The notes under the pieces were generated by a model. That model searched no databases, was not told the DNA's origin, and saw only the letters and a list, made by a program, of their open reading frames with translations. From an uncultured Thermotogae bacterium (GTDB lineage Bacteria > Bipolaricaulota > Bipolaricaulia > UBA7950 > UBA9294), in assembly GCA_964355545.1 (NCBI GenBank), contig CAYHEK010000002.1:1-47999 (forward strand): a stretch of 47,999 nucleotides of DNA, written 5' to 3'. The number at the start of each line of letters is the position of its first letter. Positions within the stretch are counted from its first letter, which is position 1. Of the stretch, positions 1 to 47,999 are shown one piece after another. A program made the translations under genes and the position numbers.

Positions 1-407
1 TTGACGATGGAGGAGGAGAGGAAGCTGTACTGCCCCGCGGTCATGAAGAAGACCGTCTCGATGTCCGCGTTTAAGTCGCGGTTCGTGAGGGCCATCTGGA
101 ACTCGTAGTCGAAGTCGGAATTGGCGCGCAGGCCGCGCACGATCGCCTCGACCCCTTGTTCCTTCGCGCACTCGATCAGGAGGCCCTTGTAGCTTGTGAC
201 CTCGACACAGGAGAGGCCCTCTTCAGCCAGGGCCTCCTTGGTGATCTTGACCCGCTCCGCGAGCGAAAGGAGGGGGGTCTTGTTGGGGTTCGCCACGATC
301 GCGATCACGAGGCGGTCGAAGAGCTTCTTCGCCCGGCGGACGATGTCGATGTGGCCGTAGGTGATCGGGTCGAAGCTCCCTGGATAGATGGCACTCGCGA
401 TCGGCAT
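1..407 (-). CDS. coaD: Phosphopantetheine adenylyltransferase (3' end runs off the window)
   Basis: Not in the ORF track. Manual reverse-strand translation from ATG at 407 gives MPIASAIYPGSFDPITYGHIDIV...IVRGLRANSDFDYEFQMALTNRDLNADIETVFFMTAGQYSFLSSSIV, with the typical PPAT motifs. Confidence 0.95.
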   Translation of the reverse strand, partial: MPIASAIYPGSFDPITYGHIDIVRRAKKLFDRLVIAIVANPNKTPLLSLAERVKITKEALAEEGLSCVEVTSYKGLLIECAKEQGVEAIVRGLRANSDFDYEFQMALTNRDLNADIETVFFMTAGQYSFLSSSIV

Positions 408-476
408 ACGGGACGATCCTAGCTCAACTCGCTCGTTCTCGCAACGGCCGCGGCGACGTCCGGCCGCGCGGGCCGG

Positions 477-482
477 TATAAT
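477..482 (+). promoter_or_regulatory. -10 element (TATAAT) for the dehydrogenase-prpD-mutY unit
   Basis: Perfect TATAAT in the divergent coaD intergenic gap, followed by a GGAGG Shine-Dalgarno (SD) and ATG at 511. No clear -35. Confidence 0.55.
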
Positions 483-510
483 GGACGCTAACACCACGGA
501 GGGAGGGACG

Positions 511-1629
511 ATGGCCAAGTACAAGGTTGCCTGGCTTCCGGGGGACGGGGTCGGGGAGGAGGTCCTCGCCGCGGCGAGGCTCGTTCTGGATCGTGTCGAC
601 CTGGACGCGACCTACACCCGCGGCGACATCGGCTGGGAGTTCTGGAAGTCGGAGGGGAACGCCCTCCCGCAGCGGACGATCGACCTGTTGAAGTCGACCG
701 ACGTCTGTCTCTTCGGCGCGATCACCTCGAAGCCCAAGGACGAGGCGGCGGCGGAGCTTGACCCGAAGCTCCACGGAAAGGGGTTCGTCTACTCAAGCCC
801 GATCGTCGCCCTGCGGCAGCTCTTCAACCTGCACACGAACCTGCGGCCGTGCAAGGCGTACCCCGGGAACCCGCTCAACCTGTGGGACGACATCGACCTC
901 GTCGTCTTCCGCGAGAACACGGAGGACCTCTACGCGGGCGTGGAGTGGCACCCCGTGCCGGCCGAGGTCCGCCGCGCCCTGGAGACTCACCCCAAGATGA
1001 AGATGTTCAGCGGCGTGGCGAACGAGGACATGGCGATCTCGACGCGGATCATCACGCGCAAGGCCTGCCAGACGATCGTGCGCGACGCGTTCGAGTACGC
1101 GAAGGCGCACGGCTACAAGACGGTCACTGTGGTCGAGAAGGCGAACGTGATCCGTGAGACCTCCGGCCTCATGCTGCGCGAGGCGCGCGCCGTCGCGGCG
1201 GACTACCCGGGGATCGAGCTTTGGGAGAGAAACGTCGACGCGATGTGCATGTGGCTCGTCAAGAACCCCCAGGACTACGGCGTCCTCGTCTCGTCGAACC
1301 TGTTCGGGGACATCCTGTCCGACCTCGCCGCCCAGCTCGTCGGGGGACTCGGGTTCGCCTCGGCGGGGAACATCGGCGATCGCTACGCGATCTTCGAGCC
1401 CACGCACGGCTCGGCCCCCAAGTACGCCGGGCAGAACAAGGTGAACCCGATCGCCACGATCCGCGCGGCGAAGATGATGCTCGACTACCTGGGAGAGAAA
1501 GAGAAGGCGGACTCGATCGAGCGGGCCATCGCGCGGGTGATCGCCGAGGGCCGCGTGTGCACCTACGACATGGGCGGGAGCGCCACGACGAGCGGGATGG
1601 CCGAGGCGATCGCCGCGGCGATCGCCTAG
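511..1629 (+). CDS. Isocitrate/isopropylmalate (beta-decarboxylating) dehydrogenase family, homoisocitrate-dehydrogenase-like
   Basis: LPGDGVGEEV, FRENTEDLY, NLFGDILSDLAAQLVGGLG, FEPTHGSAPKYAG motifs. Start moved to ATG 511, which follows a GGAGGGAGG SD. Confidence 0.9.
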   Translation: MAKYKVAWLPGDGVGEEVLAAARLVLDRVDLDATYTRGDIGWEFWKSEGNALPQRTIDLLKSTDVCLFGAITSKPKDEAAAELDPKLHGKGFVYSSPIVALRQLFNLHTNLRPCKAYPGNPLNLWDDIDLVVFRENTEDLYAGVEWHPVPAEVRRALETHPKMKMFSGVANEDMAISTRIITRKACQTIVRDAFEYAKAHGYKTVTVVEKANVIRETSGLMLREARAVAADYPGIELWERNVDAMCMWLVKNPQDYGVLVSSNLFGDILSDLAAQLVGGLGFASAGNIGDRYAIFEPTHGSAPKYAGQNKVNPIATIRAAKMMLDYLGEKEKADSIERAIARVIAEGRVCTYDMGGSATTSGMAEAIAAAIA

Positions 1630-1638
1630 GAGGGGCGG

Positions 1639-3015
1639 ATGGACTCGATCAGTCGAGAGATGGCGCGCTTCGCGCGCTCCCTCTCCTACGAGGCAATCCC
1701 GGAAGCGGCGCGGCGGGAGGCGACGCGGTTCTTGCTCGACAGCGTCGGCTGCGGCCTGGCGGCCCTCGACCTTCCCGACATGCGGGCGGCGTACCGCTAC
1801 GTGCGCTCACTCGGCGGGAGGAGGCAGGCGACGATCATCGGCCACGGGACGCGGACGACCCTCCCGGACGCGGCGCTCATGAACGCCCTCCTCATTCGGG
1901 CCCTTGACTACAACGACATCTACTGGAAGCAGGACCCCTCTCACCCCTCCGACATCATCCCGGCGGCGCTTGCGGCCGGAGAAGAGCGGGGAGCGACGGG
2001 GAAGGACCTGATCGTCGGAATCGTGATCGCCTACGAGCTCGAGATGCGGATGTGCCTTGCGGCGAGCCCGGGCATCCGCGAGGTGGGGTGGCACCACGCG
2101 AGCCTCACTCAATTTGTGAGCCCGCTCGTCGCGGGGCGGATGCTCGGCCTCTCCGAGGACGAGATGGTCGCCGCGGTCGGGATCAGCGGCTCGAGCCACT
2201 TCACCCTCGGCGGGGTCGTCGCCGGGCACCTGACGAACATGAAGAACACGGCCGACCCCATGGCGACCGAGGCCGGCGTGCGCGCCGCCCTCCTCGCCCG
2301 GACGGGCTACACCGGGCCGGTCGAGGTCTTCGAGGGGAAGGAAGGGACCTTCGCCGTGATCAAGAACGTCACCTGGGACCAAAAGGCGTTCACGGACGGC
2401 CTGGGAGAGACGTTCCTCATCACGGAGTGCGGCTACAAGGCCTTCCCCACCGAGGCCCTCACCCACCAGCCGATCACGGCGACGATCGACCTCGTGAAGG
2501 AGAATCGGATCGACCCGCGCGAGGTCGAGCAGGTCCTCGTGAAGACGACGACGCGCGGGGCGGACATCCTCTCCGACCCGAGCAAGTACCAGCCGACGAC
2601 GAAGGAGACGGCCGACCATTCGCTCCCCTACGGGATCGCCGTCGCCGTGGCCAGGGGGCACGTCCTTCCCTCCGACTTCGAGGAGGCCGCGCTCAAGGAC
2701 CCGCTCGTGTGGGAGCTCCTTCCCAAGATCAAAGTGCTGGCCGATCCCGAGATCGACCGTCTCTTCCCCAAAGTGAAGCGGGCGATCGTCACGATCACGA
2801 CCAAGGGCGGCGCGACTCACACGAAACAGGAGGACTTCGCCAAAGGCCAGCCGGAGCGTCCGCTCTCCGACGAGGAGCTCGTCGCGAAGTTCCGCTCCAA
2901 TGCGGAAGCGGTCATGTCGAGGCGCCGCCAGGAACGGGTCGTGGAGAGGACCCTTGCCCTGGAGAAGGTGGACAGGGTGAGCGATTACATGCGCCTCCTC
3001 GTCCGCGACCGCTGA
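1639..3015 (+). CDS. prpD: MmgE/PrpD family dehydratase (2-methylcitrate dehydratase-like)
   Basis: RALDYND...SHPSD motif and ETADHSLPY; AGGAGG SD; 9 nt after the upstream stop. Confidence 0.88.
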   Translation: MDSISREMARFARSLSYEAIPEAARREATRFLLDSVGCGLAALDLPDMRAAYRYVRSLGGRRQATIIGHGTRTTLPDAALMNALLIRALDYNDIYWKQDPSHPSDIIPAALAAGEERGATGKDLIVGIVIAYELEMRMCLAASPGIREVGWHHASLTQFVSPLVAGRMLGLSEDEMVAAVGISGSSHFTLGGVVAGHLTNMKNTADPMATEAGVRAALLARTGYTGPVEVFEGKEGTFAVIKNVTWDQKAFTDGLGETFLITECGYKAFPTEALTHQPITATIDLVKENRIDPREVEQVLVKTTTRGADILSDPSKYQPTTKETADHSLPYGIAVAVARGHVLPSDFEEAALKDPLVWELLPKIKVLADPEIDRLFPKVKRAIVTITTKGGATHTKQEDFAKGQPERPLSDEELVAKFRSNAEAVMSRRRQERVVERTLALEKVDRVSDYMRLLVRDR

Positions 3016-3037
3016 GCGAGCCAGCCGCGAGAGGCCC

Positions 3038-4144
3038 TTGCACCCCTCCCCCCCGGCAGTTCGGGCGATCCAACGGGCGCTCCTTTCCTGGTACGAGGCG
3101 CATCGTCGTGACCTCCCTTGGCGGCGGGCGGAGGACCCCTACGCGATCTGGATCTGTGAGGTCATGCTCCAGCAGACGCAGGTCGCGACCGCGACGCCCT
3201 TCTACGAGCGCTTCCTCGCGCGATTCCCGGATGTCCGGACGCTCGCGCAGGCGTCGCTCGACGAGGTCCTGAAGGCGTGGGAGGGGCTCGGCTACTACGC
3301 GCGGGCGAGGAACCTCCATCGGGCGGCGCAAGAGGTCGTGACGGCGCACGGGGGCAGGCTTCCCGACTCGTACGAGGGGTTGTTGGCCCTCCCCGGGATC
3401 GGCCGCTACACGGCGGGGGCGATCGCGAGCATCGCCTTCGGCCGCGACGAGCCGGTCCTAGACGGGAACGTCGTCCGCGTCCTCTCTCGACTCTTCGCCG
3501 TGGAGGAAGACCCGCAGAGGACCAAGGTCCGGAGCATGTTATGGGACCTCGCGACCACCCTCCTTCCTGCGGGGAAGGCGAGCCGGTTTAATCAGGCCCT
3601 GATGGACCTCGGCGCGACCCTGTGCACCCCGCGGGCTCCGCGGTGCCCGTCCTGTCCGCTCGCTCGTCTCTGCGAGGCCAAGCGCCTCAGCCGGCAGGAC
3701 GAGTTCCCAAGACCGAGGAAGAAGAAGACCATCCCCCACATCGAGGTCGCGGCGGGCCTCGTGTGGGATCGTCCCCGCTCCTCGCGAGGGGCGAGGCTCC
3801 TCATCACGAAGCGAAGAGAAGACGACATGCTGGGGGGCCTGTGGGAGTTCCCGGGCGGGCGGAGGGAGGACGGAGAGACGCTCGAGGAGTGCCTCGCGCG
3901 GGAACTTGCGGAGGAACTAGGGATCGAGGTGGAGATCGAAGCGCCCTTCCTGACCGTGAAGCACGCCTACTCGCACTTTCGCATCACCCTTACGACCTTC
4001 CACTGCCTCCACACAGCGGGGGAGCCTCGGGCGATCGGCTGCGCGGAGTGGCGGTGGGCCGCGCCCAGAGACCTCGACCGCTACGCCTTCGCCCGCGCCG
4101 ACCGGCGGATCATCGCTGCGCTGTCGCTAGGGAGTGGCTCCTAA
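3038..4144 (+). CDS. mutY: A/G-specific adenine glycosylase with C-terminal Nudix domain
   Basis: RRDLPWR, EVMLQQTQV, WEGLGYYARARNL, HhH LPGIGRYTAGAI, LDGNVVRV, and Fe-S motif CTPRAPRCPSCPLARLC. Confidence 0.95.
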   Translation: MHPSPPAVRAIQRALLSWYEAHRRDLPWRRAEDPYAIWICEVMLQQTQVATATPFYERFLARFPDVRTLAQASLDEVLKAWEGLGYYARARNLHRAAQEVVTAHGGRLPDSYEGLLALPGIGRYTAGAIASIAFGRDEPVLDGNVVRVLSRLFAVEEDPQRTKVRSMLWDLATTLLPAGKASRFNQALMDLGATLCTPRAPRCPSCPLARLCEAKRLSRQDEFPRPRKKKTIPHIEVAAGLVWDRPRSSRGARLLITKRREDDMLGGLWEFPGGRREDGETLEECLARELAEELGIEVEIEAPFLTVKHAYSHFRITLTTFHCLHTAGEPRAIGCAEWRWAAPRDLDRYAFARADRRIIAALSLGSGS

Positions 4145-4743
4145 AACCTGATCTCAATGCCGATTCCACCGCTCAGGAGCCCGCCCCAGGAGTCCACCTC
4201 GATGAGGAGGCGGACGTTCGGGGAGAGGACGAGGTACAGCCCACCAGCGAATTGGTGGATGAGGTCGAGTTCTCCCCCGCCAAGCGGCAGAAGGGGCCGG
4301 TACACGAAGTAGATTGGGAGGAAGGGGATGGTGCTATCGAAGTAGACCGACCCTTCGAGGCCCCAACCGAACGTGCCGCTACTGTTGCCCCCGCCCAGTC
4401 CGAGCGCGAGGGCGAAGCTGTCCGGTTGGTCAAACAAGGTGACTTTGAGGTCGCCCACCGCCCCGAGAAAGCCCACGTCTCCAGTGGACAGGTTGACCAT
4501 CGCGCCGCTCCGCAGTCCGAGCTCAAGGTTGTCGGTGAGTCCAACGGCGACGCGTCCCTGCGGAGTGATGCGCCAGCCTTCGGCGCTGTCAAAGAGATTC
4601 ATAGCGGCCATGGCGATGGTGATGGCCGCCCTCCCCTTTCCCACCGATCGCGCGGTCTCGAAGACGTTGAAGAAGCAGCCTGTCAAGAGAAGGAGTGTGA
4701 GGAGCAGCGCGATTGCCGTAATGGCTCGTGCTCTTACCTTCAT
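4141..4743 (-). CDS. Hypothetical exported protein, lipobox plus beta-barrel-like outer-membrane features
   Basis: Signal peptide with LLLTG-C, alternating Gly/hydrophobic strands and C-terminal IEIRF. Start placed at ATG 4743. Confidence 0.6.
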   Translation of the reverse strand: MKVRARAITAIALLLTLLLLTGCFFNVFETARSVGKGRAAITIAMAAMNLFDSAEGWRITPQGRVAVGLTDNLELGLRSGAMVNLSTGDVGFLGAVGDLKVTLFDQPDSFALALGLGGGNSSGTFGWGLEGSVYFDSTIPFLPIYFVYRPLLPLGGGELDLIHQFAGGLYLVLSPNVRLLIEVDSWGGLLSGGIGIEIRF

Positions 4744-4899
4744 GATCGACCACCCCGTTGCGTTTGAGAGATCGCGGCTCACTCTGTGCCATGAACGGAC
4801 GGCCTGTCAAGTCCTGCGCCTTGTCCGAGGCTGGGGCAGAGTTGACTTGCCCGGCCGGTTCTGGAAAGATCTCGCCTCAAGAGAAAGGGGGTATCGGGA

Positions 4900-5772
4900 T
4901 TGAAGAGGGCGTGGATCTTTTGGTTCCTTTTTGTTCTGGTCTTCGTTGTGGTTTCGTCTGCGGCGCAGGTCGATGAGATGATCCGGGCGGCCGACGCTGC
5001 TTTCAACCCGCAGGAAGAGGGGTTTGACTTCGAGGCGTACGAGGGGAGGCTGCGGGAGGCGATCGCGGCCTACGAGGCGGCCCTCCCTCTCCTGCCGGAG
5101 GACTCGCTCCAAACGCGCTCTTACGTCCTCAATCGCCTGGCGGAGGCTTGTTTTGAACTCGCGACCGCCTACTTGAGCGACCGCGACGACGAGGAGAAGA
5201 TCTTCGGCGCGGGGACAGACTATGCGCTCACGAGCCTCCGCCTCGACCCAGACTTCGGCCGCGTGGAGGCAGAAAGCGGGTTCCGCGCCGCGCTCCGCGC
5301 GGCGAAGGACGTCGCCGCGATCTTCTGGTACGGGAACAACCTCGGCCGCTACATCGAGTTTCATCTACTCACGGCGCTCACAGGAGGGATGAAGGACGCG
5401 GAGGCCTCCTTCCTTCGGGCGATCGAGCTCGACGAGGCCTATCTCGCCGGAGGCCCGTGGCGAGCGCTCGGGTCGTACCTCGCCCAGGTGCCGGCCATCC
5501 TCGGCGGGGACCTGGAACGGGCCGGGGAGGCGTTTCGCCGCGCGATCGAGCTCGGCCCGGACTACCTCGAGAACTACCTGAACTACGCGGAGTACTACGC
5601 CAAGGGAAAGAAGGACTGGACCATCTTCTGTCAGGAGGTCAAAACGGCCCTGACCCTGGCGCAGGATAAGTCCATCATGGGGCGCTGGCCGCTCTACAAT
5701 GCCCTTGCCGTGCGGCGAGCCGAGGGGCTCTCGCTCCTCGAGGTGGAGGGGAAGCCGGTCTGTCCGAAGTGA
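4900..5772 (+). CDS. Secreted TPR protein, TRAP-transporter TatT-component-like
   Basis: Signal peptide; helical repeats FLRAIELDEAYLAGG and FRRAIELGPDY; P-x-x-x-GGD-x-x-RA pattern typical of TatT-like proteins. Confidence 0.6.
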   Translation: MKRAWIFWFLFVLVFVVVSSAAQVDEMIRAADAAFNPQEEGFDFEAYEGRLREAIAAYEAALPLLPEDSLQTRSYVLNRLAEACFELATAYLSDRDDEEKIFGAGTDYALTSLRLDPDFGRVEAESGFRAALRAAKDVAAIFWYGNNLGRYIEFHLLTALTGGMKDAEASFLRAIELDEAYLAGGPWRALGSYLAQVPAILGGDLERAGEAFRRAIELGPDYLENYLNYAEYYAKGKKDWTIFCQEVKTALTLAQDKSIMGRWPLYNALAVRRAEGLSLLEVEGKPVCPK

Positions 5773-5795
5773 AGACCGCGATCCCCCGTTGGGGC

Positions 5796-5824
5796 TTGAG
5801 AATCGGGAAGAGCATTCCTAAACT
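5796..5824 (+). promoter_or_regulatory. sigma70-type promoter for the AOR gene
   Basis: TTGAGA-17 nt-TAAACT upstream of an AAGGAGG SD and ATG 5884. Confidence 0.6.
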
Positions 5825-5883
5825 CCAGTCCGCGGCGGACGGTTGTCCGTCGGTTCGCGAGAAGGATCTCTAAGGAGGACGCG

Positions 5884-8046
5884 ATGGGGAAGCGCGCGGG
5901 GTATCGGATCCTGTTTGAAATGGCGTACCCGCCGATCCCGGTGGAGCGCGGCTACACGGGTCAGACGCTGTACGTTCACCTTGGCACGGGGAAGATCGAG
6001 AGCCGGCCGGTGACACCGATGATGAAAGAGGTCTTCGTCGGCGGGCGAGGGTTCGGCCTGTGGCGCCTGTGGAACGCGGTCACGGCGAAGACGACCTGGG
6101 ACGATCCGGAAAACGAGATCGTGATTTCGCCCGGGCCGATCGGCGGGATCACGACCTACCCCGGCACAGGGAAGTCGCTTGTCGTCAGCCTCTCGCCTAC
6201 GACGGGGAGCGTGATCGATTCAAACGTCGGCGGCTACTTTGGGCCCTACCTCAAGCTTGCGGGCTGGGATGCCCTCGAGATCCAGGGGAAGGCAAAAAGC
6301 GACGTCATTCTCTTCATCGACGGCGACGCGGGGCGCGTGGAGGTCCTCGAGTGTCCGGAGAAGGACCCAAACACCCACATCCTCTCGGAGAGGCTGACGC
6401 GCGCCTTCGCCGACTCCGAGGAGCCGCGGGACCTCGTCGCCGTCTCGACCGTGACCGCGGGGACGGGTGCCGCGCACACGCGCCTGGGCTGCCTTAACTT
6501 CAGCTTCTACGACACAAGGCGCAAGGCGGCGCGCGTCAAGCAGGCGGGCCGGGGCGGGATCGGGACGGTCTTCCGCGACAAGGGACTCGCGGCGCTTGTC
6601 GTAAAGCGATCCGGCCTGCGCGCGGATTCCATGGGTCCGGCGGACCTTGAGCGCCTGCGGCGGGCAGGGGAGCGGATCAACAAGGAGATCCTGGAACTCG
6701 ACGCGGCGCAGAACGACATGCGAAGCGTGGGGACCGCAAACCTCGTCGAGGTGATGGACGAGTTCGATCTCCTCCCGGTTCACAACTACCGCTTTGGCTC
6801 GCACCCCGACGCGACGAAGATCGCCTCGTCGGTCTGGCGGGAGCGCTTCACGCAGGGGGTCCCGGACGGGTGTTGGTTTGGCTGCACGATGTCCTGCTCG
6901 CACGCCGTGGACCGCTTCACCCTGAGGGCCGGCCCGTACCAGGGCGAGACGGTGATGGTCGACGGTCCGGAGTACGAGACGGTCGCTGGGTGCGCGAACA
7001 TGGGGATCTTCGACCCGGACTTCGTCCTGGAGATGAACTTCTACTGCGACACCTACGGGATCGACACCATCTCCTTCACCACCGCGACCGCCTTCGCCAT
7101 GGAGTGCTACGAGGCGGGGATCTTGAACGTGAAGAGGACGGGAGGGCTCGACCTCCGTTTCGGGAGCGCGCAGGCGACGCTTGAGCTCTTGCACCAGATG
7201 GGGCGAGGGGAGGGGTTCGGGATCGTGGTCGGGCAGGGGATCCGGCGGATGAAGGAGATCTTCGCCCGCGAGCACGGGGCCGATCCGGCCTTCCTTGAGA
7301 GCATCGGGATGGAGTGCAAGGGCCTCGAGTACTCCGAGTACGTGACGAAGGAGTCGCTCGCCATGCAGGGCGGCTACGGCCTCGCGAACAAGGGCCCGCA
7401 GCACGACGAGGCGTGGCTTATCTTCATGGACATGGTGAACAACCAGATCCCCACGTTCAAGGACAAGGCGGAGGCCCTCCATTACTTCCCCATGTGGCGG
7501 ACCTGGTTCGGTCTCGTGGGGCTGTGCAAGCTCCCCTGGAACGACATCGAACCCTCCGACAACCGGACGCGCCACAGCGGAATCGAGGCGGCGAAGGTCC
7601 CGGAGCACGTCCACAACTACTGCGACCTCTTCTCCGGGGTCACCGGGATCGAGGTCGTCCCTCAGGACCTCATCCTCCAGTCGGAGCGGGTGTACAACTT
7701 CCAGCGCGCCTTCAACCTGCGGATGGGGTTCGGGCGACGCGAGCAGGATCGGATCCCCTACCGCTCCGCCGGTCCGGTGACCGAGGAGGAGTACGCCTCG
7801 CGCGCAGAGCGCTACGACAAGCAGCTCAAAGAGAAGGTCGGGATCGACCCGCAGGGGATGTCCACCGCGGAGAAGGTGCAGGCGCTGCGAGAGTTCCGCG
7901 AGGCGGAGTATGAGAAGCTCTGCGACGCGGTCTACGAGCGCCGCGGCTGGACGAGGGACGGCGTCCCCACGCTTGCGACCCTGAAGCGCCTGGGGATCGA
8001 CTTCCCGGACGTGGTCGAGGTCGTGCGGCCTTACCAGAAAGACTAG
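5884..8046 (+). CDS. Aldehyde:ferredoxin oxidoreductase family (W/Mo-pterin, 4Fe-4S)
   Basis: FVGGRGFG, SNVGGYFGPYLKLAGWDA, AGRGGIG, CWFGCTMSC, GPEYET, CDTYGIDTIS, GLCK; 720 aa. Confidence 0.9.
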   Translation: MGKRAGYRILFEMAYPPIPVERGYTGQTLYVHLGTGKIESRPVTPMMKEVFVGGRGFGLWRLWNAVTAKTTWDDPENEIVISPGPIGGITTYPGTGKSLVVSLSPTTGSVIDSNVGGYFGPYLKLAGWDALEIQGKAKSDVILFIDGDAGRVEVLECPEKDPNTHILSERLTRAFADSEEPRDLVAVSTVTAGTGAAHTRLGCLNFSFYDTRRKAARVKQAGRGGIGTVFRDKGLAALVVKRSGLRADSMGPADLERLRRAGERINKEILELDAAQNDMRSVGTANLVEVMDEFDLLPVHNYRFGSHPDATKIASSVWRERFTQGVPDGCWFGCTMSCSHAVDRFTLRAGPYQGETVMVDGPEYETVAGCANMGIFDPDFVLEMNFYCDTYGIDTISFTTATAFAMECYEAGILNVKRTGGLDLRFGSAQATLELLHQMGRGEGFGIVVGQGIRRMKEIFAREHGADPAFLESIGMECKGLEYSEYVTKESLAMQGGYGLANKGPQHDEAWLIFMDMVNNQIPTFKDKAEALHYFPMWRTWFGLVGLCKLPWNDIEPSDNRTRHSGIEAAKVPEHVHNYCDLFSGVTGIEVVPQDLILQSERVYNFQRAFNLRMGFGRREQDRIPYRSAGPVTEEEYASRAERYDKQLKEKVGIDPQGMSTAEKVQALREFREAEYEKLCDAVYERRGWTRDGVPTLATLKRLGIDFPDVVEVVRPYQKD

Positions 8047-8102
8047 ACCTGGTCGCAGCCTCCGCCGCGCGAGTCATCAAAATGGAGAACGGTCCTCGCT
8101 GA

Positions 8103-10055
<1,953 letters not shown>

Positions 10056-10108
10056 TCCGGCGACCCTTGCTCGGGCCGCGAGAGGAGGATCGGGGCCAGG
10101 GAGGAAGG

Positions 10109-10561
10109 ATGAGGCGAGCGATCTGCGTACTTGGCCTGGTCTTCATTGTCACCTCTACCGCGGTTGCCGCACCCCTCACACTCGGGCTGGGGGCGGGGTT
10201 CGATCCGACCGGGATCTTTCTCATCAATGCGCTCACGGAGAGAGCGCTTTGGGAAGGGGCTGACCTGCGGGTGGAGGTGGGGCTCGCGAGCGGGAACCTG
10301 GTTGGGCTGATGCTCCTCTCCGGGAGCTTCCTCGTGCACCAACCGTTTTTGCCGCTCGATCCGTTCGCCGGCGTGGGCGGAGGCCTTGCGGTGACGCGGG
10401 TCCCCTCGATCGGCCTCACCCTGGAGGGGATCCTTGGGACGCGGATTCTCCTCTTCGAGCCGGTCGGAGCCCTCGTCCAGGTCCGCTACATCTTTCGTCT
10501 CTCTGCAAGCGGGCTCTCCGCCGGCCCGCTGTACGAGGCGGCTCTCCTCGTCTCGTTCTGA
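10109..10561 (+). CDS. Hypothetical exported small beta-barrel-like protein
   Basis: GGAGG SD, signal peptide (AVA-A), PFAGVGGG strand, C-terminal Phe. Confidence 0.6.
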   Translation: MRRAICVLGLVFIVTSTAVAAPLTLGLGAGFDPTGIFLINALTERALWEGADLRVEVGLASGNLVGLMLLSGSFLVHQPFLPLDPFAGVGGGLAVTRVPSIGLTLEGILGTRILLFEPVGALVQVRYIFRLSASGLSAGPLYEAALLVSF

Positions 10562-10569
10562 GCGGCGAG

Positions 10570-11094
10570 ATGCTCTACCTGGGGGTCGGTCTGGGGGCGC
10601 TGACCGCCCTGTGGCTCTTTTGGAACCTGACTCTGGACGCCCTGTGGCAGCCGACAGACCGGGTGACGGCGCGGCGGATCCTCTTCCTCGCCGGAGTGAG
10701 CGAGAAAGACCACGTCGTTGACCTTGGCTGCGGGGACGGCCGCTTCGTGGTCGTCGCGGCGCGGGACTTCGGAGCGCGCGCCACCGGGTACGAGATCGAT
10801 CTCTTCCGCGCCCTGTGGGGAAAGGCGTGGATCGCCCTGGGGGGGCTCTCCGCCCGAGCACGGGTCGTGTGGGGGAACATGTATCGGGCAGACCTCTCCG
10901 AGGCGGATGTAGCTATCCTCTTCCTCTCTGCGAGGGCGAACCTCAAGTTGGAGAGGAAGCTGCGGCGTGAGCTTCGGCTCGGGGCACGGGTGGTATCGTA
11001 CTTTCACCCGATCGTGGGATGGAGGCCAGATGAAATCGGTGTCTCTCGCGGCGGCCACCCTCTCTACCTTTACCAGATGCGGGAGGAAGGGTGA
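10570..11094 (+). CDS. Class I SAM-dependent methyltransferase with N-terminal membrane anchor
   Basis: VVDLGCGDGR motif I, GYEID motif II, RVVSY. Confidence 0.85.
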   Translation: MLYLGVGLGALTALWLFWNLTLDALWQPTDRVTARRILFLAGVSEKDHVVDLGCGDGRFVVVAARDFGARATGYEIDLFRALWGKAWIALGGLSARARVVWGNMYRADLSEADVAILFLSARANLKLERKLRRELRLGARVVSYFHPIVGWRPDEIGVSRGGHPLYLYQMREEG

Positions 11095-12527
11095 AGCGGA
11101 CGCTCGCCGAACTCGTCCGGGCGATCGGACTCGATCCGCAGCCCCAGTGGCGAGGGATCGAGGTCGCGGGGATCACCGAGGACTCGCGCCGCGTCCGGCC
11201 GGGGGAGCTCTTCGTCGCGATCCGCGGCTTCGTGGCCGACGGCCACGCCTACGTCGGTGAGGCGGTCGGCCGCGGAGCGGCGGCGGTGGTCGTGGAAGAG
11301 GAGACGGTGGCTTCCGTTCCGTGCATTCGCGTCCCCGACGGCCGCAGGGCGCTCGCGGCCCTCGCCGTGGCCTTCTTCGACGATCCGACGCGGAAGTTGT
11401 TCACGGTCGGGGTCACGGGGACGAAGGGGAAGACCACGGTCTGCCACCTCATCGCCCATCTCCTGGGCGAGGGGGTGACGTGTCTTCTCAGCACGGTGGC
11501 GAACGAGGAGCGGAACCTGCGCGCCGTGACGACCCCCGCGAGCCCGATCATCCAAGAGGCCGCGTGGTCGGCGCTCCGCGCCGGGCAGAAAAACTTCGTC
11601 CTTGAGGTCTCCTCCGCGGCACTCGCCCTTCACCGCACGGACGGGGTCGATTTCGACGCGGCCGTCTTCACAAACCTGACGCACGACCACCTCGACTTCC
11701 ACAAGACGACGGACGAGTACCTCGCGGCGAAGCTCCTCCTCTTTCGCGGACTGAAAGAAAGCGCCTGCGCGATCGTGAACGCCGACGACGCGGCGTCGGA
11801 AGAGGTCCTGGCCGCTACACGGGCGGAGCGCATCACGTACGCCATCGAGCGGGAGGCGGACGTCCGCGCCCTCGACATTCGCTCCGGACCGCGCGCGACC
11901 GACTTCATTCTGCGGGTGAGGGGAGAGACCGTCCCGGTACGGCTCTTCCTTCCCGGTGAGCACAACGTCGAAAATGCCCTCGCCGCTGCAGCAGTGGGCG
12001 TGTGGTGCGGGCTCTTGCTCGATGAGGTCGCGGCCAAACTCGAATCGGCGCAGAGCGTGGCCGGCCGCTACCAGTTCTTCCGGGCCAAGAGCGGGGCCAC
12101 CGTGGTCGTCGACTTCGCGCACACCCCCGATTCGCTTGAGCGGATGCTGCGGTCGCTGCGGCCGTTCCACAGGAGGGTCATCTCCCTCTTTGGCTGCGGC
12201 GGGGAGAGCGATCGCGCGAAGCGCCCGATCATGGGGGGGATCAGCGGCCGCCTCGCGGACATGACGATCCTGACGAGCGACAATCCCAAATCGGAGGACC
12301 CAAACACGATTCTCGATGAGATCGAGGAGGGGATCCGGCCGACGGGGGGGGCCTACGAGCGGATCCTGGAACGGCGCGAGGCGATCCGCCGCGCCCTGAA
12401 ACTCGCCGGAGCGGGCGACGTCGTCCTCCTCGCGGGAAAGGGACACGAGACCTACCAGATCGTCGGGCACGACTTCCTTCCCTACAGCGACGCCGAGTTC
12501 CTGCACGAGGAGGACCTAGTCGATTAA
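11091..12527 (+). CDS. murE: UDP-N-acetylmuramyl-tripeptide synthetase
   Basis: DSRRVRPG, TGTKGKTT, EVSS, FTNLTHDHLDFH, VDFAHTPD, FGCGG, SDNPKSEDP, AGKGHETYQ. Confidence 0.95.
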   Translation: MKRTLAELVRAIGLDPQPQWRGIEVAGITEDSRRVRPGELFVAIRGFVADGHAYVGEAVGRGAAAVVVEEETVASVPCIRVPDGRRALAALAVAFFDDPTRKLFTVGVTGTKGKTTVCHLIAHLLGEGVTCLLSTVANEERNLRAVTTPASPIIQEAAWSALRAGQKNFVLEVSSAALALHRTDGVDFDAAVFTNLTHDHLDFHKTTDEYLAAKLLLFRGLKESACAIVNADDAASEEVLAATRAERITYAIEREADVRALDIRSGPRATDFILRVRGETVPVRLFLPGEHNVENALAAAAVGVWCGLLLDEVAAKLESAQSVAGRYQFFRAKSGATVVVDFAHTPDSLERMLRSLRPFHRRVISLFGCGGESDRAKRPIMGGISGRLADMTILTSDNPKSEDPNTILDEIEEGIRPTGGAYERILERREAIRRALKLAGAGDVVLLAGKGHETYQIVGHDFLPYSDAEFLHEEDLVD

Positions 12528-13144
12528 GAGGCCTCGTGGCTCGACAGAGAACAGGGGCCCGAGGCGGAGTCTTTAAGCGAGTCGATCACGAGAGCGATCC
12601 GCTCCACCGTCTCGCCGAGCGAGCCGCCGGCATCGATGCGGATGGCCTCACCGGGCGGCGGTTCCTCGGCGACACGGCTCACGTGCTCGCCCCGGCCGAT
12701 CTCCTCGAGGCGACGGCGCCGCGTCCCCTCGTCGGCTTCCAGCCAGAGGATCACCGTGAAGAGCGCGCGGTCGACGTGCGAGGAGGAGGAAAGGAGGGCG
12801 CCCTCGACGAGGAGGACCTCCGTGCCGCGGCGTTCCTCCTCGACGAGGATCTCTTTCAGGCGGGCGATGACGGCCGGGTGGACGATCGCATTCAGGTCTT
12901 CGCGCGCCTTAGCAGTCGCGAAGGCACGTTTGGCGAGGCGCGCTCGATCGATCTTCCCGTCGGGGCCGAGGATCTCCTTCCCGAAGCGCCAGACGAGGTG
13001 CCAGTAGGTCGGGGTGCGTGGCCGATAGATCTCCCACGCGACCCGGTCGAGGTCAATGGAGGCGACCCCGGTTCTTCTCGCGAGCTCGCGGGCGGCAGCG
13101 CTCTTTCCGCTCCCCGGCCTCCCGGCAAGACCGATCACTTTCAT
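12524..13144 (-). CDS. coaE: Dephospho-CoA kinase
   Basis: IGLAGRPGSGKS P-loop, IDRARLA, LNAIVHP. Confidence 0.88.
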   Translation of the reverse strand: MKVIGLAGRPGSGKSAAARELARRTGVASIDLDRVAWEIYRPRTPTYWHLVWRFGKEILGPDGKIDRARLAKRAFATAKAREDLNAIVHPAVIARLKEILVEEERRGTEVLLVEGALLSSSSHVDRALFTVILWLEADEGTRRRRLEEIGRGEHVSRVAEEPPPGEAIRIDAGGSLGETVERIALVIDSLKDSASGPCSLSSHEAS

Positions 13145-13263
13145 CGCTCACCGAAGGTAGCGCGATGGGGAGGGCGGGACAAGATGTCGCGCGGGCGCAC
13201 CGGGCAGGTGTGCGGGTGAAACCCAAGCGGACGCCGCGTGTACATTCAAGCGAGGTGATGGAG

Positions 13264-14004
13264 ATGAGAAATCGAACCGGTATATGGTTCATCCTCCTTT
13301 TGGCCGGGTTCCTCGCCGGGGCGAACCTACTTGTGAGCGGCCAAGGTGGAACGCCGAGCCCCCTTGGGATCGTCCCGATTCCGACCCCCACGCCGCTTTC
13401 GGTGAACGTGTGGACCGATAAATCGACGTACATGGTCGGGGAGACGCTGCGTGTCTTCTTCACCGTGAACCAACAGGCCTACGTCTACCTGTACGACCGA
13501 CAGCCGGACGGGATCGTCCGCCGCATCTTCCCCAACCCGTATTCGCAGAATAACTTCGTCTCCGCCGGGACGCACGCCCTGCCGGACGGGGCGTATCAGT
13601 TCACGGTGACTCCGCCGACCGGACTGGAGCAGGTGCAGATCATCGCAAGCCTGACCCCCCTTGAGCTCGCCCCAAGCTCCTACGGCGAGCCGTTCCCCCA
13701 GGTCGCGCCGCAGGACATTCAAGGCCACATCATGGGGATCACCCCCACGCCGGTCTGGGCAACGGCCTGGACGTCGTTCACCATCACCCAGGCCTACGGC
13801 TATACGCCGTCGTACCCGCCCTCCTATCCGCACTATCCGTCCTACCCGCCGTCGTATCCACCCTTCTTCGGCTGGTATCCCGGCGGCAACTGGTCCTGGG
13901 AGGGCGGCGAGTGGCACTATGGGGTTCCCGCGAGCGGGTGGTACTGGTACTTCGGTCCGGACGGAAAGTGGCACTTCATGATTCGCATTCACATCGGAAA
14001 CTGA
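13264..14004 (+). CDS. Secreted DUF4384-domain protein with Pro/Tyr-rich linker and Trp-rich tail
   Basis: GAGGTG SD; signal peptide; VWTDKSTYxVGE, AYVYLYD..PDG...IFPN, PPTGLEQVQIIAS pattern. Confidence 0.75.
   Translation: MRNRTGIWFILLLAGFLAGANLLVSGQGGTPSPLGIVPIPTPTPLSVNVWTDKSTYMVGETLRVFFTVNQQAYVYLYDRQPDGIVRRIFPNPYSQNNFVSAGTHALPDGAYQFTVTPPTGLEQVQIIASLTPLELAPSSYGEPFPQVAPQDIQGHIMGITPTPVWATAWTSFTITQAYGYTPSYPPSYPHYPSYPPSYPPFFGWYPGGNWSWEGGEWHYGVPASGWYWYFGPDGKWHFMIRIHIGN
13807..13863 (+). repeat. Degenerate coding repeat (PSYP/YPPS units)
   Basis: Encodes PSYPPSYPHYPSYPPSYPP. Confidence 0.6.
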
Positions 14005-14048
14005 TCCTCTCCGTCTGAGGGGCCTCCAAGCGAGTGTTGGATCATTCG

Positions 14049-14090
14049 GGAGGGCCTGGCTCAAGTCAGGCCCTCCTCTCTCTTTATTCT
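14049..14090 (+). terminator. Probable intrinsic terminator
   Basis: Stem GGAGGGCCTGGC / GTCAGGCCCTCC with TCAA loop, followed by a T-rich tract. Confidence 0.65.
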
Positions 14091-14197
14091 TCCGAAAGGT
14101 CTCTCTATAGGAGCCGTCTCCGTGGACGAGGCGCCGCCGTGGAGAGGCACGGGAAAGCGGATAGAATAGGAGGACCTATTGCGTCCAGGGAGGACAA

Positions 14198-15406
14198 GTG
14201 GAGCTTCATTGGAGCGTCGAACAGGCAAGACTCTACCAGCTTTGGGCGGTCCGCCTGCACCGGGAGGCCTATCCGCCGGGGGAGAGTGGAATCCGCGCCT
14301 GCTTTCATGACCTCGGGGGGATTCAGCTCGACCCACTCCCGGTCCTCGGCCGCAACCACGACCTCGTGATTCAGGCTCGCGTCGCGGGCACTCACCCCGA
14401 CGACACACTCGACCTCGTCCACCGCGAGAGGCTTGGGTTTGAGTACTGGGACAAGGTCCTGTGCGTCATCGACATCGAGGCTTTTCAAGCCTTCCGTGGC
14501 TTCATGGCCGCGGGCGGAGAGGCGTGGGAGAAGAGGCGGGAGGCCCGCCTCGCCGTGGAGCACCCAGGCGCGGTGGAGGCGGTCTACGCGGCGGTCTTGG
14601 CACACGGTCCCCTTTCGAGCCGCGAGTTGAAGGACCTCGAGGTCGCGCAAGGCGACGCGCGAGGGTGGAAGTCAACCAAGGCGGCGAACGCCGCCCTGGA
14701 GGTCCTATGGAATCGGGGAGAGCTCACTGTCTTTCGCCGAGTCAACTACCGCCGCTACTTTGACCTTACGGAGCGGGTCATCCCGACCGAGCACTACGAC
14801 GGGGATCCTCTCCCGCCTGAGGAGTTCTACCGGTACCTCTTGTTGCGGCGGGTGCGCGCGGTCGGGCTCCTCCCGGCGAGCGGGGACGCGGAGGCCTGGG
14901 CATTCCTGCGCGCGGCGCGGTCAAGCGGCCTTCCGGAACGGCTCGTGGCCAAGGACGAGCTCGCCCTGGTGAGGGTCGATCGGATGAAGACGCCGTTCTA
15001 CGCTCTCCCGCCGGCGGAGGAAGGACTCGTGCGGGCGGAGAGGCTCCCCCTTCTTGATGAGGTCCGTTTCATCGCGCCGCTCGATCCGCTCCTGTGGGCA
15101 CGCGGTAGCCTGGCGCGCCTGTGGGACTTCGAGTACGCCTGGGAGGTGTACAAACCCTCGGGGAAACGCCGCTTTGGCTACTACGTCCTTCCCATTCTCT
15201 ACCAGGACCGGTTCGTGGGCCGGTTCGACGCCCGTTACGACCGCGCGACAGGGACCCTGGTCGTCCTTGCCTACTACGCGGAGCCGGGGGGCCTTGAGCT
15301 TTCCCATCCGAAGACCTTCGGCGGGATGCAGCGTTTTCTTGATTACCTCGGGGGCGAGCGAACCCTCCTCCCCGACGGCGAGCACTGGGATAAGGAAGCG
15401 GTCTGA
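14198..15406 (+). CDS. YcaQ/AlkZ (HTH_42) family DNA crosslink-repair glycosylase
   Basis: IQLDP (Q-phi-D) catalytic motif, FEYW, IAPLDPLLW, YAWEVYKP..KRRFGYYVLPIL; GGAGG SD. Confidence 0.88.
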   Translation: MELHWSVEQARLYQLWAVRLHREAYPPGESGIRACFHDLGGIQLDPLPVLGRNHDLVIQARVAGTHPDDTLDLVHRERLGFEYWDKVLCVIDIEAFQAFRGFMAAGGEAWEKRREARLAVEHPGAVEAVYAAVLAHGPLSSRELKDLEVAQGDARGWKSTKAANAALEVLWNRGELTVFRRVNYRRYFDLTERVIPTEHYDGDPLPPEEFYRYLLLRRVRAVGLLPASGDAEAWAFLRAARSSGLPERLVAKDELALVRVDRMKTPFYALPPAEEGLVRAERLPLLDEVRFIAPLDPLLWARGSLARLWDFEYAWEVYKPSGKRRFGYYVLPILYQDRFVGRFDARYDRATGTLVVLAYYAEPGGLELSHPKTFGGMQRFLDYLGGERTLLPDGEHWDKEAV

Positions 15407-15420
15407 GTCGTGGTGTTCTC

Positions 15421-16578
15421 TCAGAGCGTAAGCTCGTAGATCCGCCAGGTCTTGTAGTGGTGGCCGCCCATGAAGCTCGATGCTCGCAGGATGAGGTCGT
15501 TGTCCTCGAGGAGCATGGAGGGTTCGCACGTGCGGTAGCCGCGGGAGAGGGCATACGTGAGGACCTCGTGGTAGAGGACCGCGTCGATCCCGAGCTTGCG
15601 GAAACGGGGGCGTATTCCGAAGAACATCAGGCGCACGCGCGGGATGTGGCGGCGGGTGCGGAGGAGTCGAGCGATGCGCACAAGGTCGGTGTCCAGGAGT
15701 CGATTCCACCGCGGCTTGAGAGGAACGTTCGGATCGGGGAGGGCTCCTAGGACCGCGGCGAGCTCTCCGTCGACTGAGGCGAATCGGATCAAGCCAGGAT
15801 CGGCGACCCACTTCAGGCTTGAGGCCATCGCGTCCGCCTCGGCGTCGTTCAGGGGCAGGAACCCCCAGTTGTTCCTCCACGCTTCGTTATAGATCGAGAC
15901 GATACGGCCCACCTCCTCCCGCACGCGGGTGAGGTCGGCCGGTCGCGTCTCGATCGACCGCCGGCCGAGGATGCCTGGGACGATCCGCTTGAGCCTCTCG
16001 TCCAGACCCGGATCGATCTCGATCAGGTAGGCGTGGTAGTCTTTGACCTTCGCAAATCCGTAGCGCTCCAGGAACTCGCCGTAGTAGGGTGGGTTGTGCG
16101 TCAGTTCCACCGTGGGGGGCGCGTCGAAGCCTTGGACGAGGACCCCCTGGTGCGACTCGTGGGTGGCGGTGGAGTAGCCACCGGGGCCGCGCATCCTCTC
16201 CATTCCCTTCGCGACGAGCCACTCGCGCGAGCGGTCGAGGAGGGCGCGCGCCACCTCGAAGTCCTCCACGGTCTCGAAGAACCCGAAGAACCCAATCCGG
16301 GCCCGATAGTGGTCGTTGAAGCGACGGTTCACGGCCGCGGAGACCCGGCCGAGGAGGCGGCTCCCGGCGCGAGCGAGGAAGTGCGTCACCTCAGCGTTGC
16401 GGTGGTAGGGGTGAGCCGGGGTGAGGAGGCCCGCGGTCCCGAGGAGGCGGCTTCCCAATAGATCGGCGCGCAGCGGAGGCGTCCAGTGTGGATCCCCGCG
16501 ATGAAGGTGCCACGGCACCGCCACGAAGGAACCAAGCCTACGATCCCCCAGAGGGATCTCTTCGAGAGAGAAGTGCAT
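15421..16578 (-). CDS. GNAT-fold N-acyltransferase, YghO / bacterial ceramide synthase-like family
   Basis: GFFGFFE, HNPPYY, YNEAWRNNWGF, GIRPRFRKLG, LEDN, YKTWRIY. Real start is ATG 16578 after a GAGGTG SD; the upstream ORF extension overlaps nadE. Confidence 0.8.
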   Translation of the reverse strand: MHFSLEEIPLGDRRLGSFVAVPWHLHRGDPHWTPPLRADLLGSRLLGTAGLLTPAHPYHRNAEVTHFLARAGSRLLGRVSAAVNRRFNDHYRARIGFFGFFETVEDFEVARALLDRSREWLVAKGMERMRGPGGYSTATHESHQGVLVQGFDAPPTVELTHNPPYYGEFLERYGFAKVKDYHAYLIEIDPGLDERLKRIVPGILGRRSIETRPADLTRVREEVGRIVSIYNEAWRNNWGFLPLNDAEADAMASSLKWVADPGLIRFASVDGELAAVLGALPDPNVPLKPRWNRLLDTDLVRIARLLRTRRHIPRVRLMFFGIRPRFRKLGIDAVLYHEVLTYALSRGYRTCEPSMLLEDNDLILRASSFMGGHHYKTWRIYELTL

Positions 16579-16695
16579 CACACCTCTGGAACAAGAGAAT
16601 GTGGGGGTCATTATCCACAAAGGGAGGTGGAAAGGGAAGGGCCCCGATAGGGAGCCCCTGCTCGCCCTCGTCTGGAACGGGGCGCGCGGCGAACC

Positions 16696-16701
16696 TATAA
16701 T
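16696..16701 (+). promoter_or_regulatory. -10 element directly ahead of nadE (leaderless arrangement)
   Basis: TATAAT, then 6 nt (CCCCCC), then GTG start; no SD. Confidence 0.65.
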
Positions 16702-16707
16702 CCCCCC

Positions 16708-18333
16708 GTGCGCGTGGGGGTCGTTCAATCTAATCCGCGGGTGGGGGCGGTCGAGGAGAACGTGGCGAGCGCCCTTCGCTCTATTGAGGAGGCGCGGCGA
16801 GAGGGGTGCGATCTCGTCGTCTTCCCGGAGCTCGCCCTCTCTGGGTACTTTCCCTTTGACCTCGTGTGGCGACCCGGTTTTGTGGCTCGAGTCGAGCGAG
16901 GGGTGCGCGACATTGCGAAGGCCTCGCGCGGGATTGGGGTCATCGTCGGTGGGATCTCCACGCGGCCGCGAAAGGGTGCGGTGAACCGCACGGATCCCTC
17001 GTCCGTCGCGGACGGCGCGGCGGAGGAACTCTCGAATAGCGCCTTCTTCCTCGCTGACGGGAAGCTCCTTCTTGAGCAGGCGAAGCTTCACCTTCCCTCG
17101 TTCGACGTGTACGGCGAGGAGCGCTACTTCACTCCTGGAGCGGGGACGCAGGTCTTCGACTTCCGCGGCAGGCGGCTTGGAGTCACTATCTGCGAAGACT
17201 TGTGGGTTGACGACGGCCCCGTGGAGACCCAAGCGAGCCTGGGCGCGGAGATTGTCATCAACATCTCCGCCTCGCCGTTCTTCGCCGGGAAAGGGGCGAT
17301 CCGGCGCCGGCTCGGCGCGAGGAGGGCAAAGGAGAACGGGGTCTTCCTCCTCTACGTGAACCGAGTCGGGGGACAGGACGAGCTCGTCTTCGACGGAGGG
17401 AGCTTCCTCGTGGATCGGGAGGGAGACCTTCTCTTTCAGGCACCCTACTTCGACGAGGGCCTGTTCGTCCTCGACCTCGACCGACTGGCGCCGCTTGAGG
17501 CCCCGCGGGAGGACCCGATCGATCTCGTCCGTCGGGCGATCATCCTCGGGATCCGCGACTACGTCACGAAGAATGGATTCTCGCATGTTCTAGTTGGTCT
17601 CTCCGGGGGGATCGACTCCGCCTTGGTCGCCGCCCTCGCCGTGGAGGCGCTCGGTCCCAAAGCGGTGACCGGCGTCTCCATCCCGAGCGCGATCACGGCG
17701 CCGGAGAACCAAGAGGACGCGCGTGAGGTGGCGCGGAGGCTCGGGATCGCGCTCTTGGAGGTCCCGATCGAAGGGGCGGTCGACGCCTGCCGCCGTGCCC
17801 TTCCCCGACGCCCGAGCGGGGTGACGGACGAGAACCTACAGGCGCGCGCCCGCGGCACGTTCCTCATGGCCCTGGCGAACGAGCAGAACGCGCTCGTCCT
17901 CGTCACCGGAAACAAATCGGAGATCGCCGTGGGGTACAACACGCTCTACGGGGACACGGCCGGGGCCCTCGCCCCGATCGCCGATCTGTACAAGACAGAG
18001 GTCTACAAGCTTGGCCGGTCGCTGGGGGAGCGGATCCCCGCGCGGGTGAGGGAGAAGCCTCCCACCGCGGAGCTCCGGCCGGGCCAGCGGGACGAGGACG
18101 ACCTTCCGCCCTACTCGCTCCTCGATCCCCTTCTCTCTGAGCTCGTCGAGAGGAATGCCTCGCGGGCCGACCTCGTGGCGCGCGGCTTCGACGAAGAGGT
18201 TGTGGGGGAGACCTTGGCGCGCTACTACCGAAGCGAGTACAAGCGCCGCCAGTTCCCTCCGGGGATCAAGGTCTCGCCGAAGGCGTTCGGGATCGGCCGC
18301 CGCATCCCGCTCACCCACTCCTGGCGCGACTAG
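16708..18333 (+). CDS. nadE: Glutamine-dependent NAD+ synthetase
   Basis: Nitrilase domain (FPEL, K, ICEDLW) plus SGGIDS, ENLQARARG, TGNKSE. Confidence 0.95.
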   Translation: MRVGVVQSNPRVGAVEENVASALRSIEEARREGCDLVVFPELALSGYFPFDLVWRPGFVARVERGVRDIAKASRGIGVIVGGISTRPRKGAVNRTDPSSVADGAAEELSNSAFFLADGKLLLEQAKLHLPSFDVYGEERYFTPGAGTQVFDFRGRRLGVTICEDLWVDDGPVETQASLGAEIVINISASPFFAGKGAIRRRLGARRAKENGVFLLYVNRVGGQDELVFDGGSFLVDREGDLLFQAPYFDEGLFVLDLDRLAPLEAPREDPIDLVRRAIILGIRDYVTKNGFSHVLVGLSGGIDSALVAALAVEALGPKAVTGVSIPSAITAPENQEDAREVARRLGIALLEVPIEGAVDACRRALPRRPSGVTDENLQARARGTFLMALANEQNALVLVTGNKSEIAVGYNTLYGDTAGALAPIADLYKTEVYKLGRSLGERIPARVREKPPTAELRPGQRDEDDLPPYSLLDPLLSELVERNASRADLVARGFDEEVVGETLARYYRSEYKRRQFPPGIKVSPKAFGIGRRIPLTHSWRD

Positions 18334-18369
18334 AAAAGAAGGCCCCGGCCTTCTCGGTCGGGGCCTCTT
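18334..18369. terminator. Hairpin terminator between convergent nadE and hsp20
   Basis: AGGCCCCGGCC-TTCTC-GGTCGGGGCCT stem-loop; the A-rich left flank gives a U tract on the - strand. Confidence 0.7.
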
Positions 18370-18381
18370 GTGCGTCGTGGC

Positions 18382-18834
18382 TTACTCGATCTTGATGTCG
18401 ATCGGCCTTTCCTTCTCCTTGATCGATTGCTTGAGCGGGACGCTCACACGGAGGATCCCGTCCTCAAAGCGCGCCTTGATCCCGCCCTTTTCCACCATGT
18501 CGGTCGGGAGCGGGAAGACGCGCCGGAACTCGCCGTAGCGGCGGCCGATGCGGAAGTAGTTCTCCTCCTTCACCTCGTCGGTCCGCTTCATTTCCCCCGA
18601 GATCACGAGTTGATTGTCCTCGACCTTGATCTCGATCTCCTCCTTCTTCAGCCCCGGGAGCTCCGTCTCGAAGGTGAGGTTTCGGTCCTTCTCGTAGATG
18701 TCGGTGCGGCCGAAGCTTGGGGTGATGTCGTACCCCACTTCGTCGAAGTCGCGGAAGAAGTCATCCATCAGCCGGGAGATGCTCGTCCCCATGAGGAACG
18801 GCTCGCGCCACAGAGCAGGTAGTCTCCTTGCCAT
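18382..18834 (-). CDS. Hsp20/alpha-crystallin small heat-shock protein
   Basis: DIYE, ELPGLKKEEI, RYGEFRRVFPLP, ARFEDGILRV; AAGGAGG SD. Confidence 0.93.
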   Translation of the reverse strand: MARRLPALWREPFLMGTSISRLMDDFFRDFDEVGYDITPSFGRTDIYEKDRNLTFETELPGLKKEEIEIKVEDNQLVISGEMKRTDEVKEENYFRIGRRYGEFRRVFPLPTDMVEKGGIKARFEDGILRVSVPLKQSIKEKERPIDIKIE

Positions 18835-18861
18835 CGTGCACCCCTCCTTTATACTCGCTAT

Positions 18862-18888
18862 TTAGCAGTCGAACTACCCGACTGCTAA
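18862..18888. promoter_or_regulatory. CIRCE element (HrcA operator) in the hsp20 leader
   Basis: TTAGCAGTC-N9-GACTGCTAA perfect inverted repeat; one symmetric change per arm from consensus TTAGCACTC-N9-GAGTGCTAA. Confidence 0.88.
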
Positions 18889-18892
18889 AAGC

Positions 18893-18921
18893 AGTATAGC
18901 GAGGGGAGGTCCCTTTGTCAA
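18893..18921 (-). promoter_or_regulatory. sigma70 promoter of hsp20
   Basis: TTGACA-17 nt-TATACT on the - strand, immediately upstream of the CIRCE. Confidence 0.85.
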
Positions 18922-18925
18922 GGGG

Positions 18926-18954
18926 TTGTACGGCGCAAGGGACGGGGGTACGCT
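18926..18954 (+). promoter_or_regulatory. Probable promoter of yidD (leaderless)
   Basis: TTGTAC-17 nt-TACGCT, then 6 nt, then GTG 18961. Confidence 0.55.
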
Positions 18955-18960
18955 CTCAGC

Positions 18961-19173
18961 GTGGCAAAGAAGGTTTTCATTGCGCTCCTCGCCTTCTACC
19001 AGCGCCTCGTCTCCCCGGCGTTCCCTCCGCGGTGCCGCTTCTACCCGAGCTGTTCTCACTACGCGAAGGAGGCGATCGAGAAGTACGGCGCGCTGAAGGG
19101 AGTATTCCTTGCGATCCGCAGGGTCTTGCGCTGCCACCCGCTTCACCCGGGCGGTGTCGATCCAGTTCCGTAG
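18961..19173 (+). CDS. yidD: Membrane protein insertion efficiency factor
   Basis: YQRLVSP...[17 protein letters not shown]...[14 protein letters not shown]. Confidence 0.93.
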
Positions 19174-19174
19174 A

Positions 19175-20341
19175 CTAGAGCGTGCTGAACTCCTGTTTCA
19201 TTCGCCGGACGAGGGCCGGGGCGGTGAAGAGGTCGACCGCGGTCATGGCGAGGGCCTTGGCGGCAAGGAGCATGGCGGCCTGTCCGCGTGGCGAGGCGGC
19301 GGCCGCGGCGAACTCGCGGGAGTGGGATGCGATCTCCTCCCCGCAGATCGCGATGTAGGGGTGGATGGCGGGGACGACCTGGCTTACGTCCCCCATGTCG
19401 GTGGACCCCAGGCCGCGCTCCTTCGGCGTGTGGAGCGACTCGCCCAGCGCCTCCAGGTTCGCAACGAAGGCGGCGGCCAAGGTGTGATTTGGCCTCATCG
19501 CCTTGTAGGCGTGTCCTACGGTCTGGAAGGAGAGCCTCGCCCCGGTCGAGAGCGCCGCGCCCTCGGCGCAGCGGCGCAGCTTCGCGAGGAGCTCGTCGCG
19601 GTACTCGCTTTCGGCGGCACGGACGTAGAAACAGGCTGCGGCGTGTTCGGGAACGATGTTCGGCTTCGCTCCGCCGTCCGTGATCACCCCGTGGATGCGC
19701 GCACCGTCCTTGATGTGCTGCCGCAGGGCGGAGAGGCCGTTGAAGGTCTGGATGACCGCGTCCAGGGCGTTGATCCCCTTCTCCGGGGAGGCCGCGGCGT
19801 GGGCGGGCCTGCCGGTAAACTCGATCACAACCTCAGTGATGGCGAGGCTCCCCCGGTCGGCCACGGTGTAGCTTGCGGGATGAAAGATCATCGCCGCGTC
19901 GACCCCCTTGAAGAGCCCGGCCTCGATCAGGGTCACCTTGCCGCCGCCTCCCTCCTCGGCGGGGGTGCCGAGGAAGAGGAGCCTTCCCGGTAGTTCGGCC
20001 TTGATCTCCCCCAGGGCGAGGGAGGTGCCCAAGGACGCTGCGGCGATCAGGTTGTGGCCGCAGGCGTGGCCGATCTCGGGGAGTGCGTCGTACTCCGCGA
20101 GGAGGGCGACGGTCGGGCCGCTTTTGACCTCGGGGTGAGAGGCCCGGATCGCAGTCTCGAGGTTCCCTATTCCAAGCTCGACGAGGAACCCTCCGGCGCG
20201 CAGTTCCTCGGCGAGGAGGCGCGAAGCCCGCCGCTCCTCGAACTTGAGCTCGGGATGATCGTAGATCTCCTGGCTGACCGCGATCAACCGCTTCGCAAGG
20301 CGGTCGACCTGGCCGCAGGCCTGCTCCTTCCACACGTTCAT
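19175..20341 (-). CDS. M20 family amidohydrolase (Acy1L2/AbgB-like)
   Basis: HPEL.FEE, EYDALP..GHACGHN, TPAEEGGGGK, GSTDMGDVS. Confidence 0.9.
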   Translation of the reverse strand: MNVWKEQACGQVDRLAKRLIAVSQEIYDHPELKFEERRASRLLAEELRAGGFLVELGIGNLETAIRASHPEVKSGPTVALLAEYDALPEIGHACGHNLIAAASLGTSLALGEIKAELPGRLLFLGTPAEEGGGGKVTLIEAGLFKGVDAAMIFHPASYTVADRGSLAITEVVIEFTGRPAHAAASPEKGINALDAVIQTFNGLSALRQHIKDGARIHGVITDGGAKPNIVPEHAAACFYVRAAESEYRDELLAKLRRCAEGAALSTGARLSFQTVGHAYKAMRPNHTLAAAFVANLEALGESLHTPKERGLGSTDMGDVSQVVPAIHPYIAICGEEIASHSREFAAAAASPRGQAAMLLAAKALAMTAVDLFTAPALVRRMKQEFSTL

Positions 20342-20391
20342 TTGACCTCCTTTGCGGAGATTCCCAGGGACCGCTCTTCTCTGCGAGGCGC

Positions 20392-23300
20392 CTAGATTCC
20401 CACAGCCCTTAGGGCCTCTTCCACCTCCAGCGCGAGCGAGTCCGACCCGGAGACCGTCCCACAGGCCTGGTCGCGGCGCTCAGAGGACCTTTGCGCGAGG
20501 GATGCGACCTCTCGCGTCACCGCATCGAGGTCGCGGTAACTCCAGTCCGCTCCGAGAGCGGAGGCGAGAGCGACGAGGATCTCCCAGTTTTCCTCGGCGA
20601 ACGGCGCCGCCGCGGCCGGCGAGAGTTCCTTGACGCGACCGTCGGTGTCGATCAGGTGTCCCCCTCCTTCGATGGGGAGGGACACGGGCAGGATGACGTG
20701 TGCAAGATGGGTCGTCGCGTTCTCTGTTGGGGCCATCGCCACGACGAAGTCCATCCCCGCGAGATGCTCGGCGAGGGCCGAATCACGGCCCGGGTCGGCA
20801 CCACAAGCGAGGCAGGCGCGGGCCTGGTTGAGCGGTCTTTGACTCCGTTTCTCCGCCCGGCTCCCCGATGACCGCTCGGGTGGGAACCCGACCCGCAAGA
20901 GCCCGTTTAGGTTGGGGACTGCGCGCAGGCGGACGACCCGGCCGTTTTTGGATTGCGCCGCGAGGTCGAAGACCGCCCGGGCCGTCTCAGCCGGCGCGCT
21001 CCCTTCCTCAAACACGAAGACGGGGTTCTTGGCTGCGGCGATCTGCTTTCGGATCGGATCGAGCTCGTCGCTTCCTCGCCGTCGCGCGTGGCGGAGCCGC
21101 TCCAGGATCGACGCGGGGGAGACGTCCTCGATCGCGAGGTCGGCCTCAGAAAGGTCTCCCCGGAGGCTGGTGATCGTGGCTCCTTGCGACTTGGCGCGGC
21201 GGATCTCAAGGTCGAGGAGGAAGCGCTCGTAGCGCGAGCGGGGCCCGATGACGAGGACGAGGTCCGAATTCGGGATCGCGTCGGTCGACGCGAGGAGCGA
21301 AGCGGGCACGGGGTAAGGCTCACTTGCTCTGAGGTCCTCGATGCCGAGGAGATCAGTGTGGAGGACCGTGCGGGCGAGATGAGAGAGGAGATAGCCCTCC
21401 TCGTTTGTCAGGTGCCCAGAAGCGAGGACGGCGATCCGATCCTCATCCACCGGGAGCCCCTCCTTGATGCGCGCGAACGCCTCCTCCCACGAGGCCCGGA
21501 CGAGCCCTCCTCCTTTGCGAACGAGGGGGGTCGACAGCCGGGGGCGGCAGGTCCACGCCTGCCAGCCGTAGCGCCCCTTCGCACACAGGATCTCCCCTTC
21601 CGTGCGGGGGAGCGTCGCCAGGTAGCGGCCGTTCAGGGTCCTGACCTCCACGGGGCAGGCGAGGCCACACAGGGAGCAGACGGTCGCCGTCCCCTTCAGG
21701 CGGAGCGGAACCTGCTTTCTCAGGTTGACCCGGTCGGCGAGCGCGCCGGTCGGGCAGGTGTCGACGCAGGCCCCGCAGGAGACGCAGGCCGACTCCTGCC
21801 AGGGCCGGTCGAAGGGCGCCTCGACCTCCACGGCGATCCCCCGCCCGGCGAAGTCGATCGCGTAGATGCCGCAGACCTCCCCGCAGATGCGCAGGCAGCG
21901 GCCGCAGGCGATGCACTTCTCCGGATCACGGACGATGAACGGGTGTCGCTCGTCGGGTCGCCTGCGCGCAAGCTCTCCAGCGAAGGTCTCTTGAGATGCC
22001 CGCGCCGCCGTGGAGTAGTCTCGCAGTGCGCAGTGAAAACCGCGCGCGCACCCGCAGCTCAGGCACCGCTCGCCCTCGCGACGGGCCTCTTCGTCGGTGA
22101 AGTCGGTCGTGTACTCCTTTAGGTCACGGACGCGCTCCGCGGGCGGCCGAATCCGGGTCGGCACGCGGCGGGCTTCCCTCACATCCCCGAGGTCGGCGCG
22201 GGTGACGTCCTTCTTCTCGTGTGCGTAGGAAAGGGCCGGAACGATCGGAAGGCCGCGCAGGAGGCGGTCGATCGCGTCGGCTGCCCGACGGGCCGCGGCC
22301 ACCGCCTCGATGGCGATGCTCGGGCCGCTCGCCGCGTCCCCGCCGGCAAAGACTCTTTCGCGGCACGTCTGACCGGTCTCAGGGTCCGCCACGATCCGTC
22401 TTTGTTCGTCGACGCGGATTCCCGAATCGGCGAGCGAGGAGGGTTCCAGCGCCTGTCCCAGCGCGAGGATCGCCGCGCGCGACGGGACCAGGAACTCCGA
22501 CTCGGGGACAGGAACGGGCCTCGCGCGCCCGCTTGCGTCCGGCTCCCCGAGGCGCATTTGGATGCAGCGGATCCCGGTGAACTCCTGTCCCTCGACGACG
22601 AACTCGACCGGTTGGGTGAGGAAGCGGAATCTGACTCCCTCTTCCTCGGCCTCCGCAACTTCGTGGGGGATGGCGGGCATCTCCTCTCGGCTCCGCCGGT
22701 AGACGAGCGTTACCTCGGCACCGAGCCGGCGCGCGGAGCGGGCGGCGTCGATCGCCGTGTTCCCTCCTCCGATCACGGCGACTCGGCCCGGCAGCGTGAC
22801 CGGCTCGCCCATGTTGAGACGACGGAGGAAGTCGATCCCGTGGAGGACGGCCGGGTGGTCCTCGTGCGGGACGGAGAGTGTACGGGACTCCCACGCGCCC
22901 AGGCCGAGGAAGACCGCGTCGTAGTCGCGTTCCAGGGCGTCGAGCGAAAGGTCCGCTCCCAGGCGAACTCCGCCGTGGAACTCGATCCCCATCTCCTGGA
23001 GGACGGCGAGCTCCCGGTCGAGGACCCCTTGCGGGAGGCGGAAGTCCGGGATCCCGTAGCGGAGCATCCCACCCATCTTGGGCATGGCGTCGAAGACGAC
23101 GGCGCCGTGCCCGCGCCGGCGGAGGAAGTACGCTGCGGAGAGCCCGGCCGGGCCGCCGCCGACGATCGCTACGCGGAACCCCGTGTCCGCCTCCCGCGAG
23201 GGGATGTAACGGAATGCCCGATCGCCCAAGAAGCGCTTCATGTGGCGGATCTGGACCGGCTCCTCCGCGATCTGGCGTCGGCAGGCCTCCTCGCACGGGG

Positions 23301-23736
23301 CGGGGCAGATCCGGCCGAAGGAGGCGGGGAATGGGAGTTTCTCGTACAGAACCTGTAGTCCCTCCAAGAACAGGCCGTTCGCCGCTAGGCTCACGTACCC
23401 CTGACAGTCGGTGTGCGCCGGGCAGGCGAGCTGGCACGGGCCAACACAATCGCCAAAGTGGTGGCTGAGCAGAAGATCGAGCGCCGTCTTGCGGATCTCC
23501 TGCGCCGCCTGGGAGTCGGTCGCGACCGCCATTCCGTCCTTGACCGGCGTGGAGCAGGCCCTCACGACCCCCACCCCTTCGACTTCGACGGCGCAGACCC
23601 CGCAGGAGTCGAACGGGTCAAGGCGCCTCTCCGCGCACAGAGCGGGAACCACGATCCCATAGCGGCGCGCAAGCTCGAGGATCGTCTCCCCTTCGCGGCC
23701 CGTGAGGCCCTTTCCGTTGATCGTGACGGAGATCAT
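20392..23736 (-). CDS. Large FAD/Fe-S subunit of an electron-bifurcating complex (StnC/NfnABC-type): 2Fe-2S + GltD-like + ferredoxin + degenerate molybdopterin-fold domains
   Basis: Start ATG 23736 (MISVTINGK). Motifs CGVC..AC, CQLACP, GRICPAPCEEAC, GGGPAG, GGGNTA..YRRS, CIACGRC, CVSCGAC, CSLCGLAC..CAKG. Confidence 0.85.
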   Translation of the reverse strand: MISVTINGKGLTGREGETILELARRYGIVVPALCAERRLDPFDSCGVCAVEVEGVGVVRACSTPVKDGMAVATDSQAAQEIRKTALDLLLSHHFGDCVGPCQLACPAHTDCQGYVSLAANGLFLEGLQVLYEKLPFPASFGRICPAPCEEACRRQIAEEPVQIRHMKRFLGDRAFRYIPSREADTGFRVAIVGGGPAGLSAAYFLRRRGHGAVVFDAMPKMGGMLRYGIPDFRLPQGVLDRELAVLQEMGIEFHGGVRLGADLSLDALERDYDAVFLGLGAWESRTLSVPHEDHPAVLHGIDFLRRLNMGEPVTLPGRVAVIGGGNTAIDAARSARRLGAEVTLVYRRSREEMPAIPHEVAEAEEEGVRFRFLTQPVEFVVEGQEFTGIRCIQMRLGEPDASGRARPVPVPESEFLVPSRAAILALGQALEPSSLADSGIRVDEQRRIVADPETGQTCRERVFAGGDAASGPSIAIEAVAAARRAADAIDRLLRGLPIVPALSYAHEKKDVTRADLGDVREARRVPTRIRPPAERVRDLKEYTTDFTDEEARREGERCLSCGCARGFHCALRDYSTAARASQETFAGELARRRPDERHPFIVRDPEKCIACGRCLRICGEVCGIYAIDFAGRGIAVEVEAPFDRPWQESACVSCGACVDTCPTGALADRVNLRKQVPLRLKGTATVCSLCGLACPVEVRTLNGRYLATLPRTEGEILCAKGRYGWQAWTCRPRLSTPLVRKGGGLVRASWEEAFARIKEGLPVDEDRIAVLASGHLTNEEGYLLSHLARTVLHTDLLGIEDLRASEPYPVPASLLASTDAIPNSDLVLVIGPRSRYERFLLDLEIRRAKSQGATITSLRGDLSEADLAIEDVSPASILERLRHARRRGSDELDPIRKQIAAAKNPVFVFEEGSAPAETARAVFDLAAQSKNGRVVRLRAVPNLNGLLRVGFPPERSSGSRAEKRSQRPLNQARACLACGADPGRDSALAEHLAGMDFVVAMAPTENATTHLAHVILPVSLPIEGGGHLIDTDGRVKELSPAAAAPFAEENWEILVALASALGADWSYRDLDAVTREVASLAQRSSERRDQACGTVSGSDSLALEVEEALRAVGI

Positions 23737-23747
23737 TCCCCCACCTT

Positions 23748-25526
23748 TTATCTGACCTCGACGGCCCCGAACGGGCAGACCTCGCGGCACCGGCCGCACC
23801 GGATGCACGCTTTCTCGTCGATCCTCTGGAACGCTCCGTCCCCCTGCCCGATCGCGTGGACTGGGCACTTGCTCGTGCACAGCTTGCAGTCCCGACACCG
23901 CGTCTCGTCGATCCGGTAGTGGATGAGGGCGCGGCAGACGTGGGCCGGGCAGGCCTTGCCGCGGAGGTGGGCCTCGTACTCGTCCTGGAAGTAGCGGGTC
24001 GTGGTGAGGACGGGATTGGGAGCAGTCTGGCCGAGACCGCACAGGGAGTGGCGCTTGACCTTCTTCCCTAGGTCGATCAGGCGCTCGAGCTCGTTGGGTT
24101 CCCCCGCGCCGGCGCAGATGCGCGTCAGCCCCTCCAGCATCCGCTTCGTCCCGATCCGGCAGAACGTGCACTTCCCGCACGATTCCTTCTGAGTGAAGTC
24201 AAGGAAGAAGCGCGCAACGTCGACCATGCACGTGTCCTCGTCGAGCACGATCAGGCCGCCCGAGCCCATGATCGCGCCGGTCTGGGTGATCGACTCGTAG
24301 TCGACCGGCACGTCGGCGAGGGAGGAGGGGATGCACCCGCCGGATGGACCGCCGATCTGGACCGCCTTGAACGCCTTGCCGTCCCGCGTCCCTCCCCCGA
24401 CGTCGAAGACGATCTCGCGGATCGTCATCCCCATCGGGATCTCCACGAGGCCGCTGTGCTTCACTTTCCCGGCGAGGGCGAAGACCTTCGTCCCCTTGCT
24501 CCGTTCGGTCCCGTGGCGTGCGAACGCCGCGGCGCCGTGGCGGATGATCCAGGGGACGTTCGCCAAGGTCTCCACGTTGTTGATGACGGTCGGCCTCCCC
24601 CACAGGCCGGAGGTGGTCGGGTACGGCGGCCGCCGGCGGGGCATCCCCCGCCTCCCCTCGATGGAGGCGATGAGGGCGGTCTCTTCCCCGCACACGAAGG
24701 CCCCGGCTCCGGCCTTGATTGCGACGTCGAAGGAGAACTCGCTTCCCAAGACGTGGTCGCCCAGGAGGCCGGCCTCCCTCGCCGCGACGATCGCCTTCTC
24801 CAGGCGTTCGATCGCCAGGGGGTACTCGGCGCGCACGTACGCGTATCCGCGCGAGGCGCCGATGGCGTAGGCCGCGATCGCCATCCCTTCGAGGACCCGG
24901 TGTGGGTCGCCTTCGAGGACGCTTCGGTCCATGAACGCGCCGGGGTCCCCCTCGTCACCGTTGCAGACGACGACCTTCTCCGAGGACGACTCGCGTGCGG
25001 CGAAGCCCCATTTCGTGGCCGTGGAGAAGCCGGCCCCGCCGCGGCCGCGCAGCCCAGAGGCCTTGATCTCCTCGATCACCTCGCTTGGGGTCATCTGAGA
25101 GAGGACCTTCTCGAGCGCCTCGTATCCGCCGCGTTCCCGGTACTCCGCAAGCGACTCGGGGTCGATCAGGCCGCAGTTCTCAAGGACGATGCGCACCTGG
25201 CGCGCCAAGAAGTTGTCGGAGGGAGTGAGGAGCTCCTGCACGGGATTCCCGCCGACGAGGTGCTCCGCCACGATGCGGTCCACGTCCTGTGGCCGCACGT
25301 GCCCGTAGGTATAGCGTTCTCCGTCTTTTGTTGTGACGTCGACGAGCGGCTCGTTGTAGCACATGCCGACGCAGCCGACCCGCTTCAGCCTCACGGAGAG
25401 ATTGCGTTCGGCCAAAGAGGAGGTAAGGGCCGCGTACACCTCGTCTGCGCCGGCAGCGATCCCACAGGTCGCCAGGCCCACGGAGACCTCGGCCGTGGGG
25501 TTCACGCTCGCTCCTCTTTTTGCCAC
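23748..25526 (-). CDS. NuoF/HydB-like FMN/NADH-binding subunit (StnB-type)
   Basis: N-terminal thioredoxin-like 2Fe-2S region, GLRGRGGAGF, NGDEGDPGAFMDR, GAGAFVCGEETAL, ESCGKCTFC, C-terminal 2x[4Fe-4S]. Confidence 0.92.
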   Translation of the reverse strand: MAKRGASVNPTAEVSVGLATCGIAAGADEVYAALTSSLAERNLSVRLKRVGCVGMCYNEPLVDVTTKDGERYTYGHVRPQDVDRIVAEHLVGGNPVQELLTPSDNFLARQVRIVLENCGLIDPESLAEYRERGGYEALEKVLSQMTPSEVIEEIKASGLRGRGGAGFSTATKWGFAARESSSEKVVVCNGDEGDPGAFMDRSVLEGDPHRVLEGMAIAAYAIGASRGYAYVRAEYPLAIERLEKAIVAAREAGLLGDHVLGSEFSFDVAIKAGAGAFVCGEETALIASIEGRRGMPRRRPPYPTTSGLWGRPTVINNVETLANVPWIIRHGAAAFARHGTERSKGTKVFALAGKVKHSGLVEIPMGMTIREIVFDVGGGTRDGKAFKAVQIGGPSGGCIPSSLADVPVDYESITQTGAIMGSGGLIVLDEDTCMVDVARFFLDFTQKESCGKCTFCRIGTKRMLEGLTRICAGAGEPNELERLIDLGKKVKRHSLCGLGQTAPNPVLTTTRYFQDEYEAHLRGKACPAHVCRALIHYRIDETRCRDCKLCTSKCPVHAIGQGDGAFQRIDEKACIRCGRCREVCPFGAVEVR

Positions 25527-25996
25527 GCGGCGATCACTTCGTCGATGCGTCTACGGGTCAGGCGGCCGTAAGTCTTGCTATCGATCATCATCGCCGGGGC
25601 GAGGCTACAACAACCAAGGCAGCGGACGATCTCCAGGGTGAACTGGCCGTCTTTCGTGGTCTCGCCCTCCGTCAACCCGAGCCTCTCCTTGAGTTGGTCC
25701 AGGATATCGTTTGCTCCGAGGACGTGGCACGCCGTCCCCTGGCAGACGCGGATGAGGTGCCTCCCGGGACGATCCAGGCGAAACTGCGAGTAGAAGGTCG
25801 CCACCCCGTAGACGCGGCTGAGGGGTGTGCGGGTGTAGCGCGCGACGCGGACGAGGTTCCCCTCCGCGAGGTAGCCGTGACGGGCCTGGATCGCTTGCAG
25901 GAGGGGAATGACGCTCCCTGGGAAGGGAGGAAAGGAGCCGACAACACCATCCAGCGCGTCCGCGGGTTCGACCGGCAAAGAAGGGGGCTTCGGCAT
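25502..25996 (-). CDS. NuoE/HydC-like 2Fe-2S subunit (StnA-type)
   Basis: VATFYSQF, CQGTACH, CLGCCSLAP. Confidence 0.92.
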   Translation of the reverse strand: MPKPPSLPVEPADALDGVVGSFPPFPGSVIPLLQAIQARHGYLAEGNLVRVARYTRTPLSRVYGVATFYSQFRLDRPGRHLIRVCQGTACHVLGANDILDQLKERLGLTEGETTKDGQFTLEIVRCLGCCSLAPAMMIDSKTYGRLTRRRIDEVIAAWQKEERA

Positions 25997-26007
25997 GAGG
26001 CTTCTCT

Positions 26008-26085
26008 CTAGTGGGAGGCCGGGGCGGGGACGACACCCTCGCGGATCGGTCGACCCAGATCTCGCTTACCCAACGCCTCGTCCAC
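26008..26085 (-). CDS. Putative 25-aa upstream small ORF
   Basis: AAGGAGGT SD (26093-26100), 7 nt, GTG. Encodes MDEALGKRDLGRPIREGVVPAPASH and stops 11 nt before the NuoE-like ATG. Confidence 0.4.
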   Translation of the reverse strand: MDEALGKRDLGRPIREGVVPAPASH

Positions 26086-26136
26086 TCCCGGGACCTCCTT
26101 TCGCTGGAGCTGACCGCTCGCGGCCGGCGCGGGGGG

Positions 26137-26165
26137 ATTATCCCTCCCCTCTGCAGGGGCCGCAA
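26137..26165 (-). promoter_or_regulatory. Probable promoter of the Stn-like operon
   Basis: TTGCGG-17 nt-GATAAT on the - strand. Confidence 0.55.
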
Positions 26166-26213
26166 GGAGTGGCATCCTTTCCGGATAGACGTACAATCGG
26201 ACGAGGAGGAAGG

Positions 26214-26876
26214 ATGCGTTACTACATCGAAAGCGACGGGAGGGTGTTCCTTGTCGATCGAGGCGGGGTCCTCGACCTTCCGCAAAGAGAGGAGATCCCC
26301 TTTCTAGGGGAGGAGATCGCGCCTCTCGGGACGGTCGAGCAGGTCGTCTTCTGCTCTCCTTGCCTCGATAGACACCCACACGAGTGGCCGAGCAAGGACG
26401 ACCTCTCGACTGATCCCCGAGCCTCGGCTCTCGTCCGCGAGGCGGTGCACGCAAGCATGCCCCGCGTCGTCGTGGAGGGGGTATGTCTCGAGGGGGAGAC
26501 CATTCTCCTCGTGAAGGGGAGTCGTGGCCTGACCGAGGGACGGTGGTCGCTCCCCGGTGGGTTTCTGCGCTTCGGGGAGACGCCGGAGGAGGGGGTCCGG
26601 CGCGAGGTGGAGGAAGAACTCGGCGTGACGGCGCGGGTGGACGGGCTCCTCGACGTCAAGGGACGACAGGGTCCGACGACCCGTCTCCAGTGGGTCATGA
26701 TCTTCTTTCGTGTCTCCCTGTGCGGAGTTCCCTCCCCCAATCCGGACGAGATCGCAGAAGCGCGCTACTTCCCCCTCTCCGAGGCGCGACACCTCCTGTT
26801 CGATGACCTCATGCGCGAGGCGATCGCCCTTCTCCTCGAGAAGGAGCCACCCCTCACAAGAGGTCGATGCTCATGA
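26214..26876 (+). CDS. Nudix hydrolase with extra N-terminal domain
   Basis: GAGGAGG SD, ATG 26214, upstream TACAAT; intact Nudix box GFLRFGETPEEGVRREVEEELGV. Confidence 0.85.
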   Translation: MRYYIESDGRVFLVDRGGVLDLPQREEIPFLGEEIAPLGTVEQVVFCSPCLDRHPHEWPSKDDLSTDPRASALVREAVHASMPRVVVEGVCLEGETILLVKGSRGLTEGRWSLPGGFLRFGETPEEGVRREVEEELGVTARVDGLLDVKGRQGPTTRLQWVMIFFRVSLCGVPSPNPDEIAEARYFPLSEARHLLFDDLMREAIALLLEKEPPLTRGRCS

Positions 26877-27963
26877 GGAGGGTGATGTCCTTCTTCCACT
26901 CCAAGTAGTAGGGGAGGTGCTCGAGGCGGATGCCGAGGGAGACGCGGGAGCCCGCCACGGGGGTCAGGACGAGGTCGAGCGAGAATTGATGAAGGTCTGT
27001 GGGCGCGCCATCCCACATCTCGCGGGAGAAGGTATAGGACGCAAGAAGGCTCACAAAGTCGGTGATCAGGTAGTCGTAGCTTGCGGTGACTTCGAGTCGA
27101 TAGGTGTGGAGGATGTCGTACGACCCCGAGAGGCTTCCTCGCGTCAGGAACTGAACTTCTGGGGTGGTGGTGAAGGCGTAGTCGAAGGCGATCGTAGCGA
27201 GGAGATCGTTCGGAGCACCCATGGGGTCAAGGACCTCATACCCCAGGCCGAGCTTGAGATCCCCTCCACAGTAGCGGCTGTAGCTATTGTCCTCCACGAG
27301 CTCCCCCATCTGGGAGAGGTCGAGCGCGTCCAGCCCCCCCATCTTGGTGAGGCCGCTCCCTTCGATGATCTCCTGGAGCGCCGCGAGAAGCTCGGCGAGT
27401 GACGCGTAGGTGGCGACGTTGTCAATCTCGTACGCGATCGACTCAAGGTCCGCTCGGCTCAAGTTTTCGGAGATGCTGTGCTGCGCCACAAGGTGGGCAT
27501 CGATCTTGATCGCCTTGGCGAGAGGGGTGGCGTTGACGAAGCGGCCGTAGCCGACCCCAAGGGCGACGGAGATCCCGATCGTCACGTAGGACGAGGCGCT
27601 CTTCCCGGTGAGCCCAGCGAACCCGAAGTACGGCGCGTCCGGGGAGAAGTAGCGCTTGAAGTTCCCTTCCGCCGTGGCGAGGAAGGAGGAGAGGCCAAGG
27701 AGCGAGATCGTCATGTCGTTCTTGACCTCGAGGTCAAACCCGAAGTCGGGCGAGTCGAAGAGGCGCCGATAGTTCACCTTGAGCTGTCCCTCATTGACGT
27801 CTCGCTCGCTCAACCCGTAGGGGTCGTTCTGGTACCGATAGGAAAAGCTCATCCCCAGGTCGGTCAGGTCGGTGCGCGGCGAGCGATAGTCGCAGAGCGG
27901 GAACGCCGCCGCGGATGCCTGGAGGAGAAAGAGAGAAAGAACGAGAATCAAGCCGGTCTTCAT
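26854..27963 (-). CDS. Hypothetical exported / outer-membrane beta-barrel-like protein with helical insert
   Basis: Signal peptide MKTGLILVLSLFLLQASAAA; Tyr/Phe-rich alternating strands flanking a helical segment. Confidence 0.6.
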   Translation of the reverse strand: MKTGLILVLSLFLLQASAAAFPLCDYRSPRTDLTDLGMSFSYRYQNDPYGLSERDVNEGQLKVNYRRLFDSPDFGFDLEVKNDMTISLLGLSSFLATAEGNFKRYFSPDAPYFGFAGLTGKSASSYVTIGISVALGVGYGRFVNATPLAKAIKIDAHLVAQHSISENLSRADLESIAYEIDNVATYASLAELLAALQEIIEGSGLTKMGGLDALDLSQMGELVEDNSYSRYCGGDLKLGLGYEVLDPMGAPNDLLATIAFDYAFTTTPEVQFLTRGSLSGSYDILHTYRLEVTASYDYLITDFVSLLASYTFSREMWDGAPTDLHQFSLDLVLTPVAGSRVSLGIRLEHLPYYLEWKKDITLLMSIDLL

Positions 27964-28022
27964 ACGCATCACCCCTGGAGGAGAAGGTAGGGCAAGGAAC
28001 GGAGGGGAGGCAACCGACTCCT

Positions 28023-29204
28023 TCACGTTTGGGAGTGCGGGATGTCCGTCTTCGCCTGGGGGCTCTCTTCCAGACTCCCTTCCCCATCGTGGGCGTGGGA
28101 TGGAGGGGAGCTCCGCTTGGGCTCCTCGTTGTCGAACAGGGGAAGCTGCTGGGCGCGCGCCTCGCTCAGTCGGCCGACGCCGACCCCGATCAGGCGGACT
28201 CCCCGTCCCGCGAGGGAGATCCGGCGGCGGAAGAGCTGAACGGCCATGGCCTCGATGAGGTAGGAGGAGTCGGTCGCCGCGGTCAGGCTCGCCTGGCGGG
28301 TGGCCGTCTGGAAGTCCGCGAAGCGGATCTTGATCCGGACCATCTTTCCCAACAGTCTCTCGTCGCGCAGCTCGTCGGCCACGGCGTGAGCGAGAAGCTG
28401 CAGGTGGTCTTCGATCGCTCTGTGGGTGTAGAGATCCTCGGGGAGGGTCACCTCGCGGGAGATCGAGTGGGCTTCGCGGGACGGGCGAACGGGTGTGTCG
28501 TCCTCGCCGCGGGCAAGGTGGTACAGGGTCTTTCCGCTTATTCCGAACTCACGCACGAGGAGTTCGAGCGGCGAGCGGCGCAGGTCAAAGATCGTGCGCA
28601 GGCCGAGGCCCTCGAGGCGGCGGGCGGTCACCTTCCCCACCCCCCAGATCCTTCCCACGGGGAGTGGGTCGAGGAGTGCCTGCACCTCACCGGGTTCGAT
28701 CACCATGAGGCCGTCCGGCTTCTTCATCTCGGAGGCGAGTTTGGCGAGGAACCGATTGGGGGCGAGCCCGATCGAGCAGGTGAGGCAGGTCCGGTCGTGG
28801 ATGCGATCCTTGATCTTGGCCACGATCCCCGGCGCGGGGCCGAGGGTCCCCTCGCTCTCCGTGAGGTCGAGGAACGCCTCGTCGAGGGAGACGAACTCGA
28901 CGAGCGGCGTATAGGCGAGGAGGATCTCCCGCACCATCTGGGAGATCTCTCGGTAGCGGTCGAAGCGCGGCTCAAGGTAGATTCCGTTTGGGCAGAGGCT
29001 GCGCGCTCGACTCATCGGCATGGCGCTTGCCACTCCGTGCCTGCGCGCCTCGTACGAGGCGGTCGCCACCACCCCGCGCGGTCCCAGTCCACCTACAATC
29101 ACCGGTCTCCTGCGGTAGGCCGGATGATCGAGCTGCTCCACGGCGGCGAAGAAGGCGTCCATGTCGACGTGGGCGATCCGATGGAGGGGCTTCTCGCTTG
29201 TCAT
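28023..29204 (-). CDS. dinB: DNA polymerase IV (Y family)
   Basis: HVDMDAFFAAVE, ASYEAR..GV.SAMP, SLDEAFLD, AKLAS..KPDG, IWGVG. ATG 29204 overlaps the upstream stop (ATGA). Confidence 0.95.
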   Translation of the reverse strand: MTSEKPLHRIAHVDMDAFFAAVEQLDHPAYRRRPVIVGGLGPRGVVATASYEARRHGVASAMPMSRARSLCPNGIYLEPRFDRYREISQMVREILLAYTPLVEFVSLDEAFLDLTESEGTLGPAPGIVAKIKDRIHDRTCLTCSIGLAPNRFLAKLASEMKKPDGLMVIEPGEVQALLDPLPVGRIWGVGKVTARRLEGLGLRTIFDLRRSPLELLVREFGISGKTLYHLARGEDDTPVRPSREAHSISREVTLPEDLYTHRAIEDHLQLLAHAVADELRDERLLGKMVRIKIRFADFQTATRQASLTAATDSSYLIEAMAVQLFRRRISLAGRGVRLIGVGVGRLSEARAQQLPLFDNEEPKRSSPPSHAHDGEGSLEESPQAKTDIPHSQT

Positions 29205-29737
29205 GGGAGATGCTCCCGGATCCAAGTGGCGGTGGCGGGGAGCGTAAGGTCGTGGATCAATCGGTACGCGGCGGGGCCGTAGTGGAAGCTGTGGTGCGGC
29301 GCAGACTCTGGGAAGGGAGCCCGGCGGGGATTCACAAGCGAAAGGGGGATCTCTCCCTCCAAAGCAAGCTCGCGTGCGAGGGACCGAAGGCCGGCGAGGC
29401 GCTCTTGACTTCCTCGCTTCAACGGCTGGGAAGACAGGAAGGACGAGAGCGCCTCGAGCTTGAGCCCCAAGAGCGTGCACGGCCGCAGGTGGAGCCGCGC
29501 GGTCCGGCCCGCGGGGTCGATGACCTGCAGAGGGGGCTCCACAATCGGCCCGGGAGAGAGCGCTAGCTCCTCCCATTCCCGGCGGAGCCCCTGTTCAAAC
29601 CTCGGCCGGTCCCAGAGGAGATGGTCCCCGCCGAAGACGGCTTGGTAGAGGAGCTTCTCCAGGTCGACCGCGTCCAGAAAGGGGTGGAGGGCGAGCTCTC
29701 GCTGGATGATTTCGAGTGCCTTTTCTTTCTCGGTCAC
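29201..29737 (-). CDS. Conserved hypothetical protein
   Basis: GTG 29737 preceded by TATCCT; DLEKLLYQAVFGGDHL and HHS..Y...AYR motifs; translationally coupled to dinB. Confidence 0.65.
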   Translation of the reverse strand: MTEKEKALEIIQRELALHPFLDAVDLEKLLYQAVFGGDHLLWDRPRFEQGLRREWEELALSPGPIVEPPLQVIDPAGRTARLHLRPCTLLGLKLEALSSFLSSQPLKRGSQERLAGLRSLARELALEGEIPLSLVNPRRAPFPESAPHHSFHYGPAAYRLIHDLTLPATATWIREHLP

Positions 29738-29744
29738 GCGCGAC

Positions 29745-29754
29745 AGGATAGAAT
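29745..29754. promoter_or_regulatory. Overlapping divergent -10 elements (bidirectional promoter)
   Basis: AGGATAGAAT reads TATCCT on - and TAGAAT on +, within a 25-bp gap between divergent start codons. Confidence 0.55.
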
Positions 29755-29762
29755 CGGGTGGG

Positions 29763-30320
29763 ATGGAGGTCAAGGCGCGGATCGTCCTTACGGGACACCC
29801 GGGCGTGGGAAAGACGACGCTGATTGAGCGGGTTTTGGAACGGATCTCCCTCCGCGCCGGCGGGATGCTCACGCGGGAGATCCGCAAGTGCGGGTATCGG
29901 GTCGGGTTCTCGATTGTGGATCTATTGACCGGCGCGGAGGGGATTCTCGCCCACCTCCATGAGCGAAGCGGCCCGAAGTTCGGCCGCTACCGGGTCAACC
30001 TCGCCGACCTCGAAGGCGTGGGAATCCCCGCGATCCGCCGCGCGATCGCAGAGGCCGACCTCGTGGTGATCGACGAGATCGCCCCGATGGAGCTCGCCTC
30101 TTCCGCCTTCCTTCCGGCCGTCGAGGCGGCCCTCGCAAGCCCGAAGGCGCTCCTTGTCTCCACCCACGCCCACGTCGATCACCCCCTCGTCCATCGGATT
30201 CGCCAGGATCTCGATCTCTTCCGCGTCAAACTCTCCAATCGTGACGAACTGGTGGAGCAAATTGCCGAGCGGTTTGACCGGAGACCTGAAGGACAGGAGA
30301 TCCCGCCGCCGGCTCGTTGA
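29763..30320 (+). CDS. Nucleoside-triphosphatase, THEP1/NTPCR family
   Basis: LTGHPGVGKTT, TREIR...RVGF, GRYRV, VVIDEIAPMEL. Confidence 0.9.
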   Translation: MEVKARIVLTGHPGVGKTTLIERVLERISLRAGGMLTREIRKCGYRVGFSIVDLLTGAEGILAHLHERSGPKFGRYRVNLADLEGVGIPAIRRAIAEADLVVIDEIAPMELASSAFLPAVEAALASPKALLVSTHAHVDHPLVHRIRQDLDLFRVKLSNRDELVEQIAERFDRRPEGQEIPPPAR

Positions 30321-30345
30321 CGCTTGGGGAGGGCCGCGCTATAGT
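30317..30345 (+). promoter_or_regulatory. sigma70 promoter for the LKR-SDH pair
   Basis: TTGACG-17 nt-TATAGT. Confidence 0.75.
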
Positions 30346-30392
30346 CGTTCCCCGCTCCGGAGAGGAAGCGGACGGGGTAGCGAGAGCAAGCC

Positions 30393-31745
30393 ATGATCCA
30401 ATCCAAACGAATCGGGATCCGCCGGGAGGACATGTACCAATGGGAACGGCGCGTTCCGCTCGTTCCCCAAGACGCGCAGGAGCTTTCTCACAAGCATAGG
30501 ATTGAGGTATTCGTCGAGTCCTCGGCGAAGCGGATCTTCACGGAGGCGGAGTACCGGCGGGCGGGGATCAAGGTCGTGGAGAGCCTCACCGACTGCCCGA
30601 TCATCCTCGGGATCAAGGAGATCCCGATCCCAGTCCTTGAGGAAGGGAAGACCTACGTCTTCTTCTCCCACACGATCAAGGGACAGCCACACAACATGCC
30701 GATGCTCCGCCGCATTCTCGAGCTTCGCTCTACGCTCATCGACTACGAGAAGGTGACCGACGAGGACGGCCGGCGCCTGATCTTCTTCGGGAACTACGCG
30801 GGGCTTGCGGGAATGCTCGATACCCTGTGGGCGTTCGGCGAGCGCCTGGCCTGGGAGGGGATCGAAAATCCTTTCCAGGAGGTCGACCGCGCCATCGACT
30901 ACCCGGATCTCGACGCCGCGAAGGCCGCCCTACGCAAAGTGAGCGAGCGAATCGCGACGGAGGGATTGCCGCGGGCGATCGCTCCTCTCGTCGTCGGGTT
31001 TGCAGGCTACGGGAACGTCTCCCGAGGAGCACAGGAGATCCTCGATCTTCTGCCCGTGCGCGAGACGAGCCCCCAGGAGCTCCTCGCAGTGTCGAAGAAA
31101 AGGACGTCGGATCGCGTCGTGTACAAGGTCGTGTTCAAGGAAGAGGACATGGTGGAGCCGGTGGAGCCGGGGAAGGGATTTCTCCTTGAGGAGTACTACC
31201 GCCACCCCGAGCGCTACCGGGGCGTCTTCCGCCGCTACCTCCCTCACCTGGACATCCTCGTGAACGGCATCTACTGGGAACCGATCTACCCGCGCCTGGT
31301 CACCAAGGAGGAGGTGCGGAAAATGGTCAGGAAGGGGCGACCGCGACTGCGCGTGATCGGGGACATCAGTTGCGACGTCGAGGGAGCGATCGAGTGCACC
31401 GTGAAGGCGACGGAGCCGGATAACCCTGTCTACGTCTACGACCCGATCAAAGATCGGGTGACCGACGGGGTCGCTGGGGACGGGCCCGTGATCCTGGCGG
31501 TGGAGATCCTTCCGACGGAGCTCCCGCGCGAGGCCTCGACCTACTTCAGCGGCGTCCTCAAGGAGCACATCCCGCCTCTTGTCCAGGCGGACTTCGATGC
31601 AGACTTCGATCACTGCGAGCTCTCCTCCCCGCTCAAGCGGGCGGTGATCGCCTACCGGGGTGAACTGACGCCGAACTACCGCTACTTGGAGAAGTTCCTC
31701 GCGCAAAGCGGCGACGAGAGAAAGCCGAAAGGAGAAGACGCGTGA
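30393..31745 (+). CDS. Lysine-ketoglutarate reductase-like protein (AASS N-terminal half / Lys1 fold)
   Basis: RRED..WERRVPL, GIKE, FFSHTIKGQ..NM, IDYE, FG.YAG.AG, GNVSRGAQE, NGIYW, DISCD. Confidence 0.88.
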   Translation: MIQSKRIGIRREDMYQWERRVPLVPQDAQELSHKHRIEVFVESSAKRIFTEAEYRRAGIKVVESLTDCPIILGIKEIPIPVLEEGKTYVFFSHTIKGQPHNMPMLRRILELRSTLIDYEKVTDEDGRRLIFFGNYAGLAGMLDTLWAFGERLAWEGIENPFQEVDRAIDYPDLDAAKAALRKVSERIATEGLPRAIAPLVVGFAGYGNVSRGAQEILDLLPVRETSPQELLAVSKKRTSDRVVYKVVFKEEDMVEPVEPGKGFLLEEYYRHPERYRGVFRRYLPHLDILVNGIYWEPIYPRLVTKEEVRKMVRKGRPRLRVIGDISCDVEGAIECTVKATEPDNPVYVYDPIKDRVTDGVAGDGPVILAVEILPTELPREASTYFSGVLKEHIPPLVQADFDADFDHCELSSPLKRAVIAYRGELTPNYRYLEKFLAQSGDERKPKGEDA

Positions 31746-33070
31746 AGAAAGTGCTCGTCCTGGGGGCCGGCCTCGTCTCTGGACCGCTCATTCACTATCT
31801 CCTCGATCAGGAAGGGTTCGAGGTAAAGGTGGCGACCCGCACCCGGGAGAAGGCAGAGAGGCTCGTTGGGGGAAGGGCGAACGGGATCGCCGAACAAGTG
31901 GACGTGAACGATGAAAAGGCCCTGGAGAGATTGATCGCGGAGGCCGATCTCGCCATCAGCCTCCTCCCCTTCGTCTACCACCCCCTCGTCGCCCGGCTGT
32001 GCGTGAAGCATCGAAAGAGCATGGTGACCACGTCTTACGTGAAGGACGAGATGAAGGCGCTCGACTCCGAGGCGCGGGCGGCGGGGGTGATCCTCCTAAA
32101 CGAGATCGGCGTCGACCCCGGGATCGACCACATGTCGGCGATGGAGGTCATCGACCGGATTCGGGGAAGGGGAGGCGAGCTCGTCGGATTCTCGTCCTAC
32201 TGCGGAGGCCTGCCGGCTCCCGAGGCGAACACGAACCCGTTCGGATACAAGTTCTCCTGGAGTCCGCGCGGGGTGGTCCTCGCCGGGAAGAACCCGGCGC
32301 GCTACCTGGAGGACGGGAGGGTGGTGAGCGTCCCAGGGGAGGAGCTGTTTGCGCGTCATTGGCCCGTCCAGATCGAGGGATTCGGGACCCTCGAGGGGTA
32401 TCCGAATCGCGACTCCATTCCCTACCGGGAGACGTACGGGGTCTCGCAGGTCAAGACCATCTTCCGCGGGACGCTCCGCTATCTCGGTTGGTGCGAGACG
32501 CTCCGAGCGATCGCCCGCCTCGGGTTCCTGGACGAAACGGAGCGAAACGACCTCGCTGGCCTTAGGTGGTGCGACCTTACGGCGCGGCTCATCAGGAGCT
32601 CGGGGAAGACCATCAAGGAGGACCTCGGTCGGTTCCTCGGCCTCCGGGTGGATTCCCCTGTGGTGTCGAACCTGGAGTGGCTGGAGCTCCTGTCGGCCGA
32701 GCCCCTTCCCCGCGGGGCCCGCTCGTACCTCGATAGTCTCGTAGAGCAGATGCTCGAGAAGATGCGCTACGCGCCGGGAGAGCGCGACATGCTCGTCATG
32801 CAGCACGAGTTCACCGTCAAGTACCGAGATCGGCGCGAGCGGATCGTCTCGACCCTGATCGACTACGGGATCCCCCACGGCGACTCCTCCATGTCCCGCC
32901 TGGTCGGCCTTCCGGCGGCGATCGCAACCAAGCTGATCCTGAACGGGGAGGTAGACCTTGTCGGCGTGCACGTCCCGGTCCTTCCGGAGCTCTACTCGCC
33001 GGTCCTCACGGAACTCCGCGAGTTGGGGGTCGCCTTTCACGAGAAGGAGGAGGTTCTTCCCCCGGGTTGA
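31742..33070 (+). CDS. Saccharopine dehydrogenase, glutamate-forming (AASS C-terminal half / Lys9-like)
   Basis: LGAGLV, SLLP..H, TTSYV, EIGVDPGIDH, SYCGGLPAPE, YKFSWSPRG, YPNRDS, RGTLRY; GTGA overlap with the upstream gene. Confidence 0.92.
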   Translation: MKKVLVLGAGLVSGPLIHYLLDQEGFEVKVATRTREKAERLVGGRANGIAEQVDVNDEKALERLIAEADLAISLLPFVYHPLVARLCVKHRKSMVTTSYVKDEMKALDSEARAAGVILLNEIGVDPGIDHMSAMEVIDRIRGRGGELVGFSSYCGGLPAPEANTNPFGYKFSWSPRGVVLAGKNPARYLEDGRVVSVPGEELFARHWPVQIEGFGTLEGYPNRDSIPYRETYGVSQVKTIFRGTLRYLGWCETLRAIARLGFLDETERNDLAGLRWCDLTARLIRSSGKTIKEDLGRFLGLRVDSPVVSNLEWLELLSAEPLPRGARSYLDSLVEQMLEKMRYAPGERDMLVMQHEFTVKYRDRRERIVSTLIDYGIPHGDSSMSRLVGLPAAIATKLILNGEVDLVGVHVPVLPELYSPVLTELRELGVAFHEKEEVLPPG

Positions 33071-33141
33071 TCTCGGGGTAGGCGCGTATCGAGAAGGGGA
33101 TCACACCCTGTTCTATAAAGAGCTGTTGCTGAATTCGGTGC

Positions 33142-33171
33142 TTGGCGATGAGCTCAGTTAAGTTGTATATT
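33142..33171 (+). promoter_or_regulatory. Probable promoter of the gabT-amidase-liv-racemase operon
   Basis: TTGGCG-18 nt-TATATT in an AT-richer intergenic region. Confidence 0.45.
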
Positions 33172-33248
33172 GATTTATCCGGCTACGGAGTGGGCACGAG
33201 ACCAGAGGGGTGCGCGCCCGAGGCCCAACACGAGTCAGGAGGTACAGC

Positions 33249-34565
33249 ATGAGCGGTCGATCCATCTTGATCAAGACGGAGATCCCCGGCCCGAAATCGC
33301 GGGAGATCGCGAGTCGCAAGGAACGCTACGTCCCGAAGGCGTTCGACACGCTAGCACCGTTCTACATCGCAGAGGGAAAGGGCGCGCTGGTGAAGGACGT
33401 CGATGGAAACCAGTTCATCGACTTCACGGGCGGTTGGGGATGCCTGATCGTCGGCCACACGCAGGATCGCGTGGTCCGTGCGATCTGCGACCAAGCGGCG
33501 AAGTTCACCCACACGGACTTCACGGCGATCCCCTACGACCCCTTTGTGACACTCGCCGAGCGGCTCGCCAAGCGGGCCCCTGGCCCTTCCCCCAAGCAAG
33601 TCGCGTTCTTCAACTCCGGGGCCGAGGCGATCGAGAACGCGGTCAAGGTCTCTCGGAAGTACACCAAGCGTCGCGCGGTCATCGTCTTTGAGGGCGCGTT
33701 CCACGGCCGGACCCTCCTCACGATGACGATGACCCACAAGGCGACCCCGTACAAGGCGGGGTTTGGCCCGTTCGCGCCCGACGTCTACCGGCTCCCGTTC
33801 CCAAACCCGTACCGGAACAACCTCCGATTCGAGGACTGGGAGCGGCTCTTTTTCTCCCTTCTCGATCCCGAGGAGGCGGCGTGCGTCGTCGTCGAGCCTC
33901 TTCAAGGGGAGGGCGGGTTCATCGTCCCTGCGGATGGGTTCCTCGAGTACCTTCGGGAGTTCACGGCCAAGCATGGGATCCTGTTCGTCGTCGACGAGAT
34001 TCAGTGCGGGTACGGGCGGACGGGGAAGTTCTTTGCCATCGAGCACTACGGGGTGGAGCCGGACTTGATCGCGGTTGCGAAGTCGATCGCGATAGGCCTC
34101 CCGCTGTCGGCGGTGATCGGGAAGAAGACGATCTACGATGCGATCCCAGACAGCGCGATCGGAGGGACGTACGTCGGGAACCCCGTGGCCTGCCGTGCCG
34201 CAATCGAGGTCCTGAATGTCATCGACGAGGAGAAGCTCCTCGATCGCGCCGTCGCGATCGGGAAGATCACCCGCAGGCGCTTCGAAGAGATGAAGAAGAA
34301 GTACTCCCTGATCGGGGACATCCGCGGCCTGGGGGCGATGCTCGGGATCGAGCTCGTGGCGGATCCGGTCACGAAGACTCCGGCCAAGCACGAGTGCCAC
34401 GAGGTGGTGGTGGAGTGCCTGAAGAATGGCCTCGTCATGCCGAGCGCGGGACTGTACGGGAATGTCCTGCGGATGCTTGTCGCCCTCGCGATCACCGACG
34501 ATCAACTGAACGAGGGGCTGGACGTGCTGGACCGGGCGATCGGGAAGGTCGCCAAGAAGGGGTAG
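33249..34565 (+). CDS. gabT: Class III PLP aminotransferase, 4-aminobutyrate/5-aminovalerate type
   Basis: AGGAGGT SD and ATG 33249; NSGAEAIENAVK, FHGRT, EPLQGEGG, DEIQCGYGRTG, AKS, GGTYVGNP. Confidence 0.8.
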   Translation: MSGRSILIKTEIPGPKSREIASRKERYVPKAFDTLAPFYIAEGKGALVKDVDGNQFIDFTGGWGCLIVGHTQDRVVRAICDQAAKFTHTDFTAIPYDPFVTLAERLAKRAPGPSPKQVAFFNSGAEAIENAVKVSRKYTKRRAVIVFEGAFHGRTLLTMTMTHKATPYKAGFGPFAPDVYRLPFPNPYRNNLRFEDWERLFFSLLDPEEAACVVVEPLQGEGGFIVPADGFLEYLREFTAKHGILFVVDEIQCGYGRTGKFFAIEHYGVEPDLIAVAKSIAIGLPLSAVIGKKTIYDAIPDSAIGGTYVGNPVACRAAIEVLNVIDEEKLLDRAVAIGKITRRRFEEMKKKYSLIGDIRGLGAMLGIELVADPVTKTPAKHECHEVVVECLKNGLVMPSAGLYGNVLRMLVALAITDDQLNEGLDVLDRAIGKVAKKG

Positions 34566-34596
34566 GACGATCGACACGCGAAGAGGGAGACACGCG

Positions 34597-35499
34597 ATGC
34601 TACGGATCAAGAAAGAGAGGCGGACCTACTTCTACGACCCGCGCAACGAGCCGGCCGCATTCGCCTCCGTGGGGGACGTCGTCACCTTCGAGACGGTCGA
34701 CTGCTTCGACGACCAACTGAAGACGCCGCAGGACCTCGCGCACGCGCTCGACATGTCGCACACGAACCCCAACACCGGCCCGCTCTTCGTGAACGAGGCC
34801 GTGCCGGGGGACATCCTCTCGGTGAGGATCCTCGACATCGAACCGGAGGACCATGCCGTGGCGACCCTGATCCCCCGCGAGGGGGTCCTGCAGGACCGGG
34901 CCCCCGGCCCGGTGACGCGGATCTTTCGCATTAAGGATCGCATGACGATCTTCAACGACGACATCGTGATTCGGCCGCGGCTCATGGTCGGCACGATCGG
35001 GACGACCCCCCTCGCGCGATCTCCCACCGGCCTTCCCGGCGACCACGGGGGGAATATCGACGTCCCCACCGTGGGGATCGGGGCCTCCCTCTATCTTCCC
35101 GTGTTCGTCCCCGGAGCGCTTTTGCAGATGGGCGACGTGCACTCCGCGATGGGGGACGGCGAGATCTGCATCGGCATGGAGTGCGGGGCCGAGGTGACGG
35201 TCGAGATTCAAGGGCTCCTTAAGGACCGGTTCCTCGCGGGTCCGCTCGTGGAGACCGCGGAACGCTGGGGGATTATCGCCGACGCGCGTACCTTCGAGGA
35301 CGCAGTGCGGCTTGCCGTGCGGCGGACCGCCGGCTTCCTCACCCAGAAGCTCTCCCTCACGCTCGAAGACGCCGCGCTCCTGATCAGCACGGCGTGCGAC
35401 GTGAAGCTGGCCGAGTGGGCCGACGCGAACTACAACCTGGTCGTCTACGTCGAGGTCCCCAAGTACCTGGATAAGCGGGGACGACTCGAGTCGTTCTAA
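34597..35499 (+). CDS. Acetamidase/formamidase family amidase
   Basis: NPNTGP, HGGNID, GDVHSAMGDGE. Confidence 0.88.
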   Translation: MLRIKKERRTYFYDPRNEPAAFASVGDVVTFETVDCFDDQLKTPQDLAHALDMSHTNPNTGPLFVNEAVPGDILSVRILDIEPEDHAVATLIPREGVLQDRAPGPVTRIFRIKDRMTIFNDDIVIRPRLMVGTIGTTPLARSPTGLPGDHGGNIDVPTVGIGASLYLPVFVPGALLQMGDVHSAMGDGEICIGMECGAEVTVEIQGLLKDRFLAGPLVETAERWGIIADARTFEDAVRLAVRRTAGFLTQKLSLTLEDAALLISTACDVKLAEWADANYNLVVYVEVPKYLDKRGRLESF

Positions 35500-35604
35500 A
35501 GAGAAAGGAGGTGAGGGAAGGCATACAAGAGGAGGGCACGGGCCTTAGGTCACTTGTGCGGTCTGGCTTCTTCACGAGCGTTTCATCGAAGGAGGGTGAC
35601 GGTT

Positions 35605-36813
35605 GTGAACAGGTGGATGGTTGCGTTCTTGTGCGGGATTGCCCTTTTGGGAACCCTTGTGTTCCCCGCGATCGCTCAGGAGAAGACCCCGATCAAGCTT
35701 GGGGTCATCTTGGAGCTGACCGGATTCGGGGCGGAGATGGGGATCGAAGGCAAGCAGTGCGCGGAGGTCGCCGCGGCACTCAAGAACGATAGCGGCGGGG
35801 TTGCGGGGCACCCGATCGAACTCCGGATCATCGATGGTCAGAGCGACACGGTCGCGTTTCAGAGCGCGGCGGTGAGGCTCTCCGGAGAGGAGATCCTCGC
35901 TGCCCTCGGCGCGAACGATATCTCCTTCTCCCAGGCGGCCGGAGCGGAGTTCCAGAAGGCGGGGATCGTCTGGATCGACTGCGGCGGGACGACGCCGACC
36001 ATCCCCGAGATCGGCGACTACAATTTCATGATCCCCGTGCCGGATAACGATCAGGGGAGGGGCGTCGCGGCGTTTGTCTTCAAGAAGCTCGGCTACAACA
36101 CGGTCGCTATCTTCAAGGACATCGGAAGCGCCTACGGGACGGAGCTCACGAACTACTTCATCCAGTACTTCAAGGAGTTCACCGGGAAGGAGAACCCTGT
36201 CCCGCTTGTCCTGACCTACCAGGCGGGCGACGTCGACTACACGTCTCAGCTCACGAAACTCAGGGCCGATGCAGGGAAACTCGGGATCCAGGCGGTCATC
36301 CTTCCGACCTGGCCGCGCGACGCGCCGACGATCGCCCTCCAGGCGCGGGCGATGGGGATCAACCTTCCTCTGATCGGGACAGACGGGGTGGACACCACGG
36401 CCCTCACCGAGGTCGGGGGCACAGCGGTGGAGGGGATGGTCTACTCCACGCACTTCCACTATGAGAACGTCGCTACGGCTCAGGTGACCGAGTTCGTGGA
36501 CCGCTTCTTCCGCGTCTACGGCTTCCCGCCGGGCGCGTTCGGGACGATGGCGTTCGACGCGCTCTCGGTCATCATGGAGGCCCTGGAGAAGAACATCACG
36601 GAGATGGGAGACGCCGCGTGGAGCGCCCTCTCGCTCGCAGAGAAGCGGACCCTCCTCCGCGACACGCTTGCGACCGGGACCTTCACCTCTGCCACCCAGA
36701 CGATCCAGTTCAACTCGCTGCGTCAGCCGCAGCGCGGCTTGACGTGGGTGATCGTTCGGGACGGGGAGCGGCACTTCTACTACTTCCAGCCCTACGCGGA
36801 GTACGCAAAGTAG
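35605..36813 (+). CDS. ABC transporter substrate-binding protein, LivJ/LivK (HAAT) family
   Basis: AAGGAGG SD and GTG 35605; signal peptide (AIA-Q); IKLGVI..LTG, GGV.GHPIEL, DYTSQLTKL, GTDG. Confidence 0.88.
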   Translation: MNRWMVAFLCGIALLGTLVFPAIAQEKTPIKLGVILELTGFGAEMGIEGKQCAEVAAALKNDSGGVAGHPIELRIIDGQSDTVAFQSAAVRLSGEEILAALGANDISFSQAAGAEFQKAGIVWIDCGGTTPTIPEIGDYNFMIPVPDNDQGRGVAAFVFKKLGYNTVAIFKDIGSAYGTELTNYFIQYFKEFTGKENPVPLVLTYQAGDVDYTSQLTKLRADAGKLGIQAVILPTWPRDAPTIALQARAMGINLPLIGTDGVDTTALTEVGGTAVEGMVYSTHFHYENVATAQVTEFVDRFFRVYGFPPGAFGTMAFDALSVIMEALEKNITEMGDAAWSALSLAEKRTLLRDTLATGTFTSATQTIQFNSLRQPQRGLTWVIVRDGERHFYYFQPYAEYAK

Positions 36814-36829
36814 GGAGATTCGCTAGCCC

Positions 36830-36861
36830 GGGGAAGCCCCTCACGGGGCTTCCCCTCTTTG
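36830..36861 (+). terminator. Intercistronic hairpin after the binding-protein gene
   Basis: Perfect 11-bp stem GGGGAAGCCCC-TCAC-GGGGCTTCCCC followed by TCTTTG. Confidence 0.7.
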
Positions 36862-36891
36862 TGGTCCTCGTGACGTGAGCAAGGAGAGGCT

Positions 36892-37677
36892 ATGGGCGGA
36901 CCTGACGTGCTCTTGGAGGTCTCTGGCCTGGGAAAGACGTTCGGCGGACTCGTCGCCGTCTCCAACTTCGAGGCCCAGGTCCCGCGGGCCCAGATCATAG
37001 GCCTGATCGGGCCGAACGGCGCCGGCAAAACCACGGTCTTCAACCTGATCAGCGGGGTCCTGAAACCGACCTCCGGGAGGGTCCGATTTGGAGGGCGGGA
37101 CATCACGGGCCATCCGCCGGACCGGATCTGTCGCTGCGGAGTCGCGCGCACGTATCAAAAGATTCGCCTCTTCCACAACCTAAGCGTCCTGGACAACGTC
37201 CGTTATTCGCTCGTCAAGACGGCGCGCTACAACCTCATGGACACGCTGATCGGATCGCCTCGGTATCGAAGGGAGGAGCGGCGGATGGGGGAGCATGCGG
37301 AGCGGATGCTCGACACGCTGGGGATCCTTTCTCTGCGGGACGCGATCGCCTCGGACCTCGCCTACGGCCAGCAGCGCCGGGTGAGCATCGCGCGGGCGCT
37401 CGCCCTAGAGCCGACCCTCCTCCTCCTCGACGAGCCGACCGCCGGCCTGAACACGCAGGAGGCGGGCGAAATCGCCCGTCTCATCTCCCGTCTGCGCGAC
37501 GAACTCCACCTGACGATCATCCTCGTCGAGCACAACATGCGGGTCATCATGGCGATCTGCGAGGACATCATCGTGCTCGATAAGGGTGAGACGATCTGCC
37601 GCGGGACGCCGGAGAAGGTGCAGCAGGATCCGAGGGTGATCGAGGCCTACCTGGGGGTGGCGACCGATGCCAACTGA
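36892..37677 (+). CDS. livG: HAAT ABC transporter ATP-binding protein
   Basis: GPNGAGKTT, LAYGQQR, LLLDEP, VEH, DPRVIEAYLG. Confidence 0.9.
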   Translation: MGGPDVLLEVSGLGKTFGGLVAVSNFEAQVPRAQIIGLIGPNGAGKTTVFNLISGVLKPTSGRVRFGGRDITGHPPDRICRCGVARTYQKIRLFHNLSVLDNVRYSLVKTARYNLMDTLIGSPRYRREERRMGEHAERMLDTLGILSLRDAIASDLAYGQQRRVSIARALALEPTLLLLDEPTAGLNTQEAGEIARLISRLRDELHLTIILVEHNMRVIMAICEDIIVLDKGETICRGTPEKVQQDPRVIEAYLGVATDAN

Positions 37678-38392
37678 CACGATGGCCCTCCGCCTGCAGG
37701 ACGTGCACGCCGGCTACGGGAAGATGGAAGTCCTCCTCGGGATCGATCTTCTCGTTGGTGACGGCGAGATCGTCGCCCTGGTTGGATCGAACGGAGCGGG
37801 GAAGACGACGACTCTCCGCACGATCGTCGGGCAAGTGAAGGCGCGGGCGGGAACGGTCGAGTTCCTGGGCGAGGACATCTCTCGCGAACCGCCGTACGCC
37901 CTGACGCGTAAGGGAATCGCCATGAGCCCGGAAGGCCGTGCAGTTCTAGGAAACCTCTCTGTCTTCGAGAACCTGCGGCTCGGCGCGTACACGGTCAAGG
38001 ACTCGGTGCGGTTCAAGAAGGAGCTTGAGCGCGTGTACGCGCTTTTCCCTCGGCTCAAGGAGCGCGAGCGGCAGAGCGGCGGGTCCTTGAGCGGCGGGGA
38101 GCAGCAGATGCTCGCCGTCGGACGGGCGCTGATGAGCTCGCCCCGGCTTCTTCTCCTGGACGAGCCGTCATTGGGAATCGCGCCGAACTTGGCGCGGACC
38201 ATCTTCGCCACCTTCCAAGAGATCCGCGAGGAGGGGAGTTCGATCTTGATCGTGGAGCAGAATGTCTCCCTCTCCCTGCGGGCCTCGGACCGGGCGTACG
38301 TCATGGAGCGGGGGCAGATCCCCCTCGAGGGGGAGTCCAAGGCGCTGCTTGAGAATCCGCACGTCAAGGCCGCCTACCTGGGGGTCGCCTAA
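37667..38392 (+). CDS. livF: HAAT ABC transporter ATP-binding protein
   Basis: GSNGAGKTT, FPRL.ER, LSGGEQQM, LDEPSLG, VEQN. Confidence 0.9.
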   Translation: MPTDTMALRLQDVHAGYGKMEVLLGIDLLVGDGEIVALVGSNGAGKTTTLRTIVGQVKARAGTVEFLGEDISREPPYALTRKGIAMSPEGRAVLGNLSVFENLRLGAYTVKDSVRFKKELERVYALFPRLKERERQSGGSLSGGEQQMLAVGRALMSSPRLLLLDEPSLGIAPNLARTIFATFQEIREEGSSILIVEQNVSLSLRASDRAYVMERGQIPLEGESKALLENPHVKAAYLGVA

Positions 38393-38403
38393 GGGGAGAT
38401 CGC

Positions 38404-39297
38404 ATGTCCTTTCAATACGTTGTGCAGCAGATCCTGAACGCGCTTGCCTGGGGAAGCATGCTCGGCCTCATGGCCGTCGGATACACCCTCCTCTACGGCG
38501 TACTCGGGCTCGTGAACTTCGCTCAGGGCGAGATCTTCATGGTGGGAGCCTTCTCGGCGTATCTCGCGATGGCCTTGGGGAACGCCCCGTTCTGGGTCGG
38601 TCTCCTCGCGGCCGTGGGGGGGGCCGTGATCGCGGGCGTCATCCTCGAGCGGGTGGCGTTCCGCCCCGTACGCAAGGCGGGAGGGATTACGCTGTTCATC
38701 ACGTCCCTCGCCGTCTCGATCGCCATCAAGAACCTCTACATCATGGGTCTCACGAACAAGATTCGCCCGTTCAAGACGCCGGCCTTCCTCCGCACCGTGC
38801 ACGACTGGCACGGGCTCCTGATCTACAACAACACGATGGCGATCGTGGCAGTGACCTTAGTCATCACGGTCGCTCTTCTTCTCTTCATCAAGCGAACGAA
38901 GACCGGAATCGCCATGCGTGCCGTTGCCTACGACCGCGAGACCGCGGAGCTGATGGGGGTGAACACGAACCGGGTCATCGTCATCGCGTTCATCATCGCC
39001 TCGGCCCTGGCCGCGATCGCCGGGGTGTTCTGGGGGGTGAAGTTCGGTTCCGTCCAGCCTACGATGGGCTACATCCCGGTGATTAGCGCGTTCATCGCCG
39101 CGGTCCTCGGCGGGGTGGGGAACATCGCCGGCGCCATGGTCGGCGGGTTCATCATCGGGATTGGAGAGATCCTGTTTGTTGGGTTCCTGCCTTCGGAGCT
39201 GATCGGACTGCGGCCGGTCTTTGTCTGGGCGGTGCTGTTCGTTCTTCTCCTGTTCAAGCCGTCGGGTCTCTTTCCGGCGAACATCAAGCCCTCGTAG
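38404..39297 (+). CDS. livH: HAAT ABC transporter permease
   Basis: A.GYTL.YG...VNFAQGE, G.AMRAVA.D, AAVLGG.G. Confidence 0.9.
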   Translation: MSFQYVVQQILNALAWGSMLGLMAVGYTLLYGVLGLVNFAQGEIFMVGAFSAYLAMALGNAPFWVGLLAAVGGAVIAGVILERVAFRPVRKAGGITLFITSLAVSIAIKNLYIMGLTNKIRPFKTPAFLRTVHDWHGLLIYNNTMAIVAVTLVITVALLLFIKRTKTGIAMRAVAYDRETAELMGVNTNRVIVIAFIIASALAAIAGVFWGVKFGSVQPTMGYIPVISAFIAAVLGGVGNIAGAMVGGFIIGIGEILFVGFLPSELIGLRPVFVWAVLFVLLLFKPSGLFPANIKPS

Positions 39298-39311
39298 AGG
39301 AGGAAGAGAAC

Positions 39312-40367
39312 GTGAAAACGCTGCGTCGGATCCTCAGTCCCATCGCCGGACTCGGGCTTCTCGTCCTCCTCCTCTTCGGCGTGGATCGCCTCTTTCCGCC
39401 CTACTACCACCACCTCTTCGTCCTGTTCGGGATCAACATCATCCTCACTGTGTCCCTCAACATCACGAACGGCTTCACCGGGCTCTTCTCCCTTGGGCAC
39501 GGGGGGCTGATGCTCGCTGCGGGGTACGCCTCTGCCTACCTCACCATGCCGGTCTGGTGGAAGGCGGCGCACCTCTCCCTTCCAAGCTGGCTCACCAACG
39601 CCCACTGGCCGTTCTTCCTGGCCCTGATCGTGGGGGGGCTCGTCGCGACCCTCTTTGGCTTCGTCCTCACGGCGCCGTCCTTCCGCCTGAAGGGCCACTA
39701 CTTCATGCTGATGACGCTGGGATTTAACATCATCATGGTCTCCGTCGGCGAGAACCTGATCGCGTTCACAAACGGCGCAAAGGGGATGTGCCCGATCCCG
39801 ACGTATACGAACCTGTGGTGGGTGTTCGGGATCGTCGCGTTTCTCGTGTACTTTGTGCTGCGTCTCAAGCGTTCGAAGCTCGGCCGGGCGATGATCGCGG
39901 TGGGAAAGGACCAGACCCTCGCCGAGACGATGGGAATCAGCGCCTCGCGGGCGAAGATGGCGGCGTTCGCCATCTCAAGCTTCTTCACGGGCGTCGGCGG
40001 GGTGCTCCTCGTGCACGTCATCGGGAACCTCTTCCCGACCCACTTCGGCCTAGACATCGTTTTTGACGTGGTCATGATGTTGATCATCGGCGGGATGGGG
40101 AGCGTTACCGGATCGATCCTCGGCGCGGCGATCGTGACGGGATTCGTCGAGCTCCTCTCCCCGATTCAGGAGGGGTTCACTCTCTTCGGGTTTGCGTTCC
40201 CGCGCATGTTCGGCCTCGTCCAGCTTCTGTTCGCGGTCGCCCTCATCCTGATCCTCGTCTTCCGGCCCTACGGGATCATGGGCGAGCGAGAGCTCTCCCT
40301 CCGGTCACTGGGGAACGCGGCTCGGTTCGTCGGCCGGCTGATCCGGCCTCGCCGTTCTGCCGCGTAG
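39312..40367 (+). CDS. livM: HAAT ABC transporter permease
   Basis: GFTGLFSLGH, RLKGHYF..TLGF, IIGGMGS..G, FRPYGIMG. Confidence 0.9.
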   Translation: MKTLRRILSPIAGLGLLVLLLFGVDRLFPPYYHHLFVLFGINIILTVSLNITNGFTGLFSLGHGGLMLAAGYASAYLTMPVWWKAAHLSLPSWLTNAHWPFFLALIVGGLVATLFGFVLTAPSFRLKGHYFMLMTLGFNIIMVSVGENLIAFTNGAKGMCPIPTYTNLWWVFGIVAFLVYFVLRLKRSKLGRAMIAVGKDQTLAETMGISASRAKMAAFAISSFFTGVGGVLLVHVIGNLFPTHFGLDIVFDVVMMLIIGGMGSVTGSILGAAIVTGFVELLSPIQEGFTLFGFAFPRMFGLVQLLFAVALILILVFRPYGIMGERELSLRSLGNAARFVGRLIRPRRSAA

Positions 40368-40385
40368 GGGCCGGAGGGGGACTTC

Positions 40386-41711
40386 GTGTTGAACTCTGCG
40401 GAGAAGGGCTACCTCGAGCGGGATCGCTCCCTCCTCGCCGAGGCGATGAAGATCCGGTTCTTCCCGATCGTGCTCGAGTCGAGCCGAGGCTCGCGCATCC
40501 GCGACATCGAGGGCCGGGAGTACCTCGACTTCAGCGGGAGCTGGGCCGTCGCCGGCACCGGGTACGGCCACCCGCGGGTGGTGGAGGCGGTGACGAACCA
40601 GGTTCGAAAGGCCTCGACCAACTCCCCGATCTCCATCCCCTGCCCGCAGACGATCGACCTTGCCGAGCGCCTCGTCGCTCTTTTCCCAGGACACTTTGCG
40701 AAGAAGGTCTGGTTCGGACACTCGGGCTCCGAGGCCGCAGACCTCATCGCGAAGTTCCTTCCCATTGCGAAGAAAAGGCCGAGGATCCTCACCTTCGCCG
40801 GGAGCTACCACGGACAGACCCTGGGAGCGGCGTCCCTCTCAGGCCACACTGCCTCCGCGGCCTTCTCCGGAAGCGCGTCGGTGACCAAGGTTCCCTACCC
40901 ACACCCCTATCGGTTCGCGGGGGACGCACAGGCCTGCTGCGAGGAGCACCTGGGCACGATCCGGCGGCTCCTCGAGCGATCGGCCGCGGAGTACGCCGGG
41001 CTGCTTGTCGAGCCGGTGATGAGCGACGGCGGGGTGATCGTCCCTCCCGAGGGGTTCCTCGCCGGCCTCGCGGTCCTGTGCCGCGAGTACGACCTCTACT
41101 TCGTCGTCGACGAGGTAAAGACGGGGTTCGGCCGGACGGGAAGGATGTTCGCCTTCGAGCACGAGGGGGTCGTCCCCGACGCCGTGATGCTCGGGAAGCC
41201 AATCGCGTCTGGGATCCCGCTGAGCGCCGTCGTGGGGAGGGCGGAGATCCTGGACGCGGTCCCAAGCGGCCACATGATGACGACGGCGGGGAACCCGATC
41301 GCCTGCGCGGCGGGCCTGGCGACCCTGGACGTGATTCTGGAAGAACGCCTTCCCGAGAGGGCGGCGAGGTTGGGGGAGACCTTGCTTGAGGCGCTGCGGG
41401 ACCTCGCGGCGGAGCATCCGGCTATCGGGGACGTGCGCGGGAAGGGGCTCATGATCGGAGTCGAGCTCGTCCGACCCGAGTCAAGGGAGCCGGACCCCGA
41501 GCTTACGCGCAGGCTCTGCTACCGCGCCAAGGAGCTTGGGCTCATCGTCTTCTACGTGGGGACGCACTCGAACGTCATCGAGCTCACCCCTCCGCTCGTC
41601 CTCACGGAAGCAGAGCTTCGCGAGGGGGTCGCCCTCTTCTCCCAGGCCCTCGCGGACGCCGTCGCGGGCAAGGTCTCCGCGGACGACCTCGTCGGCTACG
41701 CCGGTTGGTAG
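40386..41711 (+). CDS. Fold-type I PLP racemase, alpha-amino-epsilon-caprolactam (amino acid amide) racemase-like; class III aminotransferase family
   Basis: K.RFFP N-terminus, SGSW, WFGHSGS, EP..SDGG (Asp), DEVK (Lys instead of Gln), NVIELTPP (Glu instead of Arg), C-terminal YAGW. Confidence 0.8.
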   Translation: MLNSAEKGYLERDRSLLAEAMKIRFFPIVLESSRGSRIRDIEGREYLDFSGSWAVAGTGYGHPRVVEAVTNQVRKASTNSPISIPCPQTIDLAERLVALFPGHFAKKVWFGHSGSEAADLIAKFLPIAKKRPRILTFAGSYHGQTLGAASLSGHTASAAFSGSASVTKVPYPHPYRFAGDAQACCEEHLGTIRRLLERSAAEYAGLLVEPVMSDGGVIVPPEGFLAGLAVLCREYDLYFVVDEVKTGFGRTGRMFAFEHEGVVPDAVMLGKPIASGIPLSAVVGRAEILDAVPSGHMMTTAGNPIACAAGLATLDVILEERLPERAARLGETLLEALRDLAAEHPAIGDVRGKGLMIGVELVRPESREPDPELTRRLCYRAKELGLIVFYVGTHSNVIELTPPLVLTEAELREGVALFSQALADAVAGKVSADDLVGYAGW

Positions 41712-41722
41712 GTCCCGGGTCC

Positions 41723-42505
41723 CTACCCCGCGAGCCCACCTCCATCCACCACGAGGGCTGTGCCTGTGATGAAGGAGGAGGAATCACTTGCGAGGAAGAG
41801 GACCGCCTGGGCGACCTCTTCGGGGGTTCCCATTCTCCCCAGGGGGCGATCGGCCGACTCGGCGAGGAACTCCTCGATCGGGATCCCCAGCTCGGAGGCC
41901 TCGTGGCGGAGCATGGCCGTGTCCGTGTCTCCGGGGCAGACGCAGTTCACGCGGATCCCTTGCCGGCCGTGGTCGATTGCCATCGCCTTCGTGAGGAGGA
42001 CGACCGCGCCCTTCGAGGCGCAGTAGACGGCCGCGTCGCGTCCGCCCGCGATTCCCCAGCCGGAGGCCGTGTTGACGATCGCGCCCCCGCCGGCCTTGGC
42101 CATGATCGGGATGACGAGCCGCGAGAGGAGGAAGATCGATTTCAGGTTCGTCGCCATGACCCGGTCCCACTCCTCTTCGCTCGTCCCGAGCACCGAGGCA
42201 CGACGGATGATCCCGGCGTTATTGAACAGGATGTTGAGTCCTCCCCACGCGGCGACCGTCGCCGCGACCGCGCTCTCGCAGTCGCGCGCAGAGGTGACAT
42301 CTGCGGCGAGGAAGAGGGCGCGGCCGCCTGCCTCTTCGATCTCCTCGACCACCGCGCGGCCTTCAGCCTCGTTTCGGTCCATCACCGCTACCCGCGCCCC
42401 CTCCTCGGCGAAGAGGAGGGCCGTCGCCCGTCCGATCCCCGCCGCTGCGCCCGTGATCAGGGCGACCTTCCCCTCGAGCGCCCTGCACTTCGCTCGTTCC
42501 TTCAC
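41723..42505 (-). CDS. Short-chain dehydrogenase/reductase (classical SDR, probably NAD-preferring)
   Basis: TGAAAGIG, acidic residue in VMDR, NNAG, YCASK, CPGDTDT. Confidence 0.92.
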   Translation of the reverse strand: MKERAKCRALEGKVALITGAAAGIGRATALLFAEEGARVAVMDRNEAEGRAVVEEIEEAGGRALFLAADVTSARDCESAVAATVAAWGGLNILFNNAGIIRRASVLGTSEEEWDRVMATNLKSIFLLSRLVIPIMAKAGGGAIVNTASGWGIAGGRDAAVYCASKGAVVLLTKAMAIDHGRQGIRVNCVCPGDTDTAMLRHEASELGIPIEEFLAESADRPLGRMGTPEEVAQAVLFLASDSSSFITGTALVVDGGGLAG

Positions 42506-42539
42506 ACGCCACCTCCTTGATCGACCTTGACGAATCCGC

Positions 42540-43694
42540 CTACTCGCCCTCGCTCGAGACCCGGTAGATGACCCCTTCCCTGTACCCGGTCACGACCGGG
42601 ACGTAGCCCGAGAGCTCCCGGTCAAGGTCTGGATCCCCGGTGTCGACGAGGAAGGGACGCCCTCGCAGCGCCGCGATCTTCGTCGGGGTTGCGACGACGA
42701 CGAGGTTCTCCTTGCCCACCCTGCGGATCACCTCCGGGCTGAGCGGCTGGTTCCCCCGGCCGAAGAGGTATCCTTGCCCACCGATCGGGGTGACGAGGAT
42801 CTTCGCCGGAAGCCCTCCTTGGAGGAAATTGAGGAGCCGCGCTTCGCTCGCGTCGGCCGCGACGAGGCGCCCCCCGCGCACGGCGTCGACGCCGAGGAGC
42901 GTCTTCTCAAGACCCATACGCTCCAGGATCGCGCGCGTCGTCGTCCCGGGCCCGACGAGGTAGAGGGTCCCCTCCTCCGTTCGGGCGAGGACCTCACCCG
43001 CGATCGCCTCCATGGACGCAGCTTCGCCGACGGCGCTCGGCATTTTCGCAGTCTGCAAAAGGCGCGGCTCCGCCGGGACGCGGAGGTAACCGTAGAGCCG
43101 CGTCGAGACGACTCCGCGACGGAGCTTCTCCTCGTCGACGTCCATCACCTCGGCCTCGCGCAAGCGAGGGACGCGACCGCGGAGGTAGGACAGGGCGAGG
43201 TCTCCCGCGCAGCGCGGGCTCACGGCGAAGACGGCGGAGTGCATCTTGACCCCGGCGGGGATCCCGAGCACAGGAAGTCTCTCTCCGATCGCGTCGAAGA
43301 TGTCGCGCGCCGTGCCGTCCCCACCGGCGAAGAGAAGGAGAGAGACCCTGCGGCGCTCCATCTCCTCTGCCGCCCTTTTTGTGTCCTCGGCGGTCGTCCG
43401 CCCTTCCCGGATCGTACCCACGACCGTCGGGACGAACCCGCTCCGCCTCGCCGCCTCCTCGCCCATCTCGCTTGGGTAGGTCAAAAGCTCCATCTCGCTT
43501 CGGATCGCAAGGAGTGCCTCTAGGGCTTGACGAGCGCGTTCGCCCGCCTGGGGGTCTGCCCCCAACTCGCGAGCCCTCCTCTGGACGAGCGTGCCGTCGC
43601 TCCCTTTGAGGGCGACCCTCCCCCCAAGGCCGGCCACGGGGTTGACGACGAGGCCGAGCCTTCTCTTTTCTGACTGCCTCGCGCGTTCGTCCAT
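42540..43694 (-). CDS. ATP-NAD kinase / AcoX-like family protein
   Basis: VNPVAGLGG...LKGSDG, AGGDGTARD, GIPAGVKMHS, GPGTT, GGQGYLFGRGNQ, VDTGD. Confidence 0.85.
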   Translation of the reverse strand: MDERARQSEKRRLGLVVNPVAGLGGRVALKGSDGTLVQRRARELGADPQAGERARQALEALLAIRSEMELLTYPSEMGEEAARRSGFVPTVVGTIREGRTTAEDTKRAAEEMERRRVSLLLFAGGDGTARDIFDAIGERLPVLGIPAGVKMHSAVFAVSPRCAGDLALSYLRGRVPRLREAEVMDVDEEKLRRGVVSTRLYGYLRVPAEPRLLQTAKMPSAVGEAASMEAIAGEVLARTEEGTLYLVGPGTTTRAILERMGLEKTLLGVDAVRGGRLVAADASEARLLNFLQGGLPAKILVTPIGGQGYLFGRGNQPLSPEVIRRVGKENLVVVATPTKIAALRGRPFLVDTGDPDLDRELSGYVPVVTGYREGVIYRVSSEGE

Positions 43695-43699
43695 CGGCG

Positions 43700-45283
43700 C
43701 TAGCGGATCGGCCGCTCGAACTTCCTCTTGTACGCCCTCCAGGTGATCGCCCAGCGAGAGGGGTCGTCGAACGGAGCCGGATCGATCCTGTGGACCGTGC
43801 TGTGGTGGGGGGCGTTCTTCACGACTTCAGGGTCGGAGCGGGCCTCCTCCGCCACGTGGCGCAGGATCGCCGCGTACTCGTCGAGGTCGCCCTTCGAGAA
43901 CGACTCGGTCGGCTCGAGCGTGCACGGCTCGGGGACGACCCACGGGTGGTGGCTCGTCCAGTAGTGGACCCCGAAGTCGGCGGCGCGCAGCCCCACGTCC
44001 TCGGAGTGGACCCCCGTCTCGTTCGTCAACCCCGAAAGGCTATAGCGGACCTGCTCGAGGCGTCGCGTCCCCGGCGCGTAGGGGGCGCTCCACCCGGGGA
44101 TCGAGAGGACCTTCTTCTCGAGGTAGTTGTTGTTGAGGACCGCCGTCTCGGCGACCTTCCTCAGGCCGTCTGCGCCGAGGCCCATCACCCACGCGTAGGC
44201 CTTGACGACCGCGGGGACGACCCCGTAGAAGGATCGCACCTTCCCGATCGAGCGCGGCCGGTCGTAGTCGAAGCGATACCTCGTCCCGTCGAACTCGACG
44301 AGAGGGGCGGGAAGAAAGGGCGCGAGCGCCTCGGTTACACCCACGGCGCCGACCGCCGGCCCGCCGCACCCGTGGGGGGTGGAGAAGGTCTTGTGCAGGT
44401 TGAAGTGGACGAGGTCGAAGCCGGCGTCCCGGGCGCGGGTGATCCCGAGGAGCCCGTTCGCGTTCGCCTGGTCGTAGGACGAGAGGCCGCCCGCGTCGTG
44501 GACGAGCCGCACGAACTCCTCGATCTTGGGGTTAAAGATCCCCGTGTCCTCGGGGTTCGTGATCATGAGCCCCGCCGTCCGCTCGGAGAGGGCCCTCTTC
44601 AGGGCCTCGACCTCGGGGTAACCCCGCGGCCCCGGGTAGAGGGTGATCACCTTGAACCCGGCCGTCTTCGCGCAGGCGGCGTCGGAGGGGTGGGAGAAGA
44701 TCGTCGTGATCATCTCGTCGCGCTGCTCTCCCTGTCCGCGTTCTTCATGGTAGGCGCGGATGAGGGAGGCGTTCGTGTAAATCGCGGCGGAGCCGGCCCC
44801 CGGCTGAAGGGAGAACCGATCCATCCCCGAGATCTCCTTGAGGATCCCCTCAAAGCGGTAGAGGATCTCGAGGATCCCTTGGACTGTCTCCTCGGCCTGG
44901 AGGGGATGGATCTCCGTGACCTGCTCGAGGCGCGCGAGCTCCTCGTTCACCTTGGGGCTGTACTTCATCGTGCAGGTTCCCTGGCCGACGTCGACGTTTA
45001 GATCGAGGCCGAGGGTCTCCTGCGAGAGCCGCATGTAGTGGCGCACGACCTGGGGCTGGGAGATCTCGGGGAGGGCCGGCGGCCTCTCGCGTCGCATCCC
45101 CTGCGGAAGTGTTGCCAGGACGTCTCCGACCTCCATCCGCATCGCTTTCTCGACCGGCGGGACGAGGAGGCCGCGCTCGCCCGGGTGGCCGAGTTCGAAG
45201 ACGATCGGCTCGTCCCACTTCGCCTGGTGAAAGCGGCGCAGCCGCGGCTCCTTCTGCGACCGCTCCGTCTTCTTCGTCTTCAT
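43700..45283 (-). CDS. gcvPB: Glycine-decarboxylase P-protein subunit 2-like (divergent paralog)
   Basis: RHY.RLSQ, CTMKY.P, TNP..GIF, PLP-lysine motif NLHKTFSTPHG.GGP, EPTE; several canonical motifs are altered. Confidence 0.85.
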   Translation of the reverse strand: MKTKKTERSQKEPRLRRFHQAKWDEPIVFELGHPGERGLLVPPVEKAMRMEVGDVLATLPQGMRRERPPALPEISQPQVVRHYMRLSQETLGLDLNVDVGQGTCTMKYSPKVNEELARLEQVTEIHPLQAEETVQGILEILYRFEGILKEISGMDRFSLQPGAGSAAIYTNASLIRAYHEERGQGEQRDEMITTIFSHPSDAACAKTAGFKVITLYPGPRGYPEVEALKRALSERTAGLMITNPEDTGIFNPKIEEFVRLVHDAGGLSSYDQANANGLLGITRARDAGFDLVHFNLHKTFSTPHGCGGPAVGAVGVTEALAPFLPAPLVEFDGTRYRFDYDRPRSIGKVRSFYGVVPAVVKAYAWVMGLGADGLRKVAETAVLNNNYLEKKVLSIPGWSAPYAPGTRRLEQVRYSLSGLTNETGVHSEDVGLRAADFGVHYWTSHHPWVVPEPCTLEPTESFSKGDLDEYAAILRHVAEEARSDPEVVKNAPHHSTVHRIDPAPFDDPSRWAITWRAYKRKFERPIR

Positions 45284-45284
45284 C

Positions 45285-46679
45285 CTACCTCACCACCTCG
45301 TTGAGCGTCTCGGCGAGCCGGTCGATCTCCGCCTTCGTGCGCACCTCGGTTGTGCAGTAGAGGGCGCACGGCCCAAGCTCGGGGAACTCCGTCGTGAGGT
45401 CCTTCCCGCCGAAGATCCCGTGACGTAGGAGGTCCTTGTTGACCTCCTCGACCGTCCGGCCGCCGGGCGGGAAGCGGACGACGAACTCCCGGAAGTGCGC
45501 CGCGTCAAAGAGCGGCGCGGAGACGCCCGGGACCTCGCCGATCTTCTTCATCGCGTAGTGCGAGCGGGCGAGGATCCCCTCCCCGACCTCGCGCATCCCC
45601 TCTGGGCCCATCAGGGCAAGGTAGACCCCGGCCGTGATCCCGCACAGGGCGGCCGCCGTCCCCACGAACTCCTTCCCCTCCTCCCTTCCGGCGAACGAGG
45701 TCCGCTCGTAGGCGACGTCGCCGAACCCGTACTCCCCCTCGACGCACGTGGGGGCGATCCCAAACAGGCGCGAGGGATACTCCATCACGTAGCGCTCCTC
45801 GTCGCGCGTGGCGATGAACCCGCCGTGCCCTCCGCCGAACTGCATGTGCAGGCCGAGGGGCTGGATGTCACCGCAGGCGATGTCCGCGCCGTAGTCGGCC
45901 GGCGGCTTGAGGATGCCAAGGGAGATCGGGTCGACCGAGACGACCACGAGGGCCCCTTGGTCGTGGGCGATCGCCGAGATCTCCTCCCCGTGCGTCTCGA
46001 TCACTCCCAAGTAGGAGGGGTTCTCGAAGTAGACCGCGGCCGTCCGCGAGGAGACTGCATCGCGGAGCCGGTCGAGGTCGAGCCCGCCGGTCGTTGGATC
46101 GAAGTCGAGGAACCGGATCGCGATCTTTGGCTTTGAGTAGTCGCGGATCTTCGAGGCCTTGTCCGGGCCGGTCGCGCGTGAGAGGAGGACCTCGTGCCGG
46201 CCGGTGATCCGAGAGGCCATGCGGATCGCGGTCGCCGTGGCCTGGAAGCCGTCGTAGGTCGGGACGTTGACGACGTCCATATCGAGAAGCTCGGCCATGA
46301 GGCTTGCGTACTCGAAGAGGGCCTGGAACCGACCGTGATCGTCGTAGGGCTCTCCAGCGTAGGCGGTGAGGAACTCGCTTCGTCGATTGACTTCGTCGCA
46401 GACGGCGGGAACGTAATGCTCGTAACACCCGGCGCCGAGGAAGCTCACGTACTCCCGGCAGGTTATGTTTTTCTTGAGGATCCCCTCCACGTGGCGCCGC
46501 AGCTCGCACTCGGCGAGGAAGGGCTCGGGCAGGTTCAGGCGGCCCCTGAACCTCAGCCGCTCCGGGATCCCGTCGAACAACTCCTCCGCGCTCTTCGCGC
46601 CTACCTCCCGCAGCATCTCTTCCCGCACCGCGGGTACGGAGTTGGGGATGTACGGGTAGACGGTCTTTTCTTCGCTCAT
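45285..46679 (-). CDS. gcvPA: Glycine-decarboxylase P-protein subunit 1-like (divergent paralog)
   Basis: YIP, SFLGAG.Y.HYVP, RSEFLTAY, YDG, DP.SLG.L.PP...GADI, QPLG. Confidence 0.85.
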   Translation of the reverse strand: MSEEKTVYPYIPNSVPAVREEMLREVGAKSAEELFDGIPERLRFRGRLNLPEPFLAECELRRHVEGILKKNITCREYVSFLGAGCYEHYVPAVCDEVNRRSEFLTAYAGEPYDDHGRFQALFEYASLMAELLDMDVVNVPTYDGFQATATAIRMASRITGRHEVLLSRATGPDKASKIRDYSKPKIAIRFLDFDPTTGGLDLDRLRDAVSSRTAAVYFENPSYLGVIETHGEEISAIAHDQGALVVVSVDPISLGILKPPADYGADIACGDIQPLGLHMQFGGGHGGFIATRDEERYVMEYPSRLFGIAPTCVEGEYGFGDVAYERTSFAGREEGKEFVGTAAALCGITAGVYLALMGPEGMREVGEGILARSHYAMKKIGEVPGVSAPLFDAAHFREFVVRFPPGGRTVEEVNKDLLRHGIFGGKDLTTEFPELGPCALYCTTEVRTKAEIDRLAETLNEVVR

Positions 46680-46711
46680 CGTGCGTCCCTCCCTCCTTGT
46701 CTTTGGAAACC

Positions 46712-47836
46712 CTACACCTTGCGTCCCTTCGCCGCGGCGAGGGCCTGGGAGACCTTCGCAAGGCCCGTCTTCAAGTCTTCTTGGGATGGCCAGCCGTAGC
46801 CGACGCGGAAGTGGCGGTCGTCCTGCTCGAACCAGTGGCCCGGCCCGACGAAGGTTCGGTAGAGGTCGCGCAGGAGCCGGTAGAAGCGCGGAAGGTCAAG
46901 AGATACCTCCGGTTTGATCCGTGGGAAAGCGACCGCCCCGCCCCGCGGCGCGACGTACTCGAGGTCCTCCTGATGTGCCATCCATTCGGAGACGAGCGCC
47001 GCGCCTTCCTCGACGCTCCTGCGCGCGAGGGCGAGGAGGGCCTCCTTCTTCGCAAGGACGCGTTGGGCGACCGCCTCGTCGAGGATCGAGTTACAAATGT
47101 CGATCTGCTCCTTCGTGGCGAGGAAGGAGTTGAGGAGGGCGCGGTCCTGGCAGGCGATCCAGCCGATGCGGATCCCGGGGAGGCCGTAGGTCTTGGAGAG
47201 CGTGGAGACGCTGATCGCGCGTTTGCTCAGGGAGGCGGCGGTTGGGAGCCTGCCGCCGAAGGAGAGCTCGCGGTAGGTCTCATCGAGGATGAGGATGGAG
47301 CCAGTTGCCTCCACGAGTTTGATCACCGCCTCCAGGGTTTCCGCGGGGATCATCGCACCGGTCGGGTTGTGCGGATAAGTCAGGCTGACGAGCCGCGTCG
47401 TCTTGTTCACCGCTCGCGCGAGGCGATCGAGGTCAAGCTCGTAGCGCTCGGCGAAGGCCAACGGGAGAAGCTCGACCCGCGAGCCCAGGGAGCGCGGGAC
47501 CTCGTAGTTTGAGGGATAGTTGGGGTGGAGGACGACCACCTCATCCCCTGGTTTGAGGAGCGTGGCCGCGGTGACGAAGAGGGCCTGCGCCGCGCCGTTT
47601 GTCACGAGGACCTGATCGGCACTGAGGCCAGGGTAGTCCGCGGCGATCTCCTCGCGCAGGTCGGGCCGGCCGTGGTGGTGCCCGTAGGCGAGGGGGATCC
47701 CCTCGAGGTCAAGGTCGAGGTCGAGTTCGGCCAGGGTGCGGTCGCAGACCGCGCTTTCGCTCAAGTTGTAGGCGATCGCGTCGTAGCCGTACTCCTCGGG
47801 GGACTCCTCTTCGATCGCCATGCGCCGAAACCACAT
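46712..47836 (-). CDS. Class I/II PLP-dependent aminotransferase-family protein
   Basis: NLSES, VTNGA, PNY, PHNPTG, DETY, SKTYGLPGIRIGW, FRVGYG; GGAGGTG SD. Confidence 0.88.
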   Translation of the reverse strand: MWFRRMAIEEESPEEYGYDAIAYNLSESAVCDRTLAELDLDLDLEGIPLAYGHHHGRPDLREEIAADYPGLSADQVLVTNGAAQALFVTAATLLKPGDEVVVLHPNYPSNYEVPRSLGSRVELLPLAFAERYELDLDRLARAVNKTTRLVSLTYPHNPTGAMIPAETLEAVIKLVEATGSILILDETYRELSFGGRLPTAASLSKRAISVSTLSKTYGLPGIRIGWIACQDRALLNSFLATKEQIDICNSILDEAVAQRVLAKKEALLALARRSVEEGAALVSEWMAHQEDLEYVAPRGGAVAFPRIKPEVSLDLPRFYRLLRDLYRTFVGPGHWFEQDDRHFRVGYGWPSQEDLKTGLAKVSQALAAAKGRKV

Positions 47837-47886
47837 GAGTAGCTCACCTCCACGTGTCTGTCGTGCCGTGCGAAGAGCGGCTCCCT

Positions 47887-47915
47887 ATCTTATCGGCGGA
47901 CGGATGGGTGACCAA
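47887..47915 (-). promoter_or_regulatory. Probable promoter of the aminotransferase-gcvPA-gcvPB-kinase-SDR operon
   Basis: TTGGTC-17 nt-TAAGAT on the - strand, about 50 nt upstream of ATG 47836. Confidence 0.55.
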
Positions 47916-47999
47916 GTCGCGGTCGGAATCCCACCTGCGAATCGAGCCGCCTACCACTTCTTGAAGACGAAGAAGACCGCAGCGAGGATCGCAAGTCAC

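Follow-up and report, generated by a model that had tools for sequence, protein, structure and literature searches.

Relatives of the gene at 40386..41711 (forward strand) are named '4-aminobutyrate aminotransferase' (JGI) or 'aspartate aminotransferase family protein' (NCBI), which bears out the expectation of the first-pass annotation that automated tools would call its product a GABA transaminase. The window studied here, the whole stretch of 47,999 nucleotides from an uncultured Thermotogae bacterium, raises the question of whether this protein of 441 aa, encoded by the last gene of a run that also holds an amidase and a transporter, is a transaminase or a racemase, and which pathway it might serve. 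With moderate confidence, we read it from its sequence and setting as an ACLR-type racemase (ACLR, α-amino-ε-caprolactam racemase), not a GABA transaminase, acting within a pathway of amide or lactam uptake, racemisation and hydrolysis.

The gene starts with GTG, with GGAGG 8 nt upstream, and every motif previously listed for its product was found in place: SGSW at residue 50, WFGHSGS at 109, SDGG at 213, DEVK at 242, VIELTPP at 397 and AGW at 439-441, the C-terminus reading YAGW. Residues 7-441 align with the ACLR of A. obae (2ZUK), in which the counterparts are SGAW, WFGHSGS, QSDGG, DEVKVG, VLEFTPP and FAGW. The best scores were obtained with the solved ACLRs (2ZUK, 5M46) and the O. anthropi amino-acid-amide racemase (6GIO), at 371-363 bits, whereas GabT reached 274 bits; the alignment that had been suggested to A. 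obae ACLR and to isoleucine 2-epimerase favored ACLR (371 vs 269 bits). The PLP lysine is K271, which falls on the LGK Lys of 2ZUK and is present in 80/80 rows of the family alignment.

A useful contrast is provided by AT3a, the GabT-like class-III aminotransferase gene of the same run (33210..34565, forward strand; Pfam 396.8 bits), whose product has GabT 4ATP as its best solved match (389 bits) and lies below every NCBIfam cut-off. It carries QGEGG, DEIQ and NVLRM, thus the transaminase-type Glu/Gln/Arg, without the C-terminal extension; the transaminase-type EGG/DEIQ attributed to this gene was correctly recognized. Position 33249, where the stretch described earlier begins, falls in frame within the gene. 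The racemase has Asp214, Lys245 and Glu399 where its paralog has Glu, Gln and Arg. D214, K245, K271 and E399 are invariant in the 80 family rows (78 loci, the window and an O. anthropi plasmid gene), AT3a showing E, Q, K and R there; the Lys of DEVK is found in 121/121 aligned sequences (the racemase and its 120 best matches) and the C-terminal Trp in 76/80 family rows. The motifs had been presented as diagnostic of ACLR. The Asp, the Lys and the C-terminal Trp are absent from AT3a, but not all of the motifs are discriminating, as the Trp of SGSW is also Trp in AT3a. In class-III transaminases such as GabT, the Arg binds the substrate α-carboxylate; in the ACLR family, Glu stands at this position, as in 2ZUK, 5M46 and 6GIO (which reads DEVK and NVLEFMPPL). 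We take D214 to be the counterpart of A. obae Asp210, the second base in x-S-D-G-G, and K245 presumably corresponds to Lys241, which replaces the Gln of DEVQ; this replacement reportedly served Payoungkiattikun et al. in 2015 as the key for their search. D214 is common to free-amino-acid racemases, and hence is a mark of racemases in general and not of ACLR alone.

In a tree with AT3a as outgroup, the window racemase joins two Bipolaricaulota genes (SH-aLRT 99), and the A. obae ACLR ortholog (823 bits to 2ZUK) is nested in the same family. Identity to the ACLR ortholog on the Ochrobactrum anthropi plasmid pOANT01 is about 42%, and the subclade of the window racemase, which comprises Bipolaricaulota and haloarchaea, is different from that of this ortholog. 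[quoted passage not shown]

The run itself, delineated from ORFs and Pfam/NCBIfam matches, is a forward-strand series from 33210 to 41711 with seven gaps of 32, 55, 79, -11, 11, 14 and 18 nt, in that order. The amidase, the full HAAT transporter and the closing racemase described by the first-pass annotation were all recovered. [quoted passage not shown] The solved structures closest to it, 2II1 (188 bits) and 3TKK, are both uncharacterised 'acetamidases', and it stays short of the NCBIfam formamidase equivalog (63 vs 500). Homologs at 46% identity or more form about 30 clusters, all metagenomic; no characterised close relative was present among these clusters and the solved matches, and identity to other racemase-linked FmdA genes is only 31-34%. 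O. anthropi LamA is, we assume, a member of the same family. Lactam activity is stated for FmdA_AmdA proteins in the accessible text of a preprint (bioRxiv 10.1101/2024.02.22.581678).

The importer is complete, with a secreted Leu/Ile/Val-type binding protein (Peripla_BP_6; 35554..36813, identified by Pfam and NCBIfam), ATPases of the LivG type (36892..37677; NF008449, 275 bits, with a BCA_ABC_TP_C domain) and LivF type (37667..38392; NF008626, 246.7 bits), and permeases of the LivH type (38404..39297; BPD_transp_2, 153.7 bits, and NF008011) and LivM type (39312..40367; BPD_transp_2, 123.9 bits), all on the forward strand. Judging from its translation, the binding protein probably begins with the Met near 35617, after which comes a signal peptide that ends in AIA/QE; it is 27-29% identical to other racemase-linked binding proteins. 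Directly 3' of its gene lies a G+C-rich hairpin (36830..36855, forward strand; 11 pairs, 9 of them G-C, then a T-rich tail) that may be an attenuator or a stabiliser, terminator-like sites in total being no more frequent than in shuffled sequences (6 found vs 7.9 expected). Among the ORFs scanned between 25908 and 47836, none encoded an ANTAR or Peripla_BP_5 regulator.

Upstream of the run are a lysine-ketoglutarate reductase-like gene with AlaDh_PNT domains (LKR; 30393..31745, forward strand; 246 bits to the LKR domain of human AASS) and, overlapping its stop by 4 nt, a saccharopine dehydrogenase/reductase gene (SDH; 31742..33070, forward strand; Sacchrp_dh_C 274 bits, saccharopine reductase 1E5L 341 bits). 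One promoter-like site precedes the LKR-like gene (30317-30345), and another (33142-33171), before AT3a, sits between LKR/SDH and the run. The lysine-catabolic link that had been drawn from these genes is real in the window, but it is not conserved: by tblastn, LKR and SDH adjoin the racemase at 0/80 related loci, and in the closest relatives, the Bipolaricaulota loci L070 and L071, no homolog lies within 10 kb, the upstream genes there being ATP synthase and methyltransferase genes. It is thus doubtful that the LKR-like gene belongs to the module.

In L070 and L071, which are near-identical and count as one lineage, AT3a (82% identity), the amidase (80-81%) and the racemase (70%) are all adjacent, with the amidase copy directly upstream of the racemase, and no Liv gene is found within 10 kb. 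On a broader scale, Liv permease genes are found no more than 8 kb from the racemase in 20/79 rows (8 changes on the tree) and FmdA_AmdA genes in 8/79 (at least 5 changes), and the window shares the gene order SBP-G-F-H-M-racemase with Chloroflexota and Arenicellales. With neighbors labeled from one Pfam-annotated representative per BLAST cluster and simple ORF calling, an amide-bond hydrolase was found within 8 kb at 64/81 loci, a transporter at 58/81 and both at 54/81. Moreover, homologs of racemase, amidase and binding protein have matching longest contigs of 10027 and 10672, and those of racemase and amidase of 12088, from which we infer that they sit on one contig. Twelve of the 81 loci have no partner, five of these being contigs shorter than 8 kb, while L047, L058, L065, L067 and L068 lack any partner at full length. 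Linkage of the racemase to Liv-type transporters and amide hydrolases thus recurs across phyla, although the nearest relatives lack both the Liv and the LKR/SDH genes. This gene context supports the prediction of a catabolic module.

Other partners are common elsewhere: a PuuA-like glutamine synthetase (GS) homolog at 47/81 loci (495 bits against a cut-off of 650), Amidohydro_2 at 32, and M20 peptidases at 17 plus 13. Since none of them occurs near the window racemase, the usual pathway may differ from that of the window. The 47 loci include that of the prototype ACLR ortholog, and with no such GS homolog in the window a scheme of uptake, racemisation and hydrolysis may be incomplete. The window could hold part of a longer gamma-glutamylation pathway with an amine as substrate. 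A PuuA-like ligase, as in most relatives, would tag this amine and hydrolases would process it, the genes for both lying elsewhere in the genome, while downstream steps would fall to the amidase and AT3a. On pOANT01, the ACLR ortholog has RpiR, isochorismatase-like, GS-like and N-formylglutamate-amidohydrolase genes as neighbors, and the set of the last three is also found on Klebsiella and Maritalea plasmids. Nevertheless, GS-like, Amidohydro_2 and isochorismatase-like genes are absent from the ORFs scanned across the 48-kb window, whose sole M20 peptidase (19175-20341) lies about 20 kb from the racemase, and L070 and L071 lack such genes within 10 kb as well. We consider this longer pathway unlikely here.

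The Leu/Ile/Val type of the transporter and its binding protein, whose best solved matches are the branched-chain amino-acid binders 3TD9 and 4GNR, might instead suggest a racemase of free amino acids, similar to BAR, ASR or isoleucine 2-epimerase and serving D-branched-chain amino acids taken up through Liv, with an unrelated amidase. The Pyrococcus racemases BAR (336 bits) and ASR (320 bits) are not far under ACLR, and BAR, ASR and isoleucine 2-epimerase lie outside the tree, separated by bit scores only (371 vs 336, 320 and 269). According to the accessible text of PMC6047364, such enzymes share the catalytic Asp. However, ASR 9WQZ, the one free-amino-acid racemase compared at the Lys and Glu positions, reads DEVQ and NVIRITPPL, thus Gln and Arg, against Lys and Glu in the window racemase and in 80/80 family rows. 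The NCBIfam models for Leu/Met racemase (295 vs 800) and Ala/Ser racemase (335 vs 639) remain far short of their cut-offs, and amide hydrolases recur beside this family. A free-amino-acid racemase is, in our opinion, quite unlikely.

It could also be that the genes are chance neighbors, the amidase and HAAT system forming a unit for the uptake of short-chain amides or urea, for which Methylophilus FmdA with FmdDEF is a precedent, and the racemase-like gene being separate. Porters of amides and urea are known among HAAT systems, LivG, LivF and LivH also match the urea transporter models UrtD, UrtE and UrtB (148-219 bits), and the nearest relatives have no Liv genes between amidase and racemase. 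But only 18 nt, with a ribosome-binding site, separate LivM from the racemase; the pairing of racemase with Liv genes recurs across phyla, and that of amidase with racemase survives without Liv. In addition, urea-binder models give only 20-25 bits on the binding protein, and no AmiC structure was among its matches to solved structures. Coincidence seems to us very unlikely. That the gene simply encodes another omega-aminotransferase of the GabT kind is scarcely credible, as the class-III fold (PF00202, 337.7 bits) and the automated names of relatives are outweighed by the replacement of the Glu/Gln/Arg triad by Asp/Lys/Glu, by scores under every NCBIfam GabT cut-off and by closest matches to solved racemases.

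In the ACLR-type pathway that we favor, the Liv-type ABC system would import an α-amino compound with a masked carboxyl, for which amino-acid amides and lysine or ornithine lactam are candidates, and the racemase would interconvert its D and L forms in the cytoplasm. A stereoselective FmdA-family metallo-amidase might then open the amide or lactam bond, drawing the pool to one free amino acid and, if the substrate is an amide, also releasing ammonia, and the GabT-like aminotransferase, conserved beside the amidase, would take an amino group off the product. LKR/SDH could carry lysine on to aminoadipate semialdehyde here, which is the least secure step. Thus, the reading of the first-pass annotation is supported in its enzyme family and gene linkage, but its saccharopine extension is not conserved. 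Basic amino acids are hinted at as substrates by LKR/SDH here, by Ord, OrtB and OraE directly after the racemase cluster in the clostridial locus L005 (all above NCBIfam cut-offs), and by DAPDH and PALP clusters, which recur in 5 loci.

More tentatively, ACLR-type racemases might be central to a catabolic system, widespread but undescribed, that acts on natural α-amino lactams or amides, above all ornithine and lysine lactams; this is possible, but we hold it to be less probable than the pathway proposed for the window. An APC- or Liv-type transporter would import the substrate, the racemase would equilibrate the enantiomers, and the ring would be opened by one of several unrelated hydrolases (FmdA_AmdA, isochorismatase-like, cyclase-family, Amidohydro_2 or M20). 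The product might enter the basic-amino-acid route of the respective host, which would be D-ornithine fermentation (OraE/Ord/OrtB) for Clostridia, LKR/SDH for the window and gamma-glutamylation of the PuuA-like type in other hosts. If so, the 'unnatural' industrial substrate of ACLR would be close to a real one. ACLR and amino-acid-amide racemases have industrial uses, and in the searched literature all six papers that mention caprolactam racemase treat it, judging by title and abstract, as a biocatalyst; four of the five neighbor-gene names occurred together in no paper there. A conserved setting of transporter, amide hydrolases of unrelated families and amino-acid catabolic genes would give the racemase family a testable physiological role, and it points to natural amide or lactam nutrients. 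It also offers racemase-amidase pairs that are ready-made and co-evolved, as well as candidates for bacterial lactamases of lysine or ornithine lactam. Moreover, a simple Asp/Lys/Glu signature splits these racemases from transaminases, correcting a systematic mis-annotation as 'GABA aminotransferase'.

Among known systems, the ACLRs of A. obae (2ZUK/3DXV) and Rhizobium freirei (5M46), EC 5.1.1.15, align with the window racemase over their full length (371 bits) and share its Trp, Tyr, Asp, Lys (DEVK), PLP-Lys, Glu (V-x-E-x-TPP) and C-terminal GW, but in contrast to the setting of the pOANT01 ortholog, it is an FmdA amidase and a GabT-like gene that accompany the racemase in the window. The O. 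anthropi amino acid amide racemase (6GIO, 363 bits), known as a biocatalyst, likewise has SDGG, DEVK, Glu at the Arg position and a C-terminal Trp. ASR (9WQZ), BAR (9WRF) and the L. buchneri isoleucine 2-epimerase (5WYA) have the class-III fold and catalytic Asp in common with it, but ASR retains the Gln and Arg, and when it is aligned with L054, a member of the ACLR family, the match stops before the C-terminal GW of that family.

As far as the accessible text of the preprint goes, FmdA_AmdA amidases occur in 610 SBP_bac_5 operons, a representative binding protein of which binds L-amino-acid amides and not free acids (bioRxiv 10.1101/2024.02.22.581678). These MeAmi operons, like the window, combine an ABC importer with an FmdA_AmdA amidase, for proposed uptake and hydrolysis of amino-acid amides, but they have an SBP_bac_5 binding protein and AmiC/ANTAR regulators, whereas the window has a Peripla_BP_6/Liv protein and no regulator was seen. 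The window also adds a racemase, mentioned 0 times in that text, and an aminotransferase; it would thus resemble the MeAmi system in its working but is no member of it. In the industrial 'amidase process', as the accessible text describes it, ACLR is combined with a stereoselective amidase (PMC7431475), and in the DL-aminocaprolactam-to-lysine process the lactam is racemised while one enantiomer is hydrolysed (PMC6061476). The two-enzyme logic, ACLR plus a stereoselective amidase or lactamase, is the same, but those enzymes were combined by people from different organisms, whereas in the window the racemase and amidase genes stand together with a transporter in one genome.

The assignment of the 441-aa protein encoded at 40386-41711 as a racemase is strong. 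[quoted passage not shown] Among solved structures, the protein matches the ACLRs of A. obae and R. freirei (371 bits), the O. anthropi amino-acid-amide racemase (363 bits), the Pyrococcus broad-specificity (336 bits) and Ala/Ser (320 bits) racemases, GabT (274 bits) and Ile 2-epimerase (269 bits); the top match of the GabT-like class-III aminotransferase of the same run, hereafter AT3a, is GabT itself (389 bits). In a residue alignment of 80 rows (78 related genes, the window gene and the gene from the O. anthropi plasmid, but not loci L069 and L077, which matched over fewer than 400 residues), Asp214, Lys245, Lys271 and Glu399 are present in every row; 76 rows have the C-terminal Trp, 78 have Tyr141 and 73 have Trp53. 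At the columns of the four invariant residues, AT3a reads Glu, Gln, Lys and Arg, in that order; it lacks the C-terminal Trp and has Phe and Trp, respectively, where the family has Tyr141 and Trp53. Thus, the Asp, Lys and C-terminal Trp proposed as diagnostic are indeed absent from AT3a, but the Trp of SGSW is non-discriminating, since AT3a has it too.

Ile 2-epimerase and the Pyrococcus Ala/Ser racemase likewise depend on the Asp for activity (PMC6047364), and it is therefore a mark of this fold's racemases as a whole. The window protein, which has this Asp, might accordingly be thought a free-amino-acid racemase, a reading that we give low weight. Indeed, the Pyrococcus Ala/Ser racemase reads DEVQ and NVIRITPPL in the alignment versus DEVK and NVLEFMPPL in the amino-acid-amide racemase 6GIO, so that Lys245 and Glu399 separate amide/lactam racemases from at least one free-amino-acid racemase. 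At the Glu399 position, GabT-type enzymes have an Arg that binds the alpha-carboxylate of the substrate. Judged from sequence, Glu in place of this Arg would fit a substrate without a free carboxylate. Lys241 was reportedly used by Payoungkiattikun in 2015 as a search key for ACLRs. The available parts of two reviews (PMC11732141, PMC6955911) contain nothing on the residues of this family.

A protein search with the racemase gave 6678 proteins at E <= 0.001 among 8000 scored candidates. Among the best 120 of these, 13 are 59-98% identical and all metagenomic, after which identity reaches a plateau of about 50% in Bacillota, haloarchaea and Chloroflexota; the Lys of DEVK is present in all 121 aligned sequences (the racemase and these best 120). 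Two family-specific peptide patterns searched against 185,579 species genomes yielded 470 stretches, 453 of them confirmed, and the best 80 of the 453 were used for comparison of loci, the closest, at 70% identity, being two Candidatus Bipolaricaulota contigs that are nearly identical to each other. In a quick IQ-TREE phylogeny rooted on AT3a, the window gene groups with the two Bipolaricaulota genes (SH-aLRT 99), and five haloarchaeal genes form the sister group of these three (SH-aLRT 100). The gene of O. anthropi plasmid pOANT01, an ACLR ortholog scoring 823 bits against the A. obae enzyme, is nested elsewhere within the same family. A family racemase (about 40% identity) is also found on 44 Klebsiella plasmid records.

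From 30393 to 41711, ORF calls and Pfam/NCBIfam searches place every gene on the plus strand. An LKR-like gene (30393-31745) and a saccharopine dehydrogenase gene (SDH; 31742-33070) are followed, after a 140-nt gap, by AT3a (33210-34565), a 300-aa FmdA_AmdA amidase (34597-35499), a Peripla_BP_6 binding protein with a signal peptide (35554-36813), LivG, LivF, LivH and LivM (36892-40367), and the racemase as second class-III fold protein, whose GTG start codon lies 18 nt after the end of LivM and is preceded by a GGAGG ribosome-binding site. Promoter-like matches were located 5' of LKR (30317-30345) and of AT3a (33142-33171), and a strong hairpin 3' of the binding-protein gene (36830-36855). These sigma-70 and terminator consensus scans, which are weak evidence in the host organism, suggest two separate units, LKR/SDH and AT3a-to-racemase. 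In the NCBIfam search, neither the racemase nor the amidase nor AT3a was assigned to an equivalog.

Elsewhere in the window, an aldehyde:ferredoxin oxidoreductase gene (5884-8046, plus strand) fits an anaerobic, amino-acid-fermenting host. A 1262-aa ORF (20392-25526, minus strand) fuses 2Fe-2S, pyridine-nucleotide-disulphide oxidoreductase, Fe-S and molybdopterin domains, and the region looks like an electron-bifurcating dehydrogenase module; because about 430 nt of this ORF are shared with a Nuo51-like flavoprotein ORF, its start codon seems to have been called too far upstream. The IMS domain of a 517-aa Y-family (DinB-like) polymerase ORF (28023-29576, minus strand) begins only at residue 137, reflecting either an N-terminal extension or a start called too early.

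For the neighbourhood survey, ORFs lying no more than 8 kb from the racemase, in the window and in the 80 related loci, were clustered by BLAST, and one representative per cluster was named by Pfam or NCBIfam. Some amide-bond hydrolase is present in 64 of the 81 loci, a transporter in 58 and both in 54. No such partner was found in 12 loci, 5 of which are contigs shorter than 8 kb; five full-length loci (four Actinomycetota, one Bathyarchaeota) are genuinely without partners. Neighbouring families include Amidohydro_2 (32/81), APC amino-acid permeases (29/81, with a second type in 10/81), an ABC ATPase (28/81), LivH (20/81), a class-III aminotransferase paralog (18/81), LivM and a binding protein (17/81 each), M20 peptidases (17/81 and 13/81), sigma-54 activators (16/81), DUF6885 (14/81), a cyclase family (10/81), Orn/Lys/Arg-decarboxylase-like and isochorismatase-like proteins (9/81 each), FmdA_AmdA (8/81) and gamma-glutamyltranspeptidase (7/81).

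The linkage of the racemase to a Liv transporter and an FmdA amidase, proposed from the window, recurs: mapped on the racemase tree, Liv adjacency occurs in 20 of 79 rows with 8 changes and FmdA adjacency in 8 of 79 with 5 changes, so each link is more than a single inherited accident. The order binding protein-LivG-F-H-M-racemase is found in the window and also in Chloroflexota and Arenicellales, and four loci (L060, L061, L064, L073) contain amidase, Liv genes and racemase together. The commonest neighbour is a PuuA-like glutamine-synthetase (GS) homolog (47/81), often with Amidohydro_2 (e.g. at 7185-9706 in locus L017 and 6816-8150 in L081); this pair is absent from the window. In fungal FluG, glutamine-synthetase-like and Amidohydro_2 domains are fused. 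Six Nitrososphaerota-type archaeal loci (L035, L039, L040, L043, L050, L076) have a fixed gene order flanking the racemase, with DUF6885, a GS-like gene, the second permease type, gamma-glutamyltranspeptidase and two families (about 270 and 319 aa) that no Pfam model matches.

The two Bipolaricaulota contigs, L070 and L071, both back and restrict the scheme of the first-pass annotation. They keep AT3a (82%), amidase (80-81%) and racemase (70%) adjacent, with Liv genes absent within 10 kb and with ATP synthase and methyltransferase genes, not LKR/SDH, upstream. Among the loci compared, LKR/SDH lie beside the racemase run in the window alone, since tblastn found neither LKR nor SDH in any of the 80 related loci; a functional tie to the saccharopine genes is therefore tentative. 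Metagenomic racemase, amidase and binding-protein homologs have equal longest contigs of 10027 and 10672 bases, those of racemase and amidase one of 12088 bases, and those of racemase and binding protein 20221 and 35716 bases, which may indicate that related organisms have the Liv-containing arrangement. The amidase ORF of L070 (8747-9514, 255 aa) is shorter than that of near-identical L071 (8746-9762, 338 aa), which may be a frameshift or assembly error. Convergent to the racemase, the window encodes on the minus strand (41723-47836) an SDR, a 384-aa NAD-kinase-like protein, GcvPB, GcvPA and a VioD/GntC-like aminotransferase of class I/II; neither GcvT nor GcvH occurs in that stretch. In Anaerolineae locus L017 (11561-16495), this set minus the aminotransferase (58-74% identity to the window) lies 3' of the racemase cluster and in the same orientation; the set also flanks the racemase in L070/L071 (11380-19092), together with an ornithine-cyclodeaminase-family gene.

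The best reading of the window is a putative catabolic module for uptake, racemisation and amide/lactam hydrolysis, backed by the recurrent, independently arisen linkage. Reading the run as a short-chain amide or urea system, which would also have an amidase and a transporter, carries low weight beside this linkage to a racemase. As the GS-like partner of most relatives is absent here, the putative module appears to be a cut-down or variant form of a larger, uncharacterised system. Annotation-level names point to basic amino acids as products, given LKR/SDH next door in the window, the ornithine-cyclodeaminase-family gene in L070, and the recurrence of ArgE/DapE-type M20 peptidases and a PuuA-like ligase; at the same level, lysine or ornithine lactams would fit as substrates.

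In clostridial locus L005, an APC permease and a cyclase-family hydrolase flank the racemase, and downstream of it a decarboxylase-like gene is followed by Ord (503 bits, NCBIfam cut-off 400), OrtB (838, cut-off 550) and OraE (1373, cut-off 800), which belong to the D-ornithine fermentation route. Five loci, all from Bacillota, contain the clusters that include Ord and OrtB. This adjacency suggests that the racemase pathway supplies ornithine in those Clostridia. The racemase cluster is directly continuous with the D-ornithine fermentation genes in L005 (7884-19305) and also in L007, L008, L015 and L038.

On pOANT01, an RpiR regulator, an isochorismatase-like hydrolase, a GS-family gene and an N-formylglutamate-amidohydrolase-like gene lie upstream of the ACLR ortholog, and a Liv-type transporter is divergent from the cluster. 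The same genes are found on Klebsiella and Maritalea plasmids, where the transporter is either an APC permease or a Liv system. On Klebsiella pneumoniae plasmid L082, the block that holds the racemase is flanked by IS elements and also includes GS-family, APC permease, RpiR, isochorismatase-like and N-formylglutamate-amidohydrolase genes; an FmdA-family gene and an ABC ATPase gene lie about 8 kb away.

In the literature covered, with subscription journals mostly outside its scope, we found no description of a natural gene cluster for ACLR-type racemases. The L-amidase of O. anthropi, described by Sonke et al. in 2005, is said to be an FmdA_AmdA member. The available part of a preprint (bioRxiv 10.1101/2024.02.22.581678) reports 610 SBP_bac_5 ABC operons containing an FmdA_AmdA amidase, with a representative binding protein that takes L-amino-acid amides rather than free acids as ligands, and, in that part, does not mention a racemase. 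In biocatalysis, the available text of PMC7431475 describes an "amidase process" that combines ACLR with stereoselective amidases, and a racemase with a lactam hydrolase yields L-lysine, as cited in the available part of PMC6061476.

What the first reader, a model, noticed from the sequence alone, without database searches (positions are those of the whole stretch)
41723..47915. Divergent GcvPA/GcvPB operon without T or H protein: a possible non-glycine amino-acid cleavage system
Seen: a five-gene - strand unit (aminotransferase, GcvPA-like, GcvPB-like, AcoX/NAD-kinase-like, SDR) with gaps of 1-34 nt and its own apparent promoter. It has no gcvT or gcvH, and the leader is too short for a glycine riboswitch. 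The PLP lysine motif (NLHKTFSTPH) is kept, but motifs normally conserved in P-proteins are rewritten. Subunit 1 has TAYAGEPYDDHG for canonical TAYTPYQPEISQG, NVPTYDG for NASMYDG, and FGGGHGG for FGGP. Subunit 2 has GQGTCTMKY for PLGSCTMKY, FSHPSDAA for SAHGTNPA, DQANAN for DGANLN, and YWTSHHPW for PPTxYFP. The canonical motifs are recalled from known P-proteins. Inference: this is a paralogous PLP decarboxylase for a substrate other than glycine. It may borrow an H-protein in trans or work without one, with the aminotransferase and SDR processing the substrate or product.
Basis: partly seen in the sequence, partly recalled or inferred. Interest (0 to 1): 0.8.

Follow-up and report, generated by a model that had tools for sequence, protein, structure and literature searches.

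The report
Divergent P-protein pair with kinase partner
This is a second, heavily altered copy of the two-part glycine-cleaving enzyme, locked into a conserved gene set with a kinase-like protein and a dehydrogenase in hundreds of bacteria and archaea; it probably degrades something other than glycine, although databases label it as the glycine enzyme.

Summary
The five minus-strand genes and every quoted motif are present as described. The genome also holds a canonical gcvH-gcvPA-gcvPB set and a gcvT on other contigs, so the window pair is a paralogue (PA'/PB'; 35% and 43% identical to the canonical pair). PA' and PB' each form one clade (SH-aLRT 100) on a long stem inside canonical diversity. 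They keep the PLP lysine motif. Motifs invariant in canonical P-proteins are replaced by different motifs that are conserved within the clade. At least 598 species genomes of bacteria and archaea encode a relative. A NAD-kinase/DAG-kinase-fold protein (K) is adjacent in 54 of 60 loci with enough flank, and the same SDR in 41 of 60. gcvH or gcvT is adjacent in 0 of 80, and the aminotransferase in 0 of 80. A complex model supports K docking on PB' (0.77 against 0.00 for the best control). Flanking genes point to catabolism of hydroxylated amines or amino acids. My best reading (0.38) is an ATP-coupled PLP enzyme that needs neither T nor H. The kinase would phosphorylate a hydroxyl beside the amine, PA'/PB' would cleave the substrate, and the SDR would handle the carbonyl. 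Use of H-protein in trans is not excluded, because all 56 carrier genomes tested have gcvH. The substrate is unknown.

The parts
46712..47836 (-). Class I/II-fold PLP enzyme (P0001, 374 aa). It is a lineage-specific first gene of the unit and not part of the conserved module.
   Evidence: Pfam Aminotran_1_2, E 1.2e-40. Best NCBIfam models are PRK07324 (246 bits against 476), GntC (234 against 415) and VioD (214 against 391), all below cut-off. Nearest PDB entries are 3op7, 4m2j and 8fft. Found in 0 of 80 related loci. A 62%-identical copy lies upstream of the cassette in relative L124.
45285..46679 (-). PA': paralogous P-protein subunit 1 (P0002, 464 aa).
   Evidence: NF001696 scores 501 bits, against 552 for the canonical copy at C13. 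It is 35% identical to the genome's own canonical PA. 1wyt_A matches at E 4e-69. Paralogue PA forms a clade with SH-aLRT 100. Clade-specific motifs are shown.
43700..45283 (-). PB': paralogous P-protein subunit 2 (P0003, 527 aa). It carries the PLP lysine motif NLHKTF and a clade-specific C-terminal extension.
   Evidence: NF003346 scores 590 bits, against 720 for the canonical copy. It is 43% identical to the genome's own canonical PB. 1wyt_B matches at E 3.8e-100. Paralogue PB forms a clade with SH-aLRT 100 on a stem of 1.09. At 17 positions both clades are at least 90% conserved but differ.
42540..43694 (-). K: protein of the NAD-kinase/diacylglycerol-kinase superfamily (P0004, 384 aa) and the constant partner of PA'/PB'. 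It is predicted to dock on PB'.
   Evidence: Pfam NAD_kinase plus NAD_kinase_C; no NCBIfam family. GGDGT and three other glycine-rich motifs are invariant in 56 sequences. The AF2 model has pLDDT 92. Its N-domain matches NADK and DgkB at Z 10.2-10.4. K is adjacent in 54 of 60 loci with flanks. The complex model scores 0.77 against 0.00 for the best control.
41723..42505 (-). Classical SDR oxidoreductase (P0005, 260 aa; GTG start).
   Evidence: Pfam adh_short_C2, E 5.8e-69. NF005559, the 'glucose 1-dehydrogenase' subfamily, scores 259 bits against a cut-off of 215. TGxxxGxG, NNAG and YxxxK can be read in the translation. An orthologue of at least 48% identity is in 41 of 60 loci with flanks.
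47837..47915 (-). 5' leader of the first gene, with the ribosome-binding site GGAGGTGA. No promoter or riboswitch was detected.
   Evidence: Sequence read. No promoter-like site. No Rfam match. The contig ends at 47999.

Best explanation
PA'/PB' is not the cell's glycine decarboxylase. It belongs to an old, horizontally spread paralogue clade of the two-subunit P-protein. The clade keeps the PLP-binding machinery but has a rebuilt pocket, and it works as a module with the kinase-fold protein K, to which this lineage has added an SDR. The most likely mechanism has four steps. (1) K uses ATP to phosphorylate a hydroxyl next to the amino group of a hydroxylated amine or amino acid, that is, a vicinal amino alcohol: an amino alcohol, a hydroxy-amino acid, or an amino-polyol or amino-sugar acid. 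(2) K is docked on PB', and PA'/PB' takes the amine as a PLP aldimine and cleaves it. The cleavage is elimination of phosphate, possibly driven by or combined with decarboxylation, and it releases a carbonyl compound plus NH3 and Pi (plus CO2). No H- or T-protein is needed. (3) The SDR, which is replaced in other hosts by Zn-dependent alcohol dehydrogenases or an aldehyde dehydrogenase, interconverts the carbonyl product or prepares the hydroxyl substrate. (4) The class I/II PLP enzyme in this window is a local addition. What is shown: paralogy, a separate clade, motif replacement with retention of the PLP motifs, conserved linkage, and a complex model that supports K-PB' binding. What is inferred: K's kinase activity and its substrate, the type of cleavage, independence from H-protein, and the substrate class.
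For: Paralogy. A canonical gcvH-PA-PB set lies at C13:5073-8207 and gcvT at C76. All 10 other carrier genomes examined also hold a canonical P-protein. Separate clade. Identity to P0003 in 151 genomes of the window's own class is bimodal, at 56-100% or 39-45%. Both subunits form clades with SH-aLRT 100 on stems of 1.09 and 0.78. Pocket rebuilt while PLP is kept. NLHKTF, the YD of YDQANAN and the H of FSHP are retained. TAYTPYQPExSQG, SAHGTNPA, DGANLNA, PPTxYFPLIV and REQHIRREKATSNICT are replaced by other strings that are conserved within the clade. No H or T in cis: 0 of 80 loci. No fused paralogue forms were found, whereas canonical P-proteins occur fused to T, H and L domains. K is the constant partner. 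It is adjacent in 54 of 60 loci, including archaeal and Bacillota loci that lack the SDR. Both gene orders occur, PA'-PB'-K and K-PA'-PB'. GGDGT is invariant. The complex model scores 0.77 against 0.00 for the best of 3 controls. That mark was reached by 58 of 80 solved complexes and 2 of 110 mismatched pairs. The three runs share at least 82% of contacts and the partner pLDDT is at least 79. My own alignments were used, so the calibration counts hold only roughly. No PDB sequence relative of K was found, so the pass is unlikely to come from a remembered structure. The predicted interface includes the clade-specific HHPWVVP stretch. K also pairs with other PLP enzymes. It overlaps a HisC/CobD-family gene in Peptoclostridium, and long proteins join K to class-III aminotransferase or to PdxB-like dehydrogenase domains. 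The characterised members of HisC/CobD and PdxB that I recall act on phosphate esters. Catabolic, aldehyde-handling and amine-related flanks recur. These are APC permease, acyl-CoA synthetase and primary-amine oxidase; SDRs, APC permease, AMP-binding protein and an M20 deacylase; three Zn-ADHs; an aldehyde dehydrogenase plus TctCAB; GFO/IDH/MocA dehydrogenases, xylose-isomerase-like TIM barrels and a sugar ABC ATPase; and GH42 beta-galactosidase in 28 of 80 loci with a GntR/FCD regulator in 26 of 80. In this window two class-III aminotransferases and a Liv-type ABC transporter lie alongside.
Against: No assay has been done, and no substrate can be named. The flanking transporters differ between hosts: sugar ABC, Liv-type ABC, PnrA-type ABC, APC, MFS, TTT and CitMHS. 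Every carrier genome tested has gcvH (56 of 56), so H-dependence is not excluded. Both subunits pass NCBI's equivalog cut-offs for GcvPA and GcvPB. A derived subclade has SDR-PA'-PB' with no K: K is missing from 6 of 60 loci with flanks, and it was found in 0 of 5 genomes of genus g6, which are 79-92% complete, with this query. Phosphorylation therefore cannot be obligatory for the whole clade. The predicted interface uses K's C-terminal strands and not its GGDGT domain. Relaxation of the interface residues in loci without K is modest and confounded by kinship: retention of the consensus is 0.60 at interface positions against 0.67 at other positions. As far as I recall, a phospho-lyase activity has never been shown for the GcvP fold. 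The K fusions are single-member clusters from assemblies and could be read-through artefacts.
Confidence: 0.38

Rival explanations
1. This is the first reader's idea: a cleavage system for an amino acid other than glycine that borrows lipoyl-H in trans. PA'/PB' would decarboxylate a substituted amino acid onto the lipoyl arm of the genome's GcvH. The aminoalkyl-lipoyl adduct would hydrolyse to aldehyde plus NH3, L-protein would re-oxidise H, the SDR or ADH would process the aldehyde, and K would be an accessory subunit.
For: gcvH is present in 56 of 56 carrier genomes, and several hold extra gcvH-like copies. This reading explains the aldehyde-handling neighbours and the subclade without K. 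The P-protein fold is built for this chemistry, and 65 PB positions are conserved and identical in both clades. K shares its Pfam architecture with AcoX of the lipoyl-dependent acetoin dehydrogenase operon; that architecture is recalled, and AcoX's function is stated to be unknown in a passage of PMC10107126.
Against: gcvH or gcvT is adjacent in 0 of 80 loci, whereas canonical P genes sit next to gcvH. gcvH is common anyway: a canonical PB is present in about 138 of 151 genomes of the class, so co-occurrence is weak evidence. This reading gives K no role. K homologues were found in only 2 of 81 Burkholderiales genomes, both beside PA'/PB' and none in an aco operon, so the parallel with AcoX is unverified.
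Confidence: 0.25
2. A plain amino-acid decarboxylase independent of H-protein. It would make an amine, possibly coupled to an APC-type precursor/product antiporter or followed by an amine oxidase. K would be regulatory or structural.
For: APC permeases lie in or beside the operon in Rhodococcus, Gemmobacter and Syntrophomonas. A primary-amine oxidase lies downstream in Gemmobacter. The PLP motifs are retained.
Against: Most loci have other transporter types or none. The invariant GGDGT motif of K and its 90% linkage argue for catalysis by K. The aldehyde- and alcohol-handling neighbours would be left unexplained unless an oxidase is present.
Confidence: 0.1
3. A second ordinary glycine decarboxylase isozyme that uses the remote GcvH and GcvT.
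For: Both subunits pass NCBIfam's GcvPA and GcvPB equivalog cut-offs. The databases name the relatives GcvPB. gcvH and gcvT are present in the genome.
Against: A canonical copy coexists in 11 of 11 genomes examined. Motifs invariant from Thermus to human P-protein are replaced. Up to three paralogue copies occur in one genome. The pair is never linked to H or T. Its linkage to K, SDRs, glycosidases and amine or alcohol genes has no place in glycine cleavage.
Confidence: 0.07
4. A biosynthetic role, for example in making a secondary metabolite or cofactor, particularly in actinomycetes.
For: The pair is frequent in Streptomyces, Kitasatospora, Nonomuraea and Actinomadura. P0001 resembles the GntC, VioD and OrfR cyclases of natural-product pathways.
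Against: No core biosynthetic genes (NRPS, PKS and the like) were seen in the 12 loci scanned. The neighbours are transporters, glycosidases and catabolic-type regulators of the GntR/FCD, LysR and sigma-54 kinds. The module occurs on catabolic megaplasmids. P0001 is not conserved with the module.
Confidence: 0.05

Closest known systems
Two-subunit glycine decarboxylase P-protein, GcvPA/GcvPB (Thermus thermophilus; PDB 1wyt, 1wyu, 1wyv)
   Same: The two-gene architecture and the fold family are the same: E 4e-69 and 3.8e-100 to 1wyt_A and 1wyt_B. The PLP lysine motif NLHKTF sits in subunit 2 only. Scores exceed the NCBIfam cut-offs.
   Different: The pair is only 35% and 43% identical to the genome's own canonical pair. 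It forms a separate clade on a long stem. Canonical-invariant motifs are replaced. PB' has a C-terminal extension of about 20 aa. gcvH and gcvT are never adjacent. A kinase-fold partner is nearly always adjacent.
AcoX, the first gene of the acoXABC acetoin dehydrogenase operons (function unknown)
   Same: The same Pfam pair, NAD_kinase plus NAD_kinase_C, by recall. AcoX also lies directly before the two genes of a heteromeric cleavage enzyme. PMC10107126 states that its function is unknown (passages read).
   Different: K here sits next to a PLP enzyme, not a thiamine-dependent E1. No aco-linked homologue was recovered: only 2 of 81 Burkholderiales genomes have a K homologue, and both copies lie beside PA'/PB'. 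Orthology with AcoX is therefore not shown.
Kinase plus PLP phospho-lyase or decarboxylase pairs acting on vicinal amino alcohols. Examples are ethanolamine, 1-amino-2-propanol or 5-hydroxylysine kinase with its O-phosphate phospho-lyase, and L-threonine kinase with the CobD decarboxylase. All of these are recalled, not from a call.
   Same: The proposed logic is the same: ATP-dependent O-phosphorylation beside an amine, then PLP-dependent cleavage to a carbonyl compound, with a dehydrogenase alongside. K also pairs with HisC/CobD-family and class-III aminotransferase-fold genes.
   Different: Both protein families differ. The known kinases have APH, GHMP or other folds, and the known lyases are class-III or class-I folds. 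Here the kinase has a NADK/DAGK fold and the PLP enzyme a GcvP fold. The resemblance is in how it may work; it is not family membership.
NAD kinases and DgkB/YegS-type lipid kinases
   Same: The N-terminal domain superposes on NADK and DgkB at Z 10.2-10.4 over 126-136 residues. The GGDGT motif is invariant.
   Different: There is no sequence match to any PDB kinase. Foldseek TM-scores are only 0.24-0.32. The C-terminal half (221-384) is not matched convincingly. No NCBIfam family applies.

Membership tests
GcvPA/GcvPB glycine decarboxylase (aminomethyl-transferring) | Score above the curated equivalog cut-off of NF001696 and NF003346 | tested here: met
   501 bits against 364, and 590 against 441. 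Both are lower than the genome's canonical copies, which score 552 and 720.
GcvPA/GcvPB glycine decarboxylase (aminomethyl-transferring) | PLP-binding lysine motif in subunit 2 and none in subunit 1 | tested here: met
   NLHKTF aligns with the same string of 1wyt_B and is invariant in 38 paralogues. The equivalent region of PA' has no lysine.
GcvPA/GcvPB glycine decarboxylase (aminomethyl-transferring) | The sequence motifs that are invariant in canonical P-proteins: TAYTPYQPExSQG, NASxYDG, FGGP, PLGSCTMKYNP, SAHGTNPA, DGANLNA, PPTxYFPLIV | tested here: not met
   Each is replaced by a different string that is conserved within the clade.
GcvPA/GcvPB glycine decarboxylase (aminomethyl-transferring) | Branches among orthologous P-proteins rather than as a separate paralogue clade | tested here: not met
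   Both subunits form their own clade (SH-aLRT 100; stems 1.09 and 0.78) and coexist with a canonical copy in 11 of 11 genomes.
GcvPA/GcvPB glycine decarboxylase (aminomethyl-transferring) | Genomic association with gcvH and gcvT | tested here: not met
   0 of 80 loci within up to 7 kb. The canonical copy in this genome sits directly after gcvH.
GcvPA/GcvPB glycine decarboxylase (aminomethyl-transferring) | Glycine decarboxylation with transfer to lipoyl-H | not testable with these tools
   This needs an enzyme assay.
NAD kinase / diacylglycerol kinase superfamily (for K) | Pfam NAD_kinase N and C domains and the GGDGT motif | tested here: met
   E 5.4e-20 and 7.6e-17. GGDGT is invariant in 56 sequences. 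The N-domain matches at Z 10.2-10.4.
NAD kinase proper (NAD+ 2'-phosphorylation) | Membership of a curated NAD kinase family, or a close solved relative | tested here: inconclusive
   No NCBIfam family at E of 0.001 or better. No PDB sequence match to a kinase. Only the N-terminal half superposes.
AcoX (acetoin operon protein) | Orthology with the acoX gene that precedes acoABC | tested here: inconclusive
   No aco-linked homologue was recovered in 81 Burkholderiales genomes or among 13 plasmid hits. No reference AcoX sequence was available to compare.
Classical SDR | TGxxxGxG cofactor motif, NNAG, catalytic YxxxK, and Pfam adh_short | tested here: met
   ITGAAAGIG, NNAG and YCASK can be read. 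Pfam E 1.3e-61.

The most novel reading that the evidence does not exclude
PA'/PB'-K is an unrecognised three-protein, ATP-coupled PLP enzyme that gives the glycine-decarboxylase fold a new reaction: cleavage of O-phosphorylated vicinal amino alcohols or hydroxy-amino acids to carbonyl plus NH3 plus Pi (with or without CO2), with no lipoyl carrier. That would define a B12-independent and transaminase-independent route for amino-alcohol or amino-polyol catabolism in at least about 600 species of bacteria and archaea, all now annotated as glycine dehydrogenase. One concrete and purely speculative candidate in actinomycetes is the collagen-derived glycoside glucosyl-galactosyl-5-hydroxylysine. 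There the cassette is joined to a GH42 beta-galactosidase (28 of 80 loci) and in 9 loci to an MGH1/GH63-like glycosidase. In this window it lies beside saccharopine-dehydrogenase-like genes. By recall, the mammalian route for hydroxylysine uses a kinase and a PLP phospho-lyase.
Probability: 0.3. Interest if true: 0.8.

Novelty: new variant of a known kind. Interest (0 to 1): 0.66.

Why it matters
Thousands of database proteins named 'glycine dehydrogenase subunit' would carry the wrong function. That inflates inferred glycine-cleavage or reductive-glycine capacity in metagenome models of Chloroflexota, actinomycetes, syntrophs and archaea. The module is frequent, mobile (it occurs on megaplasmids and its phylogeny mixes domains) and sometimes present in several copies, so it probably serves a common but unassigned nutrient class. 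It also gives a handle on the AcoX-type kinase-fold proteins, whose function was still called unknown in 2022 (PMC10107126). The prediction to test is that they are bound partners of heteromeric cleavage enzymes. Cultured carriers exist for direct tests: Rhodococcus qingshengii, Streptomyces, Microbacterium, Gemmobacter and Paracoccus aminophilus.

Tried and rejected
Literature. None returned a paper on a GcvP paralogue linked to a NAD-kinase-like gene. COG3199 gave 0 papers. The structural papers on P-protein that I wanted (Hasse 2013, Nakai 2005) are not held, so I could not assign the changed residues to the glycine site or to the lipoamide channel. No supplementary files were opened.

Rfam found nothing in the window and nothing at the canonical loci, so the riboswitch contrast was dropped. 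The promoter scan found no site.

Function of K. The ESM Atlas returned only 'ATP-NAD kinase family' clusters. A PDB sequence search gave no kinase. Foldseek gave weak matches with TM 0.24-0.32. VIA-align matched only the N-domain; the C-terminal half had only middling matches (Z 7.3-7.7 to eIF2B-like chains), which I do not interpret.

The 'longer' search for fused paralogue PB forms found only canonical single-chain P-proteins at 41% identity or less.

The first automatic ORF clustering of the loci was polluted by long antisense ORFs in high-GC DNA. Of its clusters I use only those that I could confirm with Pfam.

My tblastn seed for the MGH1-like glycosidase was cut out of frame, so its '0 of 80' is void. 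The count of 9 loci comes from the clustering, and one member was confirmed by Pfam.

I looked for a carrier genome without gcvH as a test of H-independence and found none.

I considered the sugar-acid reading (DgoR-like GntR/FCD regulator, enolase-superfamily gene in L074). I fold it into the general 'hydroxylated amine or acid' class and do not treat it as a rival.

Full report
OBSERVATION. The window equals contig C2 of a 1.66-Mb assembly of 168 contigs, about 90% complete, with about 66% G+C. At its right end it carries five minus-strand ORFs: 46712-47836, 45285-46679, 43700-45283, 42540-43694 and 41723-42505. The gaps between them are 32, 1, 5 and 34 nt. Pfam and NCBIfam identify them as follows.
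- The first is a class I/II-fold PLP enzyme; its nearest models (PRK07324, GntC, VioD) all score below cut-off.
- The second is a GcvPA-like protein (NF001696, 501 bits against cut-off 364).
- The third is a GcvPB-like protein (NF003346, 590 bits against 441).
- The fourth has NAD_kinase N and C domains and no NCBIfam family. I call it K.
- The fifth is a classical SDR; NF005559, the 'glucose 1-dehydrogenase' subfamily, scores 259 against 215.
The canonical counterparts match the alignments to Thermus thermophilus 1wyt_A and 1wyt_B. No Rfam family is found in the window. No sigma-70-like promoter is found in 41400-47999; I read only a strong ribosome-binding site. The contig ends 163 nt upstream of the first gene, so the claim that the unit has its own promoter is not established.

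IT IS A PARALOGUE. The same genome has gcvH (C13:5073-5444, 159 bits), directly followed by a higher-scoring GcvPA (552 bits) and GcvPB (720 bits), and it has a gcvT on C76. The window proteins are 35% (PA) and 43% (PB) identical to these. All ten other carrier genomes I examined also have a canonical P-protein. Eight have the two-subunit form and two actinomycetes have the single-chain form. The partial copy in G004 carries the canonical DGANLN and SAHG motifs. Some genomes have several paralogue copies: three in a Syntrophomonas MAG, and two each in Clostridium sp. Cult2 and G009.

A DISTINCT, WIDESPREAD CLADE. The 120 best database hits to PB' are 73-84% identical, and sources name them GcvPB, mostly from Anaerolineae. 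Of these, 598 encode a relative, and 80 loci were kept. They come from Chloroflexota, many Actinomycetota, Bacillota, Acidobacteriota, Pseudomonadota and others, and from Bathy-, Hadar- and Heimdallarchaeota MAGs. In 151 genomes of the window's own class, identity to PB' is bimodal. It is 56-100% in 18 genomes, mostly of the window's own family, and 39-45% for the canonical copies. Twelve matches were not listed.

I built a maximum-likelihood tree (IQ-TREE 'quick', LG+C20, SH-aLRT support only). It held 68 rows: 48 of the 82 paralogue PB rows (every second one plus named ones), all 10 canonical PB rows, and 10 PA rows as outgroup. Duplicate loci of the same genes were dropped. The tree puts all paralogue PB in one clade (support 100, stem 1.09) and all 5 paralogue PA in one clade (support 100, stem 0.78). 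Each clade is nested in canonical diversity next to archaeal canonical sequences. Inside the clade, archaeal and bacterial rows are mixed. That points to horizontal transfer, or in some MAGs to binning error.

WHAT CHANGED AND WHAT DID NOT. I compared 82 paralogue with 10 canonical PB sequences, and 74 paralogue with 9 canonical PA sequences. For PB, 65 positions are at least 90% conserved and identical in both clades. These include NLHKTF with the PLP lysine, the Asp of YDxAN and the His of (S/A)H. The roles of that Asp and His are recalled from general knowledge of fold-type I enzymes. At 17 PB positions both clades are at least 90% conserved but differ. At the motif level the replacements are:
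- PA: TAYTPYQPExSQG becomes TAYaGEpYeDHG.
- PA: GEGQ becomes GDiQ.
- PA: FGGP becomes GGg.
- PA: REQHIRREKATSNICT becomes eRTSfa.RE.GKEwvGT.
- PB: YPLGSCTMKYNP becomes gqGTCTMKYsP.
- PB: PDSAHGTNPA becomes TTiFSHPsnAA.
- PB: TNPNTLG becomes TNPEDTG.
- PB: DGANLNA becomes DQANANG.
- PB: HpPTxYFPLIV becomes hYWtSHHPxvVPEP.
- PB' also carries a conserved C-terminal extension of about 20 residues.
The cofactor chemistry is therefore kept, and much of what is fixed in all canonical P-proteins is re-fixed to something else. This is the pattern of a changed substrate or co-substrate, not of decay. I could not map these positions onto the glycine site or the lipoamide channel. No coordinates were accessible, and the structural papers were not held.

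THE CONSERVED MODULE. tblastn of the five window proteins against the 80 loci gives these counts.
- PA' is adjacent in 78 of 80 loci; the other two are truncated.
- Among the 60 loci with at least 2.5 kb on both sides, K is present in 54.
- In the same 60 loci an SDR at least 48% identical to P0005 is present in 41. Both are present in 37 and neither in 2.
- The aminotransferase P0001 is found in 0 of 80 loci.
- gcvH and gcvT, with the genome's own proteins as queries, are found in 0 of 80 loci.
Basal branches of the clade (archaea, Bacillota) have PA'-PB'-K without that SDR. The derived branch that holds the window adds the SDR, often with one or two further SDRs. A derived subgroup has SDR-PA'-PB' and no K. 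In five genomes of one genus, 79-92% complete, no K was found anywhere with this query. In Pseudomonadota and on megaplasmids the order is K-PA'-PB'. In the window's own class, relative L124 keeps the window's layout. It has the aminotransferase at 62% identity, then PA', PB', K, the SDR and a second SDR, and the convergent class-III aminotransferase at 70% identity.

THE PROTEIN K. In 56 sequences the motifs NPxAGxGG, GGDGT, GIPAGVKxHS and GGQGxxxGRGNQ are invariant or nearly so. An AlphaFold2 model is confident, with pLDDT 92. Its N-terminal domain (about residues 10-219) superposes on NAD kinases and DgkB/YegS-type kinases at Z 8-10.4. Foldseek matches are weak, and no PDB sequence relative exists. 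An active ATP-dependent phosphotransferase is therefore plausible but not shown.

A complex model of PB' with K, each given as an alignment, supports binding. The score is 0.77 in three runs, against 0.00 for the best of three controls. That mark was reached by 58 of 80 solved complexes and 2 of 110 mismatched pairs. The runs share at least 82% of contacts and the partner pLDDT is at least 79. My own alignments were used, so the calibration counts hold only roughly, and the result is model support and not proof. The interface joins PB' 209-218 and 226-231, and the clade-specific 447-451, to K 337-345 and 363-378.

In loci with K these PB' positions are somewhat more conserved than the rest (0.78 against 0.70). 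In 13 loci without K they keep the consensus less often than other positions do (0.60 against 0.67). For example, P217 is kept in 67 of 67 loci with K and in 7 of 13 without. This signal is modest and confounded by kinship.

K also occurs with other PLP enzymes. In Peptoclostridium acidaminophilum it overlaps a HisC/CobD-family gene. Among 13 long homologues, two carry a PdxB-like 2-hydroxyacid dehydrogenase domain, three a class-III aminotransferase domain and six a SAM methyltransferase domain. These are single-member clusters and may be read-through artefacts. The 'AcoX-like' label is not verified. In 81 Burkholderiales genomes only two hold a K homologue, and both copies lie beside PA'/PB'. 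AcoX itself is 'of unknown function' according to passages of PMC10107126.

CONTEXT.
- Actinomycetes join the cassette to a GH42 beta-galactosidase in 28 of 80 loci. In 14 of these it lies on the same strand directly upstream, and in Microbacterium its stop overlaps the PA' start. A GntR/FCD regulator is present in 26 of 80 and a CUT1 sugar ABC transporter in 16 of 80. Nine loci also have an MGH1/GH63-like glycosidase.
- A Burkholderiales locus has three GFO/IDH/MocA dehydrogenases, two xylose-isomerase-like TIM barrels and a MalK-type ATPase.
- The Rhodococcus locus has LysR, SDR, APC permease, SDR, K, PA', PB', an AMP-binding protein and an M20 deacylase.
- The Gemmobacter locus has TetR, K, PA', PB', APC permease, SDR, acyl-CoA synthetase and a primary-amine oxidase.
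- The Sphingomonas locus has three Zn-ADHs and an LLM oxidoreductase.
- The Roseicitreum locus has an aldehyde dehydrogenase, TctCAB, K, PA' and PB', with a DHDPS-family gene and an FAD oxidoreductase nearby.
- The Syntrophomonas locus is flanked by two amino-acid permeases.
- The K-less type has a PnrA/Bmp-type ABC transporter.
- In this window the cassette converges on a plus-strand block. The block holds an AlaDh_PNT_N gene, a saccharopine-dehydrogenase gene, two class-III aminotransferases, an FmdA/AmdA-family gene and a Liv-type ABC transporter.
The common thread is catabolism: uptake systems, local regulators, and enzymes that take aldehydes, ketones, alcohols and amines. The transporters differ between hosts, so the clade probably spans several related substrates.

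MECHANISM. Two readings fit most of this evidence.

(A) Kinase-coupled cleavage. K phosphorylates a hydroxyl beside the amine. PA'/PB', with K docked, cleaves the PLP aldimine with loss of phosphate, and of CO2 if the substrate is an alpha-amino acid, to give a carbonyl compound and NH3. The SDR, ADH or ALDH follows. This reading accounts for K as the oldest and most constant partner, for its predicted binding, for its pairing with other PLP enzymes, for the carbonyl-handling neighbours and for the absence of H and T in cis. By recall, it parallels the known kinase-plus-phospho-lyase routes for ethanolamine, aminopropanol and hydroxylysine, and the threonine kinase/CobD pair, but with unrelated protein families.

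This reading fits the fold's native chemistry and the K-less subclade. It also fits the fact that gcvH is present in all 56 carrier genomes tested. It leaves K unexplained, and the gcvH co-occurrence is weak evidence because gcvH is common.

I put A at 0.38 and B at 0.25. A plain decarboxylase gets 0.10, a second glycine isozyme 0.07 and a biosynthetic role 0.05. The remainder is left open.

COMPARISON AND NOVELTY. By HMM cut-off the pair would be filed as GcvPA/GcvPB, and databases do so. It fails three defining tests: the canonical motifs, orthologous placement in the tree, and linkage to gcvH/gcvT. I therefore do not file it as glycine decarboxylase. It remains a member of the P-protein fold family. 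In nine full-text searches I found no paper on this clade or module, though most subscription journals are not in that library. I rate it a new variant of a known kind. It is a functionally distinct, widely distributed P-protein paralogue that forms a module, and probably a complex, with a kinase-fold protein. Its substrate is unknown.

Noticed in passing
window 30393-41711 (+): A plus-strand block converges on the cassette. It holds an AlaDh_PNT_N protein (450 aa), a saccharopine-dehydrogenase-fold protein (442 aa), a GABA-AT-like class-III aminotransferase, an FmdA/AmdA-family protein, a five-gene Liv-type ABC transporter and a second class-III aminotransferase. The first two and the FmdA-like protein have no NCBIfam family at E of 1e-20 or better. 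It looks like an amine, lysine or polyamine catabolic island.
   Followed up: partly
G000:C76:1444-2523 (-), outside the window: The genome's only gcvT match lies in an open frame of 1079 aa. It may therefore be fused to other domains, for example a dehydrogenase as in sarcosine- or dimethylglycine-type enzymes.
   Followed up: no
L117:9034-11110 (Peptoclostridium acidaminophilum plasmid EAL2_808p): A K homologue (43% identity) overlaps the start of a 328-aa HisC/CobD-family PLP enzyme, and no GcvP-like gene is nearby. K-type proteins therefore also pair with other PLP folds.
   Followed up: partly
proteins P0126, P0127, P0128, P0129-P0134, P0136 and P0137: Long proteins join the K domains to a PdxB-like 2-hydroxyacid dehydrogenase with DUF3410, to class-III aminotransferase domains, or to SAM-dependent methyltransferases (Methyltrans_SAM). 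One of them is an NCBI RefSeq-type entry from Teredinibacter.
   Followed up: partly
protein P0146 (1909 aa, 7.7-kb JGI contig): The precomputed Pfam list names GCV_T, GDC-P, GCV_H and pyridine-nucleotide disulfide oxidoreductase domains in one polypeptide. All four glycine-cleavage components may thus be fused. P0141 (1816 aa) has T plus P.
   Followed up: no
G002 (Syntrophomonas MAG): C1:235943, C19:21562, C61:14540; gcvH-like at C1:179465 and C1:183844: There are three copies of the paralogue pair in one genome, plus two gcvH-like genes that score below cut-off and lie 4 kb from each other. They are about 50 kb from one of the cassettes.
   Followed up: no
L061:3484-6983 (Microbacterium sp. 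PMB16) and 13 other actinomycete loci: A GH42 beta-galactosidase lies on the same strand directly upstream of PA', with stop and start overlapping in L061. A divergent GntR/FCD regulator is also present. A glycoside seems to feed the cassette in these hosts.
   Followed up: partly
L015 (Bathyarchaeota MAG) and L094 (Heimdallarchaeota MAG) in the tree: The archaeal PB' sequences sit among bacterial ones, at 76% and 62% identity to the window protein. This reflects either recent inter-domain transfer or mis-binned contigs.
   Followed up: no
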